Positions 1 to 64,000 of a DNA stretch of 64,000 bases are shown piece after piece. This DNA comes from an uncultured bacterium (lineage in GTDB: Bacteria; Verrucomicrobiota; Kiritimatiellia; RFP12; UBA1067): contig CACWJS010000001.1 in the NCBI GenBank assembly GCA_902761275.1, positions 11,477-75,476 on the forward strand, read 5' to 3'. How positions within the stretch are numbered: the first letter of the stretch is position 1; each line of letters opens with the position of its first letter. The translations under genes and the position numbers were made by a program. The notes beneath the pieces are model-generated. The model was given only the letters and a program-made list of their open reading frames with translations, searched no databases and was not told the DNA's origin.

Positions 1-116
1 GCGCGACCTTGCGCCCCATATCCTCCGCCTTGTCGCAGCCGTCGACGAGAACCATCAACCCCACACCCAAGACAAAGCAAAACAGCAATTTCGTGAATCC
101 AGTTGTCTTACGCATA
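1..116 (-). CDS. Secreted/lipoprotein-like protein, N-terminal fragment (gene runs off window start)
   Basis: ATG at 116..114 (minus) preceded by GGAGGA SD; N-term MRKTTGFTKLLFCFVLGVGLMVLVDGCDK = signal peptide plus Cys; extended -10 (plus-strand CATTATACCA at ~160-170) upstream. Confidence 0.5.
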
Positions 117-230
117 TTAATCCTCCATTTCATTAGATTTCTCTGCACAATCTGAGGGCATTATACCATACAATTCCCGCGAAAGACAATGCTCACCCAA
201 GATTCTCTTTAGTTGGAAACCTCATTTCGA

Positions 231-253
231 GTTTAGACAGGATTTACAGGATT
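231..253. repeat. Intergenic repeat element copy (GTTTAGACAGGATTTACAGGATT)
   Basis: Same 21-23 nt as 1191-1215; inverted partner at 1244-1272; related AATCCTGTCAATCCTGTC at 52683-52712. Confidence 0.6.
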
Positions 254-295
254 GTTTTCAACCTATATTCGGTAGTTGGATGGGGTAGTGTTTAA

Positions 296-329
296 CGCAG
301 AGGCGCAGAGACGCAGAGAACGCGGAGAG
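296..329 (+). repeat. Tandem (N)CGCAGAG x4 repeat block
   Basis: cgcagaggcgcagagacgcagagaacgcggagag; near-identical (2 mismatches) to reverse complement of 23741-23774; degenerate inverted copies at ~451-553. Confidence 0.65.
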
Positions 330-587
330 TTTTATGCATTTTGAGAAGACATCTCCTTGTAGGCGCTGACAACATCATTCACCCAATTGGTGATGGCTCA
401 TGCTCTCGGACAGCGTTTGGAATTCAGCATTTTCACAACAAATTTCATTCTCTGCGCACTTTGCGTCTCTCGGCACTCGCTCTGCTCGGCTTGGCTCGCT
501 ACGAATCGCGAGCCCCGCTTGCGCGGCGGTTACGCGCCTCTGCGTTAAAAAATGAACTGCCGTTTTTAGGGTTAATCCTGCCCAATT

Positions 588-1169
588 TCACTTCTGCTTC
601 AGCCGCTCGGAGGCCTTGCGAATGTAGCGCGGGAGGTTGCTCCAGACGGAATGATAGCCGTAGCCGCCATTTCTCATCTCGTCAATCGCGTCGTCCACCG
701 TCCAGCCCTCGCGCAAAATGCGATACATCGCGCACATCGTCCCGGTTCGGTCCGCCCCGTGCTGGCAATGCACCAAGACCGGAACGGCATTTGTGTCGTC
801 CAAGACCGAGAGGAAATCAGTGACATACTTGTCCTTCATGTTCCCCGTGAAAATCTCAATGCGACGTGCCTTAAGCGGAAGACCGCCGATCTCGTCAGAA
901 TCGGAATGGTTGTCGCGCAGGTTCACTACCGTCTTTATGCCGAGCGCAACGAGATTTGTCATCCCCTCCGCCGTCGGCTGCGCGCTACGATAAAGCCGGT
1001 CCGAGACTTTATGCAAATTGGGAACGCCCGCGCAGGTCATCGGCACAGCCCACTTCTCAGGTCTCGCCGTCGTGTCCACGCGCGTCGCCTGCTCTTCCGC
1101 AGCGCCGAACGCCGAGACAAAGATCGTCACCCCCGCAACAACCAGTGCAAACATTTTTAGCTTTTTCAT
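588..1169 (-). CDS. Secreted protein tyrosine / dual-specificity phosphatase (CX5R family)
   Basis: N-terminal signal peptide MKKLKMFALVVAGVTIFVSAFGAA; catalytic P-loop VHCQHGADRTG (HCxxGxxR[S/T]). Confidence 0.8.
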   Translation of the reverse strand: MKKLKMFALVVAGVTIFVSAFGAAEEQATRVDTTARPEKWAVPMTCAGVPNLHKVSDRLYRSAQPTAEGMTNLVALGIKTVVNLRDNHSDSDEIGGLPLKARRIEIFTGNMKDKYVTDFLSVLDDTNAVPVLVHCQHGADRTGTMCAMYRILREGWTVDDAIDEMRNGGYGYHSVWSNLPRYIRKASERLKQK

Positions 1170-1190
1170 TTCGTTTGTTCCTTTCGCGTT

Positions 1191-1272
1191 TTTTAGACAG
1201 GATTTACAGGATTTACAAGATTAAGATTTCCATCCTCTTCCCCTAATCCTGTCAATCTTGTTAATCCTGTCC
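1191..1272. repeat. Imperfect inverted-repeat element (GACAGGATTTACAGGATTTACAAGATTAA ... TAATCCTGTCAATCTTGTTAATCCTGTCC)
   Basis: Two arms are reverse complements around a ~20-nt spacer, abutting the vsr stop codon; left arm repeated at 231-253. Confidence 0.6.
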
Positions 1273-1739
1273 TACACCTTCTTCCCCCACTCTGCAAGAT
1301 TCCTGAGGACAAATGCAAATGTCTTTTCACGCTCCTTCGCTGTCTTGAGACCACATTCCCAAATGACGATGAGGTTCCATCCATCTGCCGTCCACGCCTT
1401 TTCGTGTTCCGCGTCGCGGCGGACATTTCGCCGGAACTTCGCGTTCCAAAACGCGCGGTTTGACTTCGGCCTCGTGGCGGTCGCGCAGATGGCGGTTTGG
1501 ACAAGCTTGCGGCCATCCCACTCCCACCCATGCTGGTGCCAGAAGCAGCCACGAACCTCGATGAGTGCGCGGCACTTTGGAATCACGATGTCTGGATGGC
1601 CCACGATGCGCTTGTCGCAGACGCGGAAGCGGTAGCCGTTCTCCCAGAGCATTTTGCGAACGACGACTTCCGGCAGCGTGTCGCGCGAGTGTATCGCCGA
1701 CATTATCTTCGACCGCTTCTCCTTGCTCACCGTGTCCAT
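1272..1739 (-). CDS. vsr: Very-short-patch-repair (T/G mismatch) endonuclease Vsr
   Basis: 155 aa; Vsr-like sequence: RSKIMSAI, TLPEVVVRKML, ALIEVRGCFWHQH. Confidence 0.8.
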   Translation of the reverse strand: MDTVSKEKRSKIMSAIHSRDTLPEVVVRKMLWENGYRFRVCDKRIVGHPDIVIPKCRALIEVRGCFWHQHGWEWDGRKLVQTAICATATRPKSNRAFWNAKFRRNVRRDAEHEKAWTADGWNLIVIWECGLKTAKEREKTFAFVLRNLAEWGKKV

Positions 1740-1750
1740 GTCGTCCCTTT

Positions 1751-2344
1751 CTACACGCCCTCTATCGCAGCGACCATGCGGCCGATGCGCGTCTTCGCCT
1801 GGCTCACCTGGTTGCGCGTAACACCAAACTCGCGCGCGACTTCGTCGATTGGACGCTCCTCGACGACATACGCACGATAGAGGCGCTTGTTGAGGTCAGA
1901 TACGAGCGTCTTCGTAAGGACATGTTCTTCGGCCGCGCGATGCCGCGCCATCGCCCACTCCGCGTCCATCGCCGCAGTCACGCTGTCCGCAGGGATGCTC
2001 GGCTCCGCGTCATCGAGCGGAACATTGAGTCCGAGCCCGCGCGCCTTTTCGCGGCGATACGCCATGTAGAGCTGGCTGCGGATCATCTTCGCGAGATACG
2101 CGCGAAAGTTCCCCTTTCCTTCGCGCACGGAGAACTTGTTGCCGCGGAAAATGCGCACAAGCCCAACGAGCACTTCCTGCACTACGTCGTCCACGTCGCG
2201 TCCGTCGCCGCGTCGCCGCGCAAACTCGCGTATCGCAGGAACATACAGGTCGGCGAAACGCACCCAGTTCGCCTCGTCCTCGCCCGTTACCTGCGCAGCG
2301 AGTTTGACGAGAAGCGTCGCGGGTGTCTCCGGGAATGCGCTCAT
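1751..2344 (-). CDS. ECF-family RNA polymerase sigma-70 factor
   Basis: Start MSAFPETPATLLVKL at 2344 (six-frame ORF is 5'-extended); sigma region 2 (QEVLVGLVRIFR) and region 4 HTH (IDEVAREFGVTRNQVSQAKTRI); start overlaps kinase stop (ATGA). Confidence 0.8.
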   Translation of the reverse strand: MSAFPETPATLLVKLAAQVTGEDEANWVRFADLYVPAIREFARRRGDGRDVDDVVQEVLVGLVRIFRGNKFSVREGKGNFRAYLAKMIRSQLYMAYRREKARGLGLNVPLDDAEPSIPADSVTAAMDAEWAMARHRAAEEHVLTKTLVSDLNKRLYRAYVVEERPIDEVAREFGVTRNQVSQAKTRIGRMVAAIEGV

Positions 2345-3375
2345 TTCGCCTCCAGCACAGACATTCTCTCGCGCAGTTCCCTTAACTCGCGCTCGGCCAT
2401 CTTGCGCTGTCCGCGCTCGTACGCCGCATAGATCGCGACCGCCGCAAATGCCGCGGCTGCGAAAAGCATGAGTCCCGCGAGAATCCAATGCGGAAAACGA
2501 ATTCGCAACATGACGTCGTTTCCGCCGCCGCCCGCTGTGACGAGCGACCGAAACGGATTCTTGTCCGGCTTCCGCCAGGCGAGAAGCCTACGCTCAGTTG
2601 GTTTTTCAGCAAGAAGCGCCGGAATGAGACGCCGCCACTGCGGGTCGAGCGGAAGGAGCAGGTCGTCCAGTTTAACGCCGGGCGCGTACCACACCTGTGT
2701 GAGGAGTCGCAGCATCATCACGCCAAGCGAATAGAAATCGGACGCAGCGGATTCGTCGCCTCCGTCCGCGACTTCGGGCGCGATATAGAACGACTTGCCC
2801 ATCAACGGCTTTTCGCCGCGCACGAGCGTGTTGACAGTCTCTTTCAGCTCCGCGCGCAAGTCGCGCGGCAGGATCTTCGATACACCGAAGTCGGAAAGAA
2901 CCGCGCGTCCGTCCGAACCGACGAGCACGTTTTCAAGCGTGACGTCTCGATGGACGACACCCATCGCGTGGATGTATTCCAATCCCTCGCGGAGATCTTC
3001 GTACCAATTCGCCGCAAGCTCCTCCGTCGCCTCGCCGCTCTCGAGCGCGTCCTTCAGCGAGCGCGGACGCCCAGACTCGTCGAGAACGAGGTCCATGACA
3101 TAGTAAGGGAGGCCGGTCTCAGAGTCAACATCCATGTCATAGACGCGCACGATGCGCGGATGTGACAGGCGCGCGAGAAGCCGCCCTTCGACCTGGAAGC
3201 GCTTGCGCAAGAACTCGACCTCGCCGTGGTCAAGCGTGAACGCCTTCAACGCAAAGTGCGCTCCGAGCCGTTCGTTCTCGACTTCGTACACCTCGGCCAT
3301 CCCCCCCTTCCCGAGCAGGCGCACGATGCGATAGGGTCCAATCTGTCTTCCAGTCTCAAGCATAGCGCTTAACAT
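2341..3375 (-). CDS. Membrane-anchored Hanks-type Ser/Thr protein kinase
   Basis: G-loop LGKGGMAEV, catalytic Lys FALKAF, HRDVTLENV, DFGVS, YIAPEV; C-terminal TM ILAGLMLFAAAAFAAVAIYAAY then coiled coil; 4-nt overlap with ECF sigma. Confidence 0.85.
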   Translation of the reverse strand: MLSAMLETGRQIGPYRIVRLLGKGGMAEVYEVENERLGAHFALKAFTLDHGEVEFLRKRFQVEGRLLARLSHPRIVRVYDMDVDSETGLPYYVMDLVLDESGRPRSLKDALESGEATEELAANWYEDLREGLEYIHAMGVVHRDVTLENVLVGSDGRAVLSDFGVSKILPRDLRAELKETVNTLVRGEKPLMGKSFYIAPEVADGGDESAASDFYSLGVMMLRLLTQVWYAPGVKLDDLLLPLDPQWRRLIPALLAEKPTERRLLAWRKPDKNPFRSLVTAGGGGNDVMLRIRFPHWILAGLMLFAAAAFAAVAIYAAYERGQRKMAERELRELRERMSVLEAK

Positions 3376-3384
3376 CGTGGGGGG

Positions 3385-3777
3385 TTAAGAAAACCAATTC
3401 TCGATTTTAAGTCCATCAAAGCGGGCAAAGTGTCCGGTGTTGCCAGTCGCCAATGTCGCGTCAAGCGTCAATGCCGTCGCCGCGATTATGACATCCGCGT
3501 CGTCAACCCGCCGTCCCTGACGCTCTAACGACGCCTTGAGATCGCCGAATTTCCGCATGATTTCATCAGTGGTATGATAGACAACCAGACTTTTCAGCAG
3601 CTTGTTGGTGGCAACGAGGTTCTCTTCCCTGAAATAAGATTTCTCGACGCCGTAGTAAAGCTCTCCTTCTACCATGGCAGGAATCCCGATCACTTCGTTC
3701 GCCACTTGCACATGTCCGAGCACCTTGGGATTGGCGTGCAATATCCCTATGCAGATGTTCGTATCAAGCAATATCAT
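3385..3777 (-). CDS. vapC: PIN-domain toxin VapC
   Basis: MILLDTNICI (Asp in first strand), 130 aa, PIN acidic residues; 4-nt overlap with upstream antitoxin gene. Confidence 0.8.
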   Translation of the reverse strand: MILLDTNICIGILHANPKVLGHVQVANEVIGIPAMVEGELYYGVEKSYFREENLVATNKLLKSLVVYHTTDEIMRKFGDLKASLERQGRRVDDADVIIAATALTLDATLATGNTGHFARFDGLKIENWFS

Positions 3778-4064
3778 AGCGACACCTCTCGGCCCTTTGT
3801 CCGATGGGATTCTATGTCCTTTATAACTTCGGCCTCGGTGCGCGAATCACGCCAAGTCCCAGCAGCGGCAAGGATATCACGCCTTTGAGCGGCTATTGGA
3901 TCTGTCCACAAATAATCGTCTACAGACACTTTCTCTGGATGCGCCACAACAAAGTCTATGATCGCCAACAACTCGCCGTTTATGCTTCTGTGATTAGCAG
4001 CAGCCCTATTTCGCAACCCAGCCAATGTTGACTCCGGGAGATTCCTCAATGTAAGATTTGCCAT
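3774..4064 (-). CDS. vapB: VapB/FitA-like antitoxin (plasmid-stability / Arc-type)
   Basis: 96 aa, MANLTLRNLPESTLAGLRNRAAANHRSINGELLAII resembles FitA/VapB DNA-binding N-terminus; overlaps vapC. Confidence 0.65.
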   Translation of the reverse strand: MANLTLRNLPESTLAGLRNRAAANHRSINGELLAIIDFVVAHPEKVSVDDYLWTDPIAAQRRDILAAAGTWRDSRTEAEVIKDIESHRTKGREVSL

Positions 4065-4086
4065 GGCAATCAGCTCCTAATTAGAT

Positions 4087-4125
4087 ATCATTTTGACATC
4101 ACAATGATATTATACCAAATCCACG
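4087..4125 (-). promoter_or_regulatory. Putative vapBC promoter/operator
   Basis: Minus strand reads TGGTATAAT (extended -10) ~45 nt upstream of vapB ATG; perfect 8-bp inverted repeat ATATCATT-N10-AATGATAT overlaps the -10; AGGAG SD 8 nt before ATG. Confidence 0.45.
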
Positions 4126-4154
4126 GACAGCTGCGCAAGGAGACGCGAGCCCAA

Positions 4155-4805
4155 TCATCGCGCAGGAGGCACGGAAACGCCGTATGGTTCGCAGATGGTC
4201 GGACGCGGATGACTGGCGAGCGAGAGTCGTGCGGCAACATTGATCCCTAAAACGGCAGCAAGCGCCACGAAAAGGCAAATCACAGCCGCTCGCAAGTTCT
4301 TTGTCCGCGGCATCCGGCCGACAATCCATTTAACCGCGCAAAACGCCGGAGAGAAGAAAAACAGAATCGCAAGGAGCACGGCTTTTGCGCGATTAACGGT
4401 AATTCCCATGACGGCAATATATCGCCATAACTCCCAAGTGAACCACATCGACCACATGAGCGGCAGCGCAAAGGCAATCAGGAAAACAGATGTGTGCGCA
4501 AGCCGCCATATTCGACACCGCGAAATCAGTCCGCACATATGCCAATTGAAAATAGTCCAGGCCTCTGTCAGAAGAATGATGACCGCAATCTTGGTAAGCC
4601 CACTTTGATCCATCGCCGCTCCCGCAATGACTCGGTTAAAGTCATACTCCGCAAACTCCTTTTGGAAAACATGGAGGGTGAAGGCGATTTCAGGCCATAA
4701 TAACGTTGCGAACTGCCAGCACGACAAGGCGCATATCACGCCAGCGACGCAACGGAGCACCCACCGCGCCAGGCGCCCGTATAACTCAGCATTCTCCACT
4801 TTCAT
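4155..4805 (-). CDS. Multi-pass membrane protein (paralog 1 of 3, Yip1-like topology)
   Basis: True start MKVENAELYGRLARW at 4805 (six-frame ORF is extended by out-of-frame R-rich sequence); ~5 hydrophobic helices; N-terminal motif shared with next two genes. Confidence 0.55.
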   Translation of the reverse strand: MKVENAELYGRLARWVLRCVAGVICALSCWQFATLLWPEIAFTLHVFQKEFAEYDFNRVIAGAAMDQSGLTKIAVIILLTEAWTIFNWHMCGLISRCRIWRLAHTSVFLIAFALPLMWSMWFTWELWRYIAVMGITVNRAKAVLLAILFFFSPAFCAVKWIVGRMPRTKNLRAAVICLFVALAAVLGINVAARLSLASHPRPTICEPYGVSVPPAR

Positions 4806-4818
4806 AATGCAATGACGC

Positions 4819-5481
4819 TCACCGTGCCGAGGCGGCTTTGAGGCCGACGGAATCTCCGAAGTGCATGAGGAAGAAGCATTTGCCCTCGGGCGTGCGCGGC
4901 GTGCCGATTGGCGCGAGCATCGGACGAACGAGCGTGACAGTCTGAAGCGCGACGACGGCGAAGACGACGAGCCACAGATGAAGACCGGCCTTGTTAGCGA
5001 CGATTTTCTTCTCCGCCGCCGCCGTAATCGGGCACACCACGAACGCAAGCGACAGCGCGGCAAGGAAGCATGACAGGACAACGATGAACGCAACATTTTC
5101 CGTCGACACGGAGAAAAGCCACAGAATCGGCGACAGCGCCGCGAGGAGACTTCCAAGCGTCGCCGTGCAGACGAGTCCGATGACGGCGAGCCGCGCCGCC
5201 GAGAGCTTCGACCCGCTGATCGTCGCAAAGACATACAGCGTTGGAAAACAGAGGACGAACGAAAACGCCGCAATGCCAACCATCTTTGCCGCGTCAAGAG
5301 CCGCGACCTTCAGGTCCACAAACGACCCGATGGCAAATCCGAATAGCGCACATCCAACTGCCGACACAAGCGCAAGAAATACGGCAAGCCGCCAGTAGTG
5401 TGCCCTGCCGTCCGCAAAGCCCATAACCTCGCCAGGCGCGCGCAGCAGTTCGCCAAGCCCTGGTGTTTTCTCGTTATTCAT
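4819..5481 (-). CDS. Multi-pass membrane protein (paralog 2 of 3)
   Basis: 220 aa, 5-6 TM helices; N-terminus GLGELLRAPGE related to the flanking paralogs; 4-nt overlap with next gene. Confidence 0.55.
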   Translation of the reverse strand: MNNEKTPGLGELLRAPGEVMGFADGRAHYWRLAVFLALVSAVGCALFGFAIGSFVDLKVAALDAAKMVGIAAFSFVLCFPTLYVFATISGSKLSAARLAVIGLVCTATLGSLLAALSPILWLFSVSTENVAFIVVLSCFLAALSLAFVVCPITAAAEKKIVANKAGLHLWLVVFAVVALQTVTLVRPMLAPIGTPRTPEGKCFFLMHFGDSVGLKAASAR

Positions 5482-6143
5482 TTTACTACTCCTCCGTTGA
5501 TTAGGTGTGGTATGATCTGGGTGAAGAGGGATTCAAGAAAGTTGCTTTCAAGAGCGTCGGAGCGGAGAAACTCGACGGATATGTTTGGGCTCCCGACAAG
5601 CGGACGCATGATCCATCCAAGCTGACATCCGACGACGGCAAATGCCACAAGCCAAAGCCCCATCATGAGGACGAGCCGGCAGTCCGCCGAGACTCGCCTC
5701 TTGAGACTCCTATAGAGAAGCGAGACCCCGACGGTTCCGGCGCTTCCCATTACGACGATGTGCGCAAGCATCATCGCGGCATGCGCAAGACGCATCGTCT
5801 CGCGCGTGCCAGAATCCGGCGCGGCGGAAAAGACGAAGAACAAAACGACAGGCGCCGCCGCAAGAAGTATTGCGCCAGCGACGGACATCGCGAAGAAAAC
5901 GGCTTCAAGGACCTCGCGATACCTTAGCCCTGCGCCCGTAGCGAGAGCGGCCATCCAACAGAAAAGCGAAACAATTAGCGTCGCGCCGACAAACACCACA
6001 GGGAGCTTCACCGCCACATACGCCGCCATGAGCGGCGAGCGCCACACGGCCAAGACCGCGCCATACACGCCCGTCGCCGCCGCCACAAACAGGATTCGCC
6101 GCGCCAAGTGTCCGTAAAACTCTCCATTCTCCGTTGTCATCAC
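5478..6143 (-). CDS. Multi-pass membrane protein (paralog 3 of 3)
   Basis: MMTTENGEFYGHLARRILFV matches the MKVENAELYGRLARW motif of paralog 1; hydrophobic helices throughout. Confidence 0.55.
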   Translation of the reverse strand: MMTTENGEFYGHLARRILFVAAATGVYGAVLAVWRSPLMAAYVAVKLPVVFVGATLIVSLFCWMAALATGAGLRYREVLEAVFFAMSVAGAILLAAAPVVLFFVFSAAPDSGTRETMRLAHAAMMLAHIVVMGSAGTVGVSLLYRSLKRRVSADCRLVLMMGLWLVAFAVVGCQLGWIMRPLVGSPNISVEFLRSDALESNFLESLFTQIIPHLINGGVVK

Positions 6144-6219
6144 AAGGGAGAATGCACGCGCGCGGCGAAAATGTCACCGGGCTACATAAGCCGTACGCGA
6201 AGCAGAAGTTACATCCCGT

Positions 6220-9200
6220 TTATTCGGCGAATTTCAGCGGAGGGGGAGGTGCGGCCTTGCGAGCGGCGGCCTCCTTTGCAAGCGCGTCAACCGCCGCTTC
6301 AAGCTGCGGGTCGCGGCCTGCGGCGATGTCGGCCGGCGTCGTCTCGACCTCGATGTCGGGCTTCGCGCCGTGACACTCCATGTCGGTTCCGTCGGGACGG
6401 AAGAAGCCGATGCGAGGACGCCTCATGACACCATAGTCAAGAAGGTTCAGGTCGAAAGTTCCGATCACGTCGCCCGCCGTCTCGGTGCCGACGACCTTGG
6501 CACGGCCGAGCGTCTTCATCGCGTGGGTGAACTCCTCGGCATTCGACTGGCTGCGCTCGTTTGCGAGCACGACGACAGGAAGCGACGTTATGACAGGCCT
6601 CCCGAAGCGCGAGATGATATAGCCCTCTTCCTCGACGCCGCGATAGAGCGTGCGGACGTGGCGACGGCCGCAGAGTATGTCGATGAGGCGGTCTGCCGTG
6701 TGACCGCCGGTATTGAAGCGCACGTCGATGATCACACCGTCCTTGCCGAAGCATTCCGCGAACACCGCATCAGTGAACGCATCCGCCGCATCGTCTCGCA
6801 TAGCGTCTATGGCGAGATAGCCGAAGTTGCCCTTCTCGCGCACGCTCCTGCGCGTCTCGATGACCTCTGCCGCGCGAAGGAGACGGCGCGCCGTCAAGAA
6901 GTGTATTCCCTCGACTTCGCGCACGAGGGAATTCGTCTCGCCCTCGCGCTTGACAGAGAGCGTGAACCTGTGCGGCAGGGGAACTGTCATCGCCTCGGCG
7001 TAGTCCATTCCTGGGAAGACTTCCTTGCCGTCTACCGAAAGGACTATGTCTCCCGCAAGCAACCCCTCTTTGCCGCGATCGGCAGGCGAATCGCGTATAA
7101 TGTCCTTTACGCGCCATCCTTCGCCCTTCCAGTCGGGATCAAAGCGGGCGCCGAGATGCGCGGTAATCGGCTTCCAGTCGCTTGCGCTTGCCGCGGGAAT
7201 CCAGCGCGCCCGCGTCGCGTTGTTCGCCCAAAAGCCGAAGTGAGAGCCGTCTACCTCGCCATACATCATCTCCATGATGCGGGCAAAGACGCTCCACGCC
7301 GGCGCATTGCGGGCGGCAAGCCTGTATTTCTCCCTGACCGCCTGCCAGTCCGTTCCGTGGGTCGCCGGATCGCAGAACCCGTCTCTCATGTCTGCCCACG
7401 CAATCAGGAAGGCGAGTTCCTGCCAGTCTGCGACGTCGATTGTCTGGTAGACCGTGAATCCGAACGACTTGTCGCCGCGCGCCGGCAGGCCGTCAAGGAT
7501 GCCGAGTATCGTCTCCTCGGCATTAGTGTCGTCTCCAGTCTTCGTCCACGACCTCAGGAGAACCGACTTGCCGAACATCTCCTTGTCCTTGTCGTCGGTG
7601 ATCTTCGCCTTCCACGTCTTGCCGTTCCAGTTCCAGCCGAGGGTGCGGCCATCCGGCGCGAAGAGAGGATCCTCGCCTCTCATGTCCAGTTTCCTGACAC
7701 GCTCGAAGAGCCCGTCGAAGACAATGCGATACGACCCTTCCCTGATGCCTCGTTCCGCCTTCTCGTACGCCTCGTCCTCTGGATCGAGATAGACGTAGAA
7801 TATGCGCGGATCTCGTCCGCTTGCCGCGCGCTTTCCAGAAAACGCAAGGACGCGACCGTCAGACGACCACGTTGGATCGCCATCCCAGTCGTAGTTGCGC
7901 GAGACGTTGTACGGCGCTGGCGTCGGGGTGCCGTCTTCGCCCTTCGCCCAGGTCGGGATTATCCACACGTCGCAGTTGCCGTAGCCATCGCGCAGCGTCG
8001 CTGCGACATAGCGGCCGTCTGGCGACCACACGTAGCTGTAGCAGTCGGAAGACTGAAGTGGCGCGACATGGCGCACTACGCCGTTCGTGTCGGCAAACGA
8101 AAGATGTCCGGCAAGATCGGCCCAGGCGAGAGAGCCGCCGTCGGGGGAGACGGATAGAGTCCTGCGGCAGACGTCGCCGCTGACAATCCGCTCGCGGACG
8201 AACGACACGTTCTTCCACCATGCGAGGGAAGGGTCGGCGCGCCTGGCACGCCACACGTCGGCGCCATCGCCATGGTCAGAGAGGTAGTAGAGCGTCTCGC
8301 CGTCAGGCGAGAACGCGCAGTCGCGCTCGTGCGTCCGCGACGAGCCGTGTATCAGTACGGGGCGCCTGTTCTTTTCCTCGTCGGAAAGCTCCATCGCCCA
8401 GACATCGCCGCCGGCAGTGAACGCGACGCCCTTGCCGTCCGGCAGGAACGCGTAGTTACCAAGCCCGTAGTTGTTGTCTGCATTTGAATACCTGTGGCAC
8501 ACCGTCCGCGGCGACGCCGGGTCGAAGCCGGCAGGCCTGACGGCGATGCGCGTCGCCACCGGCTTCTTGGCCGTCGGGTCAAGCCGCCAGAAATCGAGCC
8601 CCTTGCAGAAAACCATCGTGCGCCCATCGTGCGAAAGCGAAGGCGTGCGGACATGATCATCCGAAAACGCGGTAATCACGCGATCATCGCCAGACTTCAG
8701 GTCGCGGCGGTGGACATTCCTGATTCCGCCTGCGCCGGAGAGGTAGTAAAACGACTTGCCGTCGGGAGCCCAAATCGGATCATACGCGCCGTCGCGACCT
8801 GTCACCATGGCCGAGAACTTGCCGCTGTCGCGGTCGTAGAGCCATATCTCGCCGGCGAACGACGAGGACGAGCCGGGACGACGCTTGCGCAGATCGCGAA
8901 TCCCGCCTTCGCACTTGTCGACGAAAAGCACCTTGCGGCCATCAGGCGAAAGCGAAGGCGAACATGCGGGCGCGTCGAAGAGCGTCACCTCGGCGCCACG
9001 GACGGCGAGGGGAACGAGAATGGCACGGCGCGAGTTGCGCACGCTCGTCACGCTCTCGGACGAATTGTCGCGGGACGCGGTGATGAGCAAGCTTGAGCCA
9101 TCCGACGAGTATGCGCACGGAACGCAGCCCTGGGTGTGGAACGAAAGCTGTCGAAGACCGCCTGCTGAAAGGCCGTCTGGGGCAAGCGAAAGTTCGAACG

Positions 9201-9507
9201 GCATATCAGCCCCCGCCCTACTCGAAAGGAACGCGACCTTTTTCCCGTCGGGCGACAGGACCGGCGACCTGTCGGTGCCAATTCCGTCACCAAGCGGAAT
9301 CGCCGCACCGCCGGAAGTCGACGCGCGCCAGACGCGCCCACACCACGCGAACACGAAAAACGAACCATCGGGCGAGACAGACGGCGACTCGGCAAGATAT
9401 ATCTCTGACCAATCGCGGACTGCGGGAGACTGTTCCTGTGCTGGGATTTGCGCCACGGACGTTGCGGCGACGGAGATTGCGGATAGGAGGATTGCTGTTG
9501 TTTTCAT
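6220..9507 (-). CDS. Tricorn-like protease (beta-propeller + PDZ + S41 C-terminal-processing peptidase), secreted
   Basis: True start MKTTAILLSAISVAATSVAQ (signal peptide) at 9507; TolB/WD40-like repeats (SPDGKKVAF, SPDGRKVLF, APDGKSFYY); PDZ (GDIVLSVDGKEV); S41 signature (GVIIDVRFNTGGH, ANERSQSNAEEF). Confidence 0.8.
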   Translation of the reverse strand: MKTTAILLSAISVAATSVAQIPAQEQSPAVRDWSEIYLAESPSVSPDGSFFVFAWCGRVWRASTSGGAAIPLGDGIGTDRSPVLSPDGKKVAFLSSRAGADMPFELSLAPDGLSAGGLRQLSFHTQGCVPCAYSSDGSSLLITASRDNSSESVTSVRNSRRAILVPLAVRGAEVTLFDAPACSPSLSPDGRKVLFVDKCEGGIRDLRKRRPGSSSSFAGEIWLYDRDSGKFSAMVTGRDGAYDPIWAPDGKSFYYLSGAGGIRNVHRRDLKSGDDRVITAFSDDHVRTPSLSHDGRTMVFCKGLDFWRLDPTAKKPVATRIAVRPAGFDPASPRTVCHRYSNADNNYGLGNYAFLPDGKGVAFTAGGDVWAMELSDEEKNRRPVLIHGSSRTHERDCAFSPDGETLYYLSDHGDGADVWRARRADPSLAWWKNVSFVRERIVSGDVCRRTLSVSPDGGSLAWADLAGHLSFADTNGVVRHVAPLQSSDCYSYVWSPDGRYVAATLRDGYGNCDVWIIPTWAKGEDGTPTPAPYNVSRNYDWDGDPTWSSDGRVLAFSGKRAASGRDPRIFYVYLDPEDEAYEKAERGIREGSYRIVFDGLFERVRKLDMRGEDPLFAPDGRTLGWNWNGKTWKAKITDDKDKEMFGKSVLLRSWTKTGDDTNAEETILGILDGLPARGDKSFGFTVYQTIDVADWQELAFLIAWADMRDGFCDPATHGTDWQAVREKYRLAARNAPAWSVFARIMEMMYGEVDGSHFGFWANNATRARWIPAASASDWKPITAHLGARFDPDWKGEGWRVKDIIRDSPADRGKEGLLAGDIVLSVDGKEVFPGMDYAEAMTVPLPHRFTLSVKREGETNSLVREVEGIHFLTARRLLRAAEVIETRRSVREKGNFGYLAIDAMRDDAADAFTDAVFAECFGKDGVIIDVRFNTGGHTADRLIDILCGRRHVRTLYRGVEEEGYIISRFGRPVITSLPVVVLANERSQSNAEEFTHAMKTLGRAKVVGTETAGDVIGTFDLNLLDYGVMRRPRIGFFRPDGTDMECHGAKPDIEVETTPADIAAGRDPQLEAAVDALAKEAAARKAAPPPPLKFAE

Positions 9508-10811
9508 TATAGCGGTTTCAGGTAGAATGCGTCGTGCGTTATTGCGAAAGCCCAGTCTGCGGGCATGCGTTTGAGTTCGTGTCCGGCTCCCCATGAGTCG
9601 GTGTATAGAATTTCCTTTAGCTCGGTCTTTTTCGTCTTCGGGTCCTTGCCCTCGACATAGCCGATTATTAGCCGTATGTGCCCGCCAGCGACCTGCGGGA
9701 GACCAGGCTCCGGGAACATGCCGAGCGTGACGCCCCAGAAGACGGGAACCCCCTGGTCGACCTGCGCCTTTACGCCAGTCATGAACTTCTTGTAGCGAAA
9801 GTCCTTCATCCTCATCTTCTTCACGACCTTCGGCTTCATCGCCGCAAGTATCTCGCCGACGTTGACAGAATTGCCGCGCATGAAACTGTTGATGGATATC
9901 TCGCTCTCGCCCTCTGATTTCGCCGCCTTGTTGTACTGCTCGATGTCCTTCTCCAAGTCCTCGAAGGAGCTGGTCATCGTCACGATGTCCTGGTAGCCAA
10001 GCCGACACTTCGAGCCGACCGCCTTTACCGCCTCCTTCATGTCCGAGATGGAAGTGCCGCCGCGCGCCGTAGTGCCTGCGGCCTGGGCGATCTCGTGCTC
10101 GTCTATGGTGAAGCCATAGTACCTGAGGACGCGCTCGCTCGTTGCCGCCGCACAGTAGCCCTTCCGCCCCTGGTCGACCATCGGCACGCCGTCTATCCAG
10201 ACGTCGCCGTCGGAATTCTTCTTAACGTGTGCCTTGGTCTTTGTCTTCGAGACGATCCCGCCCGACTTCGCGGACGCCTTTACCTTCGCGCCGCCCTTTG
10301 GGTGCATCGTGACGCGAACGTAGTCTGCGGTCAAATCCTTCTCCTTCACGCCGTCCACTCCCCAGACGAGGTCAATGTCGCAGTCGCCCTTGTTCCACTT
10401 CTTCGAATACTGGTAACCGCCCGTCTTTAGCTTCTTCTTCTCGGGGTTCGCCCCGATCTTCCCGCCCGGCTGCGCCTTCGCGGCAATAGCGTTAAGGAGT
10501 TTTTTGAGTCCTTCCGAATCGAGGCCGACAGAACCCCTGTCGTCGCCACGGTTATAGAGCGACATCTCGACACGTGTCGCACCGTCGGCACCATAGTATA
10601 TCCTCGCCTCCCACACTTCAAGCCCATGCCAAGTGCAGGCACCTCGCTTCATGCAGTTCACGATGTCGCGCTTCTGGCTTGCGAAGCCGAAGCCGTCCTT
10701 CTGGTGGTCTACCGCGAAATCGACGGCAGACTCCTCCCAGGCGTCGGGTTTGGCGAAATGCGTACCAAGATCACACGCTGAAAGCATCAATGGAAGTATC
10801 AGCGCGAGCAT
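9507..10811 (-). CDS. Lipoprotein with C39-like (papain-fold) cysteine peptidase domain
   Basis: Lipobox LMLSAC; catalytic Cys context QGRKGYCAAATSERVLRYYG ... GTS and His GGHIRLIIGY typical of Peptidase_C39_2; stop overlaps tricorn start (TAATG). Confidence 0.65.
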   Translation of the reverse strand: MLALILPLMLSACDLGTHFAKPDAWEESAVDFAVDHQKDGFGFASQKRDIVNCMKRGACTWHGLEVWEARIYYGADGATRVEMSLYNRGDDRGSVGLDSEGLKKLLNAIAAKAQPGGKIGANPEKKKLKTGGYQYSKKWNKGDCDIDLVWGVDGVKEKDLTADYVRVTMHPKGGAKVKASAKSGGIVSKTKTKAHVKKNSDGDVWIDGVPMVDQGRKGYCAAATSERVLRYYGFTIDEHEIAQAAGTTARGGTSISDMKEAVKAVGSKCRLGYQDIVTMTSSFEDLEKDIEQYNKAAKSEGESEISINSFMRGNSVNVGEILAAMKPKVVKKMRMKDFRYKKFMTGVKAQVDQGVPVFWGVTLGMFPEPGLPQVAGGHIRLIIGYVEGKDPKTKKTELKEILYTDSWGAGHELKRMPADWAFAITHDAFYLKPL

Positions 10812-12340
10812 GGCGTGAAGTCTACCCTCCGCTGGCGAAAGTCAACCTTGGCAACATGCACCTTGAGGCGCGAGCCTGCCCTCCAGCTGCCGCCGCCCGG
10901 CGCAGAAAGCGACTGGTCGTGTTCGTTGTACTTGACGAACCGCCGCGACAGAAGACTTACGTGGACAAGCCCAGAAACGGCGAGCTCCGGGATTTCGACG
11001 AAGCATCCGAACGGCGTGCACTTCGAAACGACCGCGTCGTAGTCGAGCACCTGGCGCGTCTTGAGCTGGTCTTCCAAAAGCCGGTATTTCTTTATTTCGA
11101 GAAGCCCGCGTTCTGCCTCGGCCGCGATCTCTTCGCGCTCGGACGTGTGCTTCGCCCAAGTGGCGAGAAGCTTCGGCGGACGCTTGGCGGAACCGCCCGA
11201 GAGATAGTCGGCAAGTTGGCGGTGGAGCGTCAGGTCGGGATAGCGGCGTATCGGCGAGGTGAAGTGCGCGTAGTAGCGCTTCGCAAGCCCGAAGTGGCCG
11301 ATTGCCGACGCGTCGTAGACCGCGCGCTTCATCGAGCGAAGGACCATCATCGCAAGCGTAGGATAGAGGGGATTGCGCTTGATAGTCTGGAGCAACTGCG
11401 CGAAGACATGGGGGTTCGAGATATTCCCCGCCTTTATGCCGAGACCCTTCAGCTCGGCGCGGAGCATGTCGATCTTCTCGTCGTCCGGCGGCTCGTGGAG
11501 TCGGGCGAGGATCTTGATGCCCTTCGTCCATAGCTCCTTCGCGACAGCTTCGTTCGCAGCGACCATGCACTCCTCGATCATCTGGTGCGACTCGTCGTAG
11601 GGGCGCGTGACGAGACCCGTCATCTCCCCGTTCGAGTCGAGGATAACCTCGGCCTCGGGGATTTCGATGTCAAGCGCACCCGCCGCAAACCGCTTTGCGC
11701 GTATCTGCTGGGCGAGCGTGGAAATCGCGCGTATCGTCTTCGCCTCGCGCGAGGCGATCCTCGCGTCGGATTTGCCGCGGATGACGGCCATCACCTGCTC
11801 GTAGGTGAACCGCGCCTTCGAGCGGATGACAGACTTCGAGAACGAACGCTTGACGACCTCGCCATTCTTGTCAAACGTGAGAAAAACGGAAAAGGCGAGA
11901 CGGTCTTCGTCGGGAACGAGCGAGCAGACGCCGTTGCAGAGTTCCTCGGGGAGCATCGGCACGACCCTGTCGCAGAGATATACGCTCGTGGAACGACGAT
12001 ACGCCTCGCGGTCGATCGCGCTCCCCGGCTTAACGTAGTGCGAGACGTCCGCGATGTGAACACCGAGCACGCGGTTGCCCTTGCGGTCGGTCTCGAGGGA
12101 AAGCGCGTCGTCGTAGTCGCGCGCCGACTGCGGGTCGCAGGTGAAGATGAACTTGCGCCTCAAGTCGAGCCGCCCGGAGCGCTTTATCTCTGCATCGGAA
12201 ATCGGTCGCGCCGAAATGCGCCTCGCCTCGGCGAGAACAGCCGGGGGAAACGCCTTTGGCAGCTTGTAGAACTTCATCACCGCCGCGGTGTCTTCCTTCG
12301 GCGTCTTGCCAGGCGGCGGAAACAATATATCATCACTCAT
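10799..12340 (-). CDS. rnr: RNase II/R-family 3'-5' exoribonuclease (RNB + S1 domains)
   Basis: RNB catalytic region (ARLHEPPD, HFGLAKRYYAHFTSPIRRYPDLTLHRQL) and C-terminal S1-like domain; ATG at 12340 (six-frame track starts at an upstream GTG 12343); TGGTATACT -10 immediately upstream. Confidence 0.8.
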   Translation of the reverse strand: MSDDILFPPPGKTPKEDTAAVMKFYKLPKAFPPAVLAEARRISARPISDAEIKRSGRLDLRRKFIFTCDPQSARDYDDALSLETDRKGNRVLGVHIADVSHYVKPGSAIDREAYRRSTSVYLCDRVVPMLPEELCNGVCSLVPDEDRLAFSVFLTFDKNGEVVKRSFSKSVIRSKARFTYEQVMAVIRGKSDARIASREAKTIRAISTLAQQIRAKRFAAGALDIEIPEAEVILDSNGEMTGLVTRPYDESHQMIEECMVAANEAVAKELWTKGIKILARLHEPPDDEKIDMLRAELKGLGIKAGNISNPHVFAQLLQTIKRNPLYPTLAMMVLRSMKRAVYDASAIGHFGLAKRYYAHFTSPIRRYPDLTLHRQLADYLSGGSAKRPPKLLATWAKHTSEREEIAAEAERGLLEIKKYRLLEDQLKTRQVLDYDAVVSKCTPFGCFVEIPELAVSGLVHVSLLSRRFVKYNEHDQSLSAPGGGSWRAGSRLKVHVAKVDFRQRRVDFTPCSR

Positions 12341-12379
12341 CACGACAGATAGTATACCAAAAAACAGGGGCGTCCATTT

Positions 12380-14578
12380 TCAGGGCACGAGGGTGATGCC
12401 GCACTCGAGGCGCTTCCCCTCGTCGCGATTCAACACCTCTACATAGTACGGGGCGTGACCACCCCTGCAGAAGAGTCCGTGCACCGCCGCGACGCCCTCG
12501 GTCTCGATCACGCCCTTCACGAGCGAGACCATCGCCTCAGTTATCCTGAGACCGGGAACGAAAACGGGGATCCCCGGCGGATATGGCACAAGGAACTGCG
12601 AGGCAATGCGGCCGACGGACGACTCGAGCGTCACGAACTCGCCGTCGCAGAGAGCCGCATCCCTGGGCAGGACGACTGGCTGTCCCGCTACAGCGCCGCC
12701 AACGCCGCCATCGTCGAGAACTTGCGTGGGGCACCCGATAAGTTCGCGGTTGAGGCGGCAGACTCGGAAGAGGTCTTCGAAATGCTCCTCGGCCGTCCCG
12801 ACTGTCACGAGGAAGAGAATCGTCGTCGAAGTCGCCTTCTCCCACTGGATGTGAGACTTTAGAAGCGCCTTGCGAAAAGCCGCGCACGCAGCGGGGCTCC
12901 GGAGCATCAGGACAATCTTGAGCGGATCCTTGAGGAACCCTGCGCCGCTCCAATCCTGGTCGCCGCCTGCGATGTCCGTAAGGTCAGCGAAACATTCCTC
13001 CTCGGGAAGACCGCACTCGGCGGCGACGCGCGCACGGAATTCCGCCGCCCACTTCAGGCGCTCGTCGATTAGCTTCATCCCCTCGAGGCGCATCTGCACA
13101 CCCGCCACGTCAAGGGTCGCGAGGAACGGATAGTGCGGCGACGTCGAGTGCCAGTAGCGGAGGAACTCGTGCAGGTCGTGGGTGAACTTCTCGAAAGAGC
13201 CATGGCCGTTCAGCGCGAAGCGCCGTCTAAGCCAGCGGAACTGCGGTGACGCGTCCTCTTCAAGCAGTTGCTTGAAGCGCGTCGAGACGTGAATCATTGA
13301 CGCCTGGGAAAAAGACGCCATCGTCTTGTGGGTCGACTGCACGGCAAAGTGCGCGCCCGCCCGCTCGTTGACCGCGTTGTAGCGCATCGCGAGGCCGGTG
13401 ACAGGGTCGGTGTGCGTGTAGAACGGATGGAAGCCCATATACGCGGCCCAGGCTTCGTCCGCGTAGAAAAGCACGCCAGCCCTTTCGCAGAGCCGCGCGA
13501 CCTCCCAGACTGGATACAGGACCCCCTCGTAGGTGCACGTGGTAAGTATCAGCAACCGCGGCCGAGAAGAAATGGGGCTCGACGCATCCGGTACGCGACG
13601 CTCTGGCATTGTCGCCGTCTTCGCAAGCTCGGCCTCTATGTCCGCGAGCGACACGGGGCCCCACACGCCGAGGCGCGCGTTCCAGCGCGACGGCAAGTAG
13701 TGCGGCACGGCGCCCGAGGTGACGATCGCGTGATGAACCGACTTGTGGCAGTTGCGGTCGACAAGCACTACCTCCCCCGGCTTTAGAAGCGTCATCAGCA
13801 TCGCCTTGTTGGAGGTCGAAGTGCCATTCGTCACATACCGGCTAAGCGCGCTCCCGAAGATTTCGGAAGACATCTTCTGCGCCTCGGAAAGCGGCGTCTG
13901 CACCTCCGGGCTCGAAAGATCGCCAAGAGACTCGACAGACACCGAAAGGTCGGACCTGAAGATCATCGAGCCGAACGCCTCGTGGAGGCCGCGCAGGAAC
14001 GGCGAGGCCGAGAAGGCGTTGCCTCCGTTGTGCCCTGGGGTGTGCCAGTTGGTGCCCGCCTTGACCTGCACGTACTGGCGCATCGCGCTCCAGAAGCGCG
14101 GCAGCCAGAACGACTTGAAGAGATGTACGATCCGCTCGTGGTGGACGGCAGGGTTTGCAAGCACCTCCGCACCCTTCTTCGACCATCGCCTTTGCGGAAC
14201 GACCACGGGAGCGTTTCCAGGATAAGTCACCACGACCTTTGGGATCGCAGGAAGATATGTCTTCAGCCAATCCTTAAGCAAGACGCCGCGGACGGACCCG
14301 GAATACAAGGCGTCGTCGACCATGAACAGGCAGATGTCGTCGCCGCCTTCAGTCATTCCCCTCGACGGATCGCCGTCGATGAACAGCGCGTCTGGAAGCG
14401 CATCGGCAGACGAAACCGTCGTAAGCTTGAGCGGCGGATACTCGAGGGGCATGCGGACGTTGAACGCCTCGGCGCAGAAGTCACGGAACGCATCGGACAT
14501 CCCGTGTTCTACAACGGGAAGATGCCTCGCGTCGTCTTCGCGCGAAGCATGCAGCCATATTACAGTTAGCGACCTCAT
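12380..14578 (-). CDS. Orn/Lys/Arg decarboxylase family (fold-type I PLP, with N-terminal wing domain)
   Basis: 732 aa; PLP-lysine motif AVQSTHKTMASFSQ; overall AdiA/CadA/SpeF-like length and layout. Confidence 0.8.
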   Translation of the reverse strand: MRSLTVIWLHASREDDARHLPVVEHGMSDAFRDFCAEAFNVRMPLEYPPLKLTTVSSADALPDALFIDGDPSRGMTEGGDDICLFMVDDALYSGSVRGVLLKDWLKTYLPAIPKVVVTYPGNAPVVVPQRRWSKKGAEVLANPAVHHERIVHLFKSFWLPRFWSAMRQYVQVKAGTNWHTPGHNGGNAFSASPFLRGLHEAFGSMIFRSDLSVSVESLGDLSSPEVQTPLSEAQKMSSEIFGSALSRYVTNGTSTSNKAMLMTLLKPGEVVLVDRNCHKSVHHAIVTSGAVPHYLPSRWNARLGVWGPVSLADIEAELAKTATMPERRVPDASSPISSRPRLLILTTCTYEGVLYPVWEVARLCERAGVLFYADEAWAAYMGFHPFYTHTDPVTGLAMRYNAVNERAGAHFAVQSTHKTMASFSQASMIHVSTRFKQLLEEDASPQFRWLRRRFALNGHGSFEKFTHDLHEFLRYWHSTSPHYPFLATLDVAGVQMRLEGMKLIDERLKWAAEFRARVAAECGLPEEECFADLTDIAGGDQDWSGAGFLKDPLKIVLMLRSPAACAAFRKALLKSHIQWEKATSTTILFLVTVGTAEEHFEDLFRVCRLNRELIGCPTQVLDDGGVGGAVAGQPVVLPRDAALCDGEFVTLESSVGRIASQFLVPYPPGIPVFVPGLRITEAMVSLVKGVIETEGVAAVHGLFCRGGHAPYYVEVLNRDEGKRLECGITLVP

Positions 14579-14583
14579 GTGGA

Positions 14584-15894
14584 TCAGCCGACGACGATTT
14601 CCTCAGACGGGAAGCGCACGTGCCGCTTCGACTCGCGGTCGCCGATCATCAAGACGACGGTAAGCGCACCGAGACGACCGATGAACATCGCCACCATTAT
14701 CACAAATCGGCCTGGAGTGGAGAGCGATGCCGTGGTATCGCCTACCGCAAGCCCCGTCGTGGTGACGGCCGAGACTGCCTCAAAGAAGAGCGCGTCGGAC
14801 GAGATGCCGGAATTCGCCTCGGTGACGAAAAGCGCACCAGTCACGACAACGGCGAACATTACTATCGCCATCAGGATCACGAGGGCCTCGCGCACGATTT
14901 CGGTCGGGATCAACCTTCCGTCCATAACGGTCTCGGTCTCACCGCGGCACATCGCCGTCGCCGTGTAGATGATGACCGCAAGCGTCGTCACCTTCATGCC
15001 GGCCGCGGCGGAACCTGGCGCGCCGCCGATGAACATGAGGCACTCGTAGATGAGGCGCGTCAGCGGGTGGAGCGACTCAGTCGGAATCACGCAGAAGCCG
15101 CACGTCCTCGGCGTGACGGCCTGGTAGAAGCCGACAACCGCCTTGTCGGAGAGGCTCATGTCCTTCAGCGAGAGGTTCCACTCGACGGCGAGGAACGCGA
15201 TGAAAGTCAGGGCGAGCAGATAGAACGTGAACCGCAGGACGACGCGCGTGTGGAGCGAAAGGCGTCCGCGAGCGCCGGAAATGCGGTGGAGAAATTTGAA
15301 CGTGCAGAGGTTGTAGATGACAAGAAAGCCAATGCCACCGAGAATCGTCTCGATGCCCATCACTATGACGGGCCAGCTGCGCGGGAACTTCGCAAGAGAG
15401 TCGGACTCGAGGCCGAAGCCGGCGTTGCAGAAGCTCATTATCGAGTAGAACACCGCCTCGTACCAGTTGCCGAAATGCGGATAGAGCGCCAGCGTGAAGA
15501 CACCCTCTATTACGAGCATCGAGCCGACGATCCAGCAGATGAGCCCCCTAAGCCCCTGGATCTGCCTGACCCCGTAGGCGTTCATAAGCGAGAACTCGCT
15601 CACGAGCGAGATGCGCCGCCCTATCGCGACGAGAAAGAAAGTGCCGCACGTCATGAGCCCAAGACACCCAAGCTCGACGAGCACCATCAAAACCACCTGG
15701 CCTGTCGTGGAGAACTCGCGCCCGATGTCGACGACCGTGAGCCCAGTCACGCACACGGCCGAAAACGCCGTAAATAGGGACGTGACGAAGTCGCCGCGCA
15801 TGTTGTCTGCGCGGCAACATGGAAGCGCGAGGACGATTGCACCGACCGCGATCAGCGCAAGAAAGCCGAGCGCGAAGGAAATGCGGCTTTTCAT
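14584..15894 (-). CDS. trkH: TrkH/KtrB-family K+ uptake transporter membrane subunit
   Basis: 436 aa polytopic; repeated pore-loop GxG-like segments (TGLTVVD, NAGFGL, TTTGLAVGD). Confidence 0.8.
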   Translation of the reverse strand: MKSRISFALGFLALIAVGAIVLALPCCRADNMRGDFVTSLFTAFSAVCVTGLTVVDIGREFSTTGQVVLMVLVELGCLGLMTCGTFFLVAIGRRISLVSEFSLMNAYGVRQIQGLRGLICWIVGSMLVIEGVFTLALYPHFGNWYEAVFYSIMSFCNAGFGLESDSLAKFPRSWPVIVMGIETILGGIGFLVIYNLCTFKFLHRISGARGRLSLHTRVVLRFTFYLLALTFIAFLAVEWNLSLKDMSLSDKAVVGFYQAVTPRTCGFCVIPTESLHPLTRLIYECLMFIGGAPGSAAAGMKVTTLAVIIYTATAMCRGETETVMDGRLIPTEIVREALVILMAIVMFAVVVTGALFVTEANSGISSDALFFEAVSAVTTTGLAVGDTTASLSTPGRFVIMVAMFIGRLGALTVVLMIGDRESKRHVRFPSEEIVVG

Positions 15895-16649
15895 TTTCCG
15901 AAAGTACCCTTCTCCTTAAGCCACACCATCCAGACGGACAGCTCGTAGAGGAGGCAGAGAGGAACGGCCATGAAGATCTGGCTCATCGGATCGGGCGGCG
16001 TAAGGAACATCGAGAGGACGAACGACATCACAATCGCAATGCGGCGCTTTTCCCTGAGCCCCTTCGAGGTGACGACTCCAAACCACCCGAGGACGAAGAT
16101 AATGAGCGGCAGCTGGAAGACGAGACCGAAGGCGATGATCGTCTTGAGGACGATGGAGATGTAGCCCTCGAGCCGGATGATCGTCGAAGGGATTCCGCAC
16201 CATTCGTTGATCGCCCTGAACGCCCTCACGACCATCGGCAGCGTCTTCGCGTACGCGACGCCAAGGCCGACGAGGAAGAAACCGCTTCCCGCGACGAGTA
16301 TCGACATCAAGACGACCTTCTCGCGGTTTGTGAGCGCCGGGAAGATAAAGCGGAGGATCGCGTACATTATGAACGGAAACGCAAGCGCCGTGCCGCCCCA
16401 GCCAGCGATGGAGATTATCGTTGAGACGCCGGTAGTAAGGTCTAGACCCTGTAGGAGTTCCTCGCTCTCGCCAGCAGGACTCTTTAGCCATTCAAGTATC
16501 CACGGCGTGCAACACCCAGCGATGACGGCGCAAATCGCCCAGGCGACCGCGCCGAAAACGAGCATGTCGCGCAGGGCAAGCAGGTGCTCGAGGAGCGGAC
16601 GCGGCGGGTCGTTCCTGGCGTCTGGGTCTTTTAGCAGAGCGATTGCCAT
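15891..16649 (-). CDS. tatC: Twin-arginine translocase subunit TatC
   Basis: 252 aa, 6 TM; TatC-like LEHLLALRDMLVFGAV, GFFLVGLGVAY, FLTPPDPMSQ. Confidence 0.9.
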   Translation of the reverse strand: MAIALLKDPDARNDPPRPLLEHLLALRDMLVFGAVAWAICAVIAGCCTPWILEWLKSPAGESEELLQGLDLTTGVSTIISIAGWGGTALAFPFIMYAILRFIFPALTNREKVVLMSILVAGSGFFLVGLGVAYAKTLPMVVRAFRAINEWCGIPSTIIRLEGYISIVLKTIIAFGLVFQLPLIIFVLGWFGVVTSKGLREKRRIAIVMSFVLSMFLTPPDPMSQIFMAVPLCLLYELSVWMVWLKEKGTFGK

Positions 16650-16996
16650 TACGCGCCCTCCACTGGCGGCATGCCCGTAGCAGGCGGCTCGACAGGCACA
16701 GTACCGCCTGTATCGTCACTTGCGGTCGCGGGCTCAGCGTTCGCGGAACCTACGGTGAATGCGTCCTCCGGCTGCTTCTCGACTTCCTGCACGGCCTTGG
16801 TGAACTCGGTGTCCATGTCGAGGAGCTGGCGCTTGAAGTTCTCGGCGGCGCGACGGAACTTTGAATAGTACTGGCCGACCGTGCGGGCCGCCGAAGGGAG
16901 CCGCTTGGGGCCGACAACAACAAGAATGACGGCGAGCAGCACAAACCACTCGCCGAAGCCGATGCTGTCGAAAATGACCGCCAGCGTCATCTGCAA
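16649..16996 (-). CDS. tatA: Twin-arginine translocase TatA/B-family protein
   Basis: N-terminal TM plus amphipathic helix (IGFGEWFVLLAVILVVVGPKRLP), acidic tail; 1-nt overlap with tatC. Confidence 0.8.
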   Translation of the reverse strand: MQMTLAVIFDSIGFGEWFVLLAVILVVVGPKRLPSAARTVGQYYSKFRRAAENFKRQLLDMDTEFTKAVQEVEKQPEDAFTVGSANAEPATASDDTGGTVPVEPPATGMPPVEGA

Positions 16997-17000
16997 AAAA

Positions 17001-17564
17001 TCACGGCTGGTAGATTACGAACTCGCCGCGGCGGTTCTTCGCCCACGCGGACTCGTCGCTGCCGACAACCGCCGGCTTCTCCTCGCCGAAGCTGCGCGTC
17101 TGAATGCGGGAAGCATCGACACCGCTCTGGACAAGATAGTTGCGGATGATGCTTGCGCGGTTCTCGCCGAGCGCCATGTTGTACTCGTTCGAGCCGCGCT
17201 CGTCGCAGTTGCCCTCGACGACGACCACGCGGTCGGCGTGCGAGCCGAGATGCTGCGCAACCTCGTCGATCTTGCCGATTTCGCCCTGAGGAACGACGGT
17301 CGAGTCAAAGCCGAAGTATACCGGCGCGAAGTCGACGTCGGTGCAGCGCGTGCAGTATTCCTCGAACGGACGCTCACCAACGCCGGTGCCGTCAATCAAG
17401 CCCTCCTGATTGTCCACGAGGGTGGAGATGTCGGAACCACCTGCGGCGCCAAGACCAGAACCGGAACCGTCTTTTGCGCCCGTGTTAGTCTTGTTGTATT
17501 TGCAGCCCGAGACCGCGAAGGAAAGGGCAACTGCGACAACTACCATCAACGTTGAAATTTTCAT
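17001..17564 (-). CDS. pal: OmpA-family peptidoglycan-associated lipoprotein (Pal-like)
   Basis: Lipobox AVSGC; OmpA C-like motif VVVEGNCDERGSNEYNMALGENRA. Confidence 0.8.
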   Translation of the reverse strand: MKISTLMVVVAVALSFAVSGCKYNKTNTGAKDGSGSGLGAAGGSDISTLVDNQEGLIDGTGVGERPFEEYCTRCTDVDFAPVYFGFDSTVVPQGEIGKIDEVAQHLGSHADRVVVVEGNCDERGSNEYNMALGENRASIIRNYLVQSGVDASRIQTRSFGEEKPAVVGSDESAWAKNRRGEFVIYQP

Positions 17565-17618
17565 CTTTTTCTCCTATGTGTGAAGTTGTGAATATGATAC
17601 CGAATTCTGCCGCGGAAA

Positions 17619-18308
17619 TCAAGTGGGAAACGAGACTTTCCACGGACCGCGGGATTGCCAGCACTCCCGGACGGCCTCAACGGATGGATCGACGTATATT
17701 GGCGTCGCCTGGTGGCGAAACCACGTGTCCTGGCGCTTCGCGAGCTGGCAGGTGCGCGTAAGGATCTTTGCACGGTCATCGCCCTCGCGGTAGCCGATTG
17801 CGAGAGAGGCCGTTCTCGACCAGACGGGATACATCTCCTTCAGCCGCCGTTTCTCGGCATCGAGCCCGGCCATGAACATCGCATCTAACCGCGCGGCGAT
17901 ACGCGCACGCACCACTGCACGGTCGATGCGGATCACCGGATACTCAGGCGGCGGCTTCTCCCAGCGCCGGTCAAGCCCGCGGAGAAGCGCGGAAAAATAG
18001 AGCCCCGTACCGCCGACGATCACTATCGGAACATCCTTTGGAACAGCCGCCGCCCATGCCGAAGCGGCCCTAAGCCACGCACCGGAAGAAAACTCCTCTG
18101 CTGGCGTCACGACGTCTACCCCACCCATGTGGAACTCCTCGCGCTCGGCAGCCGACGGCTTTGCGGTCCCAATGTCCATGCCGCGATATACGAGCATAGA
18201 GTCTGCACTCAGGATCCACGCGCCCATTTCACGCGCAAGCGCGGCCGCGATGTCGCTCTTGCCGCTCGCAGTCGGCCCGGCTAGGATGTACGCTTCCCGA
18301 ACGAGCAT
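17619..18308 (-). CDS. miaA: tRNA dimethylallyltransferase MiaA
   Basis: True start MLVREAYILAGPTASGKS at 18308 (P-loop), then ILSADSMLVYRGMDIGTAKP; six-frame ORF is 5'-extended into lspA. Confidence 0.8.
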   Translation of the reverse strand: MLVREAYILAGPTASGKSDIAAALAREMGAWILSADSMLVYRGMDIGTAKPSAAEREEFHMGGVDVVTPAEEFSSGAWLRAASAWAAAVPKDVPIVIVGGTGLYFSALLRGLDRRWEKPPPEYPVIRIDRAVVRARIAARLDAMFMAGLDAEKRRLKEMYPVWSRTASLAIGYREGDDRAKILTRTCQLAKRQDTWFRHQATPIYVDPSVEAVRECWQSRGPWKVSFPT

Positions 18309-18745
18309 AGGATAAGAAGCCCCGCCGCGACCGTGATAAATGTGTCGGCGAGGTTGAAGCAGGGGAAGTGGTACGCGGCCTTCCAGTGAAAGTCGAAGAA
18401 GTCGATGACGAAGCCGCGGAAGACGCGGTCGATGAGATTGCCGACGATGCCGGCATAGAGAAGCACCTCGGCGACCGCCGCCGCACGCCCGTCGCCGAAG
18501 ATGGACTTCCGCTTCCAAAGGAGGAACGCAAGCGCGACAACCGCAAACGCGGCGAGCGGCCAGACCTGCCCCTGGAACATGCCCCACGCGCAACCCCTGT
18601 TCTCGACATACGCAAGGTCGAAGAAACCAGGGATGATTGGTAGCGAAGAAGCCCCCTTGAGATAGCCCGCCGCAAGCTCCTTCGCCACCGCATCCGCGAG
18701 AACGAGGTGCACGACGACGGCAAAGACGACGAGGTAGCGCCTCAT
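18281..18745 (-). CDS. lspA: Lipoprotein signal peptidase II
   Basis: 154 aa, 4 TM, conserved FNLAD and ENRG motifs. Confidence 0.85.
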   Translation of the reverse strand: MRRYLVVFAVVVHLVLADAVAKELAAGYLKGASSLPIIPGFFDLAYVENRGCAWGMFQGQVWPLAAFAVVALAFLLWKRKSIFGDGRAAAVAEVLLYAGIVGNLIDRVFRGFVIDFFDFHWKAAYHFPCFNLADTFITVAAGLLILCSFGKRTS

Positions 18746-19542
18746 CAGCTACGATTGCGCTCCATCTCGCTCTGGCACTCCATGCACGTCAGAACGAACG
18801 GCTGGTTGAGGAGACGGGGTTTGCGAATCAGCTGGCCGCAGACGGTGCAGACGCCGTACGACCCGTCGTCGATGCGATGAAGCGCCTCTTCGATCTGCTG
18901 GATGGTGCGATTGATGTTGCCCATCTGGCCGAGCGCCTGGAGACGCAGCGTCTGGTTGGTGCCGTCTCCGCCGTCGGACTCATGATCCTCGGCCTCGTTG
19001 AAGCCGGTTGCCTTCATCGCGTTGACGCCCGAGAGCGCCGCAGCGCGGGCTTCGATGAGACGCTTGCGGAAATCCTTGAGGTCGGCTGCGGGGAACTTGA
19101 CCGTCGACTTGCCCTGTGCGCGAGTCGTGGGGCGACGCGAAAGCTTGATTTCGTTGCCGGTGCGAACCTTGTCGGCCATCGCCGCAGAGCGCTTCATCTC
19201 CTCGGCGATCGACATCGCGAACTCGACGGCCTTGGCGGTGTCCATCGCCTCTACATCGGGCGAGACCGGCTTCTCCACTGCTACCACGCGACGCGTGATG
19301 CGCGGAGGAACGCGCTTGATCTCCGTCTTCGTCTTCTTGGCGACTGGCTTGACAGGCTTCTTCGCGGCAACTTTCTTAGCCGGCTTCTTGGCGACAGGCT
19401 TCTTCGCCTTCGCCGCCGGTTTCTTCGCAGCTGGCTTCTTTGCAACGGGCTTCTTGGCCGGCTTCTTGGCGGCGACCTTCTTGGCCGGCTTCTTCGCAAC
19501 CGGCTTCTTTGCCTTCGAGGACTTCTTGATGCTGACTCCCAT
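18745..19542 (-). CDS. DksA/TraR-family C4 zinc-finger protein with N-terminal histone-H1-like (AKKP)n tail
   Basis: N-terminal ~90 aa of KKPAKK/AAKKP repeats; C-terminal DksA-like coiled coil and CTVCGQ...CMECQ zinc finger. Confidence 0.7.
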   Translation of the reverse strand: MGVSIKKSSKAKKPVAKKPAKKVAAKKPAKKPVAKKPAAKKPAAKAKKPVAKKPAKKVAAKKPVKPVAKKTKTEIKRVPPRITRRVVAVEKPVSPDVEAMDTAKAVEFAMSIAEEMKRSAAMADKVRTGNEIKLSRRPTTRAQGKSTVKFPAADLKDFRKRLIEARAAALSGVNAMKATGFNEAEDHESDGGDGTNQTLRLQALGQMGNINRTIQQIEEALHRIDDGSYGVCTVCGQLIRKPRLLNQPFVLTCMECQSEMERNRS

Positions 19543-19592
19543 GATTGGCCTCCTCTCTATAAATTCTTCTGTTTGACAACGTCTCTATTCTA

Positions 19593-21671
19593 TCATATTT
19601 GGACGCCGGGTGGAAGCTTCATCCACTCGCGAATTTCATCCGACAGCGGCTGTATCTCTACGACCGTGGCGAACTTCACCTCGCCCTCCGCGCCGGGAAG
19701 CTCAAACTGGTCGCCGACCTTCTTGCCGAGCATATTCTGCGCGAGACGCGTCTTGGACGCGAGGATGCACTTCTCGATGTCGTTGTCCCACTCTCCGAGG
19801 ACCGTATAGGCCTTGCGCCCTTCCGGACCCTCGATCACGACGGTGACGCCTGGCATCACCTCGTCGGTCTTGGCGTCCGAGAAGTCACCGGGCTTGACGG
19901 CCTCGAGCTCAGCCTGCATGACGGTCTGCTTCTGCATCAGCACGCGCTGCTCGTCCTTTGCGTACTGGTACTCCGCGTTCTCCGAGAGGTCGCCGTAGCT
20001 CTTCGCGAACTCGATGCGCTTGACGTTCGCGGGCATGTCCTCGTTGATGAGCTTGAGGTACTCCTGCTTCCTGAGGCCGTAGCTGCGGAGCGAAGTGACG
20101 CGCGCATACTCCTTCTTCTTCTCGGTCTTGACGAGGTGGCTCTCGAGCGCGGGAACGATGTGCGTCATCCTCACGACGATAGTGTGGTGGGTCGACGGGT
20201 CCCACGCGATGGACGCCTGGAAGCGCTCGAAGAACAGCACCTGGTCGGCGGGCTTCAGGAGCTTGAACATCTTCTCGAGCCATGCCCTGTCGCCAAAGAG
20301 GCGGCGGACGATGTTCTGCATCTTGAGCGTCTCGCCGCCGCGCCTGCCCTCGCCGAGCGCAATCGCGTGGGTGAGGATCGTCGCGACCGGCGGGAGCTCG
20401 GGCCACAGCTCGTAGGACTTGAGCACCTTGATGTTCTTGCCGTCAATCGGAACATCGGCGTACTCGAACTTGCCGAACTGTTCGATCTTTCCGACGATGA
20501 GTGTGACGAGCGTCGCAGGCGCCTGCGTGTCCTTCATGAAACCACCGAGCGCGGCACGGCACGCCACCTCGGCGCCGAAGCGCGAAACGATCTCGGAGAC
20601 GGCCGTGAAGCAGAGCTCGGGAACCGCGGCGTAAAGCTTTGCCTTCGCCTCGTCGGAGTCCGCGAGGAAAGAGATCATCGCGCCAACCTCGCGAGCCGGC
20701 AGGGACGACGCTGCGGCGATGTAGCGCTTGCGCTCCCAGAGGTACGCGCGCATGTCAGCCGCGGCAGGACGCGCAAAGCCAAGCTCAAGGACGAGCGAGG
20801 CGAGGCGCGCATACAGCGCGTCGTCGACGTTGCGCGCGGCGGTCACCGCGAACTCGAGTCGGTCGGCGATCTTGGACTTTGCATCGTCGGTGGCGGTCTT
20901 GAAGCGGCCCTGCGAGACATATTCGCGAACAGCCGCGAGGATAAGCTTCGGGTCGGTCTCGTGCGAGAACGCCGTGAGCCAGCCGTCGCCATAGTCCTCG
21001 ACGGACGCCTTGAGGCGAATCGGGTCGGTGCGCTTCGCGGGAATCTCGACGAGCTTGTCCTGGTGAAGCGCCTTTCTCGCCTCTTCCCAGAACTTCTTCC
21101 AGTTGACGGACTTGACGAAGCCGTTCTGGACGCAGATATCCTCGAGGCGGACGATCGTCATATCGCCGTAGCTCTTGAGGACTTCCTTCACGAAGTCGCC
21201 GGGGCGCTCCTTGAGCATCGCCTCGAACGCCGCAGGGTCGGCCTCACGGAGAACGAGGATGTGGCCTTCCGGCGCGCCCTCGAGCATATCGCACGCGGCG
21301 GCGTAAGTGAACTGGTGGCCCTTCTTCGTCTTGAAGTCGACGGTGATGCGCTTGTAGAAGTAGTCGAGGCGTTTCACCTTGCCGATGCCCCAAGCCTTGC
21401 TGAGAACGAGCGCGCCTGGCTGGAAGCCAACGAGCTTCTCGAGCTTCACGAGAGACTCGTCAAGTGGACTCTCGCCAAAGCCAACGCCATCCAAAAAAGA
21501 AAGAAGAAGACGATCTCTTGTCGTCTTCTTCAATGCGTCCCTTATACCCGTCGCGCGGATCTTCTTGTCAAGTTCTGCCCTGTTTTCGCGCACGAGCCGA
21601 AAAGCCCCTTCGAAGTCTTGCTTCTCCGCGCACTCGTTCAACTGATTCACCAACGCTTCCGTATCGGCCAT
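19593..21671 (-). CDS. greA: GreA-family transcript cleavage factor with ~540-aa N-terminal extension
   Basis: C-terminal Gre coiled-coil signature SYGDLSENAEYQYAKDEQ plus FKBP-like Gre C domain (GVTVVIEG...YTVLG); TGATATAAT -10 and AAGGAG SD upstream. Confidence 0.7.
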   Translation of the reverse strand: MADTEALVNQLNECAEKQDFEGAFRLVRENRAELDKKIRATGIRDALKKTTRDRLLLSFLDGVGFGESPLDESLVKLEKLVGFQPGALVLSKAWGIGKVKRLDYFYKRITVDFKTKKGHQFTYAAACDMLEGAPEGHILVLREADPAAFEAMLKERPGDFVKEVLKSYGDMTIVRLEDICVQNGFVKSVNWKKFWEEARKALHQDKLVEIPAKRTDPIRLKASVEDYGDGWLTAFSHETDPKLILAAVREYVSQGRFKTATDDAKSKIADRLEFAVTAARNVDDALYARLASLVLELGFARPAAADMRAYLWERKRYIAAASSLPAREVGAMISFLADSDEAKAKLYAAVPELCFTAVSEIVSRFGAEVACRAALGGFMKDTQAPATLVTLIVGKIEQFGKFEYADVPIDGKNIKVLKSYELWPELPPVATILTHAIALGEGRRGGETLKMQNIVRRLFGDRAWLEKMFKLLKPADQVLFFERFQASIAWDPSTHHTIVVRMTHIVPALESHLVKTEKKKEYARVTSLRSYGLRKQEYLKLINEDMPANVKRIEFAKSYGDLSENAEYQYAKDEQRVLMQKQTVMQAELEAVKPGDFSDAKTDEVMPGVTVVIEGPEGRKAYTVLGEWDNDIEKCILASKTRLAQNMLGKKVGDQFELPGAEGEVKFATVVEIQPLSDEIREWMKLPPGVQI

Positions 21672-21706
21672 TTGCCTCTCCTTTCGAAAAATAGGTGCAT
21701 ATTATA

Positions 21707-22204
21707 TCATAAATTCCGCTCGCGCACGCGGCGAATCATCGCTTTCTCCGGGCAGGTGAATGGATCGGCGTGCTTTGTGCAGTTTATGCACCCCGTGTAG
21801 AGCTTGTGCATGATCTTCGTCTTCGGGACCTCGACGAAACCAAGTGAGGCGAAGAACTCGGGGGTGAACGTAAGCGTAACGAGCTCGCGCGGCGAAAACG
21901 CCGCGGCGCGTTCTGCGACGGCCTCGACGAGCGCGCGCCCGATGCCGCGCCGCCTGAAGTCCTCTTTCACGGCAACCGAGACGATCTCGACTGTCGCCGC
22001 CTCGGGAGCGCCTATCTCTGGATGTATCTGGTATGACGCGCAACCGGCCATCTTGCCGCCCGCCTCCGCGACGACGAACCTGTCTATCGACTCTACGATA
22101 TTCCCGAGCGACCTCGGCACAAGGCGATCGACATTTGCACCGATGAGGGCATAGACGCCCTCCGCGTCGCCGAGTCGTGCCTGCCTTATCGAAAATCCGT
22201 CCAT
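21707..22204 (-). CDS. GNAT-family N-acetyltransferase with C-terminal Cys cluster
   Basis: Acetyl-CoA motif VAVKEDFRRRGIGRALV; tail CINCTKHADPFTC. Confidence 0.7.
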   Translation of the reverse strand: MDGFSIRQARLGDAEGVYALIGANVDRLVPRSLGNIVESIDRFVVAEAGGKMAGCASYQIHPEIGAPEAATVEIVSVAVKEDFRRRGIGRALVEAVAERAAAFSPRELVTLTFTPEFFASLGFVEVPKTKIMHKLYTGCINCTKHADPFTCPEKAMIRRVRERNL

Positions 22205-22219
22205 AGCCCTCCCACTTGG

Positions 22220-23671
22220 TCAGAACAGGCGAGTCACTTCGCCGTCGATCGCGTCCACGTCGCAAACGCGCGTCTGCGCGATGGGCAGCTTCTCAAGCTC
22301 GGCGACGGACGGCGGCGGGGCAACAAGCACGTCCTCGCCATAGGCCCTGAGGCAGGTCTCCGGGAACTTGTACGGCGTCGCGGTAGCGGCGACGACGCAC
22401 GGCGCGCCGTCCGGCAGACCCAGTTTCTTCGCGACGAACGTAGCGACGGCGGTATGCGGATCGACAAGGTAGCCGGCGGCCTCGCGCATGCGGCGCATTT
22501 CCGCTTCTGTCTCCTCGGGTGTCGCGACACCGCCCTCGAAATCTGCGAAAAGGCGCCCCTTCGCGCTCTCCGAAAGCTCGTACCGCCCTTTTTCGGCAAG
22601 ATTCTTCATCATGCGCGTCGTTTCTGCGCAGGCGCGTTCGATATCGCCGTCAAGCCCCCCTGAAATCATCCAGAGAAGGCGCTCGACGTTCGAAGACTTC
22701 CTGATGTCCATCGAGGGGGAGTTCGTGACGGTGAAATTCGGGCCGGGGTCGTAGATGCCGGTCTTCACGAAACGCGCGAGGACGTCGTTCACGTTGGACG
22801 CGACGATGAACTTGCGAATCGGGCTTCCAAGAAGCTTCGCGTAGTACGCCGCGAGAATATTGCCAAAGTTGCCAGAGGGCACGACAACGTCAAAAACTCC
22901 ACCATCCTTGGGCCGGGGTGCGGGGGTGCCATAACCCCCGTCCGTTCCATTCAGTTTAGCCCCTGCAAGAACGTAGTAGGCGATCTGCGGCACAAGCCGC
23001 CCCGTGTTTATCGAATTGGCGCTCGAGAGAGTGATGCCGTGCGCGGCGGCCTCGGCGCGGATCGCGGGGTCGGCGAAGATGCGCTTCACCGCCGCCTGCG
23101 CGTCGTCGAAGTTGCCGCGGATGCCGACGGCGTGGACGTTCGCCTCGGCGGGAGTAGTCATCTGGAGCCGCTGGATGCGCGAGGTGCCGGTAGCGGGATA
23201 GAAGACGACGATCTCGGTGCCGTCAACGCCGGCGAAGCCCTGCATCGCGGCTGATCCGGTGTCGCCGCTCGTCGCCGTAAGGACGAGAACGCGACGGCCG
23301 CCGGCTGCGTGGCGCATGAAGACGGGGAGCATCGAAAGCGCGACGTCCTTGAAGGCGCCGGTCTTGCCGTGGAAAAGCTCGAGCATGTGAAGCCCGTCCT
23401 TCTCGACGAGAGGAACAGGGTCTTCGGCCGGGAAGCGAGAGGAGAGGCGGTCGATTGCAGACTTGCGGACCTCTTCAGGGAAATCGCCGAAAAGGCGAGA
23501 CAAAACAAAATCCTCTGCCTTGCCCAAGGTCGTCAGATTAGGGTCATTTAGAGTCACATCACTACCTAACCCTATAACCGGCACATAAAGACCGCCATCG
23601 GGCGCAAGGCCCTGAAAAACTGTTTCAGGCGCCGTCGCCTCAATTCCCTTTCTTGTAGAAACATATTTCAT
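22220..23671 (-). CDS. thrC: Threonine synthase
   Basis: 483 aa; PLP-lysine motif FHGKTGAFKD; long-form ThrC length. Confidence 0.9.
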   Translation of the reverse strand: MKYVSTRKGIEATAPETVFQGLAPDGGLYVPVIGLGSDVTLNDPNLTTLGKAEDFVLSRLFGDFPEEVRKSAIDRLSSRFPAEDPVPLVEKDGLHMLELFHGKTGAFKDVALSMLPVFMRHAAGGRRVLVLTATSGDTGSAAMQGFAGVDGTEIVVFYPATGTSRIQRLQMTTPAEANVHAVGIRGNFDDAQAAVKRIFADPAIRAEAAAHGITLSSANSINTGRLVPQIAYYVLAGAKLNGTDGGYGTPAPRPKDGGVFDVVVPSGNFGNILAAYYAKLLGSPIRKFIVASNVNDVLARFVKTGIYDPGPNFTVTNSPSMDIRKSSNVERLLWMISGGLDGDIERACAETTRMMKNLAEKGRYELSESAKGRLFADFEGGVATPEETEAEMRRMREAAGYLVDPHTAVATFVAKKLGLPDGAPCVVAATATPYKFPETCLRAYGEDVLVAPPPSVAELEKLPIAQTRVCDVDAIDGEVTRLF

Positions 23672-23740
23672 TTCCCAACTCCTAACTTCTTACTCCTGAC
23701 TCCTAACCCCTAACTTCTCCGCTATCCAACTTCCCAAAAC

Positions 23741-23774
23741 CTCTCTGCGTACTCTGCGTCTCTGCGCCTCTGCG
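23741..23774 (-). repeat. (N)CGCAGAG x4 tandem repeat in thrC leader
   Basis: Reverse complement = cgcagaggcgcagagacgcagagtacgcagagag, matching 296-329. Confidence 0.65.
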
Positions 23775-23837
23775 TTAAAAATTCTGATAAAAAAGATATC
23801 AATTCCATTCTCCAACTCCAACTCTGAACTCCAACTC

Positions 23838-24956
23838 CTAATTAAACATAAACTCCACGACATCCCCATCCTGCATCTCGTACTCCTTGCCCTCGGGGCG
23901 AAGCGCTCCCGCCTCGCGAGCGCCCTTCTCGCCGCCGTACTTGACGTAGTCGTCAAACGAAACGACCTGGGCCCTGATGAAGCCCTTTTCGAAATCGGTG
24001 TGAATGACGCCGGCGCACTTCGGCGCCTTCCAGCCACGGCGGAAAGTCCACGCGCGGACTTCCTTTGGCCCCGCAGTTAGGAAACTCGCGAGACCCAGCG
24101 TGTGGTATGCAAGCTTGATCGTCCTGTCGAGCGACGACTCCGTGAGCCCGTAGCTTTCGAGGAACTCCTTTGCCTCGGCATCCGAGAGCCCCGCGAGATC
24201 GGCCTCCATCTGGGCGCACACGACTACGCACTCCGCGCCCTCCTTCGCGGCATATGCCTTAAGCGCGTCCACATGTGCATTGCCTTCGCCCGTCACGTTG
24301 TCGTCGGCGACGTTCGCGCAGTAGATGACCTTCTTGTCGGTGAGGAAATGGAGTTCCTTCAGGACGTCGAGAATCGCGTCGCCTTCCTTCCTCGGGAACG
24401 AGCGGACGGATTTCCCCTCCTCGAGATGCTTCAAAAGCGCCGCGCAGGCCTCGGCCTCCGGGCGCATCGCGGGCTTCGCCTGCGCCTCCTTCTTGATGCG
24501 GTCGTAGCGCTTCTGCAGCTGCTCCATGTCGGCAAGGACAAGCTCAGTCTCAATCACCTCGGCGTCGCCCACGGGGTCGATCGGCGCCGACTTGTTGCCG
24601 CCTTCCTGGACATGGATGATGTCGTCGTTCTCGAAGCACCTGACGACGTGCAGTATCGCGTCGCACTCGCGGATGTTCGCGAGGAACTTGTTGCCAAGCC
24701 CCTCGCCCTTGGACGCACCCTTGACGAGACCGGCGATGTCGGTGAACTCGACCGTCGCGCGGATTATCTGCTGCGGGCTTACGATCTTCGCAAGCGCCTC
24801 AAGTCGCAGGTCTGCAACTTCGACAATGGCGGAGTTGGGCTCAATCGTGCAGAACGGGTAGTTCTCGGCCGCCGCCTGCTGCTTCTTGGTAAGCGCGTTG
24901 AACAATGTGGACTTGCCGACGTTTGGAAGACCTACAATACCAACTGAAAGACTCAT
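23838..24956 (-). CDS. ychF: Ribosome-binding ATPase YchF (Obg-family GTPase)
   Basis: G1 GLPNVGKST, TGS C-terminal domain, 372 aa. Confidence 0.9.
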   Translation of the reverse strand: MSLSVGIVGLPNVGKSTLFNALTKKQQAAAENYPFCTIEPNSAIVEVADLRLEALAKIVSPQQIIRATVEFTDIAGLVKGASKGEGLGNKFLANIRECDAILHVVRCFENDDIIHVQEGGNKSAPIDPVGDAEVIETELVLADMEQLQKRYDRIKKEAQAKPAMRPEAEACAALLKHLEEGKSVRSFPRKEGDAILDVLKELHFLTDKKVIYCANVADDNVTGEGNAHVDALKAYAAKEGAECVVVCAQMEADLAGLSDAEAKEFLESYGLTESSLDRTIKLAYHTLGLASFLTAGPKEVRAWTFRRGWKAPKCAGVIHTDFEKGFIRAQVVSFDDYVKYGGEKGAREAGALRPEGKEYEMQDGDVVEFMFN

Positions 24957-24962
24957 TTTACA

Positions 24963-25004
24963 GGTTGAAAAGTTGAAGGGTTGAAAAGTTGAAGGGTTGA
25001 AAGG
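24963..25004. repeat. Tandem 16-mer repeat (GTTGAAAAGTTGAAGG x ~2.6)
   Basis: Direct tandem copies immediately upstream of ychF start; no SD on the transcribed strand. Confidence 0.6.
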
Positions 25005-25010
25005 TTTTAA

Positions 25011-25952
25011 TTATTCATTATTCTCCCCCTTGTATTCCCAATCGGGATACATGGACTTTAGGACTGCGCGGTAGTACTCCGCGTCCACTGTGCGCCCCTC
25101 CTTCAGGGCGGCGACAAAGAGCTTTTCAATCGGGGCTACGATGCGAGCGCGCGAGGCTTCCGCTAGAAGGCCGTCCGCCTGCGCCCTTATGCGGTTAGCC
25201 TTGGCCAGCGCACGCGTCTCCTTCGAAAGCGCCGGATCGTTCTCGGGTAGCTTTGGCTCCTTCTTGCGCGGGCGAGCCCTGCCGTTCTCGTCGATCTCCG
25301 TGTCCTCGTCGGGAAGCCACGAGAGGTCCGCTATCGTCTTCTCGGGCCTCAGCGCGCGCTCGCGCTCGTCAAGCTCCTTCTGGTAGTCCAAAAGCTCAGC
25401 GTTCAGCGCCTCATAGCGCTGCCGTTCCTCGGCAAGTTCGGCCATCGAGACCTTTAGCTTCAGCGTCTCGGCCTCACGTATCGCCCTTGTCGCCTCGGCG
25501 CGAGCAAGCTCGTCGGCCGCCGCCTGCGCCTTCGCCCGTTCTGCATCGGCGTTCTCCTTGGCGGTCTTCAGTTCCGCGTCCTTTGCCGCCTTGAGGTCTG
25601 CCGCCTTCTTCGCCTCGGCCTCGGCCGTCGCACGTTCGTCGGCGGCAATCGCCTTCTTCTCCGCGAGGTTCTCGTTCTCAAGCTTTAGTTTCTCGTTCTC
25701 CGCCTCCGCCGCTGCAAGGGCGGTCGCTGCGCTCTTCTCCTTTGCCTCGGCCTCGCGCGCGTTCGCCGCGGCAGTTGCGCGCTCGAGCTCGGCCTCGCGC
25801 GCACGCTTCGACGCAATCGTCTCCTCGCTCGCGGCCTTGTCGGCCGCCGCACGCGCGGCGTCGGCGCGCTGCATGGAGATCACGACACCAGAGATGCCCG
25901 CCGCGATGACGGCGACGCATACCGCGACTATGGCCACGATCTTCGCATTCAT
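25011..25952 (-). CDS. Membrane-anchored Ala/Glu/Lys-rich coiled-coil protein (hypothetical)
   Basis: N-terminal TM IVAIVAVCVAVIAAGISGVVI, ~180 aa heptad-rich low-complexity region, globular C-terminus; 4-nt overlap with upstream P-loop gene. Confidence 0.5.
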   Translation of the reverse strand: MNAKIVAIVAVCVAVIAAGISGVVISMQRADAARAAADKAASEETIASKRAREAELERATAAANAREAEAKEKSAATALAAAEAENEKLKLENENLAEKKAIAADERATAEAEAKKAADLKAAKDAELKTAKENADAERAKAQAAADELARAEATRAIREAETLKLKVSMAELAEERQRYEALNAELLDYQKELDERERALRPEKTIADLSWLPDEDTEIDENGRARPRKKEPKLPENDPALSKETRALAKANRIRAQADGLLAEASRARIVAPIEKLFVAALKEGRTVDAEYYRAVLKSMYPDWEYKGENNE

Positions 25953-26872
25953 GACAGATCACCTTTCACTTCTGTTTCCGTTCCGTCCGGCGACACACGC
26001 ACGATCTTTCCGCCGCGCATGACGGTGACCGTGAGCCCCGCCGCAAATGCACGCGCAATGGCATCGTGACTTGCCACAGCCGCAGGCTCCGACAGAGCGG
26101 GATTGGGCTGCATGTTAAATCTGCCGCCGGGAACAGTTATCTTCTTTGCGGCATCTGCTATTGGCGCAAACCACTTGGGGAATCCGCCATTCGCTTCGTC
26201 CGACGACATCAACCCGGTTTCCTCGTCCCATTCGGCGAAGAACCGCATCGTCTCGCCGCTGTTGTCGAAGAAGTACGCTCTGGAGAGGTGTGGCAGTGCT
26301 GCTGCGGCGTTCGCCACGGAAAGCGGAAACCTCGACGCGATCTTATCCGGCGGCACGGAGTGTCCGCCGAGCGCCGTGCGATTCTCGACGCGGGCAGCAT
26401 TGATGACCGCACTCTCGGTCGCGACAAAATAGAGATACGTCCGAAACCCGTTCTTCCGCGCCTCGCGCAGCGCGTCGACCTTGGACACATGGGAGAACAC
26501 AGACTCCTGCGAGAAGCTTGACTTCAGGAGAATGTGCATTGACTGGAGAAAAGAAGCGACAAGGGCGACGGTGTATGAATTGACGGCATCTGGAGCGAAG
26601 CGGATCAAGTCCGATTCAAGCGTTATCGAACCGTCGCGGAAAAGCGACTTGACATCTTCGGGATATGACGTTGTTTCGGCATAGCTGCGCAGGATGCCAT
26701 CCAAAAGAGACATGTGAGGTGCATACGCACCGGTACGCGAGACCTCCGCGAATATGTCGTCGGCGTTTATGACGTCGTAGAAGTTCACGGCATAGTCAGC
26801 GGCAAGGCGGCGCATCAGCGTCGTCTTGCCGGAGCCGTTCGGCCCCGCGACCATCCTAAGCCGAGGCGTCAT
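25949..26872 (-). CDS. P-loop NTPase (zeta-toxin/AAA_33-like kinase fold) with C-terminal extension
   Basis: Walker A VAGPNGSGKTT near N-terminus; 307 aa; overlaps secretin stop (ATGA) and the downstream coiled-coil gene. Confidence 0.55.
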   Translation of the reverse strand: MTPRLRMVAGPNGSGKTTLMRRLAADYAVNFYDVINADDIFAEVSRTGAYAPHMSLLDGILRSYAETTSYPEDVKSLFRDGSITLESDLIRFAPDAVNSYTVALVASFLQSMHILLKSSFSQESVFSHVSKVDALREARKNGFRTYLYFVATESAVINAARVENRTALGGHSVPPDKIASRFPLSVANAAAALPHLSRAYFFDNSGETMRFFAEWDEETGLMSSDEANGGFPKWFAPIADAAKKITVPGGRFNMQPNPALSEPAAVASHDAIARAFAAGLTVTVMRGGKIVRVSPDGTETEVKGDLS

Positions 26873-29800
26873 TTGGTCGTGGACTCCTCCTCTTTTGATT
26901 CTTCTGCCATAGGTTCGGCCTTCGTCTCTTCCTTTGCCGCTTCGGCAGCAGGCTCCGCTTCGGGCTCCGCCTTCGCCGCCTCTTCCGGCTCGGCAGGTGC
27001 CTCCTTCGCCGCCTTCTCGGCCTTGAGCTTCGCGTTCTCGTTCTCGGCCTGCGCGGCCTCGTCGGCGGCCTTGATCTCCGCCTCAGCCTCGGCGAGCTTA
27101 CTCGAGCGGACCTCGGCCGCCAGATCGGATAGCATCGTCTGGTCGTCGTCGTCGCGCGACTTCATCTTCTCCTTCAGCGCCTTTAGCTCATCCTTCTTCC
27201 CCTCTTTGTCAAGCTCGTCCTTGTGCATCTCGAGCCAGTGATTGCGCTCTTCTTTGCTCATCTGCTCAAGCGCCTTGGCGCGCTTGACCTTCTCGTCCTC
27301 TATGGCGAGCTTGGTCTTGCGTTCCTCGTCCTGGTTCTTCCACTCGTCCTTGAGCTTGCGCATCTGCTCCTTCCTCGAGACGGGGTCGGCGATGGGCGAC
27401 GCGGACCAGCCGTGGTCGTCCCAAGGACGCGTGTCGCTGAGCGCCTTCTTGCGGCGGAGCGCCTCGGCCTGCGCGGCCTCGCCCTCTTCAAGCACATACG
27501 GAGTCATGAACACGAGAAGCTCCTTGCGGTTCTCGGACTGCGAAACCGTGCCAAACAGCCACTTGCCTATCCACGGAATGTCCTTCAATATCGGGATGCC
27601 GGTCTCTTCTTCCTGGGTAAACGTCTCGGTAAGTCCGCCCAAGACGACCGTCTGCATGTTCTCAAGCAGTATGTCGGCCGACATCTTGCGCGTAAGGGCC
27701 GTGTCGATGTTCTCCTTGCCGGTGCCGCCGTTGGAACCGCTGACCAGCACCGTCTGCCCCGCGCCGAGCTGCGAGTATTCCTCCTCAATCTCAAGCATGA
27801 CAGTCCCGTTCGGGTTGATCTTCGGCGTTACCTTGATCTTGATGCCGATGTCCTTGTCGGAGTAGTTGTACGTGACAGTCGGGTTGCTGCTGCCGTAGCC
27901 GGAAGTCGACGTCGAGCCGCTGTAGAACTTGCGGGACTCCGTCGCCTCGATCGTCGCCTCCTTGTTGTCGACCGTCATCACGATCGGCGAGGCGATGTAC
28001 TTCGCGTGATTGTCCGTCTTCGACGCCTGGATTATGGCAGCGAGGTTGAGCTTGTCGGACTTCAGAATGTAGTTGATGCCGCTCCCGATTGGGGTTGCGC
28101 CACCAAAGTATGCCGAGGTGGCATTGCTGCTGACGTTCATGACGGTGCTAAGGAGCGCAGACGAAGCCGTGCTGCCGCCACCGCCGCCGAGCCCAAAATT
28201 TCCGTTGTTGACAAGACCGTCGCGCGCAACCTTGGAAACCGTCGGAAAGAACGTGCTGGCAGTGTCCTCGATGATCGTCGTAATCGTACTTTCGCTGCCA
28301 TCTGCACTAGTGCTCGTTCTCGTCGACGAAGACGACTTCTCGTAGCCCTCTGCAACGAGGTTGCCCAAAATTGACGTCGACGATCCAGTTTCTTCGCCGT
28401 CAACTGTCGTCGTAGTCTTTCGCTGCATGTAGTATAGCGGCTGGCCCATGCTGTTCTTCCGCTGCTCCGATTTTCGCCCACGTCCGCGCATGACCCAGTC
28501 CACGCCCGTCTGGAGCTCGTCGCCAAGCGTGACCTCGATGATGACCGTCTCGATGAGAACCTGGCTGAGCTTCACGTCCATCGCCTCGATGATGCTTTCG
28601 ACGACGGGGACAAGGTCCTTGTTCGTCATTACGACAAGCCCGTTGATCCTCTTGTCGGCGAGGACAGTCGTATTCTCCTTGGAAAGCTCGCCAGCCTTCG
28701 CCTCGCCAGTGCGCTGGTTGGCGCTCTTCCGCGTCGCGGTCGCCGCTGCCGCACCTGTCGGAGAGGAGACGCGGGTCGTGCCGCCCTGCCCCTTTGCGGC
28801 GGCGTTCTGGTTGCTCTTGGAATTACTCTTCGACGACGGCGCGTTGCCGATGAGGTCGTTGATCATGTCCGAGACTTCCTCTGCCTCGGCGTACTTGAGA
28901 CGATAGACCTTGACTACCGTGTCGGGCGTAGTCTCGACGTCTAGCTGCTTGATCACCTTTTCGAAAAAGTCGTAGTTCGACTTGGACGTTATTATCACAA
29001 GCTTGTTCGAGCGCTCGTCGGCGAGGATGAGCACCTTGCCGCGGATCATCCCGCGGTCAGCGTCGGACATCGCCGTCACAGTCGACTCCAAGGGCTTCGG
29101 CGCCTCTGGCTGATTGCGGTTGGCACCGAGGAGCCGTGGGCCGCCGATCGACGCCGGGCGGGTGAAGCCATTCTGCGAACCGGCATTGTTCTGCACGGCC
29201 TTGCCGTTCTTCTCCTGCTCCTTCTGCGACTCCTGTACGATCTGTTCGAGCGCCTGCTTGATGTCGCTCGCGGAAGCATTCTCGACCTGGTAGACGAACA
29301 CCTGTTCAAGGACTGGAGAGGAGATGTCCATCGCCCTCGCGATCTCGTCCATGCGCTTGATGTTCTGCCACGTGTCGGTCACGAGTATCGAGTTCGTACG
29401 CTCGAAGACATTGAGGATGCCGGTATCCGACTTGAAGTTCTCGAGCGCCTTCTGCGCCTCGCCGGTCGCGATTGACTTGAACGATATCATCACGGAAATC
29501 ACCCTGCCGTCCTTTGCATTCTCGGGAACGTCGGTGATGTCCATGTAGAGCGGGATGCCCTCCTTGCGGGCCTTGCCGCGCGGAACGGCGCGGATGAACT
29601 TCTCGCCGTAAGGCTCCAAGTGGATGCCGTTCATCTCGAGCACGACCTCGATTGCCTCAAGGTACTCCTCCTTGGAGAGCTTCTGCCCCTCGCGCGACTT
29701 GAGGGTGATCGTCGCGTTCGGAACGGCGGGGTCCTTCAGGATCGTCTTCCCAACCTGCTCACCGTACGTCTGGAAGACGATGTCGACGGGCGTGGCGTCC

Positions 29801-29895
29801 CAGTTGAGCGCTGGTGCCTCCTTGGGCTCGGCGTCCTGTGCGGACGCCATTGCCGAGACGAGCAGCGCGATGCTGCAGACAAGCGTTTTTTTCAT
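26869..29895 (-). CDS. Secretin (GspD/PilQ family) with long charged C-terminal coiled-coil tail
   Basis: Signal peptide; N0/N1-type secretin_N domains; secretin core (GGLTETFTQEEETGIPILKDIPWIGKWLFG); ~200-aa KE-rich tail. Confidence 0.85.
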   Translation of the reverse strand: MKKTLVCSIALLVSAMASAQDAEPKEAPALNWDATPVDIVFQTYGEQVGKTILKDPAVPNATITLKSREGQKLSKEEYLEAIEVVLEMNGIHLEPYGEKFIRAVPRGKARKEGIPLYMDITDVPENAKDGRVISVMISFKSIATGEAQKALENFKSDTGILNVFERTNSILVTDTWQNIKRMDEIARAMDISSPVLEQVFVYQVENASASDIKQALEQIVQESQKEQEKNGKAVQNNAGSQNGFTRPASIGGPRLLGANRNQPEAPKPLESTVTAMSDADRGMIRGKVLILADERSNKLVIITSKSNYDFFEKVIKQLDVETTPDTVVKVYRLKYAEAEEVSDMINDLIGNAPSSKSNSKSNQNAAAKGQGGTTRVSSPTGAAAATATRKSANQRTGEAKAGELSKENTTVLADKRINGLVVMTNKDLVPVVESIIEAMDVKLSQVLIETVIIEVTLGDELQTGVDWVMRGRGRKSEQRKNSMGQPLYYMQRKTTTTVDGEETGSSTSILGNLVAEGYEKSSSSTRTSTSADGSESTITTIIEDTASTFFPTVSKVARDGLVNNGNFGLGGGGGSTASSALLSTVMNVSSNATSAYFGGATPIGSGINYILKSDKLNLAAIIQASKTDNHAKYIASPIVMTVDNKEATIEATESRKFYSGSTSTSGYGSSNPTVTYNYSDKDIGIKIKVTPKINPNGTVMLEIEEEYSQLGAGQTVLVSGSNGGTGKENIDTALTRKMSADILLENMQTVVLGGLTETFTQEEETGIPILKDIPWIGKWLFGTVSQSENRKELLVFMTPYVLEEGEAAQAEALRRKKALSDTRPWDDHGWSASPIADPVSRKEQMRKLKDEWKNQDEERKTKLAIEDEKVKRAKALEQMSKEERNHWLEMHKDELDKEGKKDELKALKEKMKSRDDDDQTMLSDLAAEVRSSKLAEAEAEIKAADEAAQAENENAKLKAEKAAKEAPAEPEEAAKAEPEAEPAAEAAKEETKAEPMAEESKEEESTTK

Positions 29896-29899
29896 AAGA

Positions 29900-30436
29900 T
29901 CAGTCCTCCCTCATATAGGCGCAGGTCAGCGTAAACGACCCTTTCATGTAGCCCTTCTTCGAACTTGGCTTGAAATTGAGGTATCCGACGTCAAACATCC
30001 CCTCGGATGTGTTCTCGAGCTCGTGCATGAACTTTACGAGCGATTCGAGCGCGCCCTCCCAGTTCCTCACCTCGATCTGGAGCTCAAGGACGTCGCCCTT
30101 CTCGATCTCCTTGCCGGGCTGGCGCTGGGAAATGGAGATGTGATGCTTCTCTGCGAGTTCGTCGAGCTTCTGGAGCCATGTAGTATCCGTCGCCTTGCCG
30201 AACGCGAAAGTCGGCATCTGCGCCTTCTCCTCCTCGTAGGCGTCGTTCCACTTCTGGCGCTCGCCGATGAGCTTGCGCTCGGACTCGTACGTCTTCTTGG
30301 CCCCGGCATACACTTTCGCAGCCCGCTTCCACGCGTCCTGCTGGCTCACGAACCACAAGACCACCGCCATCGCGTAGAGCGCAAGCACCACGACGGCCGC
30401 AACAACCGCCTTTTCGCGAAGGGACTTGTTGTTCAT
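29900..30436 (-). CDS. GspM/PilO-like bitopic assembly protein
   Basis: 178 aa, one N-terminal TM, periplasmic coiled coil; lies between GspL-like and secretin genes. Confidence 0.5.
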   Translation of the reverse strand: MNNKSLREKAVVAAVVVLALYAMAVVLWFVSQQDAWKRAAKVYAGAKKTYESERKLIGERQKWNDAYEEEKAQMPTFAFGKATDTTWLQKLDELAEKHHISISQRQPGKEIEKGDVLELQIEVRNWEGALESLVKFMHELENTSEGMFDVGYLNFKPSSKKGYMKGSFTLTCAYMRED

Positions 30437-31680
30437 TCTTGCTCCTCCCCCTCGAAACGGCAGTCGATGTCAAAGCGTTGACGGCCGCCCTTGCCTGCGG
30501 ACGGGCCCTGCAAGTCGACCTGCGCGAAAAGGCCGCAGTCGACGAGCGCGTCCTTGAACTGGTAGACGAGCGCGGTGGAATCGGCCTCGCCAGAGAACTT
30601 CACGCCACCCGAACGTTCGCCGTCCTCGCGCCTGAAGTTCCAGGAATTTAGCTCGATGCAGGACGAGTCGGCCCCGTCGGGAAGCGGCAGGAGGTCGGAG
30701 ACCATCTTCATCGTCTCCAAGGCACCACGCGCGTGGTCGGAATACTTGCGAACAAGGTCTACCTTCTCCTTCATCGCGAGAACGGACTTGTACTGGCGCG
30801 AGTGCTCCCTGCAAAGGCTCTTCTGCCGGTCTGTCAGGAGACCGAACACCACGGGCACGCCGAAAAGGATCAACATGACAAACGCCCAGATTCCGCCGGC
30901 GATCGCGAGGAACTTCTTGAGCTTCGCCTTAAAGCGCGTCTCATCGAGCACCTCGCGCCAGCTCTCTGGCAGCGCGTCAAGGGAAGACGGCTCGCCAGAG
31001 CGTTCCTCTACGCCCTTGAGCGCAAGCGCGATGCGGTCTTCGCCCGCCTCTATGCGGCGCACTGGGGCGAACGGCTCAAGACTCGACGCGTCTACATCGC
31101 CCGATACGACGATCTCGGAAAGCGGCTTCGCGCCACCGAAGTCCTCGGCCTCGAGAAGCGAAAGCATCACTTCGCGCCGCAAGTCGCCCTCGGACGTGAT
31201 CGCGCGCACTGCGGACGGCTGGTCGTCGTCGAGCACGAAAAGCGAAAGGCAGTCGGCGCCCTTCAGAAGGACAAGGCGACGAACCCCGGTGCGTCCGTCG
31301 GAAAGCTGCGACCAAAGCCCGCGCAATTCGCCAAGCGAGAGGATGTCGACACGGGTAACGTTGATTTTAGCGGCATCGAGAGCATCCGCAATGTCGTCTG
31401 CGGCTCCCTCGGGGAGCGCTGCTGCGAGAACTACGCGTCCCTTTTCCGATTCGCGAACAGTCTCGCAAGACACGGTAAGCGGTTCGTCGGGGAACGGTGA
31501 GACGGCGGCAAGGATCCCAGACGCCGTCTCCACGGCGTCCGCCTCTTCGGGAACCCTCACCATCTTGACGACGAGACGCGACAAAGGCAAGGCCAGCACC
31601 GCTTCGCCAGGAACTATTTCCGAGCCAAGCGGGCGCAATTCGCCGCCCTCAAAGGCGACGACCTGTATACTTTCGGCCAT
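30433..31680 (-). CDS. GspL-like (PilM-PilN-type) bitopic assembly protein
   Basis: Cytoplasmic actin-like N-domain, one TM (FLAIAGGIWAFVMLILFGVPVVFGLL), periplasmic C-domain; first gene of secretin cluster. Confidence 0.55.
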   Translation of the reverse strand: MAESIQVVAFEGGELRPLGSEIVPGEAVLALPLSRLVVKMVRVPEEADAVETASGILAAVSPFPDEPLTVSCETVRESEKGRVVLAAALPEGAADDIADALDAAKINVTRVDILSLGELRGLWSQLSDGRTGVRRLVLLKGADCLSLFVLDDDQPSAVRAITSEGDLRREVMLSLLEAEDFGGAKPLSEIVVSGDVDASSLEPFAPVRRIEAGEDRIALALKGVEERSGEPSSLDALPESWREVLDETRFKAKLKKFLAIAGGIWAFVMLILFGVPVVFGLLTDRQKSLCREHSRQYKSVLAMKEKVDLVRKYSDHARGALETMKMVSDLLPLPDGADSSCIELNSWNFRREDGERSGGVKFSGEADSTALVYQFKDALVDCGLFAQVDLQGPSAGKGGRQRFDIDCRFEGEEQE

Positions 31681-31694
31681 TTGAACAAATTATA

Positions 31695-32429
31695 TCAAAA
31701 ACTGGGTATTTTGGGAACGACCTCAAGCAAATGTTTAGTATATTCGCTCTTTGGGTTCGCAAAGACCTCTTCAGAGGTTCCAGCATCGACAAAAAGCCCC
31801 TTCTCCATTACACAGACATTATCACACACATTCTTGACGACGGCGAGGTCGTGCGCCACGAGGAGAATCGAAAGTCCGAGGTCGCGGCGAAGGTCCCTGA
31901 GGAGGTTCAGGACTCGCGCCTGCACCGACACGTCAAGCGCCGAAACCGGCTCGTCGGCGATTAGCACCTTTGGCTGGCATGCAAGTGCGCGCGCGACTGA
32001 GACACGCTGGCACTGACCGCCGGAAAGCTCGCGCGGATACTGGTCGAGAACGGCCTTCGAAAGCCCCACGAGGGTGACAAGCCCGCCGGCATCCGTCGCG
32101 CCCTTCAAGTCAATCGCGCCACCCTTCGCCTTGCGCGTCGCATGGTGAAGGGTCTCGTCGAGCATCTGGCGCACGGTCATGCGCGGATTGAGCGAGCCGA
32201 CGGCGTCCTGGAAAATCATCTGGAGGCCGACTCCGGGCGCGATAGTGATCTTGCCCGCCGAGGGGCTTTCGAGCCCCACGAGCGTCTTCGCGATAGTCGA
32301 CTTCCCTGAACCCGACTCGCCGACGATCCCAAGCATCTCGCCCTCGCCAAGCGAGAACGAAACGCCCTTTACGGCCTCGAACGAGCCATACTTCACATGC
32401 AGATCTTCGACTTCAAGCAGTTTGTTCAT
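31695..32429 (-). CDS. ABC transporter ATP-binding protein (Dpp/Opp-type)
   Basis: Walker A GESGSGKST, signature LSGGQ, Walker B ILIADEP, H-loop. Confidence 0.85.
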   Translation of the reverse strand: MNKLLEVEDLHVKYGSFEAVKGVSFSLGEGEMLGIVGESGSGKSTIAKTLVGLESPSAGKITIAPGVGLQMIFQDAVGSLNPRMTVRQMLDETLHHATRKAKGGAIDLKGATDAGGLVTLVGLSKAVLDQYPRELSGGQCQRVSVARALACQPKVLIADEPVSALDVSVQARVLNLLRDLRRDLGLSILLVAHDLAVVKNVCDNVCVMEKGLFVDAGTSEEVFANPKSEYTKHLLEVVPKIPSF

Positions 32430-33790
32430 TTCAGCAGCCTCCGGCAGTTTGCATCAAGTTCACGGCGACGCCTCTCCGCCGATTCGCAGGCGGTGGCGAT
32501 GCGCGAGCGGTAAAGATCGTGGTCGAGCCCGAGGCATGTGCCCTCGTGTTTCTTGAGGGCAACGGCCTCGTCAGGGTTCTCGGCGTCGAGCTGTTCGAGA
32601 TGGTCCCGTACGTCGTGGTATGCGTCACGCCACGGCGTTCCCTTCGCGACCTTGCGAAGCGCGACGTCCGTCGCAAAAACTCCAGGCGTAAACGCGGCGC
32701 GGCACGCGGCGGGATCTACCTTCATCCCCTTGACGACCTTCGCGAGAATTCTCAGTGTCGTGCGCGTGATGTCGAGACCCTTCATATAGAGCCACTTGCA
32801 ATCCTGCAGGTCGCGGTTGTAGCCGCCAGGCATCGCGTGGAGAAGCGAAAGCGAAGCCGTCTGGAGCCCGAGGACCTGGGCAGCCTTCGAGCGGACGAGC
32901 TCGAGCACGTCTGGGTTGAACTTCTGCGGCATAATCGACGAACCGGTGCAGTACTCGCGCGGCAGGCGGAAGTACGCGAACTCTGGCATCGAGAAAAGGA
33001 TCATGTCCTCGGCGAGGCGCGAGAGGACGGCCATCAGCTGCGCGAGCGCCGAAAGAAGCGCCGCCTCGCATTCGCCGCGCGCCATCGAAGCGCCGAAGCA
33101 ATTGTGGATCGTGCGGGAAAAGCCGAGGAGCTTCGTCGTGCGCGTGCGGTCGAGCGGCAGCGGAACGCCGTATCCAGCGGCGCTCCCGAGGGGATTCGCG
33201 TCTGCGAGCGCGTAGGCCGCCTCGAGGTTCGCAAGCTGGTCGAGCACCATCTCGGCGTGGCCGGTCGCCCACATCTCGACGGTAGACGGCATCGCCGGCT
33301 GGAGATGCGTGCGCCCGACGAGCGGAATCGCGCCCGCGCACCAGCCGAAGTAGCAGAGCTCCGCGGCAAGAGCGCCAAGCTCTCCCTCTGCGGCAAGGAT
33401 CTCGTCCTTTATGTGAAGCCGGACGTCAACTGCAACCTGGTCGTTGCGGCTGCGACCCGTGTGTATCTTCTTGCCAAGGTCGCCGAGTTCCTCGGTAAGA
33501 AGGCGCTCGACGGCCATGTGAACATCCTGGTCGTCTTCGCGAATCGTGAACTTCCCCTTATCCGCGAGCGCGACGACGCGGCCAAGCGCCTTCCTGACCT
33601 TCGCGGCCTCTTGCTTCGTGACGACGGGGCGCTTGAGCCCCTTCATCTCCGAAAGCATCGTCACGTGTGCGGCGGTGCCCATACAGTCCCACTTCGCAAG
33701 CGCAAGATCGAGAACGGGATCGTCGCCCACCGTGTAGGCGAGAACGTCTGGGTCTACCGTGGAGTCGGTGATCGTCTTCTTCGTCTTCAT
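32426..33790 (-). CDS. argH: Argininosuccinate lyase
   Basis: True start MKTKKTITD at 33790; fumarate-lyase signature GSSIMPQKFNP; HTGRSRNDQVA loop. Confidence 0.9.
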   Translation of the reverse strand: MKTKKTITDSTVDPDVLAYTVGDDPVLDLALAKWDCMGTAAHVTMLSEMKGLKRPVVTKQEAAKVRKALGRVVALADKGKFTIREDDQDVHMAVERLLTEELGDLGKKIHTGRSRNDQVAVDVRLHIKDEILAAEGELGALAAELCYFGWCAGAIPLVGRTHLQPAMPSTVEMWATGHAEMVLDQLANLEAAYALADANPLGSAAGYGVPLPLDRTRTTKLLGFSRTIHNCFGASMARGECEAALLSALAQLMAVLSRLAEDMILFSMPEFAYFRLPREYCTGSSIMPQKFNPDVLELVRSKAAQVLGLQTASLSLLHAMPGGYNRDLQDCKWLYMKGLDITRTTLRILAKVVKGMKVDPAACRAAFTPGVFATDVALRKVAKGTPWRDAYHDVRDHLEQLDAENPDEAVALKKHEGTCLGLDHDLYRSRIATACESAERRRRELDANCRRLLK

Positions 33791-34569
33791 TCTTCGAGCA
33801 CTCCTTTCAATTTCGCATCCGCATCGTCTAAAAGCTTCAGCAGCTCCTCGCCAGAGAGCTTGAACCTCGCGAGTTCGACCAGGAACTTCGCGTATGCCTC
33901 TACCGCCTCGTTCATCTTGTCGCCGTGGCCCGAGCCGAACAGCATCAGCGACTGTATCTTCTGGTATGCGGCAAGCCGGACAAACGGGTCTTCCTTCGCA
34001 AACAGAACCGCATCCCGGAAAGAGCACGCGGCGTATTTGCCGCAGAAAGGCATGGCATAAAGCTCGGGATACAGGAAAAGCCGCGAGGCAAAGGTCATGA
34101 CGTCGTCCTTTGTAGCCACTCCCGGCAGGTGGACGCCGCGCAGCAGCTTCAGGTAGTCTTCATCCGTCTTGCCCGCGGCGTATTCGCCGCGCTCGCGCCA
34201 GGCGGCGACCTCGGACTGAATGTCCTCGACGCGCGTCACCGGGTCGGCCTCGCGCAGCTTCTTCGTGACGCCTGCGTCGTCAAGGTCAACGCCGTCTACG
34301 GCGCGGTAGAACGCGCGGACGACTTCGTGGCGGAACTTCCCGAGGTCCGCTCCAGACGGCGACGGCAGGTAGATGCGCGTGAACTTCATGCCGCCAGTAC
34401 GCGTAGCAGGGCGCGCAATCACGTCGGTGAGGTTGGTGCGGACGTCCCCGATGCGGACGATTATGCCCGGTTCTGCAAACTTCAGCTGCTTCTTGTTCTC
34501 GGCGGCATACAGTTTGCGGCAGATGCCAGAGGTGAAAGACGCGACTGGAAGCTGGAAGTCGCGGCGCAT
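33787..34569 (-). CDS. Hypothetical protein (start uncertain; could begin at an upstream TTG/GTG up to ~34700)
   Basis: Protein-like composition from MRRDFQLPVASF onward; extended -10 (ATTATACCA, 34703-34711) just below epmA stop suggests a promoter there. Confidence 0.4.
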   Translation of the reverse strand: MRRDFQLPVASFTSGICRKLYAAENKKQLKFAEPGIIVRIGDVRTNLTDVIARPATRTGGMKFTRIYLPSPSGADLGKFRHEVVRAFYRAVDGVDLDDAGVTKKLREADPVTRVEDIQSEVAAWRERGEYAAGKTDEDYLKLLRGVHLPGVATKDDVMTFASRLFLYPELYAMPFCGKYAACSFRDAVLFAKEDPFVRLAAYQKIQSLMLFGSGHGDKMNEAVEAYAKFLVELARFKLSGEELLKLLDDADAKLKGVLEE

Positions 34570-34715
34570 GTCCGCGGGACAGTCGCCGTAGACCTGGACG
34601 AGGCCATCAAGCTGCGTCACCGGCGCGGCTCTGAAGCGGTCGATGATCTCGGCTTTGGTAAGCGTCGCAAGCAATATAGTGGCAATTAGAGTCAAGGGTA
34701 GTATTATACCATAAT

Positions 34716-35549
34716 TCACTCGCCGCACATGGCGGAGTGGATATCGGCTTCGCCGAGAGCGAGCGCGACGAACCGGTCGACGCCGAGCGCAACGCCCGAC
34801 GCGCTTCCGACGAGCGGCAGAAGTTCGAGAAACTCCTCGTCGACGGGATAGTCGCTTTCCCCGAGAAGACGCCTCTCCTCCTTCGCCGCGAGAAAGCGCC
34901 GTCTCTGCTCCGCGCCGTCGCAAAGCTCGGTGAAGCAGTTCGCAAGTTCGACGCCGCCCATGTAGAGTTCCCAACGCTCAGCGACATCGCCGCGAAGCCG
35001 CGCGAGCGACGCGGCCTCCTTCGGATAGTCCATGAGAAACACGGGGTCCTTCGGAAGACTCGGCTCTATCTTCGCAGCCATGTCAAAGTCGAAGCGGTTC
35101 TGGTTCCATTCAGCCCACGGGTCCCACCCCGCCCACTTCAAGTACGCCTCTCGCACCGTAATCCGCAGGGGCGCGGCGCTATCGGGTATTATTTCACGAA
35201 GCAGCGCTTCCGCGTCGGCCGCGATGTCGAGATAGGTCGCGCCGAGGCGATACCACTCGATCATCGTAAACTCTGGGTTGTGGCGCGCGCCGAGTTCGCC
35301 GTCGCGAAAGCACGGGCCGATCTGGTAGATTCTGTCCATGCCGGCGGCAAGGAGCTTTTTCATCTGGAGCTCGGGCGACGCGCGAAGAAATCCCTTCCCG
35401 CACGGCGGGCAGTCGATGTGCGGCTCGGGCGCGGGCGCGGAAATCAAGACAGGCGTCGACACTTCCGTGAAGCCGCGATTGTCGAAAAACGCGCGGACGG
35501 CTCGAATGATCTCCGCTCGGCGCTTCAGGTTCTCGACGAGGCCGCCCAT
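34716..35549 (-). CDS. epmA: Elongation factor P beta-lysine ligase EpmA (PoxA/GenX; LysRS class II paralog)
   Basis: Class II aaRS motifs in a truncated LysRS-like protein: QIGPCFRDGE, MIEWYR, GVALGVDR. Confidence 0.85.
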   Translation of the reverse strand: MGGLVENLKRRAEIIRAVRAFFDNRGFTEVSTPVLISAPAPEPHIDCPPCGKGFLRASPELQMKKLLAAGMDRIYQIGPCFRDGELGARHNPEFTMIEWYRLGATYLDIAADAEALLREIIPDSAAPLRITVREAYLKWAGWDPWAEWNQNRFDFDMAAKIEPSLPKDPVFLMDYPKEAASLARLRGDVAERWELYMGGVELANCFTELCDGAEQRRRFLAAKEERRLLGESDYPVDEEFLELLPLVGSASGVALGVDRFVALALGEADIHSAMCGE

Positions 35550-35550
35550 C

Positions 35551-36324
35551 TCACTCGCGTATCCTGAACGCCTCTATCGACGTTGGCTTCTTCGTCGCCG
35601 GGTCGAAGTCAACTATCGCGCCCTCGAGGACGCAGGGGCCTTCCGCGACCTCGAAGCGCGCAGGGATTCCCGTGACGAACTTCTTCGTGACGGGAGCGAG
35701 GTCGCGCCCTATCGACGAAATATAGGGACCCGTCATGCCGAGGTCGGTGATGTACGCCGTTCCCTTAGGGAGAAGCCGTGCGTCCGACGTCTGGACGTGC
35801 GTATGCGTGCCGACTATCGCCGTCACGCGTCCGTCTACGTAGTGCGCCATCGTCATCTTCTCGCTCGTCGCCTCGGCGTGGAAGTCGACGAACACGGAAA
35901 CGTTCTTCGGAATCTCTGCGAGGACTCGGTCGATTGCCTTGAACGGACAGTCGACGGCCTGCATGAAGACGCGTCCCTGCACGTTGACGACGGCGAACTG
36001 GAACGTCGGCGCAGTTACAAGCGTCCACCCGCGGCCAGGGCATTCGGGGGCGAAGTTCGCGGGCCTGACGACGCGCTCAAGGGAGCCAATCTGCCCGGCA
36101 AACTCCTTCTGCCCCCAGGTGTGGTCGCCAAGCGTGATCGCATCGGCGCCAGAATCGAAAATCTCCTTCGCGAGCGCCGCGGTAAGGCCAGAGCCCGCCG
36201 CGCAGTTCTCGGCGTTCACGACGACGGCGGCAAGCAAGAGCTCGCGCCTGAGGCGCTTGAGCTCCTTCGCAAGAATTCGCCGTCCGGGGCTGCCGACGAC
36301 GTCGCCTATCATCAGTATCTTCAC
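35551..36324 (-). CDS. YmdB-like metallophosphoesterase (TIGR00282)
   Basis: Probable GTG start giving MKILMIGDVVGSPGR; GDHTWGQKE; GTHTHVQTSDARLLPKGTAYITDLGMTG. Confidence 0.8.
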   Translation of the reverse strand: MKILMIGDVVGSPGRRILAKELKRLRRELLLAAVVVNAENCAAGSGLTAALAKEIFDSGADAITLGDHTWGQKEFAGQIGSLERVVRPANFAPECPGRGWTLVTAPTFQFAVVNVQGRVFMQAVDCPFKAIDRVLAEIPKNVSVFVDFHAEATSEKMTMAHYVDGRVTAIVGTHTHVQTSDARLLPKGTAYITDLGMTGPYISSIGRDLAPVTKKFVTGIPARFEVAEGPCVLEGAIVDFDPATKKPTSIEAFRIRE

Positions 36325-36332
36325 TGTCTTGA

Positions 36333-37439
36333 TCAGTAGCCGTTCTGCTGGAGCCACGCCGCGGCGTTCCTGTCGCCGCGCGCGGCCATGCCGCGCACCT
36401 TCCAGGCGAGACTCTCTTTTTCGTCCTTCCTGACGCCGGTGCCGAGACTGTAGCACGACGAGAGGTTGTCCATGGCGGGAGCGAAACCGCGGGCCGCAGC
36501 GGCGCGATACCACTTCACCGCCTCCGCCTCGTCCTTCGCGACACCGTCGCCGTTGTAGCAGCACATGCCGTATGCGTTCATCGCCTCGGCGTTGCCGAGC
36601 TCAGAGGCCTCCTTCAGCAGCTCGACGGCCTTCTTGGCGTCCTTCTCGACGCCTTCTCCGCGCTGCAGGGCGAGAGCGTAGTTGAACATGCCGTAGGCAT
36701 TGCCGAGATCGGCGCTCCTCGCAAACCACTTTGCCGCAGTCGCGGGATTTGCCCGCACGACTATGCCGTCGCGGTAGAACCCTCCGATGTTGTTGATCGA
36801 CTCGGGATGCCCCGCCTCCGCGCTCGCGCAAAAGCATTTGTAGGCAAGATCCTCGTCCACCACGCAGCCGTAGCCCTGCATATAGCACATACCGAGGTTG
36901 TAAAGCCCGTTGGCGTCGCCTGCGTCGGCCGCCTTCTTGAAGATGCCGAAGCACTTTACGAGGACGCGCTCCACTTCGTTCGTCTCCATCGACGGGCTCC
37001 TGAGCGCTTTTGTCAGCGTTATGGTGCCCCATGCGTTCAGCGCCTGGACGTTGTCGCCGTCTGCCGCGCGCTTCAGGAACGACATGTCGTTCTTCTCGAG
37101 CGAAAGGAGATACCACGCAAGGGCGTTGTTCTTCTCCTCGGCGAGGCGGCGTATCTTGTCCCTCGCCTGGTCGAGATACTCCTTGCGCTTCTCTGGGGTG
37201 AGGCGAAGTTTCTTCGGGAGGTCGCTGTCGTTTGCGACAAGCGCAATGACAAACTGCTGAAGCGGGCGACCCTCCTTCGCGTCCGCGGCAACTATCTTCG
37301 CCGCCTCCTTGAATTCGCTGCGACTTCCAGACGCCCTGGAATTGAGGAGCCGAACTATCGCATCGGACGACTTGCTCGCCGCGAAGGACGCGGGGACTAG
37401 TGCGAGGGCGCAGAGCGCGGCTGCAAATATCCTTTTCAT
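36333..37439 (-). CDS. Secreted Sel1/TPR-like repeat protein
   Basis: Signal peptide; repeated Sel1 units (GLYNLGMCYMQGYGC, NNIGGFYRDG, YGMFNYALALQRGEGVEKD, MNAYGMCCYNGDGV). Confidence 0.8.
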   Translation of the reverse strand: MKRIFAAALCALALVPASFAASKSSDAIVRLLNSRASGSRSEFKEAAKIVAADAKEGRPLQQFVIALVANDSDLPKKLRLTPEKRKEYLDQARDKIRRLAEEKNNALAWYLLSLEKNDMSFLKRAADGDNVQALNAWGTITLTKALRSPSMETNEVERVLVKCFGIFKKAADAGDANGLYNLGMCYMQGYGCVVDEDLAYKCFCASAEAGHPESINNIGGFYRDGIVVRANPATAAKWFARSADLGNAYGMFNYALALQRGEGVEKDAKKAVELLKEASELGNAEAMNAYGMCCYNGDGVAKDEAEAVKWYRAAAARGFAPAMDNLSSCYSLGTGVRKDEKESLAWKVRGMAARGDRNAAAWLQQNGY

Positions 37440-38671
37440 TGCGAAAGCGAGATCTCCTTCTCTTCGCGCGTGGCGAGGTCCTTCATCCGCGCGACGCCTT
37501 TCTCAACGTCGTCCGGGCCAAGGAACACTGCCTTCGCGGCACCTGACTCCGCCGCGTGCGAGAAGAACTTCTTTGGCTTCTGGCTGCGAAGCGCGAGGTC
37601 AACGCACTCGCCCGACTTCCTGAGCCGCGCCGCAAGCGACACCGCCGCGTCGCGCTGCTCGGGGAACATGAAGCCGATGGCGACGCCCTTCCTCGCGGCC
37701 GCCGCGTCCTCGCCGAGCCGCGCCTTGAGAAGCTCGGTGACTACAACGTCGCCAAACCCGAGGCCAACGGCGCTCGTCGGCTCGCCGCCGATAGTCGTCA
37801 GAAGGTTGTCGTACCTGCCGCCGCCGAAGATCGCACGGAACTCGCCCTTAGTGTCGAAGCACTCGAAGACGACGCCAGTGTAGTAGCTGAGACCGCGGAT
37901 CACGGAGATGTCGAACTCGAGGCAGTCCGAGAAGCCGGCGATCTCCGCAAGGCGGAAAAGCTCGACGAGCTCGGGGCAGGCGGAGTAGTCCTTCGTCTCC
38001 ATGATGGCAAAGGTCGCCTCGATCTCGGCGTCCGAAAGCCCGCCGTCCTTTAGCATCGCGGCGATTTCTGCGTCGGGCATCTTGCCGCGCTTGTCGAGCG
38101 CAAGGAACACCTGGGCGTGGCGGTCCGCGGCGATGCCGCTCTTCGCGAGGAGTTCGCCGAGGAACTTTCTGGACGAGACATGCACCTTGAAGTCGGAGGA
38201 CGAGAGGCCCATGCGGCGGAGCGCGTCGCAGGCGGCGCCGATGACTTCGGCTTCCGCAAGCACGGAGTCCTCTCCTATGATGTCGAGGTTCCACTGGTAG
38301 TGCTCGCGCTTGCGGCCCTTCGTCATGCGCTCGTAGCGGAAGCATTGCGCGATAGTCGTCCACTTGAGAGGGAAGGATAGTTCCTTCTGGCGCTGCGCGA
38401 CCATACGCGCGAGCGTGGGCGTCATCTCGGCCCTAAGGGCTAAGTGGCGCTCTGACTTGTCGAAAAAGTGGTAAATCTGCTCGCCGACTTCCTCGCCCGC
38501 CTTGCGGGCAAGTAGCTCGTAGCTCTCGACGACGCACGCATCGTACTGACGGAACCCCGCCGCCGCCCCCGCGGCGCGAAACGCGTCGAAAACGCGGCTG
38601 CGCCACGCCATGTCCTCGGGATAGAAGTCCCTCATTCCGCGAGGCGGCTCAAAACTGATCTTGTCTGCCAT
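37436..38671 (-). CDS. hisS: Histidine--tRNA ligase
   Basis: Class II motifs (FRYERMTKGRKREHYQ, GGGRYD), HGGGH-equivalent region, anticodon-binding C domain; -10 GATAAT ends ~9 nt before ATG (near-leaderless). Confidence 0.9.
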   Translation of the reverse strand: MADKISFEPPRGMRDFYPEDMAWRSRVFDAFRAAGAAAGFRQYDACVVESYELLARKAGEEVGEQIYHFFDKSERHLALRAEMTPTLARMVAQRQKELSFPLKWTTIAQCFRYERMTKGRKREHYQWNLDIIGEDSVLAEAEVIGAACDALRRMGLSSSDFKVHVSSRKFLGELLAKSGIAADRHAQVFLALDKRGKMPDAEIAAMLKDGGLSDAEIEATFAIMETKDYSACPELVELFRLAEIAGFSDCLEFDISVIRGLSYYTGVVFECFDTKGEFRAIFGGGRYDNLLTTIGGEPTSAVGLGFGDVVVTELLKARLGEDAAAARKGVAIGFMFPEQRDAAVSLAARLRKSGECVDLALRSQKPKKFFSHAAESGAAKAVFLGPDDVEKGVARMKDLATREEKEISLSQ

Positions 38672-38720
38672 AGGTCGGTATTATCCTAAAAATCGCAGAC
38701 AAGGTCAAGTGGGAGACGGG

Positions 38721-38837
38721 TTAGCACTGATTTTCCTCGTGCAGCGGATTCGTTATCGCCAGCACCGCAAGCGGAACGAGCCAACAAAGCGCCGCGGCAA
38801 GGACCACCAGCTTGGGTCTATCATTCGTTTCGGACAT
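38721..38837 (-). CDS. Putative 38-aa single-TM peptide
   Basis: MSETNDRPKLVVLAAALCWLVPLAVLAITNPLHEENQC; GGAAAGG SD; starts 4 nt after isochorismatase stop; below the ORF-track size cut-off. Confidence 0.25.
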   Translation of the reverse strand: MSETNDRPKLVVLAAALCWLVPLAVLAITNPLHEENQC

Positions 38838-38841
38838 GTAG

Positions 38842-39393
38842 TTACCTTTCCGCAAGATATTCATCCGTGGACATCAATTTGACATGCAACGGCGCCAATC
38901 CTGCCAGAACCACTCGCGTCGCCGCGGCCTTTTCCTTGTCTAGGCCGCTCGTCGCATCGGTAAGATAAACGGCATACACCCCTGCATCGATCAAGCCGAA
39001 AACGGTGGACAGAACACAGCAGTCGTCGACAACTCCGGTCACCACGACCCTCTTCGCCCTTCGACATGCATCCCGGACTTGCGGGACGCAAAGTGACGAG
39101 TACTCAGACTTCGAATAAACCGGGAATCGGCCCGCCAGCGCGGCAATCTGCGGCAAAAGCTCATTCGCATGCAGGTCCTCGTTGATGGTCTTGTACTTCT
39201 GATTATATTCTTTCCAGACCCCTTGTGGATTCTCGCCCGCGATGAACTTCGTAATGATAGCGGAATCCACGGCGCCGCTTTCAACGATACGCCGAATGTT
39301 TTCGGCAGCGCCCGCGGCATCCATGCATTCCCACGCCCCGCCCTTTGCGTAGACGTTCTGCATGTCGATTATCAAAAGCAGGTCACCTTTCAT
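38842..39393 (-). CDS. Isochorismatase-family cysteine hydrolase
   Basis: 183 aa; catalytic Asp (LLLIIDMQNV) and Cys (GVVDDCCVLSTV). Confidence 0.8.
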   Translation of the reverse strand: MKGDLLLIIDMQNVYAKGGAWECMDAAGAAENIRRIVESGAVDSAIITKFIAGENPQGVWKEYNQKYKTINEDLHANELLPQIAALAGRFPVYSKSEYSSLCVPQVRDACRRAKRVVVTGVVDDCCVLSTVFGLIDAGVYAVYLTDATSGLDKEKAAATRVVLAGLAPLHVKLMSTDEYLAER

Positions 39394-39544
39394 TGTCCTG
39401 ATTCCTCTCCTTCAATTTAATTCTATAGCTATTATACCATATCTTTAGTGCCTCAAAAGTGATTCGAACCCTTACGCCTTTTGTCCCCAGGTTTCAAGTC
39501 CGACGCGGACACATCTCCTCGGTGGCGGATAGATCAACGATAGA

Positions 39545-39586
39545 GGGGCACTGAAAAATAAGGCTTTTGTGGGGCCTTGTCCCCAC
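39545..39586 (-). terminator. Rho-independent terminator downstream of pdxK
   Basis: Minus-strand RNA GUGGGGACAAGGCCCCAC (6-bp GC stem) followed by AAAAGCCUUAUUUUU. Confidence 0.5.
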
Positions 39587-39641
39587 GAAAGCTCGAAGGC
39601 ACAGAGTTATATTCTCTGAGTCTTTGTGCTTTTGGGTTAAA

Positions 39642-40466
39642 TTACAGCCCAGAAAGCTGCTGCACGAGGAACGGGATGGCGCGCTCGAAGCTAACGCCAT
39701 ACCAATGACCATCCTCGGTCGCCTTGATCGCCTCACAGACGACATCGGCCGCGAGAGCTGCGGCTTCAAGCGCCGTCTTGCCGCGCAGCACCGCGCCTGC
39801 AAAGACAGACGCATAGACATCGCCCGTTCCGTGGCTCATCTTCTCAAGCTTCGGATTGAAATCGTACTGCACCGTCGAACCGTCGGAAACGGCGCTTCCG
39901 AGCTCGTCCGGCGAGAAGCTGACTCCCGTGAGGACGACATTCTTCGCGCCGAGCGCGTGAAGCTTCGCAATCAGCGACTCAAGCTCGCCCTTCGTATAGC
40001 CGGAGAGCTTCGGCTTTTCGCCGACGAGCAGCGCCGCCTCGGTGAGATTCGGAAGAATGTAGTCCGCACCATTGACGAGCCGCGCCATCTTCGAGGGGAA
40101 GTCGGGCGCGAAGCCGGCGTAGAGAACGCCGTTGTCGGCCATCGCAGGATCGACGACGCGAATCGCGTCCTTCTCGGCGCACGTCTTGAAGATCGAGAGA
40201 ATCGGGTCGATGTGGCTTTCGCAGACATAGCCCGTGTAGAACGCGTCAAAGCGGATGCCATGCTCGATCCACTTCGCCTCGACCTTGGGAAGTTCGCCAG
40301 TCAAGTCTGCGAAAGTCCACGACTTGAAGCCGCCGGTGTGGTTAGAGAGGATCGCGGGCGGAAGGACGGCGCACTCGACGCCGCATGCGGAGACGAGCGG
40401 GAGCGCGACCGTGGTGGAGCACTGCCCTACGCAAGAGATGTCCTGTATCGTAAGAAGCCGTTTCAT
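39642..40466 (-). CDS. pdxK: Pyridoxal/pyridoxine/pyridoxamine kinase (PdxK/PdxY, ribokinase fold)
   Basis: 274 aa; RVVDPAMADNG, C-terminal GTGDVYASVFAG anion hole. Confidence 0.8.
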   Translation of the reverse strand: MKRLLTIQDISCVGQCSTTVALPLVSACGVECAVLPPAILSNHTGGFKSWTFADLTGELPKVEAKWIEHGIRFDAFYTGYVCESHIDPILSIFKTCAEKDAIRVVDPAMADNGVLYAGFAPDFPSKMARLVNGADYILPNLTEAALLVGEKPKLSGYTKGELESLIAKLHALGAKNVVLTGVSFSPDELGSAVSDGSTVQYDFNPKLEKMSHGTGDVYASVFAGAVLRGKTALEAAALAADVVCEAIKATEDGHWYGVSFERAIPFLVQQLSGL

Positions 40467-40476
40467 CTTAAACCTT

Positions 40477-41055
40477 TCACTTGATGAGCGACAGAAATTC
40501 CTGGCGAACCTTCTCGTCGGTCCTGAACGTGCCGAGAACAGCCGAAGTCGTCATTTCGCTGTTCTGTTTCTCGACGCCGCGCATCATCATACAGAGGTGC
40601 TTCGCCTTGATGACGACGCCAACGCCTTCCGCGCCAGTCTCGGCCATCACCGCGTCCGCGATCTCCTCGGTCATGCGCTCCTGTATCTGAAGCCGCCGCG
40701 CGTACATGTCGACTATGCGCGCAAGTTTCGAGACGCCGAGCACCTTGCCCTGGGAAATGTAGCCGATTGCGCACTTGCCGTAGAAAGGCAGCATGTGGTG
40801 CTCGCAAAGAGAGTAGAGCTCGATGTCCTTCAGGATCACCATGTGGTTCGTGCCCGACTTGAACCGCGCGCCGTTCACGACCTTGGCGATGTCCTGCCTG
40901 TAGCCGCGCGTCAGGAACGAAAGCGACCTCGCGACCCTCTCGGGGGTCTTCTTTAGTCCGTCGCGTCCGGGGTCCTCGCCAAGCTCGACGAGGAGATCCT
41001 TCACGAGCTTAGCAATCTTCGCCTCGTTCGGCACTTTCGCTGCTTTCTTCTTCAT
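40477..41055 (-). CDS. folE: GTP cyclohydrolase I
   Basis: True start [12 protein letters not shown] at 41055; FolE core ([34 protein letters not shown]); TGGTATAAT ends 9 nt before ATG (leaderless-type). Confidence 0.85.
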
Positions 41056-41134
41056 AGGCGTGATATTATACCATATCGTAAGGACAGGCGGCACAGCGCA
41101 AACGACGCACGAATTTGATATACTTCTATACACC

Positions 41135-43048
41135 ATGAAGCACCTCCCCGCAACGACCCTCTCGTTCGTCGCTTTCGCGGCGATGCCGCTTTTCGGAGAA
41201 ACCACCGCGACAAACACAGTAGCGGAACTCGAGCCCGTCGTCGTGACGGCCTCGCCCATCGCAAAGGAAGAGCGCTTTACGCCTGACGGCGCGGAAGTGA
41301 CTTTCGTCGGCTCCGACCAGACTGCGCGTCTCACCGCGCAAGACCTCCCGACGGCGCTTCGCCATGTGCCGGGAGTGTCGATCTCGCGCTATGCGCCGAT
41401 TGGCTCGTACGGCGGCGCGCAGGGCGGGAGCGTCTACGTACGCGGCACAGGCGAAAGCCGCCCGGGATCGTCGCTCACCGTCTTTCAAGACGGCGTTCCC
41501 GCCGTAGGAAGTTTCTTCAGTCATCCATTGCTTGACCTAAACCCGATAGACTTCGCAGAGTCAATCGAAATCACGAAGTCGCCTCGTCCGCGCACCACGC
41601 CGAATTCGTTCACCGCGATAGACATGACGACATGGCGGCAGCGCGAAGAGGGTTTTTCGGGCGAGACTGATCTCGCCTACGGCCGCTTCTCGACGCTCGT
41701 CGCGAGCGCGAAGGCGGGCGTTAAGGAAGGACCCTTCGACTTCGCCGCAGGCGCGGCATACCGCTACAGCGAAGGAAAGCGCGACCACAACATGGCCGAG
41801 CTCAGGAACGCGTTCGCGCGCGGCGGCATAGAACTCACCGAAGCGGACTATCTCACGTTCATCTACCGCCGCGCCGAATCGAAGGTGCAGGATCCCGGCG
41901 CGAAAGGAGAGCCGACGCCGATCCGCGACCAGTTCGACACAGATATGGACTCCTACGCCCTCCGGCTCGACTCCGACCGCGAGTGGATGAAGGGACACTC
42001 ACTCGTCTATGTGACCGACGGACGCATCCGCTGGCACAAGGATCACATCTCCGACACAAACCTCAACTCCCCCTACGGCTGGTCAAAGACAGACTGGCAG
42101 ACCTGGGGCTATCGCGGACTATATGATTTTATCGTCGGCGACGCGACTTTTACGCTCGGCCTCGACGAGATGGTGGAACGCGGCCGCACGAGGACGATAA
42201 ACGAGCGGACTGGCGCGCGCACATGGGCGCCCGGCGAAAAGTACCAGTTTCTCACCTCGCCCTACGCGGCGGCGCGCTACGACTTCGCGCTCGGCGACGG
42301 CTGGACGCTCACGCCTTCTGCTGGCACGCGCTATCACTTCATGAGCGACCTCCACGGCGAATGGGCGCCGTCTGCGGCAATTACGATCGGTACCGACGCG
42401 TTCGGCGTATTTGCATCATACGCGCGGGCAGTCCACTATCCGGGGCTCGTCTTCCGCGCCAACACGACTGCGTGGAACAAGATCGATGCGGAGACGATGG
42501 ACACGTTCACTGTCGGCGTTCGCGCCGCGCCGACGGAATGGCTGACAATCCACGCCTCGGCGTACAGGAACGAGATCGACGACCGCTTCGACCTCGATGC
42601 GGCAGGCCAGTACCACAACGCGAGCGACCTAAAAGCGACGGGCTTCGAACTGACCGCACGCGCAACGCCCACCGACGATCTCGCGCTCTTCGCGGGCGCG
42701 ACATACACAATAGCGGAAACACATCCCGTTTCGCGTCTTCCCGAGGCGACTGGAGTAGTCGGCGCGAGCTGGCGGTTCCTCACCCATCTTCACCTTGACG
42801 CAGACGTCGAATACTCCTCGTCGATGTACGCCTACACGGTGCGCTCGGCCGATCCCGCCGACCTTGCGAAGGTGCCGTGCTTCTGGACTGCGAACATTCG
42901 CCTCGCCTGCGACCTCAAGGCGTTCTCGCCGCTCGACGGAGAAGTCTATGTCGCCGCAGAAAACGCCTTCAACCGCCACTACGAATATTTCCCCGGCTAT
43001 GAAATGCCGGGAACGATGGTCTACGTCGGCTGCAAGCTGAAGTTCTAA
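41135..43048 (+). CDS. TonB-dependent outer-membrane receptor
   Basis: Signal peptide; TonB box EPVVVTASP; plug plus 22-strand barrel length; C-terminal ...VGCKLKF terminal Phe; only plus-strand gene. Confidence 0.85.
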
Positions 43049-43120
43049 CGGTGGCCATGTCCGCCGCCGACAAAACAGCCCCTCAGCAGAACAAGCGAAA
43101 AAAGGTCGTCGGACAAAGTA

Positions 43121-43197
43121 AATGCAATTACAACCATTTCCCGCCGACAACCCAACCACAATGCAATTACAACCATTTCCCGCCGACAACCCAACCA
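43121..43197. repeat. 38-bp tandem direct repeat x2 (AATGCAATTACAACCATTTCCCGCCGACAACCCAACCAC) with decaying CA-rich copies downstream
   Basis: Two exact copies, then degenerate CCGACAACAACCAAACCAC-type remnants to ~43380. Confidence 0.7.
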
Positions 43198-43420
43198 CGC
43201 CCCAACCGTCCTTGTCCTGTCCGCCATTCATCCATCCGTACAACCACGACTCAACCACCCTTCGTGTCGAATCCAATAACGATTCCGACACAACCATCCT
43301 CAATCCACGATTCCCCAAACCCGACAACAACCAAACCACTTCTCAACCACAACCCGCAAAGCGAAATAGGCGCAGTGGCGTCTGTTCATTCATGCATCAT
43401 CTTTATGATTCGTTCAAGAG

Positions 43421-45328
43421 TTACTTCGTGGTATCCTTTCGTAAAACAGAACGCAACCAGTCAATTAACATCACACAAAAGCCTATAAGCGATCCGGCAT
43501 TAACTGTTCCGCTAATCCATTTATTTAAATTCTCGCATTTAAAGTTGGCGTAATACACAATGACAAAAAGTGCCAAAGAGAAGGCAATCTTCAAACAGAG
43601 TTTAACAATCTTTAATATCTTTGACCTTTTCTTCTCGCGCAATCTTTCTTTTTGCTGCAACACGAGCAACTCATTTTGTTGTTTTGTTATTATCTCATCT
43701 TTTTCTTTTATCTCTTCTGTCTTTTCAGCTATAATCTTTTGATTTTCGGCCTGAATTGCCTGAACAAATTTCTCATGTTCTAAACGATACTGTCTATTCG
43801 ACTGTATTTCGACCTCTAGACGACCAATGGTTTCAGCCGAGAAATCAAGAGCTTCTTCGCAATTATCATTCTGTATCTCTTCAGGTAGCAATGGTTTTTC
43901 GCTCAAAGCTAGGATACGTGCACCCAACTGTTCTTGATTGATCTCCCCCTTTTTATACTTGAGCATACTATCTTGGTAAATGTCACTTACTTTTTGTGCG
44001 ACAATCTTCGAAATAACGATTCGCGCTTTTAGCAAAACCTCCGCATTAACAGGAAACTTATCACCACCAAAACCTCCATCAAGTTTGTACCACAACAAGT
44101 TTACAATATGGTTTAATGACATCGCATATCGTGCACAACTATTCGCCGGACGCGTCTTTTTATCATTCGCATATTGAGTATCGGAGGCACCAAGGACATT
44201 CCCAGAGTCACTTACAATTAGATACCTTGAGTCCAATTCAAATCCGGCGACTCGTCCACGACGCAACTTATTTACACGACTAATCGCCTCCCAGCCTTCT
44301 ATATCTCGTTCACTGCAGCAACCGGATGGCATTAAATCGTATTTTTTTAAATCTTCTGAATCATAATCGTATTTCTCGTCTTCGCACACTCCAAGCGACC
44401 TTAACTTGGCAAACAAGTCCGCCATCTTGATTCGCACGTCTGAAGACGTTCGGCTCCCATTTACAATCTGTTTCATCGCCGGTTTCTCCACATAAGCCAG
44501 CGAACGTCCCTCAACAATCATTTCGGCACTTTTGAAAAATCGCTCTATCTCAGATTTCACTTCAGAAAAATATCTCAAAGCAATCTTCCCCTTGCGATTT
44601 CCATCCTTTACCAATTGGTAAAAATCTTCTGCAAGTTCTTTATACACACTGCCATTATACCCGGTCAAGTCAAACAATATCTCTGTGTCCAGATACAATG
44701 TTAGTGAATGTTTCAAGCCTCCCCATTCGCTGATGTTACGATTTATGCCAAGGTAAAGAATCCCGCCTTCGCGAACCGAATCCAAAAAAGCCTGCAATTC
44801 TTTATCATCCTCATTTTCAACAATAAATGCACTAATTGTTTCGCTGTATTCAGTGCTGCCAACACCATCAACAAGATATGACACAATGGCCCTTACCACT
44901 CGTTTTCTATCAGCATCCGGATGCTCTTTGCGGATGCAATCAAATATTTTGTCTGCAATTTCGTCATATTTCGTCTCTTTGTTATTCTTCACTTCAACAA
45001 ATTGACCGTCGTCATTGCATAGCGAATCATCAACTTGGTAAGCATTGTTGACTCTGTTGATAAAACCTAACGTTTTCAAAGCAGTTTTTATGACCGCTTC
45101 AGGTATTTTGAATCCAAAATGGCTTTGCAATCTATCTCTCATCTCGGGAAGTGTGAAAGTATGTAAATGCTCATCATAGACGATGTACCCAATAAAATTT
45201 GACAGCAATTGATAAGGGCTTTTATATTTCCCCGAATCGTTCAATGCTTTCAACAACGCAAAAGACGCAATCGCTGTGATTGGCGCCTTTTCAGATTTAA
45301 TCCCATCCAATGCCATATATTTTTCCAT
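43421..45328 (-). CDS. Orphan AT-rich island protein: large soluble N-domain, C-terminal coiled coil, two TM helices (candidate defence/abortive-infection effector)
   Basis: 635 aa, visibly lower GC than neighbours; coiled coil KEKDEIITKQQNELLVLQQKERLREKK; TM helices ILKIVKLCLKIAFSLALFVIVYY and VNAGSLIGFCVMLIDWL; AAAGGAG SD. Confidence 0.6.
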   Translation of the reverse strand: MEKYMALDGIKSEKAPITAIASFALLKALNDSGKYKSPYQLLSNFIGYIVYDEHLHTFTLPEMRDRLQSHFGFKIPEAVIKTALKTLGFINRVNNAYQVDDSLCNDDGQFVEVKNNKETKYDEIADKIFDCIRKEHPDADRKRVVRAIVSYLVDGVGSTEYSETISAFIVENEDDKELQAFLDSVREGGILYLGINRNISEWGGLKHSLTLYLDTEILFDLTGYNGSVYKELAEDFYQLVKDGNRKGKIALRYFSEVKSEIERFFKSAEMIVEGRSLAYVEKPAMKQIVNGSRTSSDVRIKMADLFAKLRSLGVCEDEKYDYDSEDLKKYDLMPSGCCSERDIEGWEAISRVNKLRRGRVAGFELDSRYLIVSDSGNVLGASDTQYANDKKTRPANSCARYAMSLNHIVNLLWYKLDGGFGGDKFPVNAEVLLKARIVISKIVAQKVSDIYQDSMLKYKKGEINQEQLGARILALSEKPLLPEEIQNDNCEEALDFSAETIGRLEVEIQSNRQYRLEHEKFVQAIQAENQKIIAEKTEEIKEKDEIITKQQNELLVLQQKERLREKKRSKILKIVKLCLKIAFSLALFVIVYYANFKCENLNKWISGTVNAGSLIGFCVMLIDWLRSVLRKDTTK

Positions 45329-45430
45329 GTTTTGTGTCTCCTTTCTCTTTCAAAGCTTACGTAGTTTAATCTGCTAATACCGATCTCATAAATAAGTAAT
45401 ACCGATGATATATTCCCGCTAATATCCCCT

Positions 45431-45883
45431 CTACCACAACCCGTTGTCCCAGATCTGCTTGAGGATGAAATCGCAGTCGAGGGTCTTGTTGGTGATAGAC
45501 GACTTCTCGTGCTGCGCCTGGACATCTGCGGCCGTCTGGCGCGGGAGAAACTCGTCGCGGAAATACACCCATCCTGGCCTTAGCTCTGAGAGAAGATTTG
45601 TTATCGCCGGCTCGCTCGACGCATCCATCGCGCCGATCAGTCGCGTCACGGAGTTTGAAATGGCTGGAATGTCCGAGAACAACACGTCGTATGACACCAC
45701 GAGATGTGCGCCGACGAGGTCATTGGAATTCGCCGCAAGTCGCGTCTGTGCAAGTTCCAGGACATTCGTCCACTTGCCGACGTACCAGTCATTCGTTACC
45801 GCCGCAAAGGTATTCTCAGTGGGAACGGCGCGTGCCGAAAGCGCCAAGGCCAATGCCATTGCCGCAGTTGCCAATGTCTTCAT
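45431..45883 (-). CDS. Small secreted protein (hypothetical), downstream partner of giant paralog A
   Basis: Signal peptide MKTLATAAMALALALSARA; 150 aa. Confidence 0.5.
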   Translation of the reverse strand: MKTLATAAMALALALSARAVPTENTFAAVTNDWYVGKWTNVLELAQTRLAANSNDLVGAHLVVSYDVLFSDIPAISNSVTRLIGAMDASSEPAITNLLSELRPGWVYFRDEFLPRQTAADVQAQHEKSSITNKTLDCDFILKQIWDNGLW

Positions 45884-45914
45884 GATTTTTCCTTTCTGTT
45901 TACGTTATTTGTTC

Positions 45915-48653
45915 TCACCGTATCCTTCCCTCCACCACACCCGGCGAACAGAAGTTGTAGTTGAAGTCGAAGCTTGATGAAAAAACAGCGTGATTGTCGG
46001 TTGGCACGTGGTTCGGCCATAGCCGCCTAACCTTGACGTCCGCATAATCCCACATGTTGGTGGAAAGCGTGGTTGCCGCCGTCACCACTCCAGTGCCGGA
46101 AGCGACAGCCGTCCCTGCGTCCCAACTCATAGACGCCGTTTCGTCGTTGAAGGTGCCAATACCCTGTGCGAGCCACTGCGACACACCCCAAACGCCAAGG
46201 AACTCCGTTCCGTATCCAGCGAGAAAATTGCCAAGCTTCGCCATCCGCATGGGCACTCCGTAGAAAGACGCAACAGCCCCCATCCCTCTGATATCATCAA
46301 CCTGATTGTAGAACCACACGGTCGGACGCGAGACGTTGTCGACTCGTCCGAGATAATCGACAGCACCACCGTTCTTAAACCATCTCTTCCCAAAGCTTGG
46401 CGTCTGCCTTTCAAATCTGCCCGTTCGCGCGTTGAGATTCGACATCGCGGCGGCGTAAAGGGCAAAATCGGCCTCGAACACTCCGCTGACCTCCGCGCCC
46501 GAGAGCGGCAGCACGACGGTCGCGTAGGTATTTGACGAACCGGCGGCCTCGGCCTTGAAGCGGTAGACGCCACCCAGCTTCGGGTTTACGAACCGCGCCG
46601 ACAGACTACCCGAGCCCACTAGCGCACCGCTCATTTGCGGCGTTGCCTCCACTATGCTCCACGACGCTGACAGGCCACTCGTTGAGACACCCGCCGGCTC
46701 AAGCTCGAGAGCCATGTCAATATGGAAGTCCGCGATGCTGAATCCGTTTGTGCCAAGTGTCGCCACATTCTCAAACGGAACCACGAGATGCTTGTCGGGC
46801 GACGGGCTGTTTGTCACCGCGAATGGATAGTCCACTCCAGTCAGGAACGGCGGGGGATTCGTGCTCACGCCGGCGACAGCCGAGCTGACGTTCATCTGCT
46901 TGACACGCGCAACCGTCATGGATCGCATGACGGTACGTGCATCATCGCCCTGCAATGCAAGTTCGCATTCAAACACCACATCGCCGACACTCTCGCTTAG
47001 CTCCTCGCCCTCGACAAAGATTGTCGTGCCGCTCTGAATCGCCGCGCTCCATGCCATCGGCAGCGTCACTGAATGCGTCTTGTTGGTGTCCGCCCAAAGC
47101 GCGACCTTCCCAGATCCCGCCGTGCAACGCAGCGTCACGGTGCCTGATGGCTCTCCGCAGGGGCTATAGCCAACCGACAGGACGCCCATGTCGCCGTGAA
47201 GCATAACCACTGGCGAGACAGACATCCCAAGCCACGCCTCGGGATGCTCCTTGTTATATTCCTGGCATTCACAGCCCTGCTCCCACAGGAAACTCTGCGT
47301 GTATCCCTCCCATGTCGCCGCCGCGTCAAGACCGACATGCGAGAACCCGCCACACGAGCAATTCGGGTCGCACGTCCAGGTCAGCGACACGCCGTCAAAC
47401 ACCGCCTGGCAGCATCCGCCGGTGAAGCACGAAATTGACGCACCTACGTATGGCAAAGTATAAAGGACAAGGTTTGGCGCAGTTCCTGTGAAGCCAAGCT
47501 CAACCTGCCTCTGCACATAGAAATCTGAGCCCTGCGCGGCACCGCCCCTCCTAAGAGGCATCGACGTCGTTATCTCCGCAGCTGCGTCGCTCGTCGCCAC
47601 GTCAGACAGCGGACCATTTGCCGCCACGTGGTAGCGTGGCCCCATCAGAAGCGGGACCCGACATACCTGATTTGAGTTCGCGATCACCACCATGTCCCCG
47701 AGATTGCTCTCGCCCTCGCAGTCTATCGTAACGCGCGTGGCGTCGGATAGCGCCGAAAACTCAAGCCAATAGTACGCGGCCGCGCACACATTTGTGTGCC
47801 ATGCCACGACGGGCTCGCCGTTGATGCCGGCACTTGCCGACAGCACCGCGCCGCAGTTTGCGTTCAGCCAATCCGCCCCAGTCCCGAAACAGTCGCCGCC
47901 ATATACGGTCGGCTCAGGGTCTATGGTGTTGTCAAGACCATCGCCATCCCAGTCGTTAGGGTCGATCCTCCTGTAGACATTCGCGGCATCGTTCAACCAC
48001 GTCTCAAAGTCGCCGCCACGACGAAGCACAATCTGCAGGTTCACGCTGTCGTTGGTGTCGGCATTTGGAAAGACGTTCTCCCATCCGACAATCCGCTCGT
48101 CGCCATCTCCTGGAGCCCACCAGATGCGGCTCTCCCCCTGTACTGCGACGACGTTGCTCGCACCAGACGATATCTCGCCCGAAGGGTTGCGCGGGCTCAT
48201 CCTGATTCGGCCGTCGTGGAACCACCAGATCGACGAATACGAAGTGTCGTTCGACCCGAACGGAAACGACCATTCCCCGAAGTCGAGCCGATTGCGGCCA
48301 AAGCCCGACGCCGCTCCGCGCATATGCGCGTTGCCGAGATAGACGGCATTGGTCGGCATAGCGAAGGAATGCCCCGCGTCATTGGTCACATACCCAAGCC
48401 GGTAGCCACGCGCGATCTCCTCCTGCGTCACCATCGCGGGAAGCCCCACAAGCTGACGCATCAGTGCCCTCGTCGTAGAGTTCGTCTTGTCCGCCTCGAC
48501 CGCCGCGATGATGGCAAACGACAAGAAAAGGACCAGCAATTCCCTCGGCAGACTCTTTAGCCGTTCAAATCCACAGACCAGTGGCTTCAGCAAAAGCATG
48601 CCGCAGAAAACCACTGCGGCGCATATCCCGACAACATTCCAGTCGATGCGCAT
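45915..48653 (-). CDS. Giant secreted Cys-rich protein, paralog A (TSP3-like DxDxDG Ca-binding motif)
   Basis: 912 aa; N-terminal hydrophobic anchor; DPNDWDGDGLDNTIDPEP; Cys module CFTGGCCQAV...CDPNCSCGG; shares sequence along most of its length with 50258-52930. Confidence 0.6.
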   Translation of the reverse strand: MRIDWNVVGICAAVVFCGMLLLKPLVCGFERLKSLPRELLVLFLSFAIIAAVEADKTNSTTRALMRQLVGLPAMVTQEEIARGYRLGYVTNDAGHSFAMPTNAVYLGNAHMRGAASGFGRNRLDFGEWSFPFGSNDTSYSSIWWFHDGRIRMSPRNPSGEISSGASNVVAVQGESRIWWAPGDGDERIVGWENVFPNADTNDSVNLQIVLRRGGDFETWLNDAANVYRRIDPNDWDGDGLDNTIDPEPTVYGGDCFGTGADWLNANCGAVLSASAGINGEPVVAWHTNVCAAAYYWLEFSALSDATRVTIDCEGESNLGDMVVIANSNQVCRVPLLMGPRYHVAANGPLSDVATSDAAAEITTSMPLRRGGAAQGSDFYVQRQVELGFTGTAPNLVLYTLPYVGASISCFTGGCCQAVFDGVSLTWTCDPNCSCGGFSHVGLDAAATWEGYTQSFLWEQGCECQEYNKEHPEAWLGMSVSPVVMLHGDMGVLSVGYSPCGEPSGTVTLRCTAGSGKVALWADTNKTHSVTLPMAWSAAIQSGTTIFVEGEELSESVGDVVFECELALQGDDARTVMRSMTVARVKQMNVSSAVAGVSTNPPPFLTGVDYPFAVTNSPSPDKHLVVPFENVATLGTNGFSIADFHIDMALELEPAGVSTSGLSASWSIVEATPQMSGALVGSGSLSARFVNPKLGGVYRFKAEAAGSSNTYATVVLPLSGAEVSGVFEADFALYAAAMSNLNARTGRFERQTPSFGKRWFKNGGAVDYLGRVDNVSRPTVWFYNQVDDIRGMGAVASFYGVPMRMAKLGNFLAGYGTEFLGVWGVSQWLAQGIGTFNDETASMSWDAGTAVASGTGVVTAATTLSTNMWDYADVKVRRLWPNHVPTDNHAVFSSSFDFNYNFCSPGVVEGRIR

Positions 48654-48666
48654 GTTGCCCTCCGCA

Positions 48667-49161
48667 CTATCTGATGGTTATGTCAAACCGCTTGTTTAGA
48701 ACCGTCTCTACAATCGTCTCTCCGACTGTCCCCGCGCCTCGCTTCACGACTTTGGCCATGTTCCATGCTGGGTCGAAGCTGCGCCAACCGACGACAACCG
48801 TTTCGCCGACAGTGTCGTCCACTGTGCCGGAAACGTAGTCCACAAGATACCGCTCCCCGCAATCGCAGCCGAAAACGAATGCCGTCTCTTCAAACGAAAG
48901 ATCGCCGTTCCCGTCGGCATCGCAGCCAATTGCGACAAGCACCTCGTTTGAGACACAGTTCCCCGCGTCCAGAGTCAGACCGAATTCCCGCACTCTCTCG
49001 GCCTTGACGTGCAGCGGGAGATTTGTCGACACCTCTGTATTCGGCATAACGCCGTCAGGAAGCTGCGGCAGCGGATATTCCGCAGCCGCGCAGACCGTCG
49101 GCGCAAGGTGCGCGGCGACGGCAAAAAGCGTCGTCAAAAGAATCTTCTTCATCCCCTGCAC
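48667..49161 (-). CDS. Small secreted Cys-containing protein (hypothetical), driven by repeat-borne promoter
   Basis: Signal peptide MKKILLTTLFAVAAHLAPTVCAAAEY; 164 aa. Confidence 0.55.
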   Translation of the reverse strand: MQGMKKILLTTLFAVAAHLAPTVCAAAEYPLPQLPDGVMPNTEVSTNLPLHVKAERVREFGLTLDAGNCVSNEVLVAIGCDADGNGDLSFEETAFVFGCDCGERYLVDYVSGTVDDTVGETVVVGWRSFDPAWNMAKVVKRGAGTVGETIVETVLNKRFDITIR

Positions 49162-49287
49162 ACTCCTTTCTCCTGAGAAGGCGCCGACAGTATACCATCA
49201 AAGAGGGGATGTCAACTTATCGTAAACTTTTCGTTTGCGGGAAAAACGACGCAGGAGTTATCGTCTGCGATAACTTCATGGCACACG
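49120..49287 (-). promoter_or_regulatory. Promoter/5'-UTR/signal-peptide-start cassette, direct-repeat copy 1
   Basis: Minus strand: TTGACA ...(15) TATACT, ~36-nt leader with AAGGAG, ATG; ~85% identical to 55379-55541. Confidence 0.65.
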
Positions 49288-49431
49288 GCGAGGCAAGGCG
49301 CCTCTTAAATTAGGAGATATGCGGAGCGCGGCAAATCCACCGCGCAAGTCTGAAGCAACTTGCAAGCTGGTTCTTTCATAATGGTTTGACGGCGGCTGTC
49401 CCTCCCACCTCATTGCACCCTGTCCCAATCA

Positions 49432-50256
49432 TCATTTGAATTCATCCAGCCACTTGGGGATGTAGCCGGTGGTGTTTTCAAGATACTGAGCAAGAGTCCG
49501 CACGCCGCGAATGACGTTCTCCCGCGTTGAATAGCCGCGTTCGTAAAGGAGCATCTGCCCCTTCAAGTCTGCATTCATGTACCGCCGCGTCAACCCATTC
49601 TCGGACTCAATCTGATTAATTATCATTTCCTCGAGCTCCTTGGCGACCAATGCGAAATCCTCGCGTCCCTCGTCTGTAAACTTCCGGATGCATTTCCTTA
49701 TCATGGCCAACGCATCTGCCTCAAAATATGCCCCTTGCCTCGGAACCAATACTGCGGAGCGCTCAATATCGCCCAAGAGATTCATTCCCTCAATGCAATC
49801 GATAACGCATGCCTTAAACTCTTCCGGTGTTGCATACGAGCGCGACAAAATCCCGCCCTTAAACTCGCGGCTAATGGCGCCAGCGCAAGGTCTTACTATG
49901 TCGTAATAGTGTCCGGCGGATATACCCTTCATCCTCTCCGAAACGGTCGCGACGCAATCCTTCATGCCCCGAACATTCCCATTCAGAAGGTTTGTCGCGG
50001 CAGCCGTCCATACTGATTCCAATTGCGCACGTTCTGCATCGCTCACCCATTCAGGATGATAACGCAAGAGATCGCCGGGTGGGCAATCTTCGTCGATGCT
50101 GTTGTTTATCCATTCTTTCAACGGCGCTGCCGCATCTGGTGTCGATGTCTCATTAGAAGCCGACTTAACATGCTTCGGCATGAGAATACGACGAACGATG
50201 AATATGCCGCATGCAGCAACGATCAGCAATGTCAGTGTCAATAATGTCTTTTTCAT
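49432..50256 (-). CDS. Membrane-anchored/lipoprotein-like hypothetical protein
   Basis: MKKTLLTLTLLIVAACGIFIV N-terminal anchor; 274 aa; immediately downstream of paralog B. Confidence 0.5.
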   Translation of the reverse strand: MKKTLLTLTLLIVAACGIFIVRRILMPKHVKSASNETSTPDAAAPLKEWINNSIDEDCPPGDLLRYHPEWVSDAERAQLESVWTAAATNLLNGNVRGMKDCVATVSERMKGISAGHYYDIVRPCAGAISREFKGGILSRSYATPEEFKACVIDCIEGMNLLGDIERSAVLVPRQGAYFEADALAMIRKCIRKFTDEGREDFALVAKELEEMIINQIESENGLTRRYMNADLKGQMLLYERGYSTRENVIRGVRTLAQYLENTTGYIPKWLDEFK

Positions 50257-50257
50257 G

Positions 50258-52930
50258 TCAATGCACCCATTGAATGGTTTTGCCGTCTACTATAATCCGG
50301 CAGAATCGACCGCGCGACATGGTATGCCCGTGTTTCTCGATCGATGCCGTTCCATCGTCGGAAATGGAAAAAATTTGCTGATATGCGTCTTGTTTCCCGC
50401 CTATCAACAAGATTCGTGATAAATTGTCATTGTCAGCATTGATCTCATGCTCTGCCTCACGAACCCCGTGCCTGTCGTCGCCGTCAAACCGCATTCTGAC
50501 CCACCCTATGGGGATGTCCCAAACGAGACGTCCAGCGGACCAATTCTCATATTCCAAGGGATGTCCGGCTCTATCAACTGTCCAATAGTTATTTGTCGCT
50601 ATTCGAGTCGCCATGCCCCAACCGTAGTCAAATATACGCCAGTGCGTCCATTGCCCAGTGTAGTTTGTCGTTGCAAAATAACCAGATGGCATATTGGTGT
50701 GAGTGCATGGGATCTCGGACACCATGATTCCGTGGAACGACACGTTCATCGGGCCGACATAGTTCGTAATCGCAAGCAAAGTTCCCCCGACTGATCCCGG
50801 AGAACGACAAGGCGCATAGTATGAATCCCAGAAAGCATTTGGGCTTATTATTTCCTTCGGCTCGACAATTGTCATCTCAGGCCTATACTCAGCCTCGCGG
50901 CACACGACTTTCAGATTTGGCGTCACCGAGTAGATTGGGCACGCATATATTTTCCCCGCAGAATCTATGATATTGTCATAATGATACAGCTCGTTTGTAT
51001 CAATGCGCGTCAGCTGAACACTTGTCGCCACACTTTCGGGGAAACTGCGAAACTGAACCCGTTCCCCTACGCCATAGACATGGCGGTTGGTGCATGGGTT
51101 TTCGGGTGCTTCCCAGACCGCGGCGAGTTCCACGCGAACAGACGTGGCATGGCAGTCGTTTGTAATCGACTCTCCAGTGACATTGTCGGTCAGCGTAGCG
51201 ATAACCTCGATGTCGTCAGCCGTATCGCTCGCCGACAGCCCCACGTAGTTCATTGCATACGTTATCGACTGCCTTGCCGGAACAGACACCGACTGCGAGG
51301 GGAAGGCAGGACCCGAGTTCTTCTGTAACTTGCCAAGGTTCGTCGCGGACACGGACAGCACGGCGCCATTAGTTCCGCCGTTGGCACTGATAGTCAGCAT
51401 CGTCGCCGTCGAGCGCCGCGAAACCCACTCGCCAGGCGAGTTTTCGTATCCATCCTCGAATATGACCGCATCCTTGCTGAAATTGGCAGAGACAGATGCC
51501 GCATACGGAGCGGCCGATGGTGTCGGCGTTGGGTCTGGCGCATCTTCCCAGCATCCACACGAGGCATAACCAATGAACAACTTGGAATACCCTTCCCACA
51601 GCGCAGTCGTTTCAAAACTATGATACACTCCTCCGCAAGTACACGTCAAGGAACACGACCACTGCAATATACCGTCAACAACCTCCCGCGAGCAACACCC
51701 TCCGAGACAGGCGATAATCGAGGGGCGTACATTAATCGGCGAAGATGCCGCGCCATAGTTGCCTGTAGACCCTGCGCTTCTCGTCTGTATTCGCACCAGG
51801 GAAAGTTCCAAAGGCAAAGAAACGGTCAGGCGATTCTCGGCGTTCGTCACGATCTCCGCGTATTCGCTCGACACGGCAGAGTAGTCAATCGGCAAGTCGC
51901 TTTCGACTGTGTATGTCGCGCCAGCGAGAAGCGGGACGTGGCAGACTTGGTTTGTCCGCGCAATGATCACATGGTCGCCAAGGTCGCTCGCTCCATCGCA
52001 AGTGACGCGGATCGTCGCAACTCCGAGAACCCCTGTCACCGAAAGATCAAGCAAGTAGTAGGCATCGGGGTTCGCGTTTGGCGGCAAGGCATTTGCCACG
52101 CCAAAGAAATCTCCGTCGCAGCTTGTAGGATTCGCATCTCGCTCGTTATGGATTCCGTCATCATCCCAATCGTCGGGGTTGACGCGGCGGCAGACTGTCT
52201 CGACCTCGTTCGAACGCGTTACGAAGTCGCCGTTGGGAGAAAGGACGATCTGCGCATTTACGGGGCTGTTCGTGTCGCCGTCGAGGAAGAAGTTTTCCCA
52301 TGTTAGAACGCGGCTGCCATCATCGCCATCAAGCTGCCAGAACTGGCTTTGGCCTGGAACAGCAAACATCGGGACGCCGACAGCGCAGATTTCGTGCGCA
52401 GCATCTCGCGGAGTTGGGCGAATGCGACCATCGATGAAATACCAAAACGATGAAAACGCCTCGTCGTTCGTGCCGAGCGGGAATGCCCAATCGCCAAAAT
52501 CAATCCTGTTGTTTCCAAACGACGATGTCGCGCCGTGGATGTGCCAGTTCCCGACAAGCGCTGCGTTCGTCGGCATCGCATACGAAACCGCCGCGTTAGT
52601 CGTGACGCTCTCCACTCGCCAACCGCGAGAAATGTCATCAATAGTCGCCTGGACAGGATTCACAAGGTTTATAAGATTACCAATCCCTAACAATCCTGTC
52701 AATCCTGTCTGAAAAGAAGGCCCCTGCATCATCTGCGGCTGATTCATATTCGGCGGCACATTGTTCGTCTTCTGCGCATCGAGCGACGTGCCGACGGCGA
52801 GAAGCGAAAGCGCGAGGAGTAGCGAAGCCGACAGTCTGCGAAGTGCACGAACATTGATACGAACAAGGAACGCGAATATGCAGACGCACTCGGCAACGAC
52901 AAAGCAACTCCCAAGGAAATGCCAGTTCAT
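50258..52930 (-). CDS. Giant secreted Cys-rich protein, paralog B
   Basis: 890 aa; NPDDWDDDGIHNERDANP; Cys module CLGGCCSREV...CSLTCTCGG; collinear with paralog A. Confidence 0.6.
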   Translation of the reverse strand: MNWHFLGSCFVVAECVCIFAFLVRINVRALRRLSASLLLALSLLAVGTSLDAQKTNNVPPNMNQPQMMQGPSFQTGLTGLLGIGNLINLVNPVQATIDDISRGWRVESVTTNAAVSYAMPTNAALVGNWHIHGATSSFGNNRIDFGDWAFPLGTNDEAFSSFWYFIDGRIRPTPRDAAHEICAVGVPMFAVPGQSQFWQLDGDDGSRVLTWENFFLDGDTNSPVNAQIVLSPNGDFVTRSNEVETVCRRVNPDDWDDDGIHNERDANPTSCDGDFFGVANALPPNANPDAYYLLDLSVTGVLGVATIRVTCDGASDLGDHVIIARTNQVCHVPLLAGATYTVESDLPIDYSAVSSEYAEIVTNAENRLTVSLPLELSLVRIQTRSAGSTGNYGAASSPINVRPSIIACLGGCCSREVVDGILQWSCSLTCTCGGVYHSFETTALWEGYSKLFIGYASCGCWEDAPDPTPTPSAAPYAASVSANFSKDAVIFEDGYENSPGEWVSRRSTATMLTISANGGTNGAVLSVSATNLGKLQKNSGPAFPSQSVSVPARQSITYAMNYVGLSASDTADDIEVIATLTDNVTGESITNDCHATSVRVELAAVWEAPENPCTNRHVYGVGERVQFRSFPESVATSVQLTRIDTNELYHYDNIIDSAGKIYACPIYSVTPNLKVVCREAEYRPEMTIVEPKEIISPNAFWDSYYAPCRSPGSVGGTLLAITNYVGPMNVSFHGIMVSEIPCTHTNMPSGYFATTNYTGQWTHWRIFDYGWGMATRIATNNYWTVDRAGHPLEYENWSAGRLVWDIPIGWVRMRFDGDDRHGVREAEHEINADNDNLSRILLIGGKQDAYQQIFSISDDGTASIEKHGHTMSRGRFCRIIVDGKTIQWVH

Positions 52931-53028
52931 CGCCGTGCTACCTTACAAACCCCGCATCCGCTGACACAACAAATGAGACAGACATCGAACACAAAACATT
53001 AATCCGACCCAAAAGAGCCGCCTTTCTC

Positions 53029-55257
53029 TCATAAAGCAACATGCCACCCACTAATGTCATCATAGAGTTCTTGCAATGATCTTATTGACATGTCCACCAA
53101 CGGTTCGTACATAAATGAATTCAAATGTATTTGCTCAGGCGTCATTAAAGAAACCTTATTCAAAATAGTGCGTTCTGCTTCCGTGCCAAGATTCTGCGAG
53201 CGAAACGACTTAAACAACTTCCCAAATCGACTCCGGCCACTTACACGAGGCTGGCCCCTCTCTATTAGCATTGCTTCCATAAAGGACTCTGCCATTAAGC
53301 GTATAGTCATTGCAAGAACTACCTTGTTCTCAAGTTTGATTTCGTCAAGCTGCCCTTGTCCCAGCTCTTCTGATATTCGCCTAGCCTCGGCGAACAATAT
53401 GTCAACCCACGGCATATCCATATTCGGCCAAAACAGGTCTATATTCGAAATCCGCGGCAATGTTTTGAGATAAACATTTTTGACTTCACTTGCAAGCACT
53501 GACCTTGTAATCCGCAGCATGGGGTCTTCATGCTTGATGTCATGCAAGCATGATGTTAGAAGCAAATAATCTGAGGAACTATCGCCTTGGATATACTCTA
53601 TTAGATTACGGACAAATGGCAGCATAGCCAACAATATTCTATTAGTGGGGTTCGCAATCCAAGTTTGGAGAAGATTTCTTAAGAAGTGCCCTCCCGACAG
53701 TTTTATCTCCCTGGTTAATGGATCCTTTGTAGCCATAAATACATTCTGCGCTCTTTTCAAGCCTAGCCGGGAACATACTGTCCTGTAAAAATCTAGATTG
53801 TGAGTTAATATAATCGTACGAACCATGGAGTTCATACTTAAGTCCTGAATATATTCAATAATGGCATATTTGTTTTTATAGTCAAATGAATCAGCCACAT
53901 CATCAAAGATTAAAAGCAATGGACTCGTTTTGCGCACTTCAATTTCAAACAGAATCTGCAACAAACAAAACGCCCTACGCTCCCCCTTGCTTAACACGTC
54001 GCCCAATAAAGCGTCCGAAGTGCGCTCGACAGGGACTGCATTATTAGAATCATCGCAGTAATAAAACTTCAGCTTGGCATCTTCATGATTAACAAGAACA
54101 TTCTGCTGATTCTCAATCTCAACTTTAAATGGAGCATGAAATCTGTCATTAAATAAATCAATGATGTGTCTCCATATGGCCTGCTCTTGTCCCGCGCGAT
54201 TTAGAATATTCCGGAGCGTAGACTTTCTTTGTCTGTACAAATCAATCAATTGTCGATATGATTCTGCGACCCTTCGCAAATAAGAATACCAAACCTTCTT
54301 GCGAAAAGCATCATAATCCAAAAGATCAACAAGGTACTCGTTGTGTGCGAATATTGCCGCCTTAAAAGCCCTTAATTCCTTATTTTTCCCAATAGCGCCA
54401 TCAATCTTATCAAAGACTCTCCTAACAGCGGGCTCGTTGACCACTCGCGCTAATTCTCCATCGTATTTACTCTTGAACTCTTCGTATGTATTTAGATTAA
54501 CGCCACTATCTAATGTAATTTTATGTCCAACCTTGAAAAAAGAATTATCCTTTAAACTCTTCGAAATTGCATCTGCCTGCTCCGTACCAAATACAACATT
54601 GCCGACGACCTTAAAGAAATCCGACTGAGTCAAAACATTATTGTACTCCCTAAAATACTCCTCTATGCTCTGCCGATGTTTTTGAAGGAACTCACGGACT
54701 TTACCGCCTCTATCAAAAATATCGTTATACTTAAAAGAGTATTCGGGGGGAGCAACGTCGTCAATTCCATCAAATATGCGCTCTAAAATCTCTAAATCTG
54801 TCTCTTGACTATTAACAGCAAATGCCTCTCTCAATTCAACACTACAGTCAGAACTTTGCGAAACAGTTTTTAACTCGCCAAAAAATCGATCTAGCGCAGC
54901 ACTCAATTCTTGATATACAGCATCATATTCACGCTTCAATTCTTCGCTGGCAAGAAATGCGGAAACACTCTTTTCAGCAGAAACAAAATTCTCCGGGTCA
55001 ACAACATATACACTTTCAGGGGCAAGAGCCGCACCATTCCCTTCACGAAAAATTGCCACGCTTTCCCTATCCGGATAAACCAAATCGCCAGGAGCAAGCC
55101 CACGAGCATATGCCTGGAACGTCTTGGTTAATGATGTTTTCATTGTCCCGTTAGGCGCATAGACAACAGAATATGGGCAATCCGACGTAAACTCAAACTC
55201 ATGTTCAAGTTTGCCAATCCCATAACAGTTTTCTATTTGCATTTTTATTTTCGACAT
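53029..55257 (-). CDS. AT-rich island ATPase: split ABC/SMC-type (AAA_15/AAA_21-like) N-domain with degenerate Walker A plus ~260-aa unassigned C-terminal domain (candidate single-gene defence system)
   Basis: N-term KMQIENCYGIGKLEHEFEF...VVYAPNGTMKTSL (Walker A with Gly to Met); Walker B-like LLLIFDDVADSFD; H-loop-like TIILTHNLDF; long helical insert between; low-GC codon usage. Confidence 0.6.
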   Translation of the reverse strand: MSKIKMQIENCYGIGKLEHEFEFTSDCPYSVVYAPNGTMKTSLTKTFQAYARGLAPGDLVYPDRESVAIFREGNGAALAPESVYVVDPENFVSAEKSVSAFLASEELKREYDAVYQELSAALDRFFGELKTVSQSSDCSVELREAFAVNSQETDLEILERIFDGIDDVAPPEYSFKYNDIFDRGGKVREFLQKHRQSIEEYFREYNNVLTQSDFFKVVGNVVFGTEQADAISKSLKDNSFFKVGHKITLDSGVNLNTYEEFKSKYDGELARVVNEPAVRRVFDKIDGAIGKNKELRAFKAAIFAHNEYLVDLLDYDAFRKKVWYSYLRRVAESYRQLIDLYRQRKSTLRNILNRAGQEQAIWRHIIDLFNDRFHAPFKVEIENQQNVLVNHEDAKLKFYYCDDSNNAVPVERTSDALLGDVLSKGERRAFCLLQILFEIEVRKTSPLLLIFDDVADSFDYKNKYAIIEYIQDLSMNSMVRTIILTHNLDFYRTVCSRLGLKRAQNVFMATKDPLTREIKLSGGHFLRNLLQTWIANPTNRILLAMLPFVRNLIEYIQGDSSSDYLLLTSCLHDIKHEDPMLRITRSVLASEVKNVYLKTLPRISNIDLFWPNMDMPWVDILFAEARRISEELGQGQLDEIKLENKVVLAMTIRLMAESFMEAMLIERGQPRVSGRSRFGKLFKSFRSQNLGTEAERTILNKVSLMTPEQIHLNSFMYEPLVDMSIRSLQELYDDISGWHVAL

Positions 55258-55293
55258 TACTTGATTCCTTTCCCTGTTGATAACTTCTTTCCA

Positions 55294-55410
55294 TTATGGA
55301 ACACATTGCCATTGTTGAAGCCCAACGCCTCGCGACAATTCAAGGAGACATTCGCAATTATTATATTTTGTTGTCGTCGGCAAAAGCGTCGTCAAAAGCA
55401 TCTTATTCAT
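55294..55410 (-). pseudogene. Remnant 38-codon ORF carrying the first ~9 codons of the 48667-49161 paralog (MNKMLLTTL...)
   Basis: Sits in direct-repeat copy 2; homology to MKKILLTTLFAVAA stops after ~9 aa; followed by the AT-rich ATPase gene. Confidence 0.35.
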
Positions 55411-55541
55411 CCCCTGCACACTCCTTTCCTGAGAAGTCGCTGACAGTATACCATCAACGAGGGGATGTCAACTTATCGTTAGCTTTTCTGTTACGAGAAA
55501 AACGACTCAGAAGTTATCGAATAAGATAACTCCGTGGCATA
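55379..55541 (-). promoter_or_regulatory. Promoter/5'-UTR cassette, direct-repeat copy 2
   Basis: Same TTGACA/TATACT promoter and leader as copy 1; now upstream of remnant ORF plus ATPase gene. Confidence 0.65.
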
Positions 55542-55572
55542 TAACGGCGGCGATAACTTGCCAAGTCACCAA

Positions 55573-56685
55573 CTACCAAAGATGCAGCATTGTTATGAGG
55601 ATAAGAACACCGAGGAGTGCAAAGACGAGGCCAATCGCGATCTTCGCGGGGATCACGTTGCGCGACGACCATTTCGCCATCTGGAATGCGTCGGTCGTCT
55701 TCGAGGCGAGGACGAACACGGCGACAAGCGGAAAGACGAACGCAAGATTGTAGAGCGCGAGCAGAGCGAAGGAACGCCATGCCCCAGGCTCGCGAGATAT
55801 GAGTGCGAGGACAGGCACGTAGACCTGCCCCGTGCAGAGTGCGTCGAGCAGCGTCACGAGGAAGGCGCAACCGAATCCTGCGAGGACAACCGCCGGGCCG
55901 CTCCAGCTCTCCATCGCAATCTTACGTATCAGCACCTTCACCCCCTCCGGCAGCTTCAGAGTCACGACGGAGAAGACGGGTATTTTGCGGAAGCGCAGCG
56001 CATCGCGGAAACTCAGGAACGACAGTACGAAAAGCGAGAGCGCAAGAAGGGCCATCACTACGTCGTGGACTACGCGGAGCCCTTCTAACACCTTCAAGGC
56101 CTGCATGAGCCCAAGGCCCATCAGCATGTATGTGACGAACGTTCCGGCGCAGAAAGAAAGTCCGCCGAGGATTCGCGCCTTGCGCTTGCGCCCGCCGATG
56201 GCGAGGATTCCGGCAAGGGAAATCATGATCGCAAAGGAACAGGGGTTGAATCCGTCGACGATTCCCGCGAGGACGACGGTCGGAAGTGTCCAGCGCGACG
56301 CAGCGGCGGCGGTCTTCGACTCGACGGCCATTCCAGTAACGGGAATGTTTATCACGGGGCTTTCTGGGTCGTCGCAAAGAATCTGGACGTGCTTGGAGAA
56401 CTCGCCTGGGAGCATGGCCTTGAGCGCAACCGAGAGTGTCGCAGAAGACGACGGTGCGATGCACATAGCCGACAGCACGGCGTCAGTGCCGCAGCAGCCC
56501 TTAACCTGCGAGACGGCGACGGGCGAGGACGAGGCGTTGCGTATCTCGACCGACTTCGTCGCCGCCTCCCCCGCGGCTATCTCGCCGAACGCCACGCCCT
56601 CCGGCGGAACGGCAAGGCGAGGCGCGGAGAGGGCGGAGAGAATCGGGAGACAACATAGACAACAGAAAACAACTATTCTTCTCAT
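55573..56685 (-). CDS. DUF1573 (ASPM-like beta-sandwich) fused to CcdA/DsbD-family thiol:disulfide transmembrane domain
   Basis: Signal peptide; KSVEIRNASSSPVAVSQVKGCCGTDAVL (DUF1573-like); TM domain with GFNPCSF and LDALCTGQ Cys pair typical of CcdA/DsbD. Confidence 0.7.
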   Translation of the reverse strand: MRRIVVFCCLCCLPILSALSAPRLAVPPEGVAFGEIAAGEAATKSVEIRNASSSPVAVSQVKGCCGTDAVLSAMCIAPSSSATLSVALKAMLPGEFSKHVQILCDDPESPVINIPVTGMAVESKTAAAASRWTLPTVVLAGIVDGFNPCSFAIMISLAGILAIGGRKRKARILGGLSFCAGTFVTYMLMGLGLMQALKVLEGLRVVHDVVMALLALSLFVLSFLSFRDALRFRKIPVFSVVTLKLPEGVKVLIRKIAMESWSGPAVVLAGFGCAFLVTLLDALCTGQVYVPVLALISREPGAWRSFALLALYNLAFVFPLVAVFVLASKTTDAFQMAKWSSRNVIPAKIAIGLVFALLGVLILITMLHLW

Positions 56686-56693
56686 GTTTTTTA

Positions 56694-56723
56694 GCCGTGT
56701 AGAACGTGTAGATACGTGTAGAA
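56694..56723. repeat. Tandem (CGTGTAGAA/T)3 decamer repeat at promoter position of the DUF1573-CcdA gene
   Basis: ccgtgtagaa cgtgtagata cgtgtagaac immediately upstream of ATG 56685. Confidence 0.55.
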
Positions 56724-56726
56724 CAT

Positions 56727-57746
56727 TTAGTCAGCACGTTCGTTGATTCGTCGTATCGCCGCTTCGACTGCGGCCGAGCGGCGGGAGTCGCCCTTGAAGC
56801 GCTCTATAAGCGCGATGTCATCCGCGTTGCCGAGAAGCCCGATGGACCCGATGCAGACCGTGTCGAGAACTGCGTCGCGAGACGGCGAGGACAGGGTTTC
56901 GCGGAGAACCGGCAATGCGTCGGCAAAGCCACGCTCCCCGGCGAGCTGGATTGCGGCGATTCGCGCGGCGTGGTTGGCTTCCGGCTTGCACAAGGCAAGC
57001 GCAAGCCCCTTCAGCTCCTTGTCCTGCGACGGTGTCGCGCGGGCGTCTTCGGCAAGAGAGTACAGCGCCGTTCCCGCGTAGGGCTGCTTCGTCCTCTTCG
57101 CCGCCTTTACGAGCACGGCGCGGACGCGCAGGCGCCCCTTTTCATCAAGTTCGTCGAGCATCGCGCCGAGATGCTGAATGCAGTAGTCGAGGACGGCAGG
57201 CGGATGTGGGTGAGTGGGTGAGTTGAGAGTGGAGGAGTTGTGAGTTGAGATGCCGCGTCCTTCAAACATCACAATCAAGGTTTCCGCAAGTCCTTCCACT
57301 GGCGGCTCCTGGCTGCGGAGGAGGTTCATCACGTCGTTCTTGAGCGCGGCGACGCGCTCGACGCGCATCGCGTCGTCTGCCGAGCGCAGATACGTCAACA
57401 GCGCCTCAACGTCATCCTTCGGCAAGTCGCGCCTCCGCGCGATCGACCTCAACGCGTCGTTTCGCGCCTCATAGCGGTCGGCGGTCGCGGAATCCGCCCC
57501 GCAGACAATTGCGACGGCTGCGGACGCTTCGACGACTTCGTGATCCGATGGCTCTGGCTTGCGCTCCACCGCCTTGACACGCACCTCGGCGGGCGTCTGC
57601 ACAACCGGCACTTCCGGCAACGGCACCGGTTGCAGCCGCTCTCGCAAAGCGACCACAACCGCCGCCGCAATCAGCAGCACAGTCCCGCAGATAGCAACTA
57701 TCTTCCATTTTGTCATCTTACAATTCGCAGATACCCACAGTTTCAC
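56727..57746 (-). CDS. Membrane-anchored HEAT/PBS-lyase-like repeat protein (start possibly MTKWKIV at 57716)
   Basis: N-terminal TM IVAICGTVLLIAAAVVVAL; helical repeats ending ...LLGNADDIALIERF...AAVEAAIRRI; low-complexity linker STLNSPTHPHPP. Confidence 0.6.
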   Translation of the reverse strand: MKLWVSANCKMTKWKIVAICGTVLLIAAAVVVALRERLQPVPLPEVPVVQTPAEVRVKAVERKPEPSDHEVVEASAAVAIVCGADSATADRYEARNDALRSIARRRDLPKDDVEALLTYLRSADDAMRVERVAALKNDVMNLLRSQEPPVEGLAETLIVMFEGRGISTHNSSTLNSPTHPHPPAVLDYCIQHLGAMLDELDEKGRLRVRAVLVKAAKRTKQPYAGTALYSLAEDARATPSQDKELKGLALALCKPEANHAARIAAIQLAGERGFADALPVLRETLSSPSRDAVLDTVCIGSIGLLGNADDIALIERFKGDSRRSAAVEAAIRRINERAD

Positions 57747-57815
57747 TTCACTCGCCTCACATCATTCGGCCTCGACCGCTCAAGCATGGACTGTCAACTC
57801 AGACCTTTTAGCATA

Positions 57816-58244
57816 TCAATCTGTAGTCCATATTCCTCTTGCATTTTCATAGTGAAGGTCATATCCTTTGAATGGGAAGGATCTTGGTCTATGCTCTTTC
57901 ATTATTCCAGAGTAAGAAGTTTTTCTTGAAAACCGATACTCGTCAAAAGAAATCCATGCTTCTGATAACACAACCCCAAGAAATATTACCAGCAGGATCT
58001 TGGATGCGGCGAAATCGAAAATACCAGCGCATGACGATTGCTTTACCGCAATGCGGACAAAGCACAACAGGACAGACACTGTAAACACAACGCCAGTTGC
58101 AAGCACGACGCCGACCAATGCGCCTCGCATGCTAAAGCCAATAATCTCCGTCATGCATCTCCCTTCTCCATACATTTTGAATGTCACCAATAAAATGACA
58201 ATCTGCAACATACTTCTTAATAGATTTCCGCAATTATCTGACAT
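57816..58244 (-). CDS. Putative immunity protein for the RHS C-terminal toxin (small membrane protein)
   Basis: Start MSDNCGN at 58244 overlaps RHS stop (58234-58236) by 11 nt; 2-3 TM helices; AT-rich like the RHS tail. Confidence 0.45.
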   Translation of the reverse strand: MSDNCGNLLRSMLQIVILLVTFKMYGEGRCMTEIIGFSMRGALVGVVLATGVVFTVSVLLCFVRIAVKQSSCAGIFDFAASKILLVIFLGVVLSEAWISFDEYRFSRKTSYSGIMKEHRPRSFPFKGYDLHYENARGIWTTD

Positions 58245-61200
58245 ATGGAGGCTCCTCTCCACCTCGTGGTTCCTTAGGGGGGCCACCAAATTCGCCAGGA
58301 GGGACTATATATGGAGGTTGTTTCCCTATTCCTGATGCTATGTGATTAACACATGTTTCCATTGAATAATAGTTAACCGCACACTTTATTTTCACACAAG
58401 TACTTCCATCAACTTTGTATGTGGTGCCGCCAATGACAAAGCCATCAACAAGAAGCCATTTCCCTGCCAGTCCTCCGTATGCCGGGTTGCTGTATTCGTC
58501 AATTATCCAAATCCGCAACAATCCTTTGCAACTGTTATCAATGAAGAGTTTTCCTCTACCAAATTTGAAGCAACATTGGCATAAAGCTAGTCCCAAAAGG
58601 TCGAAATTACCTATAGGATTATTACCAGCAAATGCAATTTTCTGGACTACTTTTTCCCCCGAGGCTGAATCTCCACTGAGCAATTGGTCAAATATTGGAT
58701 CTAAAGACAGCCAACGCCCAGTAGCCATATGGAAATGCCGAAAATTGAAGTATAATAAACCCAAAGGGCAATCACTATATTCAGAACTGAAACGCCAAGG
58801 ATTACAATCGCCATCAATCATCCTAATGCACGTTCCAAATGGAGCATAATCGTAATGATACATATTTTTTGACGCCACCTCAGACACATTCTTATTCCCA
58901 TCATGAAAATAATACGATGCGCTTGCATTGTTCCGCCACACAAGCGGACGTGTCGCGACTGGTTCCGTCGGGTCCCACACATAGACATTTCCGTTGTTGT
59001 CGGCAATCTGAAGATAGCCCGCACAGGTGAAGAACTGTGAGTTTTTAACCACCCTGCGCCCCATACGATCGTATGACATGACGATGTTCGTGTCACCATT
59101 CGACCACTGAACGGGGCGGTTCTCGCCGTTATATATGACAGACCAGATGCCATTATCTGCTTTGATTAGGGTTTGATTGCCGTCATCGTCGTATTGTGGA
59201 CCGAAAACAGCATTTTCATTTGCAACAACACTGGTATTCGATATTAGCGTATACTGGTTCAGACAGTTGGCAACATATTCTGTGCGATTCGTGGCTTCCA
59301 ACGACCACAAACGATTGCCTATACAATCATATTTGTAGACATATTGATAATTCCTATCTACTGACACGACGGCGTTAGTCAATTCACCTCGGATGTTGTA
59401 GCCATACGAAATGACCTCTTCCTGTTCAAATGAGGAACCTGAGTGCGAGCATGAAACACACCTTCTCGTCGCACCGTAAGTATAATCGTACCGTGAAATC
59501 ACATTCGTTGGCGTGGTGTTGCAAACTTGAAGCAGCTGGTTGTTGGCATCGTATTGCCATGACGCGGTCATGCCATTGGGGTATGCGAGCAGGGATTTCA
59601 AATCTGAACCGGGAAGATACGACCACACAAATGGGGTCTCAGAACCGGCGGCAAGCATAGACGCAATACGCCCTGTTGCGTGATCATAACCTATCACAGT
59701 CTGCCATTCACCATTGAACGCATAGCCAGCATCGCGGCCGAAGTTATCCCAATGGCGAATGATTGTATTGGTTCCGGCCACGCCAATGACGGTTTCGTTG
59801 GTGAGAGAACCGAAAGAGTCGTAGAGGAAGGTGGTTGTGCCTGCGGCGTCGTGAGCTTCGGTCTGGCGGCCAATGGCATCGTATACGAGAGAAACCGTGG
59901 GTGTATTGTCAGAGTAGACTGTGTTAGTGAGGCTGCCCCATTCGTCATAGGAGTAGTCTGTGACGATGCCGCGAGCCCAGATGCGCTGAGAGAGTTTGCC
60001 GTCGGGAATGTAGGTGTAGGATGGACCCTTGCCGTCGGCGTATACCTTGTTCGTCATCGCGCCGGAGGCGATGTCGTAGAGCCAGGTGGTGACATCACCT
60101 GAATTGGGGCCGAGCGATTCGTTTCGGTACGTCATCATGGTCGCCTTATTACCGAAGATGTCGTAAGTGTAGCGCACGGGATAAGTCGCACCGCCTTCGT
60201 ATGTCTTACGGCCGCGAAGGTCGTATTCGTAGACCGTAGCGTTGCCAAGAGGATCGGTGACGGAGGCAAGATTTCCAAACTGGTCGTAGGCATAGGATGT
60301 ACGATTACCAAGCGCATCAATGGAAGCAGAGCGCTGGCCGAGGGCGTTGTACTCGGTGTGGCGTGTGTTGCCACGTCCGTCGGTATTTGCAATCTGGCGA
60401 CCGAGGGAGTCGTATGCGACTGTGTTGGTTACGGCAGAAACAGACACATCCATCAGCGAGACGCCGTAGCGAGAAATCGAAAGCGGCTTGTTGGTCGCGT
60501 AGGGAAGCGTCTGACGCGAAGCGACAAAAGGCGAAGAAACCAACATTTCGTTTTCTGTCATGTTGCCGCGAATATCGGTGGAGCGGGAACGCGCGGGAGT
60601 GGCGGCGGATAGGCCGGTAAGCTGTTGCGCAGAAGAGGTGACGAGTGGCGCGATGGCTGAGTCGGAGCAGGAGACGATGTTGGTTTGGGTGAGCCAAACG
60701 AAGGAGTCGGAGAAAACGAAAGAAGAACGCGTTTCGGTTTTGCGCCATTCAGACGGGCAAGCAGGGGCGCTTGCCCCTACCAAGCGCGTCGTCGCGATAC
60801 GGTTGCCGAGCGTGTCGTAGGTGTACTCGGTAGTCGGCTCGTAGTCGGCAGAGGTGGAGACGAGGCGACCGTAAGAGTCGTAGGCGTGAGTGGTGGCGAG
60901 AACAGCACCTCGGAAGCCGGAGCGTTCTTCACAAAGGGTCTGGCCAAGCATGTTCTCGTAGCGCTTGGTGAAGCGAGGCGAAGAAGCAGTTTCGCCCTGC
61001 ACGATGCGATACCAGCGAGTTCCGTCTGACAACATACCGGAGGTGTGGAACTCGGGAGTGATGGCGGTGCCGGTGATAGAGAGATTGTCTCCGGACGCGG
61101 AGCGAGAATAAACGACCGTCGAAGTGTTGGGGTGTTGGACGAACACGGTTCGCCCGTCTGGACTGTAGGTCGTCGTTGTTGTGTTGCTGAGAGTGTCGAT

Positions 61201-63300
61201 GCGGGAGATGGTGCGGCCGAGTTGGTCGTAGCGCGTGCGGGTTGCTGGCAGGCCGACATGAGCAGCGTAATTGGTTTGCCAAGTGGCAGTCTGGCGGCCG
61301 AGGGCGTCATAACGATAGCAGGTCGTGAGCCACGTGACATTGGTCATATCGAGCGGAATCAAGCGCGAAAAGGCGATCACGCGGCCTTCGTCGTCGTAGT
61401 CCCAGGTCGTGGTCGAGCCGTCGGGCTGAACTTCCGAAACCTTATGGCAACAGTCCCACGCCGTGGTCGTGACCTGACCGGCGAGGTTTTCGGATGTGAT
61501 GCGCTTGCCCTCGAAGTTGTATGTCATGCGGTTTCTAGCTATAGTATACCATATTCCGTCGATGTACGCCTCGGTACGCGTTTCGATTTCCTCGCCGCGA
61601 GCATTGGTAATCGTGATGTCGCGGGTCGTCTTGCCAGAGACGGGCGCGGGGGACTGCTCGTGAAGGTGGGTGACGGTGCGAACCCAAATGTTGGATGAAA
61701 GCTCATAATCGTAGAGGTCGAGCTTGCCATCCTCGTGGCGGATGGAGGCGACAAAGCCGGAGCGGGCGTCGTTCGCAACTACAGGGTAGAACGCCGTCAC
61801 CGTGCGGAGAACGTTGGTGCCGCCGTAGGCCGCGCCCTGCTCGCCAACCCGCTCGACGATGTTGGTAAAAGGCAGATAGGCATAGTATGTGCGCTCGCAT
61901 TCGATGCCGTCGAGCTTCTTCACGACCGTGCGCGGGCGGGTGTCGACGGGGAGCGCCGGGTCGCTCGGATCGACGGGGGTGTAGTCGTAGGTAGTCGTCT
62001 CGGTCATCATATCAGGACCGGAACGCGTCTCTGAGGTCACACGGTCAAGGTTGTCGTAGGCGTACTGTATGAGCAATCCCGACTGGCGCTTTTCAGTCTT
62101 GACCTGCCCCTTGCCGTTGCCGGAAGTGTAGTATGTCCAAGTCGTAGTGTCGGTTACGCCGCCGAAGCCCTCCACGCGGTTCGTCATCGCAAAGCCCCAT
62201 GACTCCCACTTGTAGTTGGACTCGCGCCGCGCGAGCACGGCTCCGCCGGGCGACCTCGTCGTGCTGACGATCTGCGCCGCCCGCTCGTCCTGCGTGTAGC
62301 GCCCCTTCTCCACCCTGACGCCAGAGGGCCTGGTCAGCGACCACTCCCCGAGGGCGTAGTCGAACTGGTACGTCTCGGGTTCGCCGCCGCCGCTCTGGAT
62401 CGTGACGACGGCCCGCTTCCCGCCGTTGCCGGAGCGGAGTGAAAGACGCCTGACTGGGCTGGACTGCGGTAGGGCGTACAGCCCCGTCGCGGCGTCCTTC
62501 GCCGGCGGCTCCTGCAGCGCGTAGACCGCGACGTCGTAGCCGGAGAAGCCGGCGGCAGGCGTCACGTCGGCAAGGCGCGAAGGCGTCAGGAACTGGCGAA
62601 CGCCGTTGGAGTCGTAGACTATCTCGACGCCCATGTCGGCCGGGGTGACGGTTCTGCCGCGCGCGTCGGTGACGGAGACGAGCGCCCCGAGCGCCCCAGT
62701 CGCGTTCGTCGCGAGGAACCGGCGGCGGGTGCCGTCGCCGACGTAGAGGTCGTAGTAGACCGGGCCAGACGCAGTCGCCCAGCCCTCCGCGTCGACCATC
62801 TGGAGCCGCTCGTCCATCTTGACGTGGACGCCCGGATCGGGCCTCCCGAGGGACTCGCCGTTCGCGAAGACGAAGTGGACGGGCTCGCCGTTCGGGTGGG
62901 AGAAGACGACCTCCGCCGGCGTCGCCCCGTCCGGCATCGTCTTCTGCCCGAGCCGCTTGAAGGTGTAGCCGCCGAGGACGGCGTAGAGTGACTCCGGCGT
63001 GAATACCGACGGCGAGCCGCCGTCCGCGAACACCTTGAGCGAACACTCGAGCGAGCCGGTCCACGGCGTCGTCACGCCGAGGCCGAGCCATGCCTTTATG
63101 CACCCGTTGTCGACGCCACTGTCGCCACCAACGGGGCATCCGCAGGTGTTGTTGGCCGGGTTGCACTCGGAAGGCGGATTAGCCTGCGTGGTTGCCCCAC
63201 CGAGGAGCACCGCCGGCAGAAGCGCCAACGCCAACGCGGCAAAGCCGACATGAACCCACGACTTCTTCGTCCGATCTGCGGCCACTTTGGAATTTTTCAT
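58234..63300 (-). CDS. RHS/YD-repeat polymorphic toxin with short Cys-rich C-terminal toxin domain
   Basis: 1688 aa; signal peptide; dozens of YD repeats (YDALGR, YEYDLRGRK, YTYDIFGNK, RYDYTYG); RHS core (YYFHDGNKNVSEV...YAPFG...NPWRFSSEY...YFNFRHFHMATGRWLSLDP) ending NNPIGNFDLLGL (NPxxxxDxxGL cleavage-type motif); ~115-aa variable tail. Confidence 0.9.
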   Translation of the reverse strand: MKNSKVAADRTKKSWVHVGFAALALALLPAVLLGGATTQANPPSECNPANNTCGCPVGGDSGVDNGCIKAWLGLGVTTPWTGSLECSLKVFADGGSPSVFTPESLYAVLGGYTFKRLGQKTMPDGATPAEVVFSHPNGEPVHFVFANGESLGRPDPGVHVKMDERLQMVDAEGWATASGPVYYDLYVGDGTRRRFLATNATGALGALVSVTDARGRTVTPADMGVEIVYDSNGVRQFLTPSRLADVTPAAGFSGYDVAVYALQEPPAKDAATGLYALPQSSPVRRLSLRSGNGGKRAVVTIQSGGGEPETYQFDYALGEWSLTRPSGVRVEKGRYTQDERAAQIVSTTRSPGGAVLARRESNYKWESWGFAMTNRVEGFGGVTDTTTWTYYTSGNGKGQVKTEKRQSGLLIQYAYDNLDRVTSETRSGPDMMTETTTYDYTPVDPSDPALPVDTRPRTVVKKLDGIECERTYYAYLPFTNIVERVGEQGAAYGGTNVLRTVTAFYPVVANDARSGFVASIRHEDGKLDLYDYELSSNIWVRTVTHLHEQSPAPVSGKTTRDITITNARGEEIETRTEAYIDGIWYTIARNRMTYNFEGKRITSENLAGQVTTTAWDCCHKVSEVQPDGSTTTWDYDDEGRVIAFSRLIPLDMTNVTWLTTCYRYDALGRQTATWQTNYAAHVGLPATRTRYDQLGRTISRIDTLSNTTTTTYSPDGRTVFVQHPNTSTVVYSRSASGDNLSITGTAITPEFHTSGMLSDGTRWYRIVQGETASSPRFTKRYENMLGQTLCEERSGFRGAVLATTHAYDSYGRLVSTSADYEPTTEYTYDTLGNRIATTRLVGASAPACPSEWRKTETRSSFVFSDSFVWLTQTNIVSCSDSAIAPLVTSSAQQLTGLSAATPARSRSTDIRGNMTENEMLVSSPFVASRQTLPYATNKPLSISRYGVSLMDVSVSAVTNTVAYDSLGRQIANTDGRGNTRHTEYNALGQRSASIDALGNRTSYAYDQFGNLASVTDPLGNATVYEYDLRGRKTYEGGATYPVRYTYDIFGNKATMMTYRNESLGPNSGDVTTWLYDIASGAMTNKVYADGKGPSYTYIPDGKLSQRIWARGIVTDYSYDEWGSLTNTVYSDNTPTVSLVYDAIGRQTEAHDAAGTTTFLYDSFGSLTNETVIGVAGTNTIIRHWDNFGRDAGYAFNGEWQTVIGYDHATGRIASMLAAGSETPFVWSYLPGSDLKSLLAYPNGMTASWQYDANNQLLQVCNTTPTNVISRYDYTYGATRRCVSCSHSGSSFEQEEVISYGYNIRGELTNAVVSVDRNYQYVYKYDCIGNRLWSLEATNRTEYVANCLNQYTLISNTSVVANENAVFGPQYDDDGNQTLIKADNGIWSVIYNGENRPVQWSNGDTNIVMSYDRMGRRVVKNSQFFTCAGYLQIADNNGNVYVWDPTEPVATRPLVWRNNASASYYFHDGNKNVSEVASKNMYHYDYAPFGTCIRMIDGDCNPWRFSSEYSDCPLGLLYFNFRHFHMATGRWLSLDPIFDQLLSGDSASGEKVVQKIAFAGNNPIGNFDLLGLALCQCCFKFGRGKLFIDNSCKGLLRIWIIDEYSNPAYGGLAGKWLLVDGFVIGGTTYKVDGSTCVKIKCAVNYYSMETCVNHIASGIGKQPPYIVPPGEFGGPPKEPRGGEEPPYVR

Positions 63301-63317
63301 CGTCGTTTTCCCCGAAT

Positions 63318-63953
63318 TCAGTTATTGGAATATATCAGACTTCCGTCCTGGTAGATGTAGGTGCGGTGACAGACCGAGGTTGTCACGCCGCGCGCGCGGA
63401 TGAAACGGATCGTGTAGTGACCGTCGGCGTCGAAGTCTTCCGCCGTCAGGGTCTTGGTGCGCGTCCCGTCCTCGAACGCCACACCGGCTACGAATATGGA
63501 GAGCGTGACCGTCATCCCCTCGGGGACCGAACCGAGAAGGAGCGATATCTCCACGAGCTGCGAACCGTCTGGATATGTATCGGCAATGCGGTAATATGTC
63601 CCGTTGTCCGCCCACACGGGCGATACCTGCACGGCGTCCGATATCGCACCATCCTCGGCGAGCCGGGAGACCATCCCGAGGTCGCGGTCGGCATGGGTCA
63701 GGAGCGAAAGCGTCACGCCGCCGCCAGATGTTTCAGCATCGACCACGAGCTCGGAGTCGTGCTCCAGGACGTTGCGCGGCGAAAGCTGCGGGCAGGCGAG
63801 CGTCTGCCTGGCGTCGAGGAGGACCGCGGGGTTGCGCTTCGGGAAGCGCGACTGGACAACTTCGACAAGCGCGTATGCAGTATCGTCAAAAAGGAGCCCG
63901 TGGTGCGTCACCGCAACGAGGAAGAGCCCCGCCGTTTCGAAGCGGTACGGCAT
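63318..63953 (-). CDS. Hypothetical protein upstream of RHS gene (N-terminus may lie near window end)
   Basis: 211-aa ORF with protein-like composition; no recognisable motif. Confidence 0.4.
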   Translation of the reverse strand: MPYRFETAGLFLVAVTHHGLLFDDTAYALVEVVQSRFPKRNPAVLLDARQTLACPQLSPRNVLEHDSELVVDAETSGGGVTLSLLTHADRDLGMVSRLAEDGAISDAVQVSPVWADNGTYYRIADTYPDGSQLVEISLLLGSVPEGMTVTLSIFVAGVAFEDGTRTKTLTAEDFDADGHYTIRFIRARGVTTSVCHRTYIYQDGSLIYSNN

Positions 63954-64000
63954 TGCGATGGTCTCGGTCCAGTTCGTGACGGCGAGCCACGCGGCACCGC

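Follow-up and report, generated by a model that had tools for sequence, protein, structure and literature searches.

We show here that a Kiritimatiellae genome has, 3′ of a native 150-aa gene, a slot whose cargo varies between strains, that the 635-aa gene in this slot, designated gene X, is foreign, and that gene X belongs to a protein family that is widespread and unnamed in the libraries and papers searched. The gene was analyzed as part of a 64,000-nt stretch of DNA, referred to here as the window, and all coordinates are those of the window (Table 1). As the best explanation, to which we give an even chance, we propose that gene X is a horizontally acquired single-gene defence candidate acting as a membrane-tethered PIN-like nuclease. 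A preliminary description of this DNA had already put forward a horizontally acquired one-gene defence candidate, and this proposal is now supported: the variable slot and the foreign GC3 speak for acquisition, and the lack of a conserved partner gene and the R-M or mobile-element neighbours of the family support the one-gene defence reading by association.

Table 1. Features of the gene X cassette and its surroundings (window coordinates).
Feature	Position	Strand	Basis or remark
Gene X, 635 aa	43421..45328	-	Single cargo gene of the cassette; ORF list
Shine-Dalgarno sequence AAAGGAG	45338..45344	-	9 nt 5′ of the ATG (45326-45328); read from sequence
Winged-helix domain, residues 16-100	45029..45283	-	
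Helical linker domain, residues 105-200, ending in invariant G188-x3-Y192-x-G194	44729..45016	-	Models, conservation
PIN-like alpha/beta domain, residues 203-400	44129..44722	-	
Conserved helical domain, residues 405-495, with invariant W413 and P426	43844..44116	-	Models, conservation
Charged single long helix (coiled-coil stalk), residues 498-570	43619..43837	-	Model
C-terminal membrane hairpin, residues 571-627: two hydrophobic helices, short loop, basic flanks	43448..43618	-	Hydropathy
Low-GC cassette (~2.05 kb), exchanged between strains	43357..45410	.	Homology breaks vs. strains with other cargo
Conserved left junction: end of native 150-aa gene and ~20 nt common to four cargo types	45411..45443	.	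Alignment
Direct-repeat copy 1	45429-45443	.	Within left junction
Direct-repeat copy 2, right boundary	43342..43356	.	14/15 identical to 45429-45443
Perfect tandem duplication, 39 bp x2 (2.0 copies)	43121..43198	.	TRF; native intergenic DNA, outside the cassette

The open reading frame and its own Shine-Dalgarno sequence, both noted in the preliminary description, are seen in the sequence as reported. The gene has a GC content of 0.396 and a GC3 of 0.395, vs. an overall GC of 0.58 for the window and GC3 values of 0.68–0.84 for its native neighbours. These measurements bear out the earlier remark on an AT-rich gene amid high-GC DNA, and they contradict native codon usage, which the same description had named as a finding that would speak against acquisition. 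The protein cluster of gene X has 22 members, compared with 163–380 for the clusters of the native neighbours, and 98%-identical copies of the gene were found in related strains. Promoter and terminator scans gave nothing above shuffled expectation.

To describe the occupancy of the slot we used the ten informative contigs that carry the identical upstream 150-aa gene. Four low-GC cargos were found at one junction: gene X (five contigs), a PDC-S06 ATPase (two), a caspase-like cassette (two) and an unrelated 333-aa gene (one). The polymorphism among related genomes which the earlier account suggested checking is therefore present, and syntenic conservation across the clade, the second finding that it had set against acquisition, is contradicted by the four cargo types. 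The four alternative cargos have a GC content of 0.42–0.49 vs. 0.58–0.60 for the flanks, and PADLOC recognized PDC-S06 among them (E 5e-61) and, weakly, ‘caspase’. The slot in this genome contains no element genes; no integrase, transposase or replication gene accompanies gene X in the window, no R-M system adjoins it there, and no tRNA, tmRNA or Rfam element was found near the slot. We regard the slot as a precisely bounded site at which unrelated low-GC defence candidates swap, useful for mining more such candidates from Kiritimatiellae, including the 333-aa gene.

The boundaries of the cassette were read from the points at which homology breaks: homology to strains with other cargo ends at 45404-45413, and with strain L085, which carries a different cargo, it restarts at ~43345. 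The direct repeat at the two ends is weak evidence alone: in 2.7 kb, chance would give an estimated ~0.2 repeats of this kind. In L085, TTGTGGTTGAG is likewise present at the boundary, and the motif GGGTTGTGGT(A/T)GAG at the cassette boundary may be a candidate recombination site. The flanking tandem repeat of the preliminary description does exist, with a unit of 39 bp in place of the 38 bp given there; it sits 220 nt past the gene X stop codon, and no further copies of the repeat were found in the window. A single copy is present both in L083, a 99.7%-identical strain that has gene X, and in L085, which lacks it, indicative of a private duplication and not of a cassette feature. The idea that this repeat marks an attachment site or an end of the cassette was likewise rejected, since the DNA that flanks it is common to the strain without gene X.

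The protein had been described as an orphan, which turned out to be wrong. A first homology search with the gene X protein returned 126 matches, and the profile search gave 709, 1076 and 1860 cluster representatives (clusters counted at 50% identity) at E<=1e-30, 1e-10 and 1e-3, respectively, those at E<=1e-30 being nearly all 600–710 aa long. The family ranges over Clostridia, Streptococcus, Spirochaetota, Bacteroidota, Kiritimatiellae and enterobacterial plasmids, with gut Firmicutes and oral streptococci among its hosts, and of 5426 genomes of E. coli 4 contain a member. The possibility of a typical phage gene was rejected, as the phage collection gave one weak match (22% identity). Searches of Pfam, NCBIfam, PHROGs and PADLOC with the query yielded sub-threshold noise only, and 44 relatives, scanned one by one with Pfam, yielded only weak coiled-coil or TM look-alikes. 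PADLOC-DB v2.0.0 had no match for the query or for ten diverse relatives, the E. coli one included; a lone sub-threshold HamA match was seen among these ten. Library searches and fold comparison revealed no homology to envelope-biogenesis proteins, a kinship that the preliminary description had listed as contrary to a defence role, and literature searches by accession and architecture terms retrieved no description of the family.

Two structure models (pLDDT 84 and 86.6) place a soluble head of four domains in front of the stalk and hairpin, an architecture that is fixed in the family. The charged coiled coil followed by two hydrophobic helices, noticed earlier at the C-terminus, is reproduced by a continuous model helix spanning residues 498–597 and by hydrophobic segments predicted at ~574–597 and 604–626 from hydropathy alone. 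Among 113 full-length members, 90 have two hydrophobic C-terminal segments and the remaining 23 at least one, and the homologues from E. coli, Citrobacter and Pantoea have the hairpin too; the stalk varies in length from 48 to 101 residues (median 80). One of the 113 has an additional hydrophobic segment elsewhere. Conservation is distributed very unevenly over the protein: the soluble head contains 103 highly conserved columns and the stalk and hairpin none, with values of 2.2–2.6 bits for the head vs. 1.65–1.80 bits, the lowest, for the stalk and hairpin. Such a pattern is more readily expected of an anchor than of a sequence-specific pore.

Residues ~203–400 of the head form in the model a three-layer alpha/beta/alpha fold whose sheet is parallel (strands 209–213, 249–253, 314–316 and 369–372), with a strand order as in VapC. 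Its conserved residues are E216, N225, E260, D297, D317, N353, R356 and T373; among family members E216 is conserved in 100%, E260 in 96% (E/D), D297 in 99%, D317 in 98% and T373 in 93%. E216, D317 and T373 directly follow strands 1, 3 and 4, and strand 2 is followed by the helix that contains E260. The earlier statement that the protein lacks a P-loop is confirmed by the absence of a Walker A motif. The wider statement that it has no catalytic motif holds at the level of sequence and does not extend to the fold, which is PIN-like with invariant or near-invariant acidic residues. No Pfam PIN family matched the query or any of 44 members, no NCBIfam PIN model matched the query, and a Foldseek search of the PDB with the full model found no match at E<=0.001. 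Matches to Piezo and a 5-HT receptor in the profile search of PDB sequences were discarded as spurious, being low-complexity, charged-helix or TM matches.

Members of the PIN-domain-like superfamily bind metal through four conserved acidic residues (D...E...D...D/E) at the ends of the strands. The PIN-like domain of gene X could also be non-catalytic, as in Nmd4, SMG5 and Utp23, three non-catalytic PIN-like modules that are among the matches. This option arises because only 47% of members have D at the site of the canonical aspartate after strand 1 (position 214), G being present in 45%, and because position 374, after strand 4, is N in 51%, E in 27% and D in 13%.

A sensor without catalytic activity is what the first of three rival explanations calls for. 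According to it, gene X encodes an abortive-infection effector in which the ~495 N-terminal residues serve only as a sensor, the coiled coil drives oligomerization once a phage is detected, and the hairpins form a pore or lesion that depolarizes the membrane and kills the cell before phage maturation. Small TM modules are effectors in CBASS, Pycsar and retron systems, and the family-wide two-helix hairpin after a long helix has the corresponding shape; the half of members without the canonical first PIN aspartate are compatible with a non-catalytic sensor, and the defence-island and mobile-element context fits this explanation equally. Yet the part that would do the killing is the least conserved, four invariant or near-invariant acidic residues are hard to explain in a pure sensor, no known signal-binding domain (SAVED, CARF or cNMP-binding) was found by Pfam in the query and 44 members, and no PADLOC effector model matches. 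The depolarizing 2-TM module of the preliminary description thus receives no particular support, since conservation and the PIN-like fold both lie in the head, and we consider this explanation unlikely.

We next turn from the protein to its neighbourhoods, for which raw counts were taken in 60 dereplicated loci within a reach of ~6 kb. R-M families lead the Pfam counts of neighbours, and type I R-M is the commonest: HsdR was found in 13 and HsdM/HsdS in 12 of the 60 loci, in every case on the strand of the family gene and nearly always 5′ of it. In many loci the family gene lies directly 3′ of hsdS, hsdM or hsdR, with gaps of 10–40 nt, and in the closest clade (52–54% identity) all four recovered contexts are 3′ ends of R-M or defence operons. 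Other neighbours include type IIG enzymes with DUF4062/TIR-like genes, Fic, Schlafen and type II restriction enzymes. Mobile contexts comprise an integrative mobilisable element, IncF conjugative plasmids and recombinase-adjacent copies, and the E. coli homologue (WP_136676584.1, strain MS21324) lies beside ssrA at the edge of a lambdoid prophage. Most family members, the window copy included, do not adjoin R-M genes. All-against-all clustering of 525 neighbour proteins revealed no conserved partner gene across the 60 loci. Associations with neighbouring genes would, however, also be expected of any cargo of mobile elements.

The operonic placement invites a second explanation, in which the protein is a guard of the PrrC kind: a latent PIN-type RNase would be kept inactive by contact with a type I or IIG R-M complex until a phage anti-restriction protein disables that complex and frees it, and translation would stop. 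VapC-type PIN domains cleave tRNA or rRNA, and PrrC and RloC are precedents for R-M-linked suicide nucleases; the same-strand position right behind hsd genes at many loci, and type I R-M as the most frequent neighbour family, agree with this. We nevertheless hold it to be improbable, as type I R-M lies within ~6 kb in only ~20% of the 60 loci, the copies of the window, the plasmids and the E. coli prophage edge stand alone, the protein has no ABC-ATPase, anticodon-nuclease domain or Walker A motif, and the model gives the membrane anchor no role. Least probable of all is a non-immune cargo of mobile elements that hitch-hikes in islands, e.g., a module for addiction or maintenance or a regulator of the element located at the membrane, which would suit the copies on the mobilisable element, on IncF plasmids and near recombinases, a winged helix that could be a transcription factor and the lack of a defence database match, but not the repeated operonic placement after R-M genes in unrelated phyla, the PDC-S06 and caspase-like cassettes that replace it allelically at a chromosomal slot without element genes, or a window copy with no integrase, transposase or replication gene alongside.

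From the foreign composition, the presence/absence polymorphism, the breadth of the family, its neighbourhoods, the fold assignments and the conservation, we infer for the membrane-tethered nuclease a defence role, nuclease activity, a membrane topology and a target as follows. The head would be oligomeric and anchored to the inner membrane by the stalk and hairpin, with both protein ends in the cytoplasm; the winged helix would bind nucleic acid, and the PIN-like domain would be the effector nuclease. It may cut invading nucleic acid close to or at the membrane; alternatively, its target may be RNA of the host or of the phage after the protein has been triggered. Such a tethered nuclease would back up the R-M systems often co-encoded with the family.

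A broader reading, which we offer tentatively and rate below an even chance, is that the family constitutes a new and broad class of one-gene immunity. Here a winged-helix/PIN-like nuclease on a stalk, held at the inner membrane by its hairpin, would destroy the nucleic acid of phages or plasmids where it enters the cell or be triggered there, would be functionally convergent with SNIPE while built of unrelated parts, and would often provide a second layer from a position behind R-M operons. If the family protects against phages or plasmids, it adds a widely distributed single-gene system of at least 700 clusters. The effector layout, a membrane-tethered PIN-like head, had no match in the libraries or papers searched, and the family might explain a recurrent unannotated gene that ends type I R-M operons.

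VapC PIN ribonucleases, the toxins of VapBC toxin-antitoxin systems, share ~9% identity with the gene X domain, which has no Pfam PIN match; unlike VapC, the domain has large helical insertions and a first aspartate that is not conserved, and gene X comes without a separate antitoxin gene and with a fused winged helix, stalk and membrane anchor. The likeness to PrrC and RloC, which are embedded in type I R-M loci, lies in the recurrent location of the family within hsd operons or at their ends and in its plausible role as a second line of defence, but gene X lacks their ABC-ATPase head and anticodon-nuclease domain, and its protein matches neither AAA_13 nor PrrC in Pfam and PADLOC. With the 2-TM effectors of CBASS, Pycsar and retrons it shares a small hairpin on a larger cytoplasmic domain and the defence-island context. 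A partner enzyme makes the nucleotide signal to which these effectors bind, whereas the gene X family has neither a partner gene nor a signal-binding domain, and the hairpin is its least conserved part. The protein gave no match to PADLOC PD-Lambda-1 or to Pfam DUF4041 or GIY-YIG. SNIPE (PD-lambda-1) is a membrane-bound nuclease that cuts phage DNA during injection and forms a complete one-gene defence, and its membrane tether was proposed to keep the nuclease off the chromosome (10.1101/2025.11.03.685801). Like SNIPE, the gene X family consists of single genes found on mobile elements and in variable islands. Their domains are unrelated and arranged in the reverse order: in SNIPE a single TM helix at the N-terminus precedes DUF4041 and a GIY-YIG domain at the C-terminus, and in gene X the winged helix comes first, followed by the PIN-like domain, the coiled coil and the two-helix hairpin at the C-terminus. 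If the proposed role is true, the gene X family would be a second, independent example of a membrane-bound nuclease after SNIPE.

The AT-rich gene X, the product of which has 635 aa, shows a GC content of 0.396 and a GC3 of 0.395. For comparison, the genes flanking X, a TonB-type receptor gene to one side and those of 150, 912 and 164 aa to the other, have GC3 values of 0.68–0.75, and more distant housekeeping genes of 0.78–0.84; the sole other gene of X-like composition in the window is a 742-aa gene (GC3 0.404). The AT richness and the Shine-Dalgarno sequence agree with the preliminary description, and so do the absence of a Walker A motif from the protein and the presence, by hydropathy, of two C-terminal hydrophobic segments (residues ~574–597 and 604–626), each flanked by Lys/Arg-rich stretches and with a short polar loop between them.

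We surveyed contigs encoding a 150-aa protein identical to that of the gene upstream of X, 10 of which were informative. Four arrangements were found, all directly downstream of the 150-aa gene: X (5 of the 10; L083, L084, L086, L088, L091), a cassette that includes two caspase-like (Peptidase_C14) genes (L082, L090), the beginning of an ATPase gene matching the PADLOC candidate defence system PDC-S06 with an E-value of 5e-61 (L087, L089), and an unrelated 333-aa gene (L085). Homology of all variants with other cargo to the window breaks off within a few bases of 45404–45413, about 20 nt past the stop codon of the 150-aa gene, and that of L085 restarts at ~43345; therefore the exchanged cassette spans approximately 43357–45410, with X alone inside. 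The alternative cargos have a GC content of 0.42–0.49 vs. 0.58–0.60 for the flanks, and X falls into a protein cluster of 22, compared with 163, 380 and 253 for its 912-aa, 150-aa and pyridoxal-kinase neighbours. X occupies a precisely bounded slot for defence cargo. With cargo exchanged between strains at the same site, and with a GC3 outside the range of 0.68–0.84, the gene is neither syntenic nor native in codon usage, and it was almost certainly acquired horizontally and is strain-variable.

The cassette of L082 and L090 is at least 7 kb long (GC ~0.47), its Peptidase_C14 genes being interleaved with unannotated 290-, 476-, 461- and 407-aa genes. The 333-aa gene of L085 (GC 0.44) gave no Pfam or PADLOC match and is, by position, another defence candidate. 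A direct repeat, GGGTTGTGGT(A/T)GAG, identical at 14/15 positions, brackets the slot, and its right-hand copy is found also in L085 (~3471–3481) despite the different cargo. By chance alone, about 0.2 repeats of this kind would occur; the repeat may be a recombination site, although it is statistically weak. Downstream of X, the metagenomic contigs L001, L002, L086 and L088 end or switch flank in C/A-rich intergenic DNA around 43173–43290, L001 (94% identical) departing from the window at ~43240, which points to further rearrangement or to assembly-breaking repeats. The tandem repeat previously given as 38 bp has in fact a 39-bp unit and lies outside the X cassette, within DNA common to the window and L085. 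No further copy was found elsewhere in the window, and L085 has the unit once, as does a 99.7%-identical strain having X; the duplication arose privately by slippage and has no evident relevance.

The 742-aa product matches PDC-S46, a candidate system of PADLOC, over nearly the whole length (E 1.6e-219); therefore the window carries two separate low-GC defence-type insertions. The window has two copies of a ~140-bp segment that comprises a strong promoter (TTGACA-17-TATACT), an SD site and a start codon; the first lies upstream of the 164-aa gene, the second upstream of the PDC-S46 islet. Between the second copy and the low-GC DNA only a ~21-codon remnant of a 164-aa-like gene is left, suggesting that the PDC-S46 cassette replaced part of a paralogous operon. 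No Pfam domain was found in the native 164-, 912-, 150-, 274- and 890-aa products, and those of 150 and 164 aa have a signal-peptide-like N-terminus; these genes resemble paralogous operons in tandem that encode secreted proteins specific to Kiritimatiellae. The host of the window belongs to this group, as HisRS proteins sharing 99% identity with that of the window are assigned to a Kiritimatiellae bacterium.

Features of the window, of protein X and of related loci (positions in nt, or in residues for X)
Feature	Position	Strand	Description
Tandem repeat	43121–43198		39 bp × 2.0, perfect
Intergenic region	43170–43300		C/A-rich
Direct repeat, copy	43342–43356
X ORF	43421–45328	minus	635 aa
Shine-Dalgarno of X	45338–45344		AAAGGAG, 9 bases before ATG
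Direct repeat, copy	45429–45443		overlaps stop codon of 150-aa gene
Native 150-aa gene	45431–45883	minus	upstream of X; conserved neighbour of slot
Native genes	45431–49161	minus	164, 912, 150 aa
~140-bp segment, first copy	~49162–49300
Native genes	49432–52930	minus	274, 890 aa
742-aa gene	53029–55257	minus	AAA_13 ATPase
~140-bp segment, second copy	55375–55546
X, AlphaFold2 model	105–200		helical domain
X, AlphaFold2 model	203–400		alpha/beta domain, strands 209–213, 249–253, 314–316, 369–372
X, AlphaFold2 model	405–495		helical domain
X, AlphaFold2 model	498–597		one unbroken helix, then second helix to 634
Peptidase_C14 cassette	L082 7546–14453		also in L090
333-aa cargo gene	L085 2200–3201
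TIR/DUF4062 genes upstream of homologue	L003 9234–9953; L008 7120–8199; L095 6370–7458
Closest-clade context			HsdR-HsdM-Fic-Fic-HsdS-TIR-X-DUF6161
Closest-clade context, seen twice			1350-aa ResIII/Eco57I enzyme, then DUF4062-X
Closest-clade context			HsdM-Schlafen/AlbA-HsdS-HsdR-X

X had been taken for an orphan, which does not hold. A word-indexed search gave 126 relatives, all of ~620–680 aa and none with a Pfam domain, and the family HMM, searched against 1.84 billion cluster representatives, matched 709 at E ≤ 1e-30, 1076 at E ≤ 1e-10 and 1860 at E ≤ 1e-3; the best 150 matches listed are mostly of 600–710 aa and aligned to the profile end to end. Scanning one genome per species revealed members, all with ≤41% identity to X, in Clostridia, Lachnospiraceae, Selenomonas, Streptococcus oralis and relatives, Spirochaetota, Bacteroidota, a Chloroflexi MAG and Tenericutes. 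Homologues are carried also by plasmids of Citrobacter (IncF conjugative), Pantoea and Duffyella. In E. coli, 4 out of 5426 complete genomes have one, with ssrA on one side and the tail-fibre end of a lambdoid prophage on the other. The E. coli homologue aligns with X over the full length (27% identity, E 7e-53) and retains the hydrophobic hairpin; because E. coli has it, the family is directly testable. Members are annotated everywhere as 'hypothetical protein', no PADLOC v2.0.0 model matched X or ten diverse relatives, and no description of the family was found in the literature searched. X is a member of a sizeable family matching no named family in these libraries and papers.

AlphaFold2 models based on a 44-sequence alignment (full length, pLDDT 84, pTM 0.73; residues 105–495 alone, pLDDT 86.6, pTM 0.85) show predicted winged-helix and PIN-like folds. 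Foldseek gave no significant match of the whole model in the PDB, and therefore no solved multi-domain relative. Among 113 full-length members, E216 is invariant, position 260 is E/D in 96%, D297 and D317 are retained in 99% and 98%, respectively, and T373 in 93%; N225, R356, W413, P426 and several glycines are also invariant. Strands 1, 3 and 4 directly precede E216, D317 and T373, and E260 is placed in the helix after strand 2. PIN active sites are built at such positions, and the local motifs (D/G)-T-E and V-T-(N/E/D) lie where VapC has D-T-N and T-x-D. The canonical PIN aspartate (position 214) is D in 47% and G in 45% of members and position 374 is acidic in 40% only; therefore the PIN-like active site is non-canonical. 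Catalytic competence of the modelled domain is plausible.

In the closest clade (52–54% identity), all 4 recovered contexts are ends of restriction or defence operons. In three of them the gene directly preceding the homologue is a TIR or DUF4062 (TIR-like) gene, which could be functionally paired with it within this clade; X in the window has no such neighbour. More distant members are located downstream of HsdM or HsdS (gaps of ~10–15 nt), near HsdR and Fic, or after a small HTH gene on an element with integrase, Mob_Pre and NikA. Clustering of 525 neighbour proteins from 60 dereplicated loci gave HsdR (13/60) and HsdM/HsdS (12/60) as the largest clusters by raw counts, all encoded on the strand of X and nearly all upstream of it, followed by Fic (6/60), and no universal partner gene. 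Methylase_S, ResIII, Eco57I and N6_Mtase top the Pfam counts for the two nearest upstream genes, which include also AccI and NgoMIV restriction enzymes, integrases, Mob_Pre and TraO/TraQ. This raw-count pattern is the signature of a self-sufficient gene travelling in defence islands and mobile elements, and shows single-gene autonomy and co-location with restriction-modification (R-M) systems and mobile elements. Together with the foreign GC3 and the cargo exchange, this co-location supports the preliminary description of a horizontally acquired one-gene defence candidate, and a role in defence is probable.

From the basic flanks, short loop and absent signal peptide we infer that both ends of the hairpin are cytoplasmic. 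An oligomeric coiled coil would hold the head of X at the inner membrane, where the winged helix would bind nucleic acid and the PIN-like domain would cleave it. We put the chances about even that X is, by this whole chain, a membrane-tethered nuclease in anti-phage or anti-plasmid defence, and slightly below even that the predicted PIN-like domain is the effector. The main rival, pore-forming abortive infection as first proposed, is unlikely. The soluble head has 2.2–2.6 bits per column and 103 highly conserved columns, whereas the stalk (1.80 bits, 48–101 residues long) and the hairpin (1.65 bits, hydrophobic family-wide) have none, as expected for a spacer and an anchor and less so for a sequence-specific pore, although rapid divergence is possible for pores as well. 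A PrrC-like guard of R-M complexes, attractive for operonic copies beside R-M genes, leaves many stand-alone copies and the membrane anchor unexplained and is improbable. A non-immune function in mobile elements is more doubtful still.

We rate the proposed membrane-tethered nuclease as belonging to a known general kind, membrane-anchored nuclease-type or abortive-infection-type single-gene defence, with a distinctive predicted architecture that combines a winged helix, a PIN-like domain, a stalk and two TM helices. X is not a PrrC or RloC, having no ATPase head, nor a CBASS- or Pycsar-type TM effector, having no signal-binding domain and no partner enzyme. The modelled core is structurally nearest to VapC PIN toxins (~9% identity), yet X has large insertions, no antitoxin gene and no PIN sequence-model match. 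[quoted passage not shown] X is not a member of it, with no DUF4041, GIY-YIG or PADLOC match. SNIPE/PD-lambda-1 would be the closest functional analogue, X following the same logic with the domain order reversed and every domain unrelated.

Follow-up and report, generated by a model that had tools for sequence, protein, structure and literature searches.

We found that a regulatory module of about 165 bp occurs twice, in the same orientation, in a 64-kb stretch of DNA (the window) from the genome of an uncultured rumen/gut member of the Kiritimatiellae, where the two copies bracket a 6-kb strain-variable block. To judge by its sequence and its recurrence in relatives, this module is the control region of an operon that is conserved in Kiritimatiellae and encodes a small secreted protein and a giant protein. 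The most coherent account, which we consider probable, is that the second copy is a regulated module of the A type grafted onto a different giant-protein cassette, that an ATPase gene was inserted behind it at a later time, and that the two repeats recombine; promoter activity, start site and read-through are predictions in this account. The features of the locus are as follows.

45915-48653, minus strand: giant protein A, 912 aa, starting 13 nt past the small gene
48667-49152, minus strand: small secreted protein, 161 aa, with signal peptide and beta-sandwich model
49116-49287, minus strand: repeat copy 1, which covers the regulatory region, the 5'UTR and the ~10 initial codons of the small-giant A operon
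49432-50256, minus strand: putative lipoprotein, 274 aa, last gene of the B cassette
50258-52930, minus strand: giant protein B, 890 aa, paralogue of A and, in relatives, the first full-length gene behind copy 2
52946-55308, minus strand: AT-rich insertion of 2,363 bp relative to empty-site relatives, between junction sequences caacaatgg and taaggtag
53029-55257, minus strand: ABC/SMC-type ATPase, 742 aa, candidate single-gene phage-defence protein (PADLOC PDC-S46, Pfam AAA_13)
55294-55410, minus strand: vestigial 38-codon ORF MNKMLLTTLLPTTTKYNN... (the stump), homologous to the small gene over 10 codons and ending in an unrelated tail
55375-55544, minus strand: repeat copy 2, same module as copy 1, directly after the 370-aa DUF1573 gene
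55573-56685, minus strand: DUF1573/membrane protein, 370 aa, upstream anchor of copy 2

A preliminary description of this DNA had reported two repeats of ~165 bp with ~85% identity in the same orientation, and a BLASTN self-comparison confirmed them, 49283..49116 matching copy 2 at 86.3% identity over 168 columns. The copies differ by one 2-bp indel, which offsets the two segment pairs returned by a repeat search (49171-49283/55427-55539, 85%; 49124-49170/55382-55428, 96%). In the alignment, homology extends from ~49287/55544 down to 49120/55379, with none outside these limits. The 36-nt core GATAAGTTGACATCCCCTCNTTGATGGTATACTGTC is present at exactly two places in the window and in none of 100 shuffles. 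An independent assembly, L005, matches 56700-49000 at 99.99%, so the repeat structure did not arise from faulty assembly of the window. A search of 185,579 species genomes yielded three contigs matching the repeat, with one copy each. The hallmarks of a transposable element or MITE (TIR, TSD, dispersed copies) were looked for and neither TIR nor TSD was present at the locus; the only two operator copies within the window both precede paralogous operons.

ORF calls agree with the gene content originally given for the 6-kb segment between the copies, namely the lipoprotein gene, giant B and an AT-rich ATPase gene (GC ~0.40). The giants are paralogous, as had been proposed, with 40% identity over ~400 N-terminal residues (E=7e-81) and complete divergence beyond. 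Copy 1 was said to open a 164-aa secreted protein; this ORF, MKKILLTTLFAVAA..., is real and has a signal peptide, while its length is 161 aa from the ATG and 164 aa from an upstream GTG. The ORF behind copy 2 ends after 38 codons, at 55294-55410, as first read.

The promoter elements identified in the two copies are listed below.

49254-49277, minus strand: copy 1 inverted-repeat operator GAAGTTATCG-CAGA-CGATAACTCC, a geometry that recurs with co-varying half-sites in other lineages
49212-49233, minus strand: copy 1 tandem 11-bp direct repeats CGAAAAGTTTA CGATAAGTTGA, the second holding the start of the '-35' TTGACA
49189-49197, minus strand: copy 1 extended -10 TGgTATACT; TATAMT after TG is conserved in all lineages
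55510-55533, minus strand: copy 2 inverted-repeat operator GGAGTTATCT-TATT-CGATAACTTC
55468-55489, minus strand: copy 2 direct repeats AGAAAAGCTAA CGATAAGTTGA, the first slightly degenerate
55445-55453, minus strand: copy 2 extended -10 TGgTATACT

The arrangement described for each copy on the minus strand, TTGACA-N15-TATACT followed by a leader with AAGGAG and an ATG, was recovered in both. In copy 1, TTGACA (49215-49210) is followed by the 15-nt spacer, TATACT (49194-49189), a 36-nt leader with AAAGGAG and the ATG at 49152; in copy 2, TTGACA lies at 55471-55466 and TATACT at 55450-55445, and a 34-nt stretch, likewise carrying AAAGGAG, leads to the ATG at 55410. Compared with sigma-70 hexamers, both copies match at 6/6 (TTGACA) and 5/6 (TATACT) positions and have TG at -15/-14. 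The usual sigma-70 promoter spacer is 16-18 nt, whereas both copies and all related lineages have 15 nt, which is why a standard promoter scan omits the site. The earlier reading of a strong near-consensus promoter is not supported in that form: TTGACA closes an 11-bp direct repeat and is conserved at 15 nt from the -10.

As a whole, the module comprises an inverted repeat (10-4-10), a T-rich gap of 20 nt and two 11-bp direct repeats that carry the same half-site and abut TTG; after 17 nt come the extended -10 TGnTATACT and a short leader with AAAGGAG. This operator geometry is identical in 59 instances, which fall into four half-site classes (CGATAAC/G, CGTATAC, TGACAAC/G and CGATAAT/G), and all four half-sites within an operator co-vary between lineages, a clean signal of use for regulon prediction in this uncultured clade. 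Equivalent direct-repeat pairs, CGTATACTTCA/CGTATACTTGC and TGACAAGTTCG/TGACAAGTTGC, lie at the same distance to the -10 in other lineages. As in OmpR/PhoB operators, the tandem repeats have a periodicity of ~11 bp and adjoin the -35. Divergent genes for a response regulator (Response_reg + Trans_reg_C) and a histidine kinase lie within ~130-270 bp of the small gene at ~27 related loci. The fixed layout together with these adjacent genes makes the promoter of both copies look activator-dependent, and the most likely mode would be activation by an OmpR/PhoB-type response regulator, encoded beside the operon in most relatives and outside this window. Kinase and regulator, operator, small beta-sandwich protein and giant polymorphic protein define a conserved, uncharacterised Kiritimatiellae module.

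The pho box consists of two tandem 11-bp direct repeats beside or over the -35 of a promoter with a good -10. The module described here likewise has two tandem 11-bp repeats at the -35 and a good -10, and in relatives, as in PhoB/OmpR systems, genes for an OmpR-family regulator and a kinase adjoin the target operon. It differs from the pho box in adding an upstream 10-4-10 palindrome of the same, putatively bound half-site and in keeping TTG(ACA) at a fixed 15 nt from the -10, and from PhoB/OmpR systems in that the 64-kb window has neither a response regulator nor a kinase gene. For an OmpR-family site, the upstream palindrome is unusual.

A simple tandem duplication of the small-giant unit, as initially suggested, does not hold as stated, since divergence along the supposed unit is uneven: the promoter repeats share ~86% of their DNA, whereas the giants share 40% of their protein sequence, in the N-terminal half only. 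Native B-type units elsewhere, whose giants are 60-88% identical, carry a small-B gene of their own (in intact units, 45-49% identical to small A) and another promoter type; therefore, copy 2 appears to be an A-type module grafted onto giant B. We propose that small-giant A has copy 1 as its native promoter, and that copy 2, joined past codon 10 to an unrelated tail, now heads the cassette of giant B and the 274-aa protein. The overall layout would be that of an insertion-duplication, with a block between direct repeats of the target promoter and 5' end. It resembles Campbell-type structures in that direct repeats of the target itself enclose the block, and differs from them in that the repeats are only ~86% identical and 165 bp long and that there is no sign of a vector, plasmid or recombinase.

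The comparison sequences, all of them metagenome contigs, include states with a single promoter. In both L037 and L013 this promoter is anchored by the 370-aa DUF1573 gene, and in L037 the order is 370-aa gene, promoter, intact small gene and A-type giant. L013 follows copy 2 base for base up to GAAAGGAGTGTGCAGGGGATGAA, continues as copy 1 and lacks the 6.26-kb block. Because it is thus an exact copy 2/copy 1 hybrid, the product predicted for direct-repeat-mediated deletion, recombination between the repeats seems to take place in natural populations, and both copies would still be substrates for homologous recombination able to delete the whole block. The junctions of L013, L031 and L037 could in principle be mis-assemblies; against this, the longest exact run common to both copies is only ~23 nt. 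The start variants MNKM and MKKI are found at both positions in different strains.

The ATPase gene has a separate history. Its description as foreign is well founded: it is the only gene of a strain-variable insertion, co-oriented and situated between the stump and giant B, with a GC content of 0.40 against ~0.58 in the flanks. No target-site duplication or terminal repeats were seen at the indel junctions. Three independent relatives with an empty site, L015, L024 (MAG RUI187) and L026 (RUG14463), retain copy 2 and, at this position, not an intact small gene but the same stump (MNKMLLTTLLPTTTKYNNCECLLELSRGVGLQQW and a stop; 34 codons), directly before the giant B start codon. The claim that the ATPase replaced the small gene thus fails the test that the preliminary description had proposed for it: the ATPase belongs to a distinct 2,363-bp indel downstream of the stump, and the small gene was most likely already a stump before the ATPase arrived. 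The candidate defence gene would have destroyed no gene on arrival, but come to lie between a stump that was already there and the gene that follows. With respect to polarity, the indel would be explained either by a gain in the present strain and those nearly identical to it or by one loss ancestral to the empty-site strains; the preferred reading places an insertion of the PDC-S46 cassette here. The stump tail has no significant similarity to small genes and could be the scar of an older insertion. It is partly AT-rich.

The ATPase matches the PDC-S46 profile over its full length (E=1.6e-219; residues 1-736 against 1-716 of 719) and Pfam AAA_13 with 41 bits (cut-off 36). PDC-S46/AAA_13 ABC-type ATPases have AbiLi, RloC/PrrC-like proteins and PDC-S06 as relatives. 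Full-length homologues are found on plasmids of many phyla and in restriction-modification/defence islands, a close one in a restriction-modification context. Homologues at 70-73% identity have a WYL_2 partner, unlike the ATPase described here. We found no mention of PDC-S46 in the literature searched, and the family is a candidate for defence only; the protein is accordingly regarded as a candidate phage-defence protein, the defence context of its homologues being circumstantial.

Capture of the resident copy-2 promoter by the ATPase is plausible because the gene is co-oriented ~150 nt downstream of the copy-2 -10 and a promoter scan between copy 2 and the ATPase showed no promoter-like site of its own. 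As the insertion lies between the stump and giant B, copy 2 most likely drives transcription of the ATPase, and giant B would be reached by read-through; the interval from the ATPase to giant B contains no convincing terminator or structure. The ATPase would now be under a promoter that looks signal-regulated, not constitutive. If two-component control is true, an acquired candidate defence gene sits under an envelope- or environment-sensing circuit, which is a testable prediction.

A promoterless foreign defence candidate co-oriented just past a resident promoter recalls defence islands as well as promoter capture of the kind seen at the integron Pc, and, as at defence hotspots, neighbouring positions in sister strains hold other variable, defence-like cargo. 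In a rather unlikely extension of this likeness, the two-component-controlled promoter and 5' end of the small-giant operon would be a dedicated, reusable landing pad and expression platform in rumen/gut Kiritimatiellae, integron-like without a linked integrase, where promoterless cassettes (giant + lipoprotein modules, defence genes) enter via Campbell-type single crossover of circles or a trans-acting recombinase. Each entry would duplicate the promoter, and therefore every cassette would get a copy. If true, foreign promoterless defence genes and polymorphic giant modules would all be wired to one signal-responsive regulator, in a functionally integron-like array able to shed cassettes through repeat recombination. 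Consistent with this idea, cargo is bracketed by direct repeats of the promoter and 5' small gene in three independent lineages (the window, L015 and L109-L111), L015 carries three promoter copies, occupied and unoccupied states occur in two upstream contexts (window versus L037/L013, L024 versus L031), and the cargo at these sites is repeatedly AT-rich and defence-like. However, the locus has no integrase, attI or attC, no recombinase occurs among the genes at 40-64 kb, and the cargo flanks have no inverted repeats. Truncations at codon 10, at codon 85 and by internal deletion show no conserved crossover point, the ATPase lies in a separate non-homologous indel not flanked by repeats, its homologues at 70% and 55% identity reside in ordinary defence islands without small or giant genes, and ordinary RecA recombination in a variable region would yield the same pattern.

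It is improbable that, after tandem duplication of the small-giant unit, the ATPase overwrote the second small gene and took its promoter, the ATPase-free relatives being secondary deletions that retain the insert's first ~75 nt. AT-rich sequence does begin immediately where homology breaks, past codon 10; L015 has another promoter copy with a small gene truncated at codon 85, followed by 1.6 kb of cargo at 37-39% GC, and in L109 a 73%-identical ATPase lies behind a truncated duplicate of the local small gene. However, the identical stump-giant B junction is present without the ATPase in the three relatives, which come from different studies, while the ATPase-bearing state is confined to contigs 99.7-100% identical to the window. 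The DNA homology to the L109 ATPase ends exactly at the ORF ends, which leaves the stump tail outside any shared cassette; moreover, the A and B units, at 40% amino-acid identity, are far too diverged for plain duplication to leave 86% promoter identity.

Still less probable is a functional leader peptide or uORF controlling translation or attenuation of the downstream gene: the stump ORF and its strong Shine-Dalgarno are kept in four lineages, and in ATPase-free relatives it stops 14 nt before the giant B ATG, so that translational coupling would be possible, but an 8-bp deletion removes its ATG in L024, leader structure does not exceed shuffled controls (z = 0.05 and -0.17), Rfam gave no matches at E<=1, the ORF is missing from all other lineages of the operon, and its 10 opening codons are no more than the beginning of the small gene's signal peptide.

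Beyond the insertion, the comparison documents a strain-variable array of giant cassettes that resembles Rhs/CdiA-type polymorphic-effector loci: the giants share their N-terminal residues before diverging, behind each lies a different gene for a small secreted protein or lipoprotein, the cassettes vary by strain, and Rhs genes adjoin the locus. In contrast to Rhs/CdiA-type arrays, the cassettes here are all full-length genes, each with an N-terminus of its own; domains for toxin, immunity or secretion functions were looked for at the locus and none was detected, and we treat the likeness as a resemblance only. The 3' end of the 274-aa lipoprotein gene is also duplicated in L015.

The repeat search, MAFFT and BLASTN show that the window carries two copies of a same-orientation repeat, and the identity of about 85% given in the preliminary description was borne out at about 86% over 168 columns. 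Blocks 49171-49283 and 55427-55539 share 85% identity and blocks 49124-49170 and 55382-55428 share 96%, with a 2-bp indel offset between them, and similarity is absent beyond the limits of the two copies. In the window a 36-nt core is present at exactly two places, and none of 100 shuffles contains it. Both copies contain the minus-strand elements that had been described, namely TTGACA, 15 nt, TATACT, then AAAGGAG and an ATG, and TG precedes the -10 element. The secreted protein gene at copy 1 and the 38-codon ORF at copy 2 were likewise found, the latter sharing only its first 10 codons with the small protein.

Repeat copies and the ORFs that they open
about 49116-49287, minus strand: repeat copy 1, with the promoter and the start of the 161-aa small gene
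48667-49152, minus strand: small secreted protein of 161 aa, opened by copy 1
about 55375-55544, minus strand: repeat copy 2, with the promoter and the start of the 38-codon ORF
55294-55410, minus strand: stump ORF of 38 codons, opened by copy 2

Between the copies lie, as described before, genes for a 742-aa ATPase (GC about 0.40), giant protein B (890 aa) and a 274-aa protein. An independent assembly, L005, reproduces the entire arrangement at 99.99% identity. A search of the species-genome collection matched the repeat to three contigs, with one copy each. On account of these one-copy matches, of the presence of only two copies in the window and of the absence of TIR and TSD, a mobile-element reading of the repeat was rejected. 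The preliminary observation is thereby confirmed, and its interpretation finds partial support. The feature is best described as a duplicated promoter/5' module that is probably under two-component regulation. One copy of it stands on either side of a variable cassette, and copy 2 now also precedes a candidate defence ATPase that appears to have been inserted recently. Three known kinds of element are thus represented: an activator-type operator, a direct-repeat-flanked variable cassette, and a defence-gene insertion under a resident promoter.

It had been proposed that the second small gene was replaced by the incoming ATPase. This order of events is not supported, because three ATPase-free relatives from different projects, L015 (scaffold WOLF17), L024 (MAG RUI187) and L026 (RUG14463), keep copy 2 together with the same stump; retention of the truncated ORF where the ATPase is missing is the very result that the preliminary description had given as a refutation. 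In all three, the truncated ORF MNKMLLTTLLPTTTKYNNCECLLELSRGVGLQQW* stands behind copy 2, and its sequence continues directly with the giant B ATG leader, ...tggTAAggtag; the L026 contig stops 9 nt into this leader. Alignment of the window to L015 delimits the ATPase insertion to 52946-55308, a segment of 2,363 bp in which the ORF has 51 nt of flanking sequence on its 5' side and 83 nt on its 3' side. Its junctions show neither target-site duplication nor terminal repeats, and no tRNA or tmRNA that could have been an integration target lies within 40-64 kb. The ATPase-bearing state was found only in contigs 99.7-100% identical to the window.

The stump itself is regarded as a probable vestige and not as a leader peptide, since L024 has lost its ATG by an 8-bp deletion and the fold energies of a possible attenuator or leader structure are not above those of shuffled controls. 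Local alignment of its tail, the approximately 94 nt past codon 10, with the 3' part of small-A and small-B genes was not significant against 300 shuffles (best z = 2.2, p = 0.05; others about 0).

The preliminary description also held that the whole unit of small gene and giant gene had been duplicated. The two units do not fit a plain tandem duplication, since the promoters are 86% identical as DNA whereas giants A and B are 40% identical as protein. Elsewhere, giants 60-88% identical to B stand behind a small-B gene of their own, which has 45-49% identity to small A, and behind a promoter of another type; this argues that copy 2 is an A-type module grafted onto a B cassette. The homology of giant B to these B-type units begins only about 150 nt inside the ORF. 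L037, whose small protein is 81% identical, has a single promoter after the 370-aa gene (the DUF1573/membrane protein gene that anchors copy 2 upstream), then a small gene that is intact and starts with MNKM..., and then an A-type giant; L031 and L024 present the same alternative of intact gene versus stump, but with a different upstream gene. Formally, the layout of the window is that of an insertion-duplication: on both sides of a block consisting of the tail, (the ATPase), giant B, the 274-aa gene and the intergenic region, the promoter and first 10 codons of the target stand as direct repeats.

The two copies also appear to have recombined with each other. Contig L013 (ERZ919318 scaffold_34330) encodes a small protein identical to that of the window, and L013:1-300 corresponds base for base to the end of the window's 370-aa gene and to copy 2 up to GAAAGGAGTGTGCAGGGGATGAA; beyond that point its sequence is that of copy 1 and the small gene. 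The crossover falls inside a 23-nt stretch identical in both copies, and L013 has the structure expected of the exact product of a homologous recombination deleting 6.26 kb. Although L013, L037, L031 and the other comparison sequences are all metagenome contigs, mis-assembly at junctions of this type is unlikely, because the longest exact run common to both copies is only about 23 nt. Start variants MNKM and MKKI occur at either position, varying by strain. Orthologous copies cluster by position, with 95-99% identity inside each type as against 73-87% from one type to the other, so the duplication is older than the divergence of these strains.

The ATPase gives a full-length match to PADLOC PDC-S46 (E=1.6e-219) and a match to Pfam AAA_13 above the cut-off. 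It has more than 2,000 homologs, and full-length copies are found on plasmids of many phyla. One homolog of 70% identity is surrounded by Mrr, WYL_2, a type III-like methyltransferase, a helicase and HEPN, and one of 55% lies in another defence-type neighbourhood. On the basis of these matches, plasmid copies and neighbourhoods, it is a horizontally mobile candidate defence gene. We found no mention of PDC-S46 in the literature searched. The Walker A motif (residues about 33-42, window 55150-55130 region) reads APNGTMKTS, with Met in place of the second conserved Gly of GxxxxGK[ST], and a 73% identical homolog, P0122, has Met at the same position; the ABC signature LSKGE and the Walker B motif LLLIFDD are present. 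A promoter scan from copy 2 to the ATPase start codon gave no promoter-like site, and the gap between the ATPase and giant B shows no convincing terminator, its only hairpin being weak and lacking a T-run (z = -0.22); for these two reasons, both genes are probably expressed from copy 2.

To characterize the promoter module, upstream regions of 170 nt were compared for about 80 small genes from metagenomes. A fixed layout was recovered, consisting of a 10-4-10 inverted repeat, 20 nt, two 11-bp direct repeats, 17 nt and a TG-preceded TATAMT. A geometric scan for this layout gave 59 instances in four half-site classes: CGATAAC/G, to which the window's lineage belongs, CGTATAC, TGACAAC/G and CGATAAT/G. 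The half-site varies between classes and is identical at all four positions inside one class, a coordinated change of the kind that co-evolution between an operator and its regulator leaves behind. About 27 related loci carry divergent genes for an OmpR-family response regulator (Response_reg and Trans_reg_C) and a histidine kinase, which begin roughly 130-270 bp from the small gene. The second direct repeat ends with the apparent "-35" TTGACA, whose distance to the -10 element is invariably 15 nt. From this we infer a promoter of the extended -10 type that depends on an activator, as opposed to a strong constitutive promoter. The window contains two operator copies only; tblastn of the 64 kb with two response regulators and one kinase gave no match, and an Rfam search of 48500-56000 returned no family at E<=1.

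Linkage of regulator and kinase to the small-giant operon spans Kiritimatiellae lineages (for example L020:8194-10001, L049, L075 and L082), and other repeat motifs occupy the regulator/small-gene intergenic region in L051, the L056 group, the L069 group and L083. Whereas the window has a leader of 34-36 nt, only about 8-13 nt separate the -10 element from the annotated ATG in L075, L079, L082 and the B-type loci L087-L108, which suggests that the mRNAs there are leaderless or the starts mis-called.

Homologs of the small protein were found only in uncultured Kiritimatiellae from gut and rumen metagenomes, and in every lineage examined a giant of about 850-1,085 aa directly follows the small gene. 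The 40% identity of giants A and B extends over about 400 N-terminal residues, with no similarity beyond. Neither small nor giant proteins match any entry in Pfam, NCBIfam or PADLOC, and a PDB sequence search gave no meaningful match. The AlphaFold model of the small protein is a beta-sandwich (pLDDT 78.5) with generic jelly-roll/beta-sandwich matches only (TM <= 0.41, E >= 5e-3) and no specific structural relative. Small genes are disrupted in several strains (P0038, P0092, P0117; L027, L028): P0117 is frameshifted, P0092 is internally deleted, and in P0038 the gene is fused to the last 50 or so residues of giant A, most of which is deleted.

Gene content at this locus differs among relatives. 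L015 has three promoter copies, its third unit (L015:9700-15560) lying between the 274-aa gene and the small gene. Behind the middle promoter copy come a small gene truncated at codon 85 (P0098, 119 aa), 1.6 kb of cargo with 37-39% GC encoding 203, 83 and 169 aa without family matches, a third giant, C (851 aa, 47% identical to B), a chimeric 245-aa lipoprotein and a duplicate of the 274-aa gene's 204-bp 3' end. L029 has another giant/lipoprotein cassette upstream of its promoter-small-giant A unit. At L109:6770-14391, and also in L110 and L111, all of a distant lineage, an ATPase 73% identical to that of the window lies between a truncated duplicate of promoter and small gene and an intact unit of promoter, small gene (187 aa), 856-aa and 214-aa genes. 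Its companions are a WYL_2 gene, a PDC-S05-like fragment and a type III methyltransferase stump, and this cargo has 36-43% GC versus 63-68% in the host. DNA homology between L109 and the window ends at the ends of the ATPase ORF. Taken together, the comparisons show the locus to be a recombination-prone cassette array and a defence-gene hotspot. That the promoter segment is a dedicated landing platform has low probability, since the locus lacks a recombinase, breakpoints differ from case to case and the ATPase indel is itself non-homologous.

A functional link between the ATPase and the small-giant unit, suggested by L109, was rejected because the 70% and 55% homologs lie in unrelated defence islands. 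In close relatives (L029:1-3100 and L035:335-1200), small-B-type sequences occur as a 29-codon fragment in L029 and near full-length in L035, and the array content differs per strain.

A second AT-rich gene (43421-45328, minus strand; 635 aa, GC 0.36-0.44) stands at the 3' end of the small-giant A unit and has no family match in Pfam, PADLOC or NCBIfam. Its position is taken in the sister strains L007/L008 by genes of 162 aa, 375 aa (SDH_protease) and 64 aa, and in L015/L019, likewise sister strains, by caspase-like Peptidase_C14 genes. It looks like a second variable hotspot. The gene for a 1,688-aa RHS-repeat protein (58234-63300, minus strand) has an AT-rich 3' end, with GC of 0.42-0.46 over about 58000-59500 versus 0.54-0.71 elsewhere in the gene, and a membrane-like 157-aa ORF (57816-58289, minus strand) overlaps its end. 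Together (57816-63300) they have the usual look of a swapped toxin tip with its immunity gene. In L021-L023, too, the small-giant operon has RHS genes next to it.

Follow-up and report, generated by a model that had tools for sequence, protein, structure and literature searches.

In this study, we asked what a lone AT-rich gene in a rumen Kiritimatiellia genome encodes, how it reached its present site and whether it may serve bacterial defence. The gene lies in the window, the whole stretch of 64,000 nucleotides that was analysed; it starts with ATG and encodes a protein of 742 aa (Table 1). PADLOC assigned this protein to the predicted single-gene defence family PDC-S46 (model PDLC05023) with an E value of 1.6e-219 and 729 bits, residues 1-736 matching positions 1-716 of the 719 in the profile, and no sequence-level difference separates the window protein from the family. 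It also matched PHROG 38705 (E 3e-117). The initial annotation, which was made from the sequence alone, had proposed a single-gene defence system of a possibly undescribed type. The family assignment agrees with the first part of this proposal but not with the second, since PADLOC has listed the family as a candidate since 2023. PDC-S46 is one of 145 'guilt-by-embedding' computational candidates; such PDCs are found by their embedding inside known defence systems, which is the criterion of discovery and is not required of every copy. Because it is only a candidate of this kind, the family is catalogued yet uncharacterised, and the literature searched yielded no published account of the phenotype, mechanism or domains of PDC-S46.

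Table 1. Position of the inserted gene, its domains and motifs, and the adjoining host elements in the window
Feature	Position	Strand	Remarks
742-aa ORF, PDC-S46-family ABC ATPase with C-terminal HEPN-like domain	53029..55257 (stop codon included)	-	ORF list, PADLOC
AT-rich inserted segment, one gene	52947..55308	.	2362 nt +/-1; empty homologous site in L030
ATPase N-lobe, residues 1-95	54973..55257	-	deviant Walker A YAPNGTMKTS, residues 33-42, nt 55132-55161
Helical insert, residues 96-375	54133..54972	-	AF2 secondary structure, pLDDT 67-91
ATPase C-lobe, residues 376-505	53743..54132	-	signature, Walker B/D-loop, H-loop; Pfam AAA_13
C-terminal domain, residues 506-742, putative nuclease effector	53032..53742	-	two beta-hairpins, then all-alpha HEPN-like domain
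R550-N551-L-I-E554 (family motif PFVRNxxEY)	53596..53610	-	aligned with PrrC R320-N321-x-x-E324
H572 (motif LTSCLH), candidate catalytic His	53542..53544	-	18 residues past E554
R653-L-M-A-E657, invariant R-x3-E	53287..53301	-	long helix 642-666
T706-P-E-Q-I-H711-L-N713	53119..53142	-	within invariant LMTPExIHxNxFMYEPLxD block; loop of low model confidence
Host repeat copy upstream of insert	55382..55539	-	85-96% identical to 49124-49283, upstream of gene 48667-49161
38-codon remnant ORF (MNKMLLTTLL...) of g164-type gene	55294..55410	-	spans upstream insertion junction

The composition of the gene differs clearly from that of its surroundings, with a GC of 0.409 and a GC3 of 0.404 against a GC of 0.580 for the window and a GC3 of 0.58-0.74 for the neighbouring genes. 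The 2362-nt island (GC 0.410) fell within the lowest 0.2% of equal-sized sliding windows (0.16%; mean 0.579, sd 0.053). A related Kiritimatiellia genome, L030, is uninterrupted across the site, where ...GGGCTTCAACAATGG is directly followed by TAAGGTAG...ATGAACTGG; the window counterpart of one half ends at 55309 and that of the other begins at 52946/52945. Because the same site is empty in L030, the insert was delimited to 52947-55308, and it is made up of 51 nt, the 2229-nt ORF and 82 nt. The island had previously been drawn at 52931-55545; it is real, but the true insert is narrower and the rest upstream is host repeat. The island showed no target-site duplication, inverted repeats, tRNA, integrase or Rfam element. 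In the remaining related loci that were recovered, the ATPase gene was likewise missing from the position downstream of g370. There is thus an insertion polymorphism at this position, a precise one-gene case documented in a little-studied rumen phylum, and we read the segment as a one-gene cassette acquired horizontally.

The protein belongs to a large family, with more than 2267 homologues of the window protein and at least 1259 clusters of PDC-S46 at 50% identity, which range over Bacteroidota, Proteobacteria, Firmicutes, Actinobacteria, Spirochaetes, PVC bacteria, plasmids and occasional phages. PDC-S46 is a single-gene unit, as in the window: the flanking genes varied in all 16 sampled contexts, and no partner gene was conserved across them, which, together with the low GC and the empty site in L030, bears out the description of a foreign lone gene. 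Some homologues are found inside or beside R-M loci, such as P0103, which is embedded in an R-M locus between HsdM_N and T1RH-like_C, whereas the window copy is not. A small conserved downstream partner ORF was considered and rejected, as the ORFs of 87, 96, 91, 187 and 112 aa were mutually unrelated and none of them occurs in the window. At the locus of the L035 homologue, Pfam identified an 83-aa ORF as WYL_2 and gave no support for reading the 104-aa ORF upstream of this homologue as a RhuM fragment.

Full-length homologues were found on 27 plasmids from many phyla, several of them near T4SS/tra genes, recombinases or antirestriction genes, and an ICE-like island that encodes integrases and TraG harbours one homologue. 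The surroundings of the window copy are themselves rich in RHS polymorphic toxins. These contexts would suit a mobile-element gene that serves mainly element competition or maintenance (plasmid/ICE exclusion, anti-conjugation or an addiction-type toxin) and not phage defence. We consider this quite improbable, as most homologues are chromosomal, their neighbours are unrelated save for frequent R-M and defence genes, and the family was picked up through its embedding in defence systems. Moreover, such a role would be mechanistically compatible with the abortive-infection ribonuclease that we favour, the same enzyme being directed at another target element.

Against a 73%-identical homologue, dN was 0.18; the whole-gene dN/dS was not computable because dS was saturated, and omega was about 0.06 in the two computable sub-regions. 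The gene is under strong purifying selection. It could be argued that the odd P-loop, the lack of a recognisable promoter of its own and the rearranged region beside a gene remnant mark a decaying, non-functional leftover of a transferred gene. We give this reading almost no credence, and the conservation data already contradict it: besides the selection on the gene, the reading frame runs unbroken for the whole length of the family, all family-invariant residues are retained in the window copy, and the identical protein is present in four independent metagenome contigs.

The N-terminal part of the protein is supported as an ABC/SMC-type ATPase split by an insert, as had been proposed. Pfam AAA_13 matched residues 266-504 above the gathering score (41 bits against a cut-off of 36), and the top Foldseek matches of the full-length model were the heads of SMC, cohesin, condensin and Rad50, with PtuA heads also present. 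All of the motifs quoted in the initial annotation were found, namely Walker A APNGTMKTS (residues 34-42), Walker B/D-loop LLLIFDDVADSFD (residues 447-459, nt 53881-53919) and H-loop IILTHNLDF (residues 482-490, with IILTHN at nt 53797-53814), as was a signature LSKGE (residues 422-426, nt 53980-53994). The long helical insert noted between them amounts to about 280 aa; AF2 predicts it to be mostly alpha with small beta-hairpins, and it carries the family-specific conserved motifs SQSxDCExE, FxYNDxFD, FGTxQA and AGH. A pattern search found no CxxC zinc hook anywhere in the 742-aa protein.

The SMC-like Foldseek matches, with a weak Pfam SMC_N match, are also what a housekeeping DNA-repair ATPase of the host, of the SMC/RecF/RecN/SbcC type, would give. 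The scores were far under the cut-offs (SMC_N 27 bits against 40, NCBIfam recF 22 bits against 172), there is no conserved synteny, the related genome lacks the gene at this site and the other related loci lack it downstream of g370, its GC lies 17 points under that of the genome, and the taxonomic spread is patchy and includes plasmids. A housekeeping role is therefore very improbable and already effectively refuted, in line with the original reading of the gene as a non-housekeeping one.

The Walker A motif had been described as mutated and degenerate. The replacement of Gly by Met is real: position 39 was Met in 119/119 close homologues, Leu in two divergent members and Gly in none, and YAPNGx[M/L]K[TS]S was kept by all aligned homologues, to as low as 30% identity. 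Because Met/Leu is fixed family-wide, the Met of the P-loop is no mutation of the window copy. The motif is not degenerate either, as Y33, A34, N36, G37, K40 and S42 were invariant (alignments A1, A2 and A7), and so were S423, G425, E426, D452, D453, D456, F458, D459, H486 and N487 of the C-lobe. This invariant exchange of Gly for Met/Leu offers a handle on nucleotide binding and discrimination by the ABC heads of immune sensors.

The C-terminal domain of 237 aa has a HEPN-like fold, with the four-helix up-and-down core of HEPN proteins. Sequence searches with this domain were empty in Pfam (22 members), the PDB (phmmer and profile) and NCBIfam, and its profile, run against 1.84 billion representatives, recovered only the same architecture among the best 150 matches listed. 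An HD-phosphohydrolase was rejected since the domain is all-alpha, contains no HD doublet and gave this fold at negligible probability; TOPRIM was likewise rejected on the all-alpha structure and a negligible fold probability, and it had no Pfam match. Within the domain, R550, N551 and E554 were invariant or almost so, and H572 was invariant in 119/119 homologues and in the divergent members. The canonical HEPN Rx4-6H motif was not found in the C-domain, the pattern search giving only REFLQKH (188) and RTIILTH (480, the H-loop), which both lie elsewhere. H711 does not form such a motif, because no Arg stands 4-6 residues ahead of it, and position -5 is an invariant Thr; in the AF2 model, pLDDT was below 50 at residues 207-210 of the C-domain.

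A defence or conflict ATPase with a non-catalytic C-domain, that is, a HEPN-like sensor or nucleic-acid-binding domain comparable to MtlR or the C-domain of kanamycin nucleotidyltransferase, has to be weighed at this point. Its output would come from NTP consumption, from DNA clamping by the SMC-like head or from a host factor in trans. We judge this to be unlikely, though it deserves more weight than the element-competition and housekeeping readings. The ribonuclease reading, on the other hand, draws on the comparison with known nucleases of similar architecture.

PrrC (Pfam AAA_13) is a bacterial 'suicide' tRNA anticodon nuclease that halts phage infection and is silenced by its R-M partner. 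The PrrC sequences used for comparison were recovered by a DNA-level metagenome scan. Both proteins are single polypeptides with an N-terminal regulator and a C-terminal effector, and they share the Ala-type Walker A class, an identical LSKGE, a DD Walker B, an S-x-D D-loop and a TH H-loop. In EcoPrrC, the corresponding motifs are LSKGE173, YVFIDD216PVSSLD222 and KFIITTH251 (PMC3025547). The Walker A YAPNGTMKTS aligns to LIYAFNGTGKT of PrrC, and the PrrC set of AxxGxGKT, LSKGE, hhhhDD, SxLD and TTH is invariant here save for the second Walker A Gly, which is Met/Leu in this family. The profile similarity is collinear through the beta-hairpin that follows the H-loop and on into the nuclease domain as far as the helix with R-N-x-x-E, where R550-N551-x-x-E554 pairs with PrrC 'LLRNLYE' in hhalign and hmmsearch; the R-N-x-x-E segment alone has modest support (P 0.006; reversed control, 0.39). 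Mutagenesis has shown that R320-N321-x-x-E324 is essential in PrrC (PMC3025547). The C-terminus had been described as about 260 aa with no placeable motif, which holds for part of it, but its opening portion runs collinear with the beginning of the PrrC nuclease domain, and the domain as a whole is HEPN-like.

The differences from PrrC are also considerable. PrrC has about 375-400 aa against 742 aa, the window protein has a 280-aa insert in its ATPase, and about 190 additional C-terminal residues have no PrrC similarity. The PrrC residues R349...N352...H356 (HEPN Rx6H, last helix) had no alignable counterpart, the aligned 'PRISNID' not being conserved in the family, and H572 is family-specific, since the aligned PrrC position is not His. 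The PADLOC PrrC model (PDLC02360) gave no match at E <= 1, whereas a PrrC ORF used as positive control matched it at 3e-150. The PrrC gene is part of an hsd locus (type I R-M), whereas no hsd genes were found in the window.

RloC, a tRNase that excises the wobble nucleotide, is closer in size class (about 700-850 aa), has an ABC head with a long helical insert and is rarely linked to R-M. In RloC the insert forms a long coiled coil of antiparallel helices that carries a CxxC zinc hook, in contrast to the CxxC-free insert described here, which AF2 predicts to be globular and helical with small beta elements. The nuclease pattern of RloC is R-X3-E-X36-52-H (PMC2610378). R653-X3-E657-X(49-57)-H711, invariant in the present family with a spacing of 49-52 in 91/119 members and 53 in the window copy, resembles it in pattern. 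One UniRef cluster that contains a family member bears the RloC name.

Among HEPN RNases (HepT, RnlA/LsoA, Csm6, ApeA, HepS and the AF0298 family), similarity scores were modest. They differ from the window C-domain in carrying Rx4-6H, and a minimal HEPN is about half the size of this domain, which adds helices and the N-terminal pair of beta-hairpins. OLD, Gabija GajA, PARIS AriA/AriB and Septu/retron PtuA-PtuB have a common ABC/SMC-like sensor head; there were weak HMM matches to AriA, AbiLi and mad3, and Foldseek matches to PtuA in the retron Ec83/Eco7 complexes. The window protein has no TOPRIM, HNH or partner gene, so the likeness concerns the generic ATPase core only. Of the relatives that had been named for it, PrrC and RloC thus indicate the right neighbourhood, while OLD, GajA, PtuA and AriA share only the generic head. 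An identity with DARNA/PD-T7-3 was rejected, as the architecture differs.

Taken together, these comparisons lead us to favour, with moderate confidence, a ribonuclease of the PrrC/RloC type that is regulated by its ATPase, acts autonomously and serves abortive infection, encoded by a horizontally gained one-gene cassette, and PDC-S46 would then be placed within the PrrC/RloC superfamily as a distant relative of PrrC. The ABC-type NTPase head would dimerise head-to-tail upon nucleotide binding, and the HEPN-like domain would most likely be a metal-independent endoribonuclease. If the protein works as PrrC and RloC do, the NTPase/insert module may hold the nuclease silent and sense an infection cue, such as a change in the nucleotide pool, DNA damage or ends, or the loss of a partner. 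Upon activation, the paired C-domains would cut tRNA or another RNA of translation, which would stop translation and abort the infection. We infer from this analogy that the PDC-S46 protein has RNase activity and a defence phenotype, and likewise what its RNA target and its trigger may be. If the mechanism is true, a large PADLOC candidate family gains a concrete function as a stand-alone PrrC-like ATPase-gated ribonuclease without an R-M partner.

A further proposal is more tentative and, in our view, somewhat doubtful. PDC-S46 may form a distinct, widespread branch of PrrC/RloC ribotoxins in which both halves were rebuilt, with Met/Leu obligatory where the phosphate-contacting Gly would normally stand, and with a HEPN-derived nuclease that lacks Rx4-6H and uses R-N-x-x-E with His572 and/or His711 in an enlarged domain. 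If so, the P-loop would imply an unusual nucleotide binding or sensing, the enlarged nuclease domain could have a new RNA target and trigger, and the non-canonical site would widen the sequence rules for recognising HEPN RNases. It is no categorically new kind of system.

The surroundings of the insert suggest how the gene may be expressed. The host repeat upstream contains a terminator-like hairpin with a T-run (55509-55533), an SD-like sequence, the opening codons of a g164-type gene and a promoter-like element, TTGACA (55471-55466)-N15-TATACT (55450-55445), which the consensus promoter scan omits because of its 15-nt spacer. The repeat probably supplies transcription into the inserted gene, as judged from this element. 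L030 carries the same g164-type remnant up to '...CAACAATGG' without the ATPase, so the remnant is older than the insertion, and the idea that the island replaced the body of a g164 paralogue was rejected on the same ground. No defence locus surrounds the window copy; it is flanked by genes for a membrane protein with DUF1573 and for a secreted protein of 890 aa that lacks annotation, neither of which gave a PADLOC match, within the RHS toxin-rich region.

The gene for the 742-aa ATPase occupies a short inserted segment, and the same site is empty in a related genome. In RUG14463 (locus L030) the gene order is the same without the ATPase, namely a g370 fragment, a g890 homologue, g274, g164 and g912 (host genes named by protein length), and the sequence crosses the empty site unbroken as '...GGGCTTCAACAATGG / TAAGGTAG...ATGAACTGG'. 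Unambiguous junction alignments place the end of one half at 55309 of the window and the resumption of the other at 52946/52945, which delimits the insert (see table). A target-site duplication, terminal inverted repeats, a tRNA, an integrase and an Rfam element were looked for in this island, and none was found. The identical ATPase is present on four metagenome contigs whose flanking g370 is identical too. g370 places the host in the Kiritimatiellia (PVC group) of rumen and gut metagenomes, and its identity in related MAGs is 86–93%.

Coordinates of the features in the window
Feature	Position	Strand	Remarks
ATPase ORF	53029-55257	-	742 aa, ATG start
Insert (island)	52947-55308		2362 nt; 51 nt + ORF + 82 nt; absent from the L030 site
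160-nt host repeat	55382-55539		direct, upstream of insert; 85-96% identical to 49124-49283
g370	55573-56685		
RHS-repeat protein	57816-63300	-	1688 aa
635-aa gene	43421-45328	-	GC 0.396 (window 0.58)
g164/g890-type cassettes (paralogous)	45915-48653	-	
	50258-52930	-	
	48667-49161	-	g164 type

The ATPase gene has a GC content of 0.409 (window, 0.580) and a GC3 of 0.404 (flanking genes, 0.58–0.74). The island belongs to the lowest 0.16% in GC among equal-sized sliding windows, and across the 64 kb just two further stretches, at 43.0–45.3 and 57.8–59.2 kb, are comparably AT-rich. The ORF position, exact to the nucleotide, and the AT-rich patch reported in the initial annotation were both reproduced. 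Purifying selection on the gene is strong (dN 0.18, dS saturated; omega ~0.06 where computable), and a pseudogene is effectively excluded. The second AT-rich, foreign-looking gene of the window, without a match in Pfam, PADLOC or NCBIfam, encodes a 635-aa product in which one region is coiled-coil-like and the C-terminal tail is hydrophobic.

The window protein matched Pfam AAA_13 with 41 bits (gathering threshold 36) over residues 266–504 and SMC_N only below threshold, while nothing came near an NCBIfam cut-off (recF, 22 bits against 172). With these SMC and RecF scores and a relative that lacks the gene, a housekeeping SMC/RecF protein, which would have spoken against a defence role, can for practical purposes be dismissed. 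PADLOC instead assigned the protein over its full length to the phage-defence candidate family PDC-S46 (E 1.6e-219); the ATPase part only gave weak matches to PDC-S06, AbiLi, mad3 and AriA. PHROG 38705 (function not known) was also matched over the full length. PDCs are genes repeatedly embedded in RM, BREX, DISARM or Hma loci, and the 145 PDCs are untested candidates according to their authors (10.1101/2024.01.29.577857). No publication on PDC-S46 by name was found in a literature search, but the type is already catalogued as a candidate and is not the undescribed one that had been thought possible. The family is large, with more than 2267 homologues in a word-indexed search and 1259 clusters at 50% identity in a C-domain profile search, and widely spread: Bacteroidota dominate, and homologues also occur on 27 plasmids (Proteobacteria, Firmicutes, Actinobacteria, Spirochaetes and others). 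Phage and viral copies are rare (1 of 50,697 phage records; 13 of 2.9 million viral contigs).

No recurring partner gene was found in 15 sampled homologue neighbourhoods. Seven contained R-M or other defence-type genes, which is qualitative evidence: a homologue between HsdM_N and T1RH-like_C fragments; HSDR_N; an hsdM fragment with an antirestriction gene; an AbaSI-family endonuclease with XerS; Eco57I-type R-M with ArdC and SIR2-TPR within an integrase/TraG island; SIR2-STAND with a DpnII/MboI endonuclease and a MORC-like ATPase; and Mrr-STAND. Two were ambiguous (a 1635-aa helicase-nuclease with an IS element; a 1211-aa AAA protein), and the remaining sampled neighbourhoods held nothing relevant. 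The homologue gene was more AT-rich than its flanks in every genome checked. A 73%-identical homologue (L033 8850-12965 / L035 198-4511) again lies among g164-like sequences, in a segment of ~3.5 kb with an 83-aa WYL_2 ORF before it and an overlapping 87-aa ORF after it; only the ORF itself shares nucleotide homology with the window. Direct repeats of a g164-like gene (166 nt, 90% identical) enclose this segment, so that a second lineage likewise shows the association with g164-type sequences.

All the ATPase motifs quoted in the initial annotation were found, at residues 34–42, 447–459 and 482–490, and the ABC signature LSKGE lies at 422–426. The Walker A had been read as mutated. However, 119 homologues with at least 39% identity all share YAPNG-x-M-K-[TS]-S; in members of other phyla at 30–39% identity the Met is sometimes Leu and never Gly. 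S423, G425, E426, D452, D453, D456, D459 and H486 are invariant as well. Together with the purifying selection, this conservation shows that the P-loop is not degenerate but a variant fixed in the family.

EcoPrrC has the motifs AxxGxGKT (Walker A), LSKGE (C-loop), YVFIDDPVSSLD (Walker B/D-loop) and KFIITTH (H-loop), and the essential nuclease residues H295, R320, N321, E324, R349, N352 and H356 (PMC3025547). From metagenome contigs, 68 full-length PrrC ORFs were recovered, one of which, as a control, matched the PADLOC PrrC model at 3e-150. When the family alignment was compared by hhalign with the PrrC alignment, query residues 18–625 were collinear with template 9–363 (probability 83%, P 9.3e-6). 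In region-restricted tests, each run against a reversed-sequence control, values were 6.3e-6 for the ATPase region (control 0.27), 1.2e-4 for the 102 columns from Walker B through the RNxxE helix (0.17) and 0.006 for the post-H-loop segment alone (0.39); residues 600–742 gave no signal against the PrrC tail (0.086; control 0.16). Reciprocally, a PrrC ORF matched the PDC-S46 model PDLC05023 (E 2.4e-5, residues 216–367). PDC-S06 models bridge the two families, since PrrC matches them at 6.6e-18 and the window protein at 6.5e-14 over residues 420–576. The match of PrrC to PDC-S06, another untested PADLOC candidate (PDLC04886-04898, profiles of 693–862 positions), is strong and runs through the PrrC nuclease domain; PDC-S06 is possibly an RloC-like family that connects PrrC with PDC-S46.

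The aligned blocks (family / PrrC) are liYApnGtMKt / LIYAFNGTGKT, DDiaDsFD / DDPVSSLD, iiLTHnfDFYrtv / FIITTHNPLFYNVL, the beta-hairpin following the latter, and pFVRNliEy / LLRNLY-E. The invariant R550-N551-x-x-E554 therefore corresponds to the essential R320-N321-x-x-E324 of PrrC. The C-domain has a HEPN-like fold. Past RNxxE the families diverge: H572 pairs with a non-His column, PrrC R349...H356 has no conserved counterpart in the residue-level alignment, and the family continues for ~190 residues with invariant H572, K645, R653-x3-E657 and LMTPExIHxNxFMYEPLxD (containing H711). In its residue pattern, R653-X3-E657-X49-57-H711 resembles the R-X3-E-X36-52-H of RloC (PMC2610378).

Judged by sequence, the protein is a PDC-S46 member that would work most like PrrC and RloC and appears to belong to neither family. 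It does not match the PrrC HMM, lacks the Rx6H segment and hsd linkage here, and differs in its P-loop; the RloC zinc hook is absent. OLD, GajA, AriA and PtuA share only the generic ABC head.

The gene quite probably encodes an ATPase that serves in conflict or defence in one way or another. We favour, by a modest degree, an autonomous PrrC/RloC-type system, in which the NTPase head would gate a C-terminal HEPN-like ribonuclease, the family-specific insert (residues 96–375) is a likely sensor, and the active site would include R550, N551, E554 and at least one of the two invariant His; once activated, the system would shut down translation, and the infection would abort. RNase activity, target, trigger and phenotype are what we infer for this protein. 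A defence role with a non-catalytic C-domain is the main rival, a distinctly less probable one. The same enzyme with a different target, serving plasmid or ICE competition, seems improbable. The single-gene defence reading of the initial annotation is supported in part, by the family membership, the one-gene insert and the missing partner; its degenerate P-loop and its new type are not supported.

The family was already catalogued as a candidate, and a specialist would recognise the ATPase-HEPN logic. What is new here is the demonstrated connection to PrrC, the assignment of the C-domain as HEPN-like, the presence of the deviant P-loop throughout the family, and an insertion site resolved to the base pair. 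Two oddities of this large candidate family lend themselves to testing, namely its fixed Gly-to-Met/Leu P-loop and its non-canonical nuclease site.

The host repeat upstream of the insert combines a T-run hairpin, TTGACA-N15-TATACT, an SD-like sequence and the opening ~10 codons of a g164-type (lipoprotein-like) gene. Transcription of the inserted gene, and beyond it of the 890-aa gene, is probably driven from this repeat. The repeat is also present upstream of g164 in L030 and looks like a terminator/promoter/5' cassette that g164/g890-type operons can reuse. In the paralogous cassettes, a small lipoprotein-like gene precedes the gene for a secreted protein of ~900 aa in which Pfam recognises no domain. 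Compared with L030, g912 and g164 are 93–94% identical and g890 only 49%, which indicates that g890 is hypervariable. At L030 9624-10088, g370 is a C-terminal 108-codon fragment only, and the repeat lacks its promoter part (144 nt). A full copy in that MAG sits on another contig (L005); these features are evidence that the genome has undergone local rearrangement or duplication.

In other Kiritimatiellia relatives an RHS toxin gene directly follows g370, which makes this position a variable hotspot and the region a polymorphic-toxin hotspot. The RHS-repeat protein of the window has an AT-rich C-terminal tip and is followed by a 157-aa ORF without a family match; the two are probably a toxin tip and its immunity protein.
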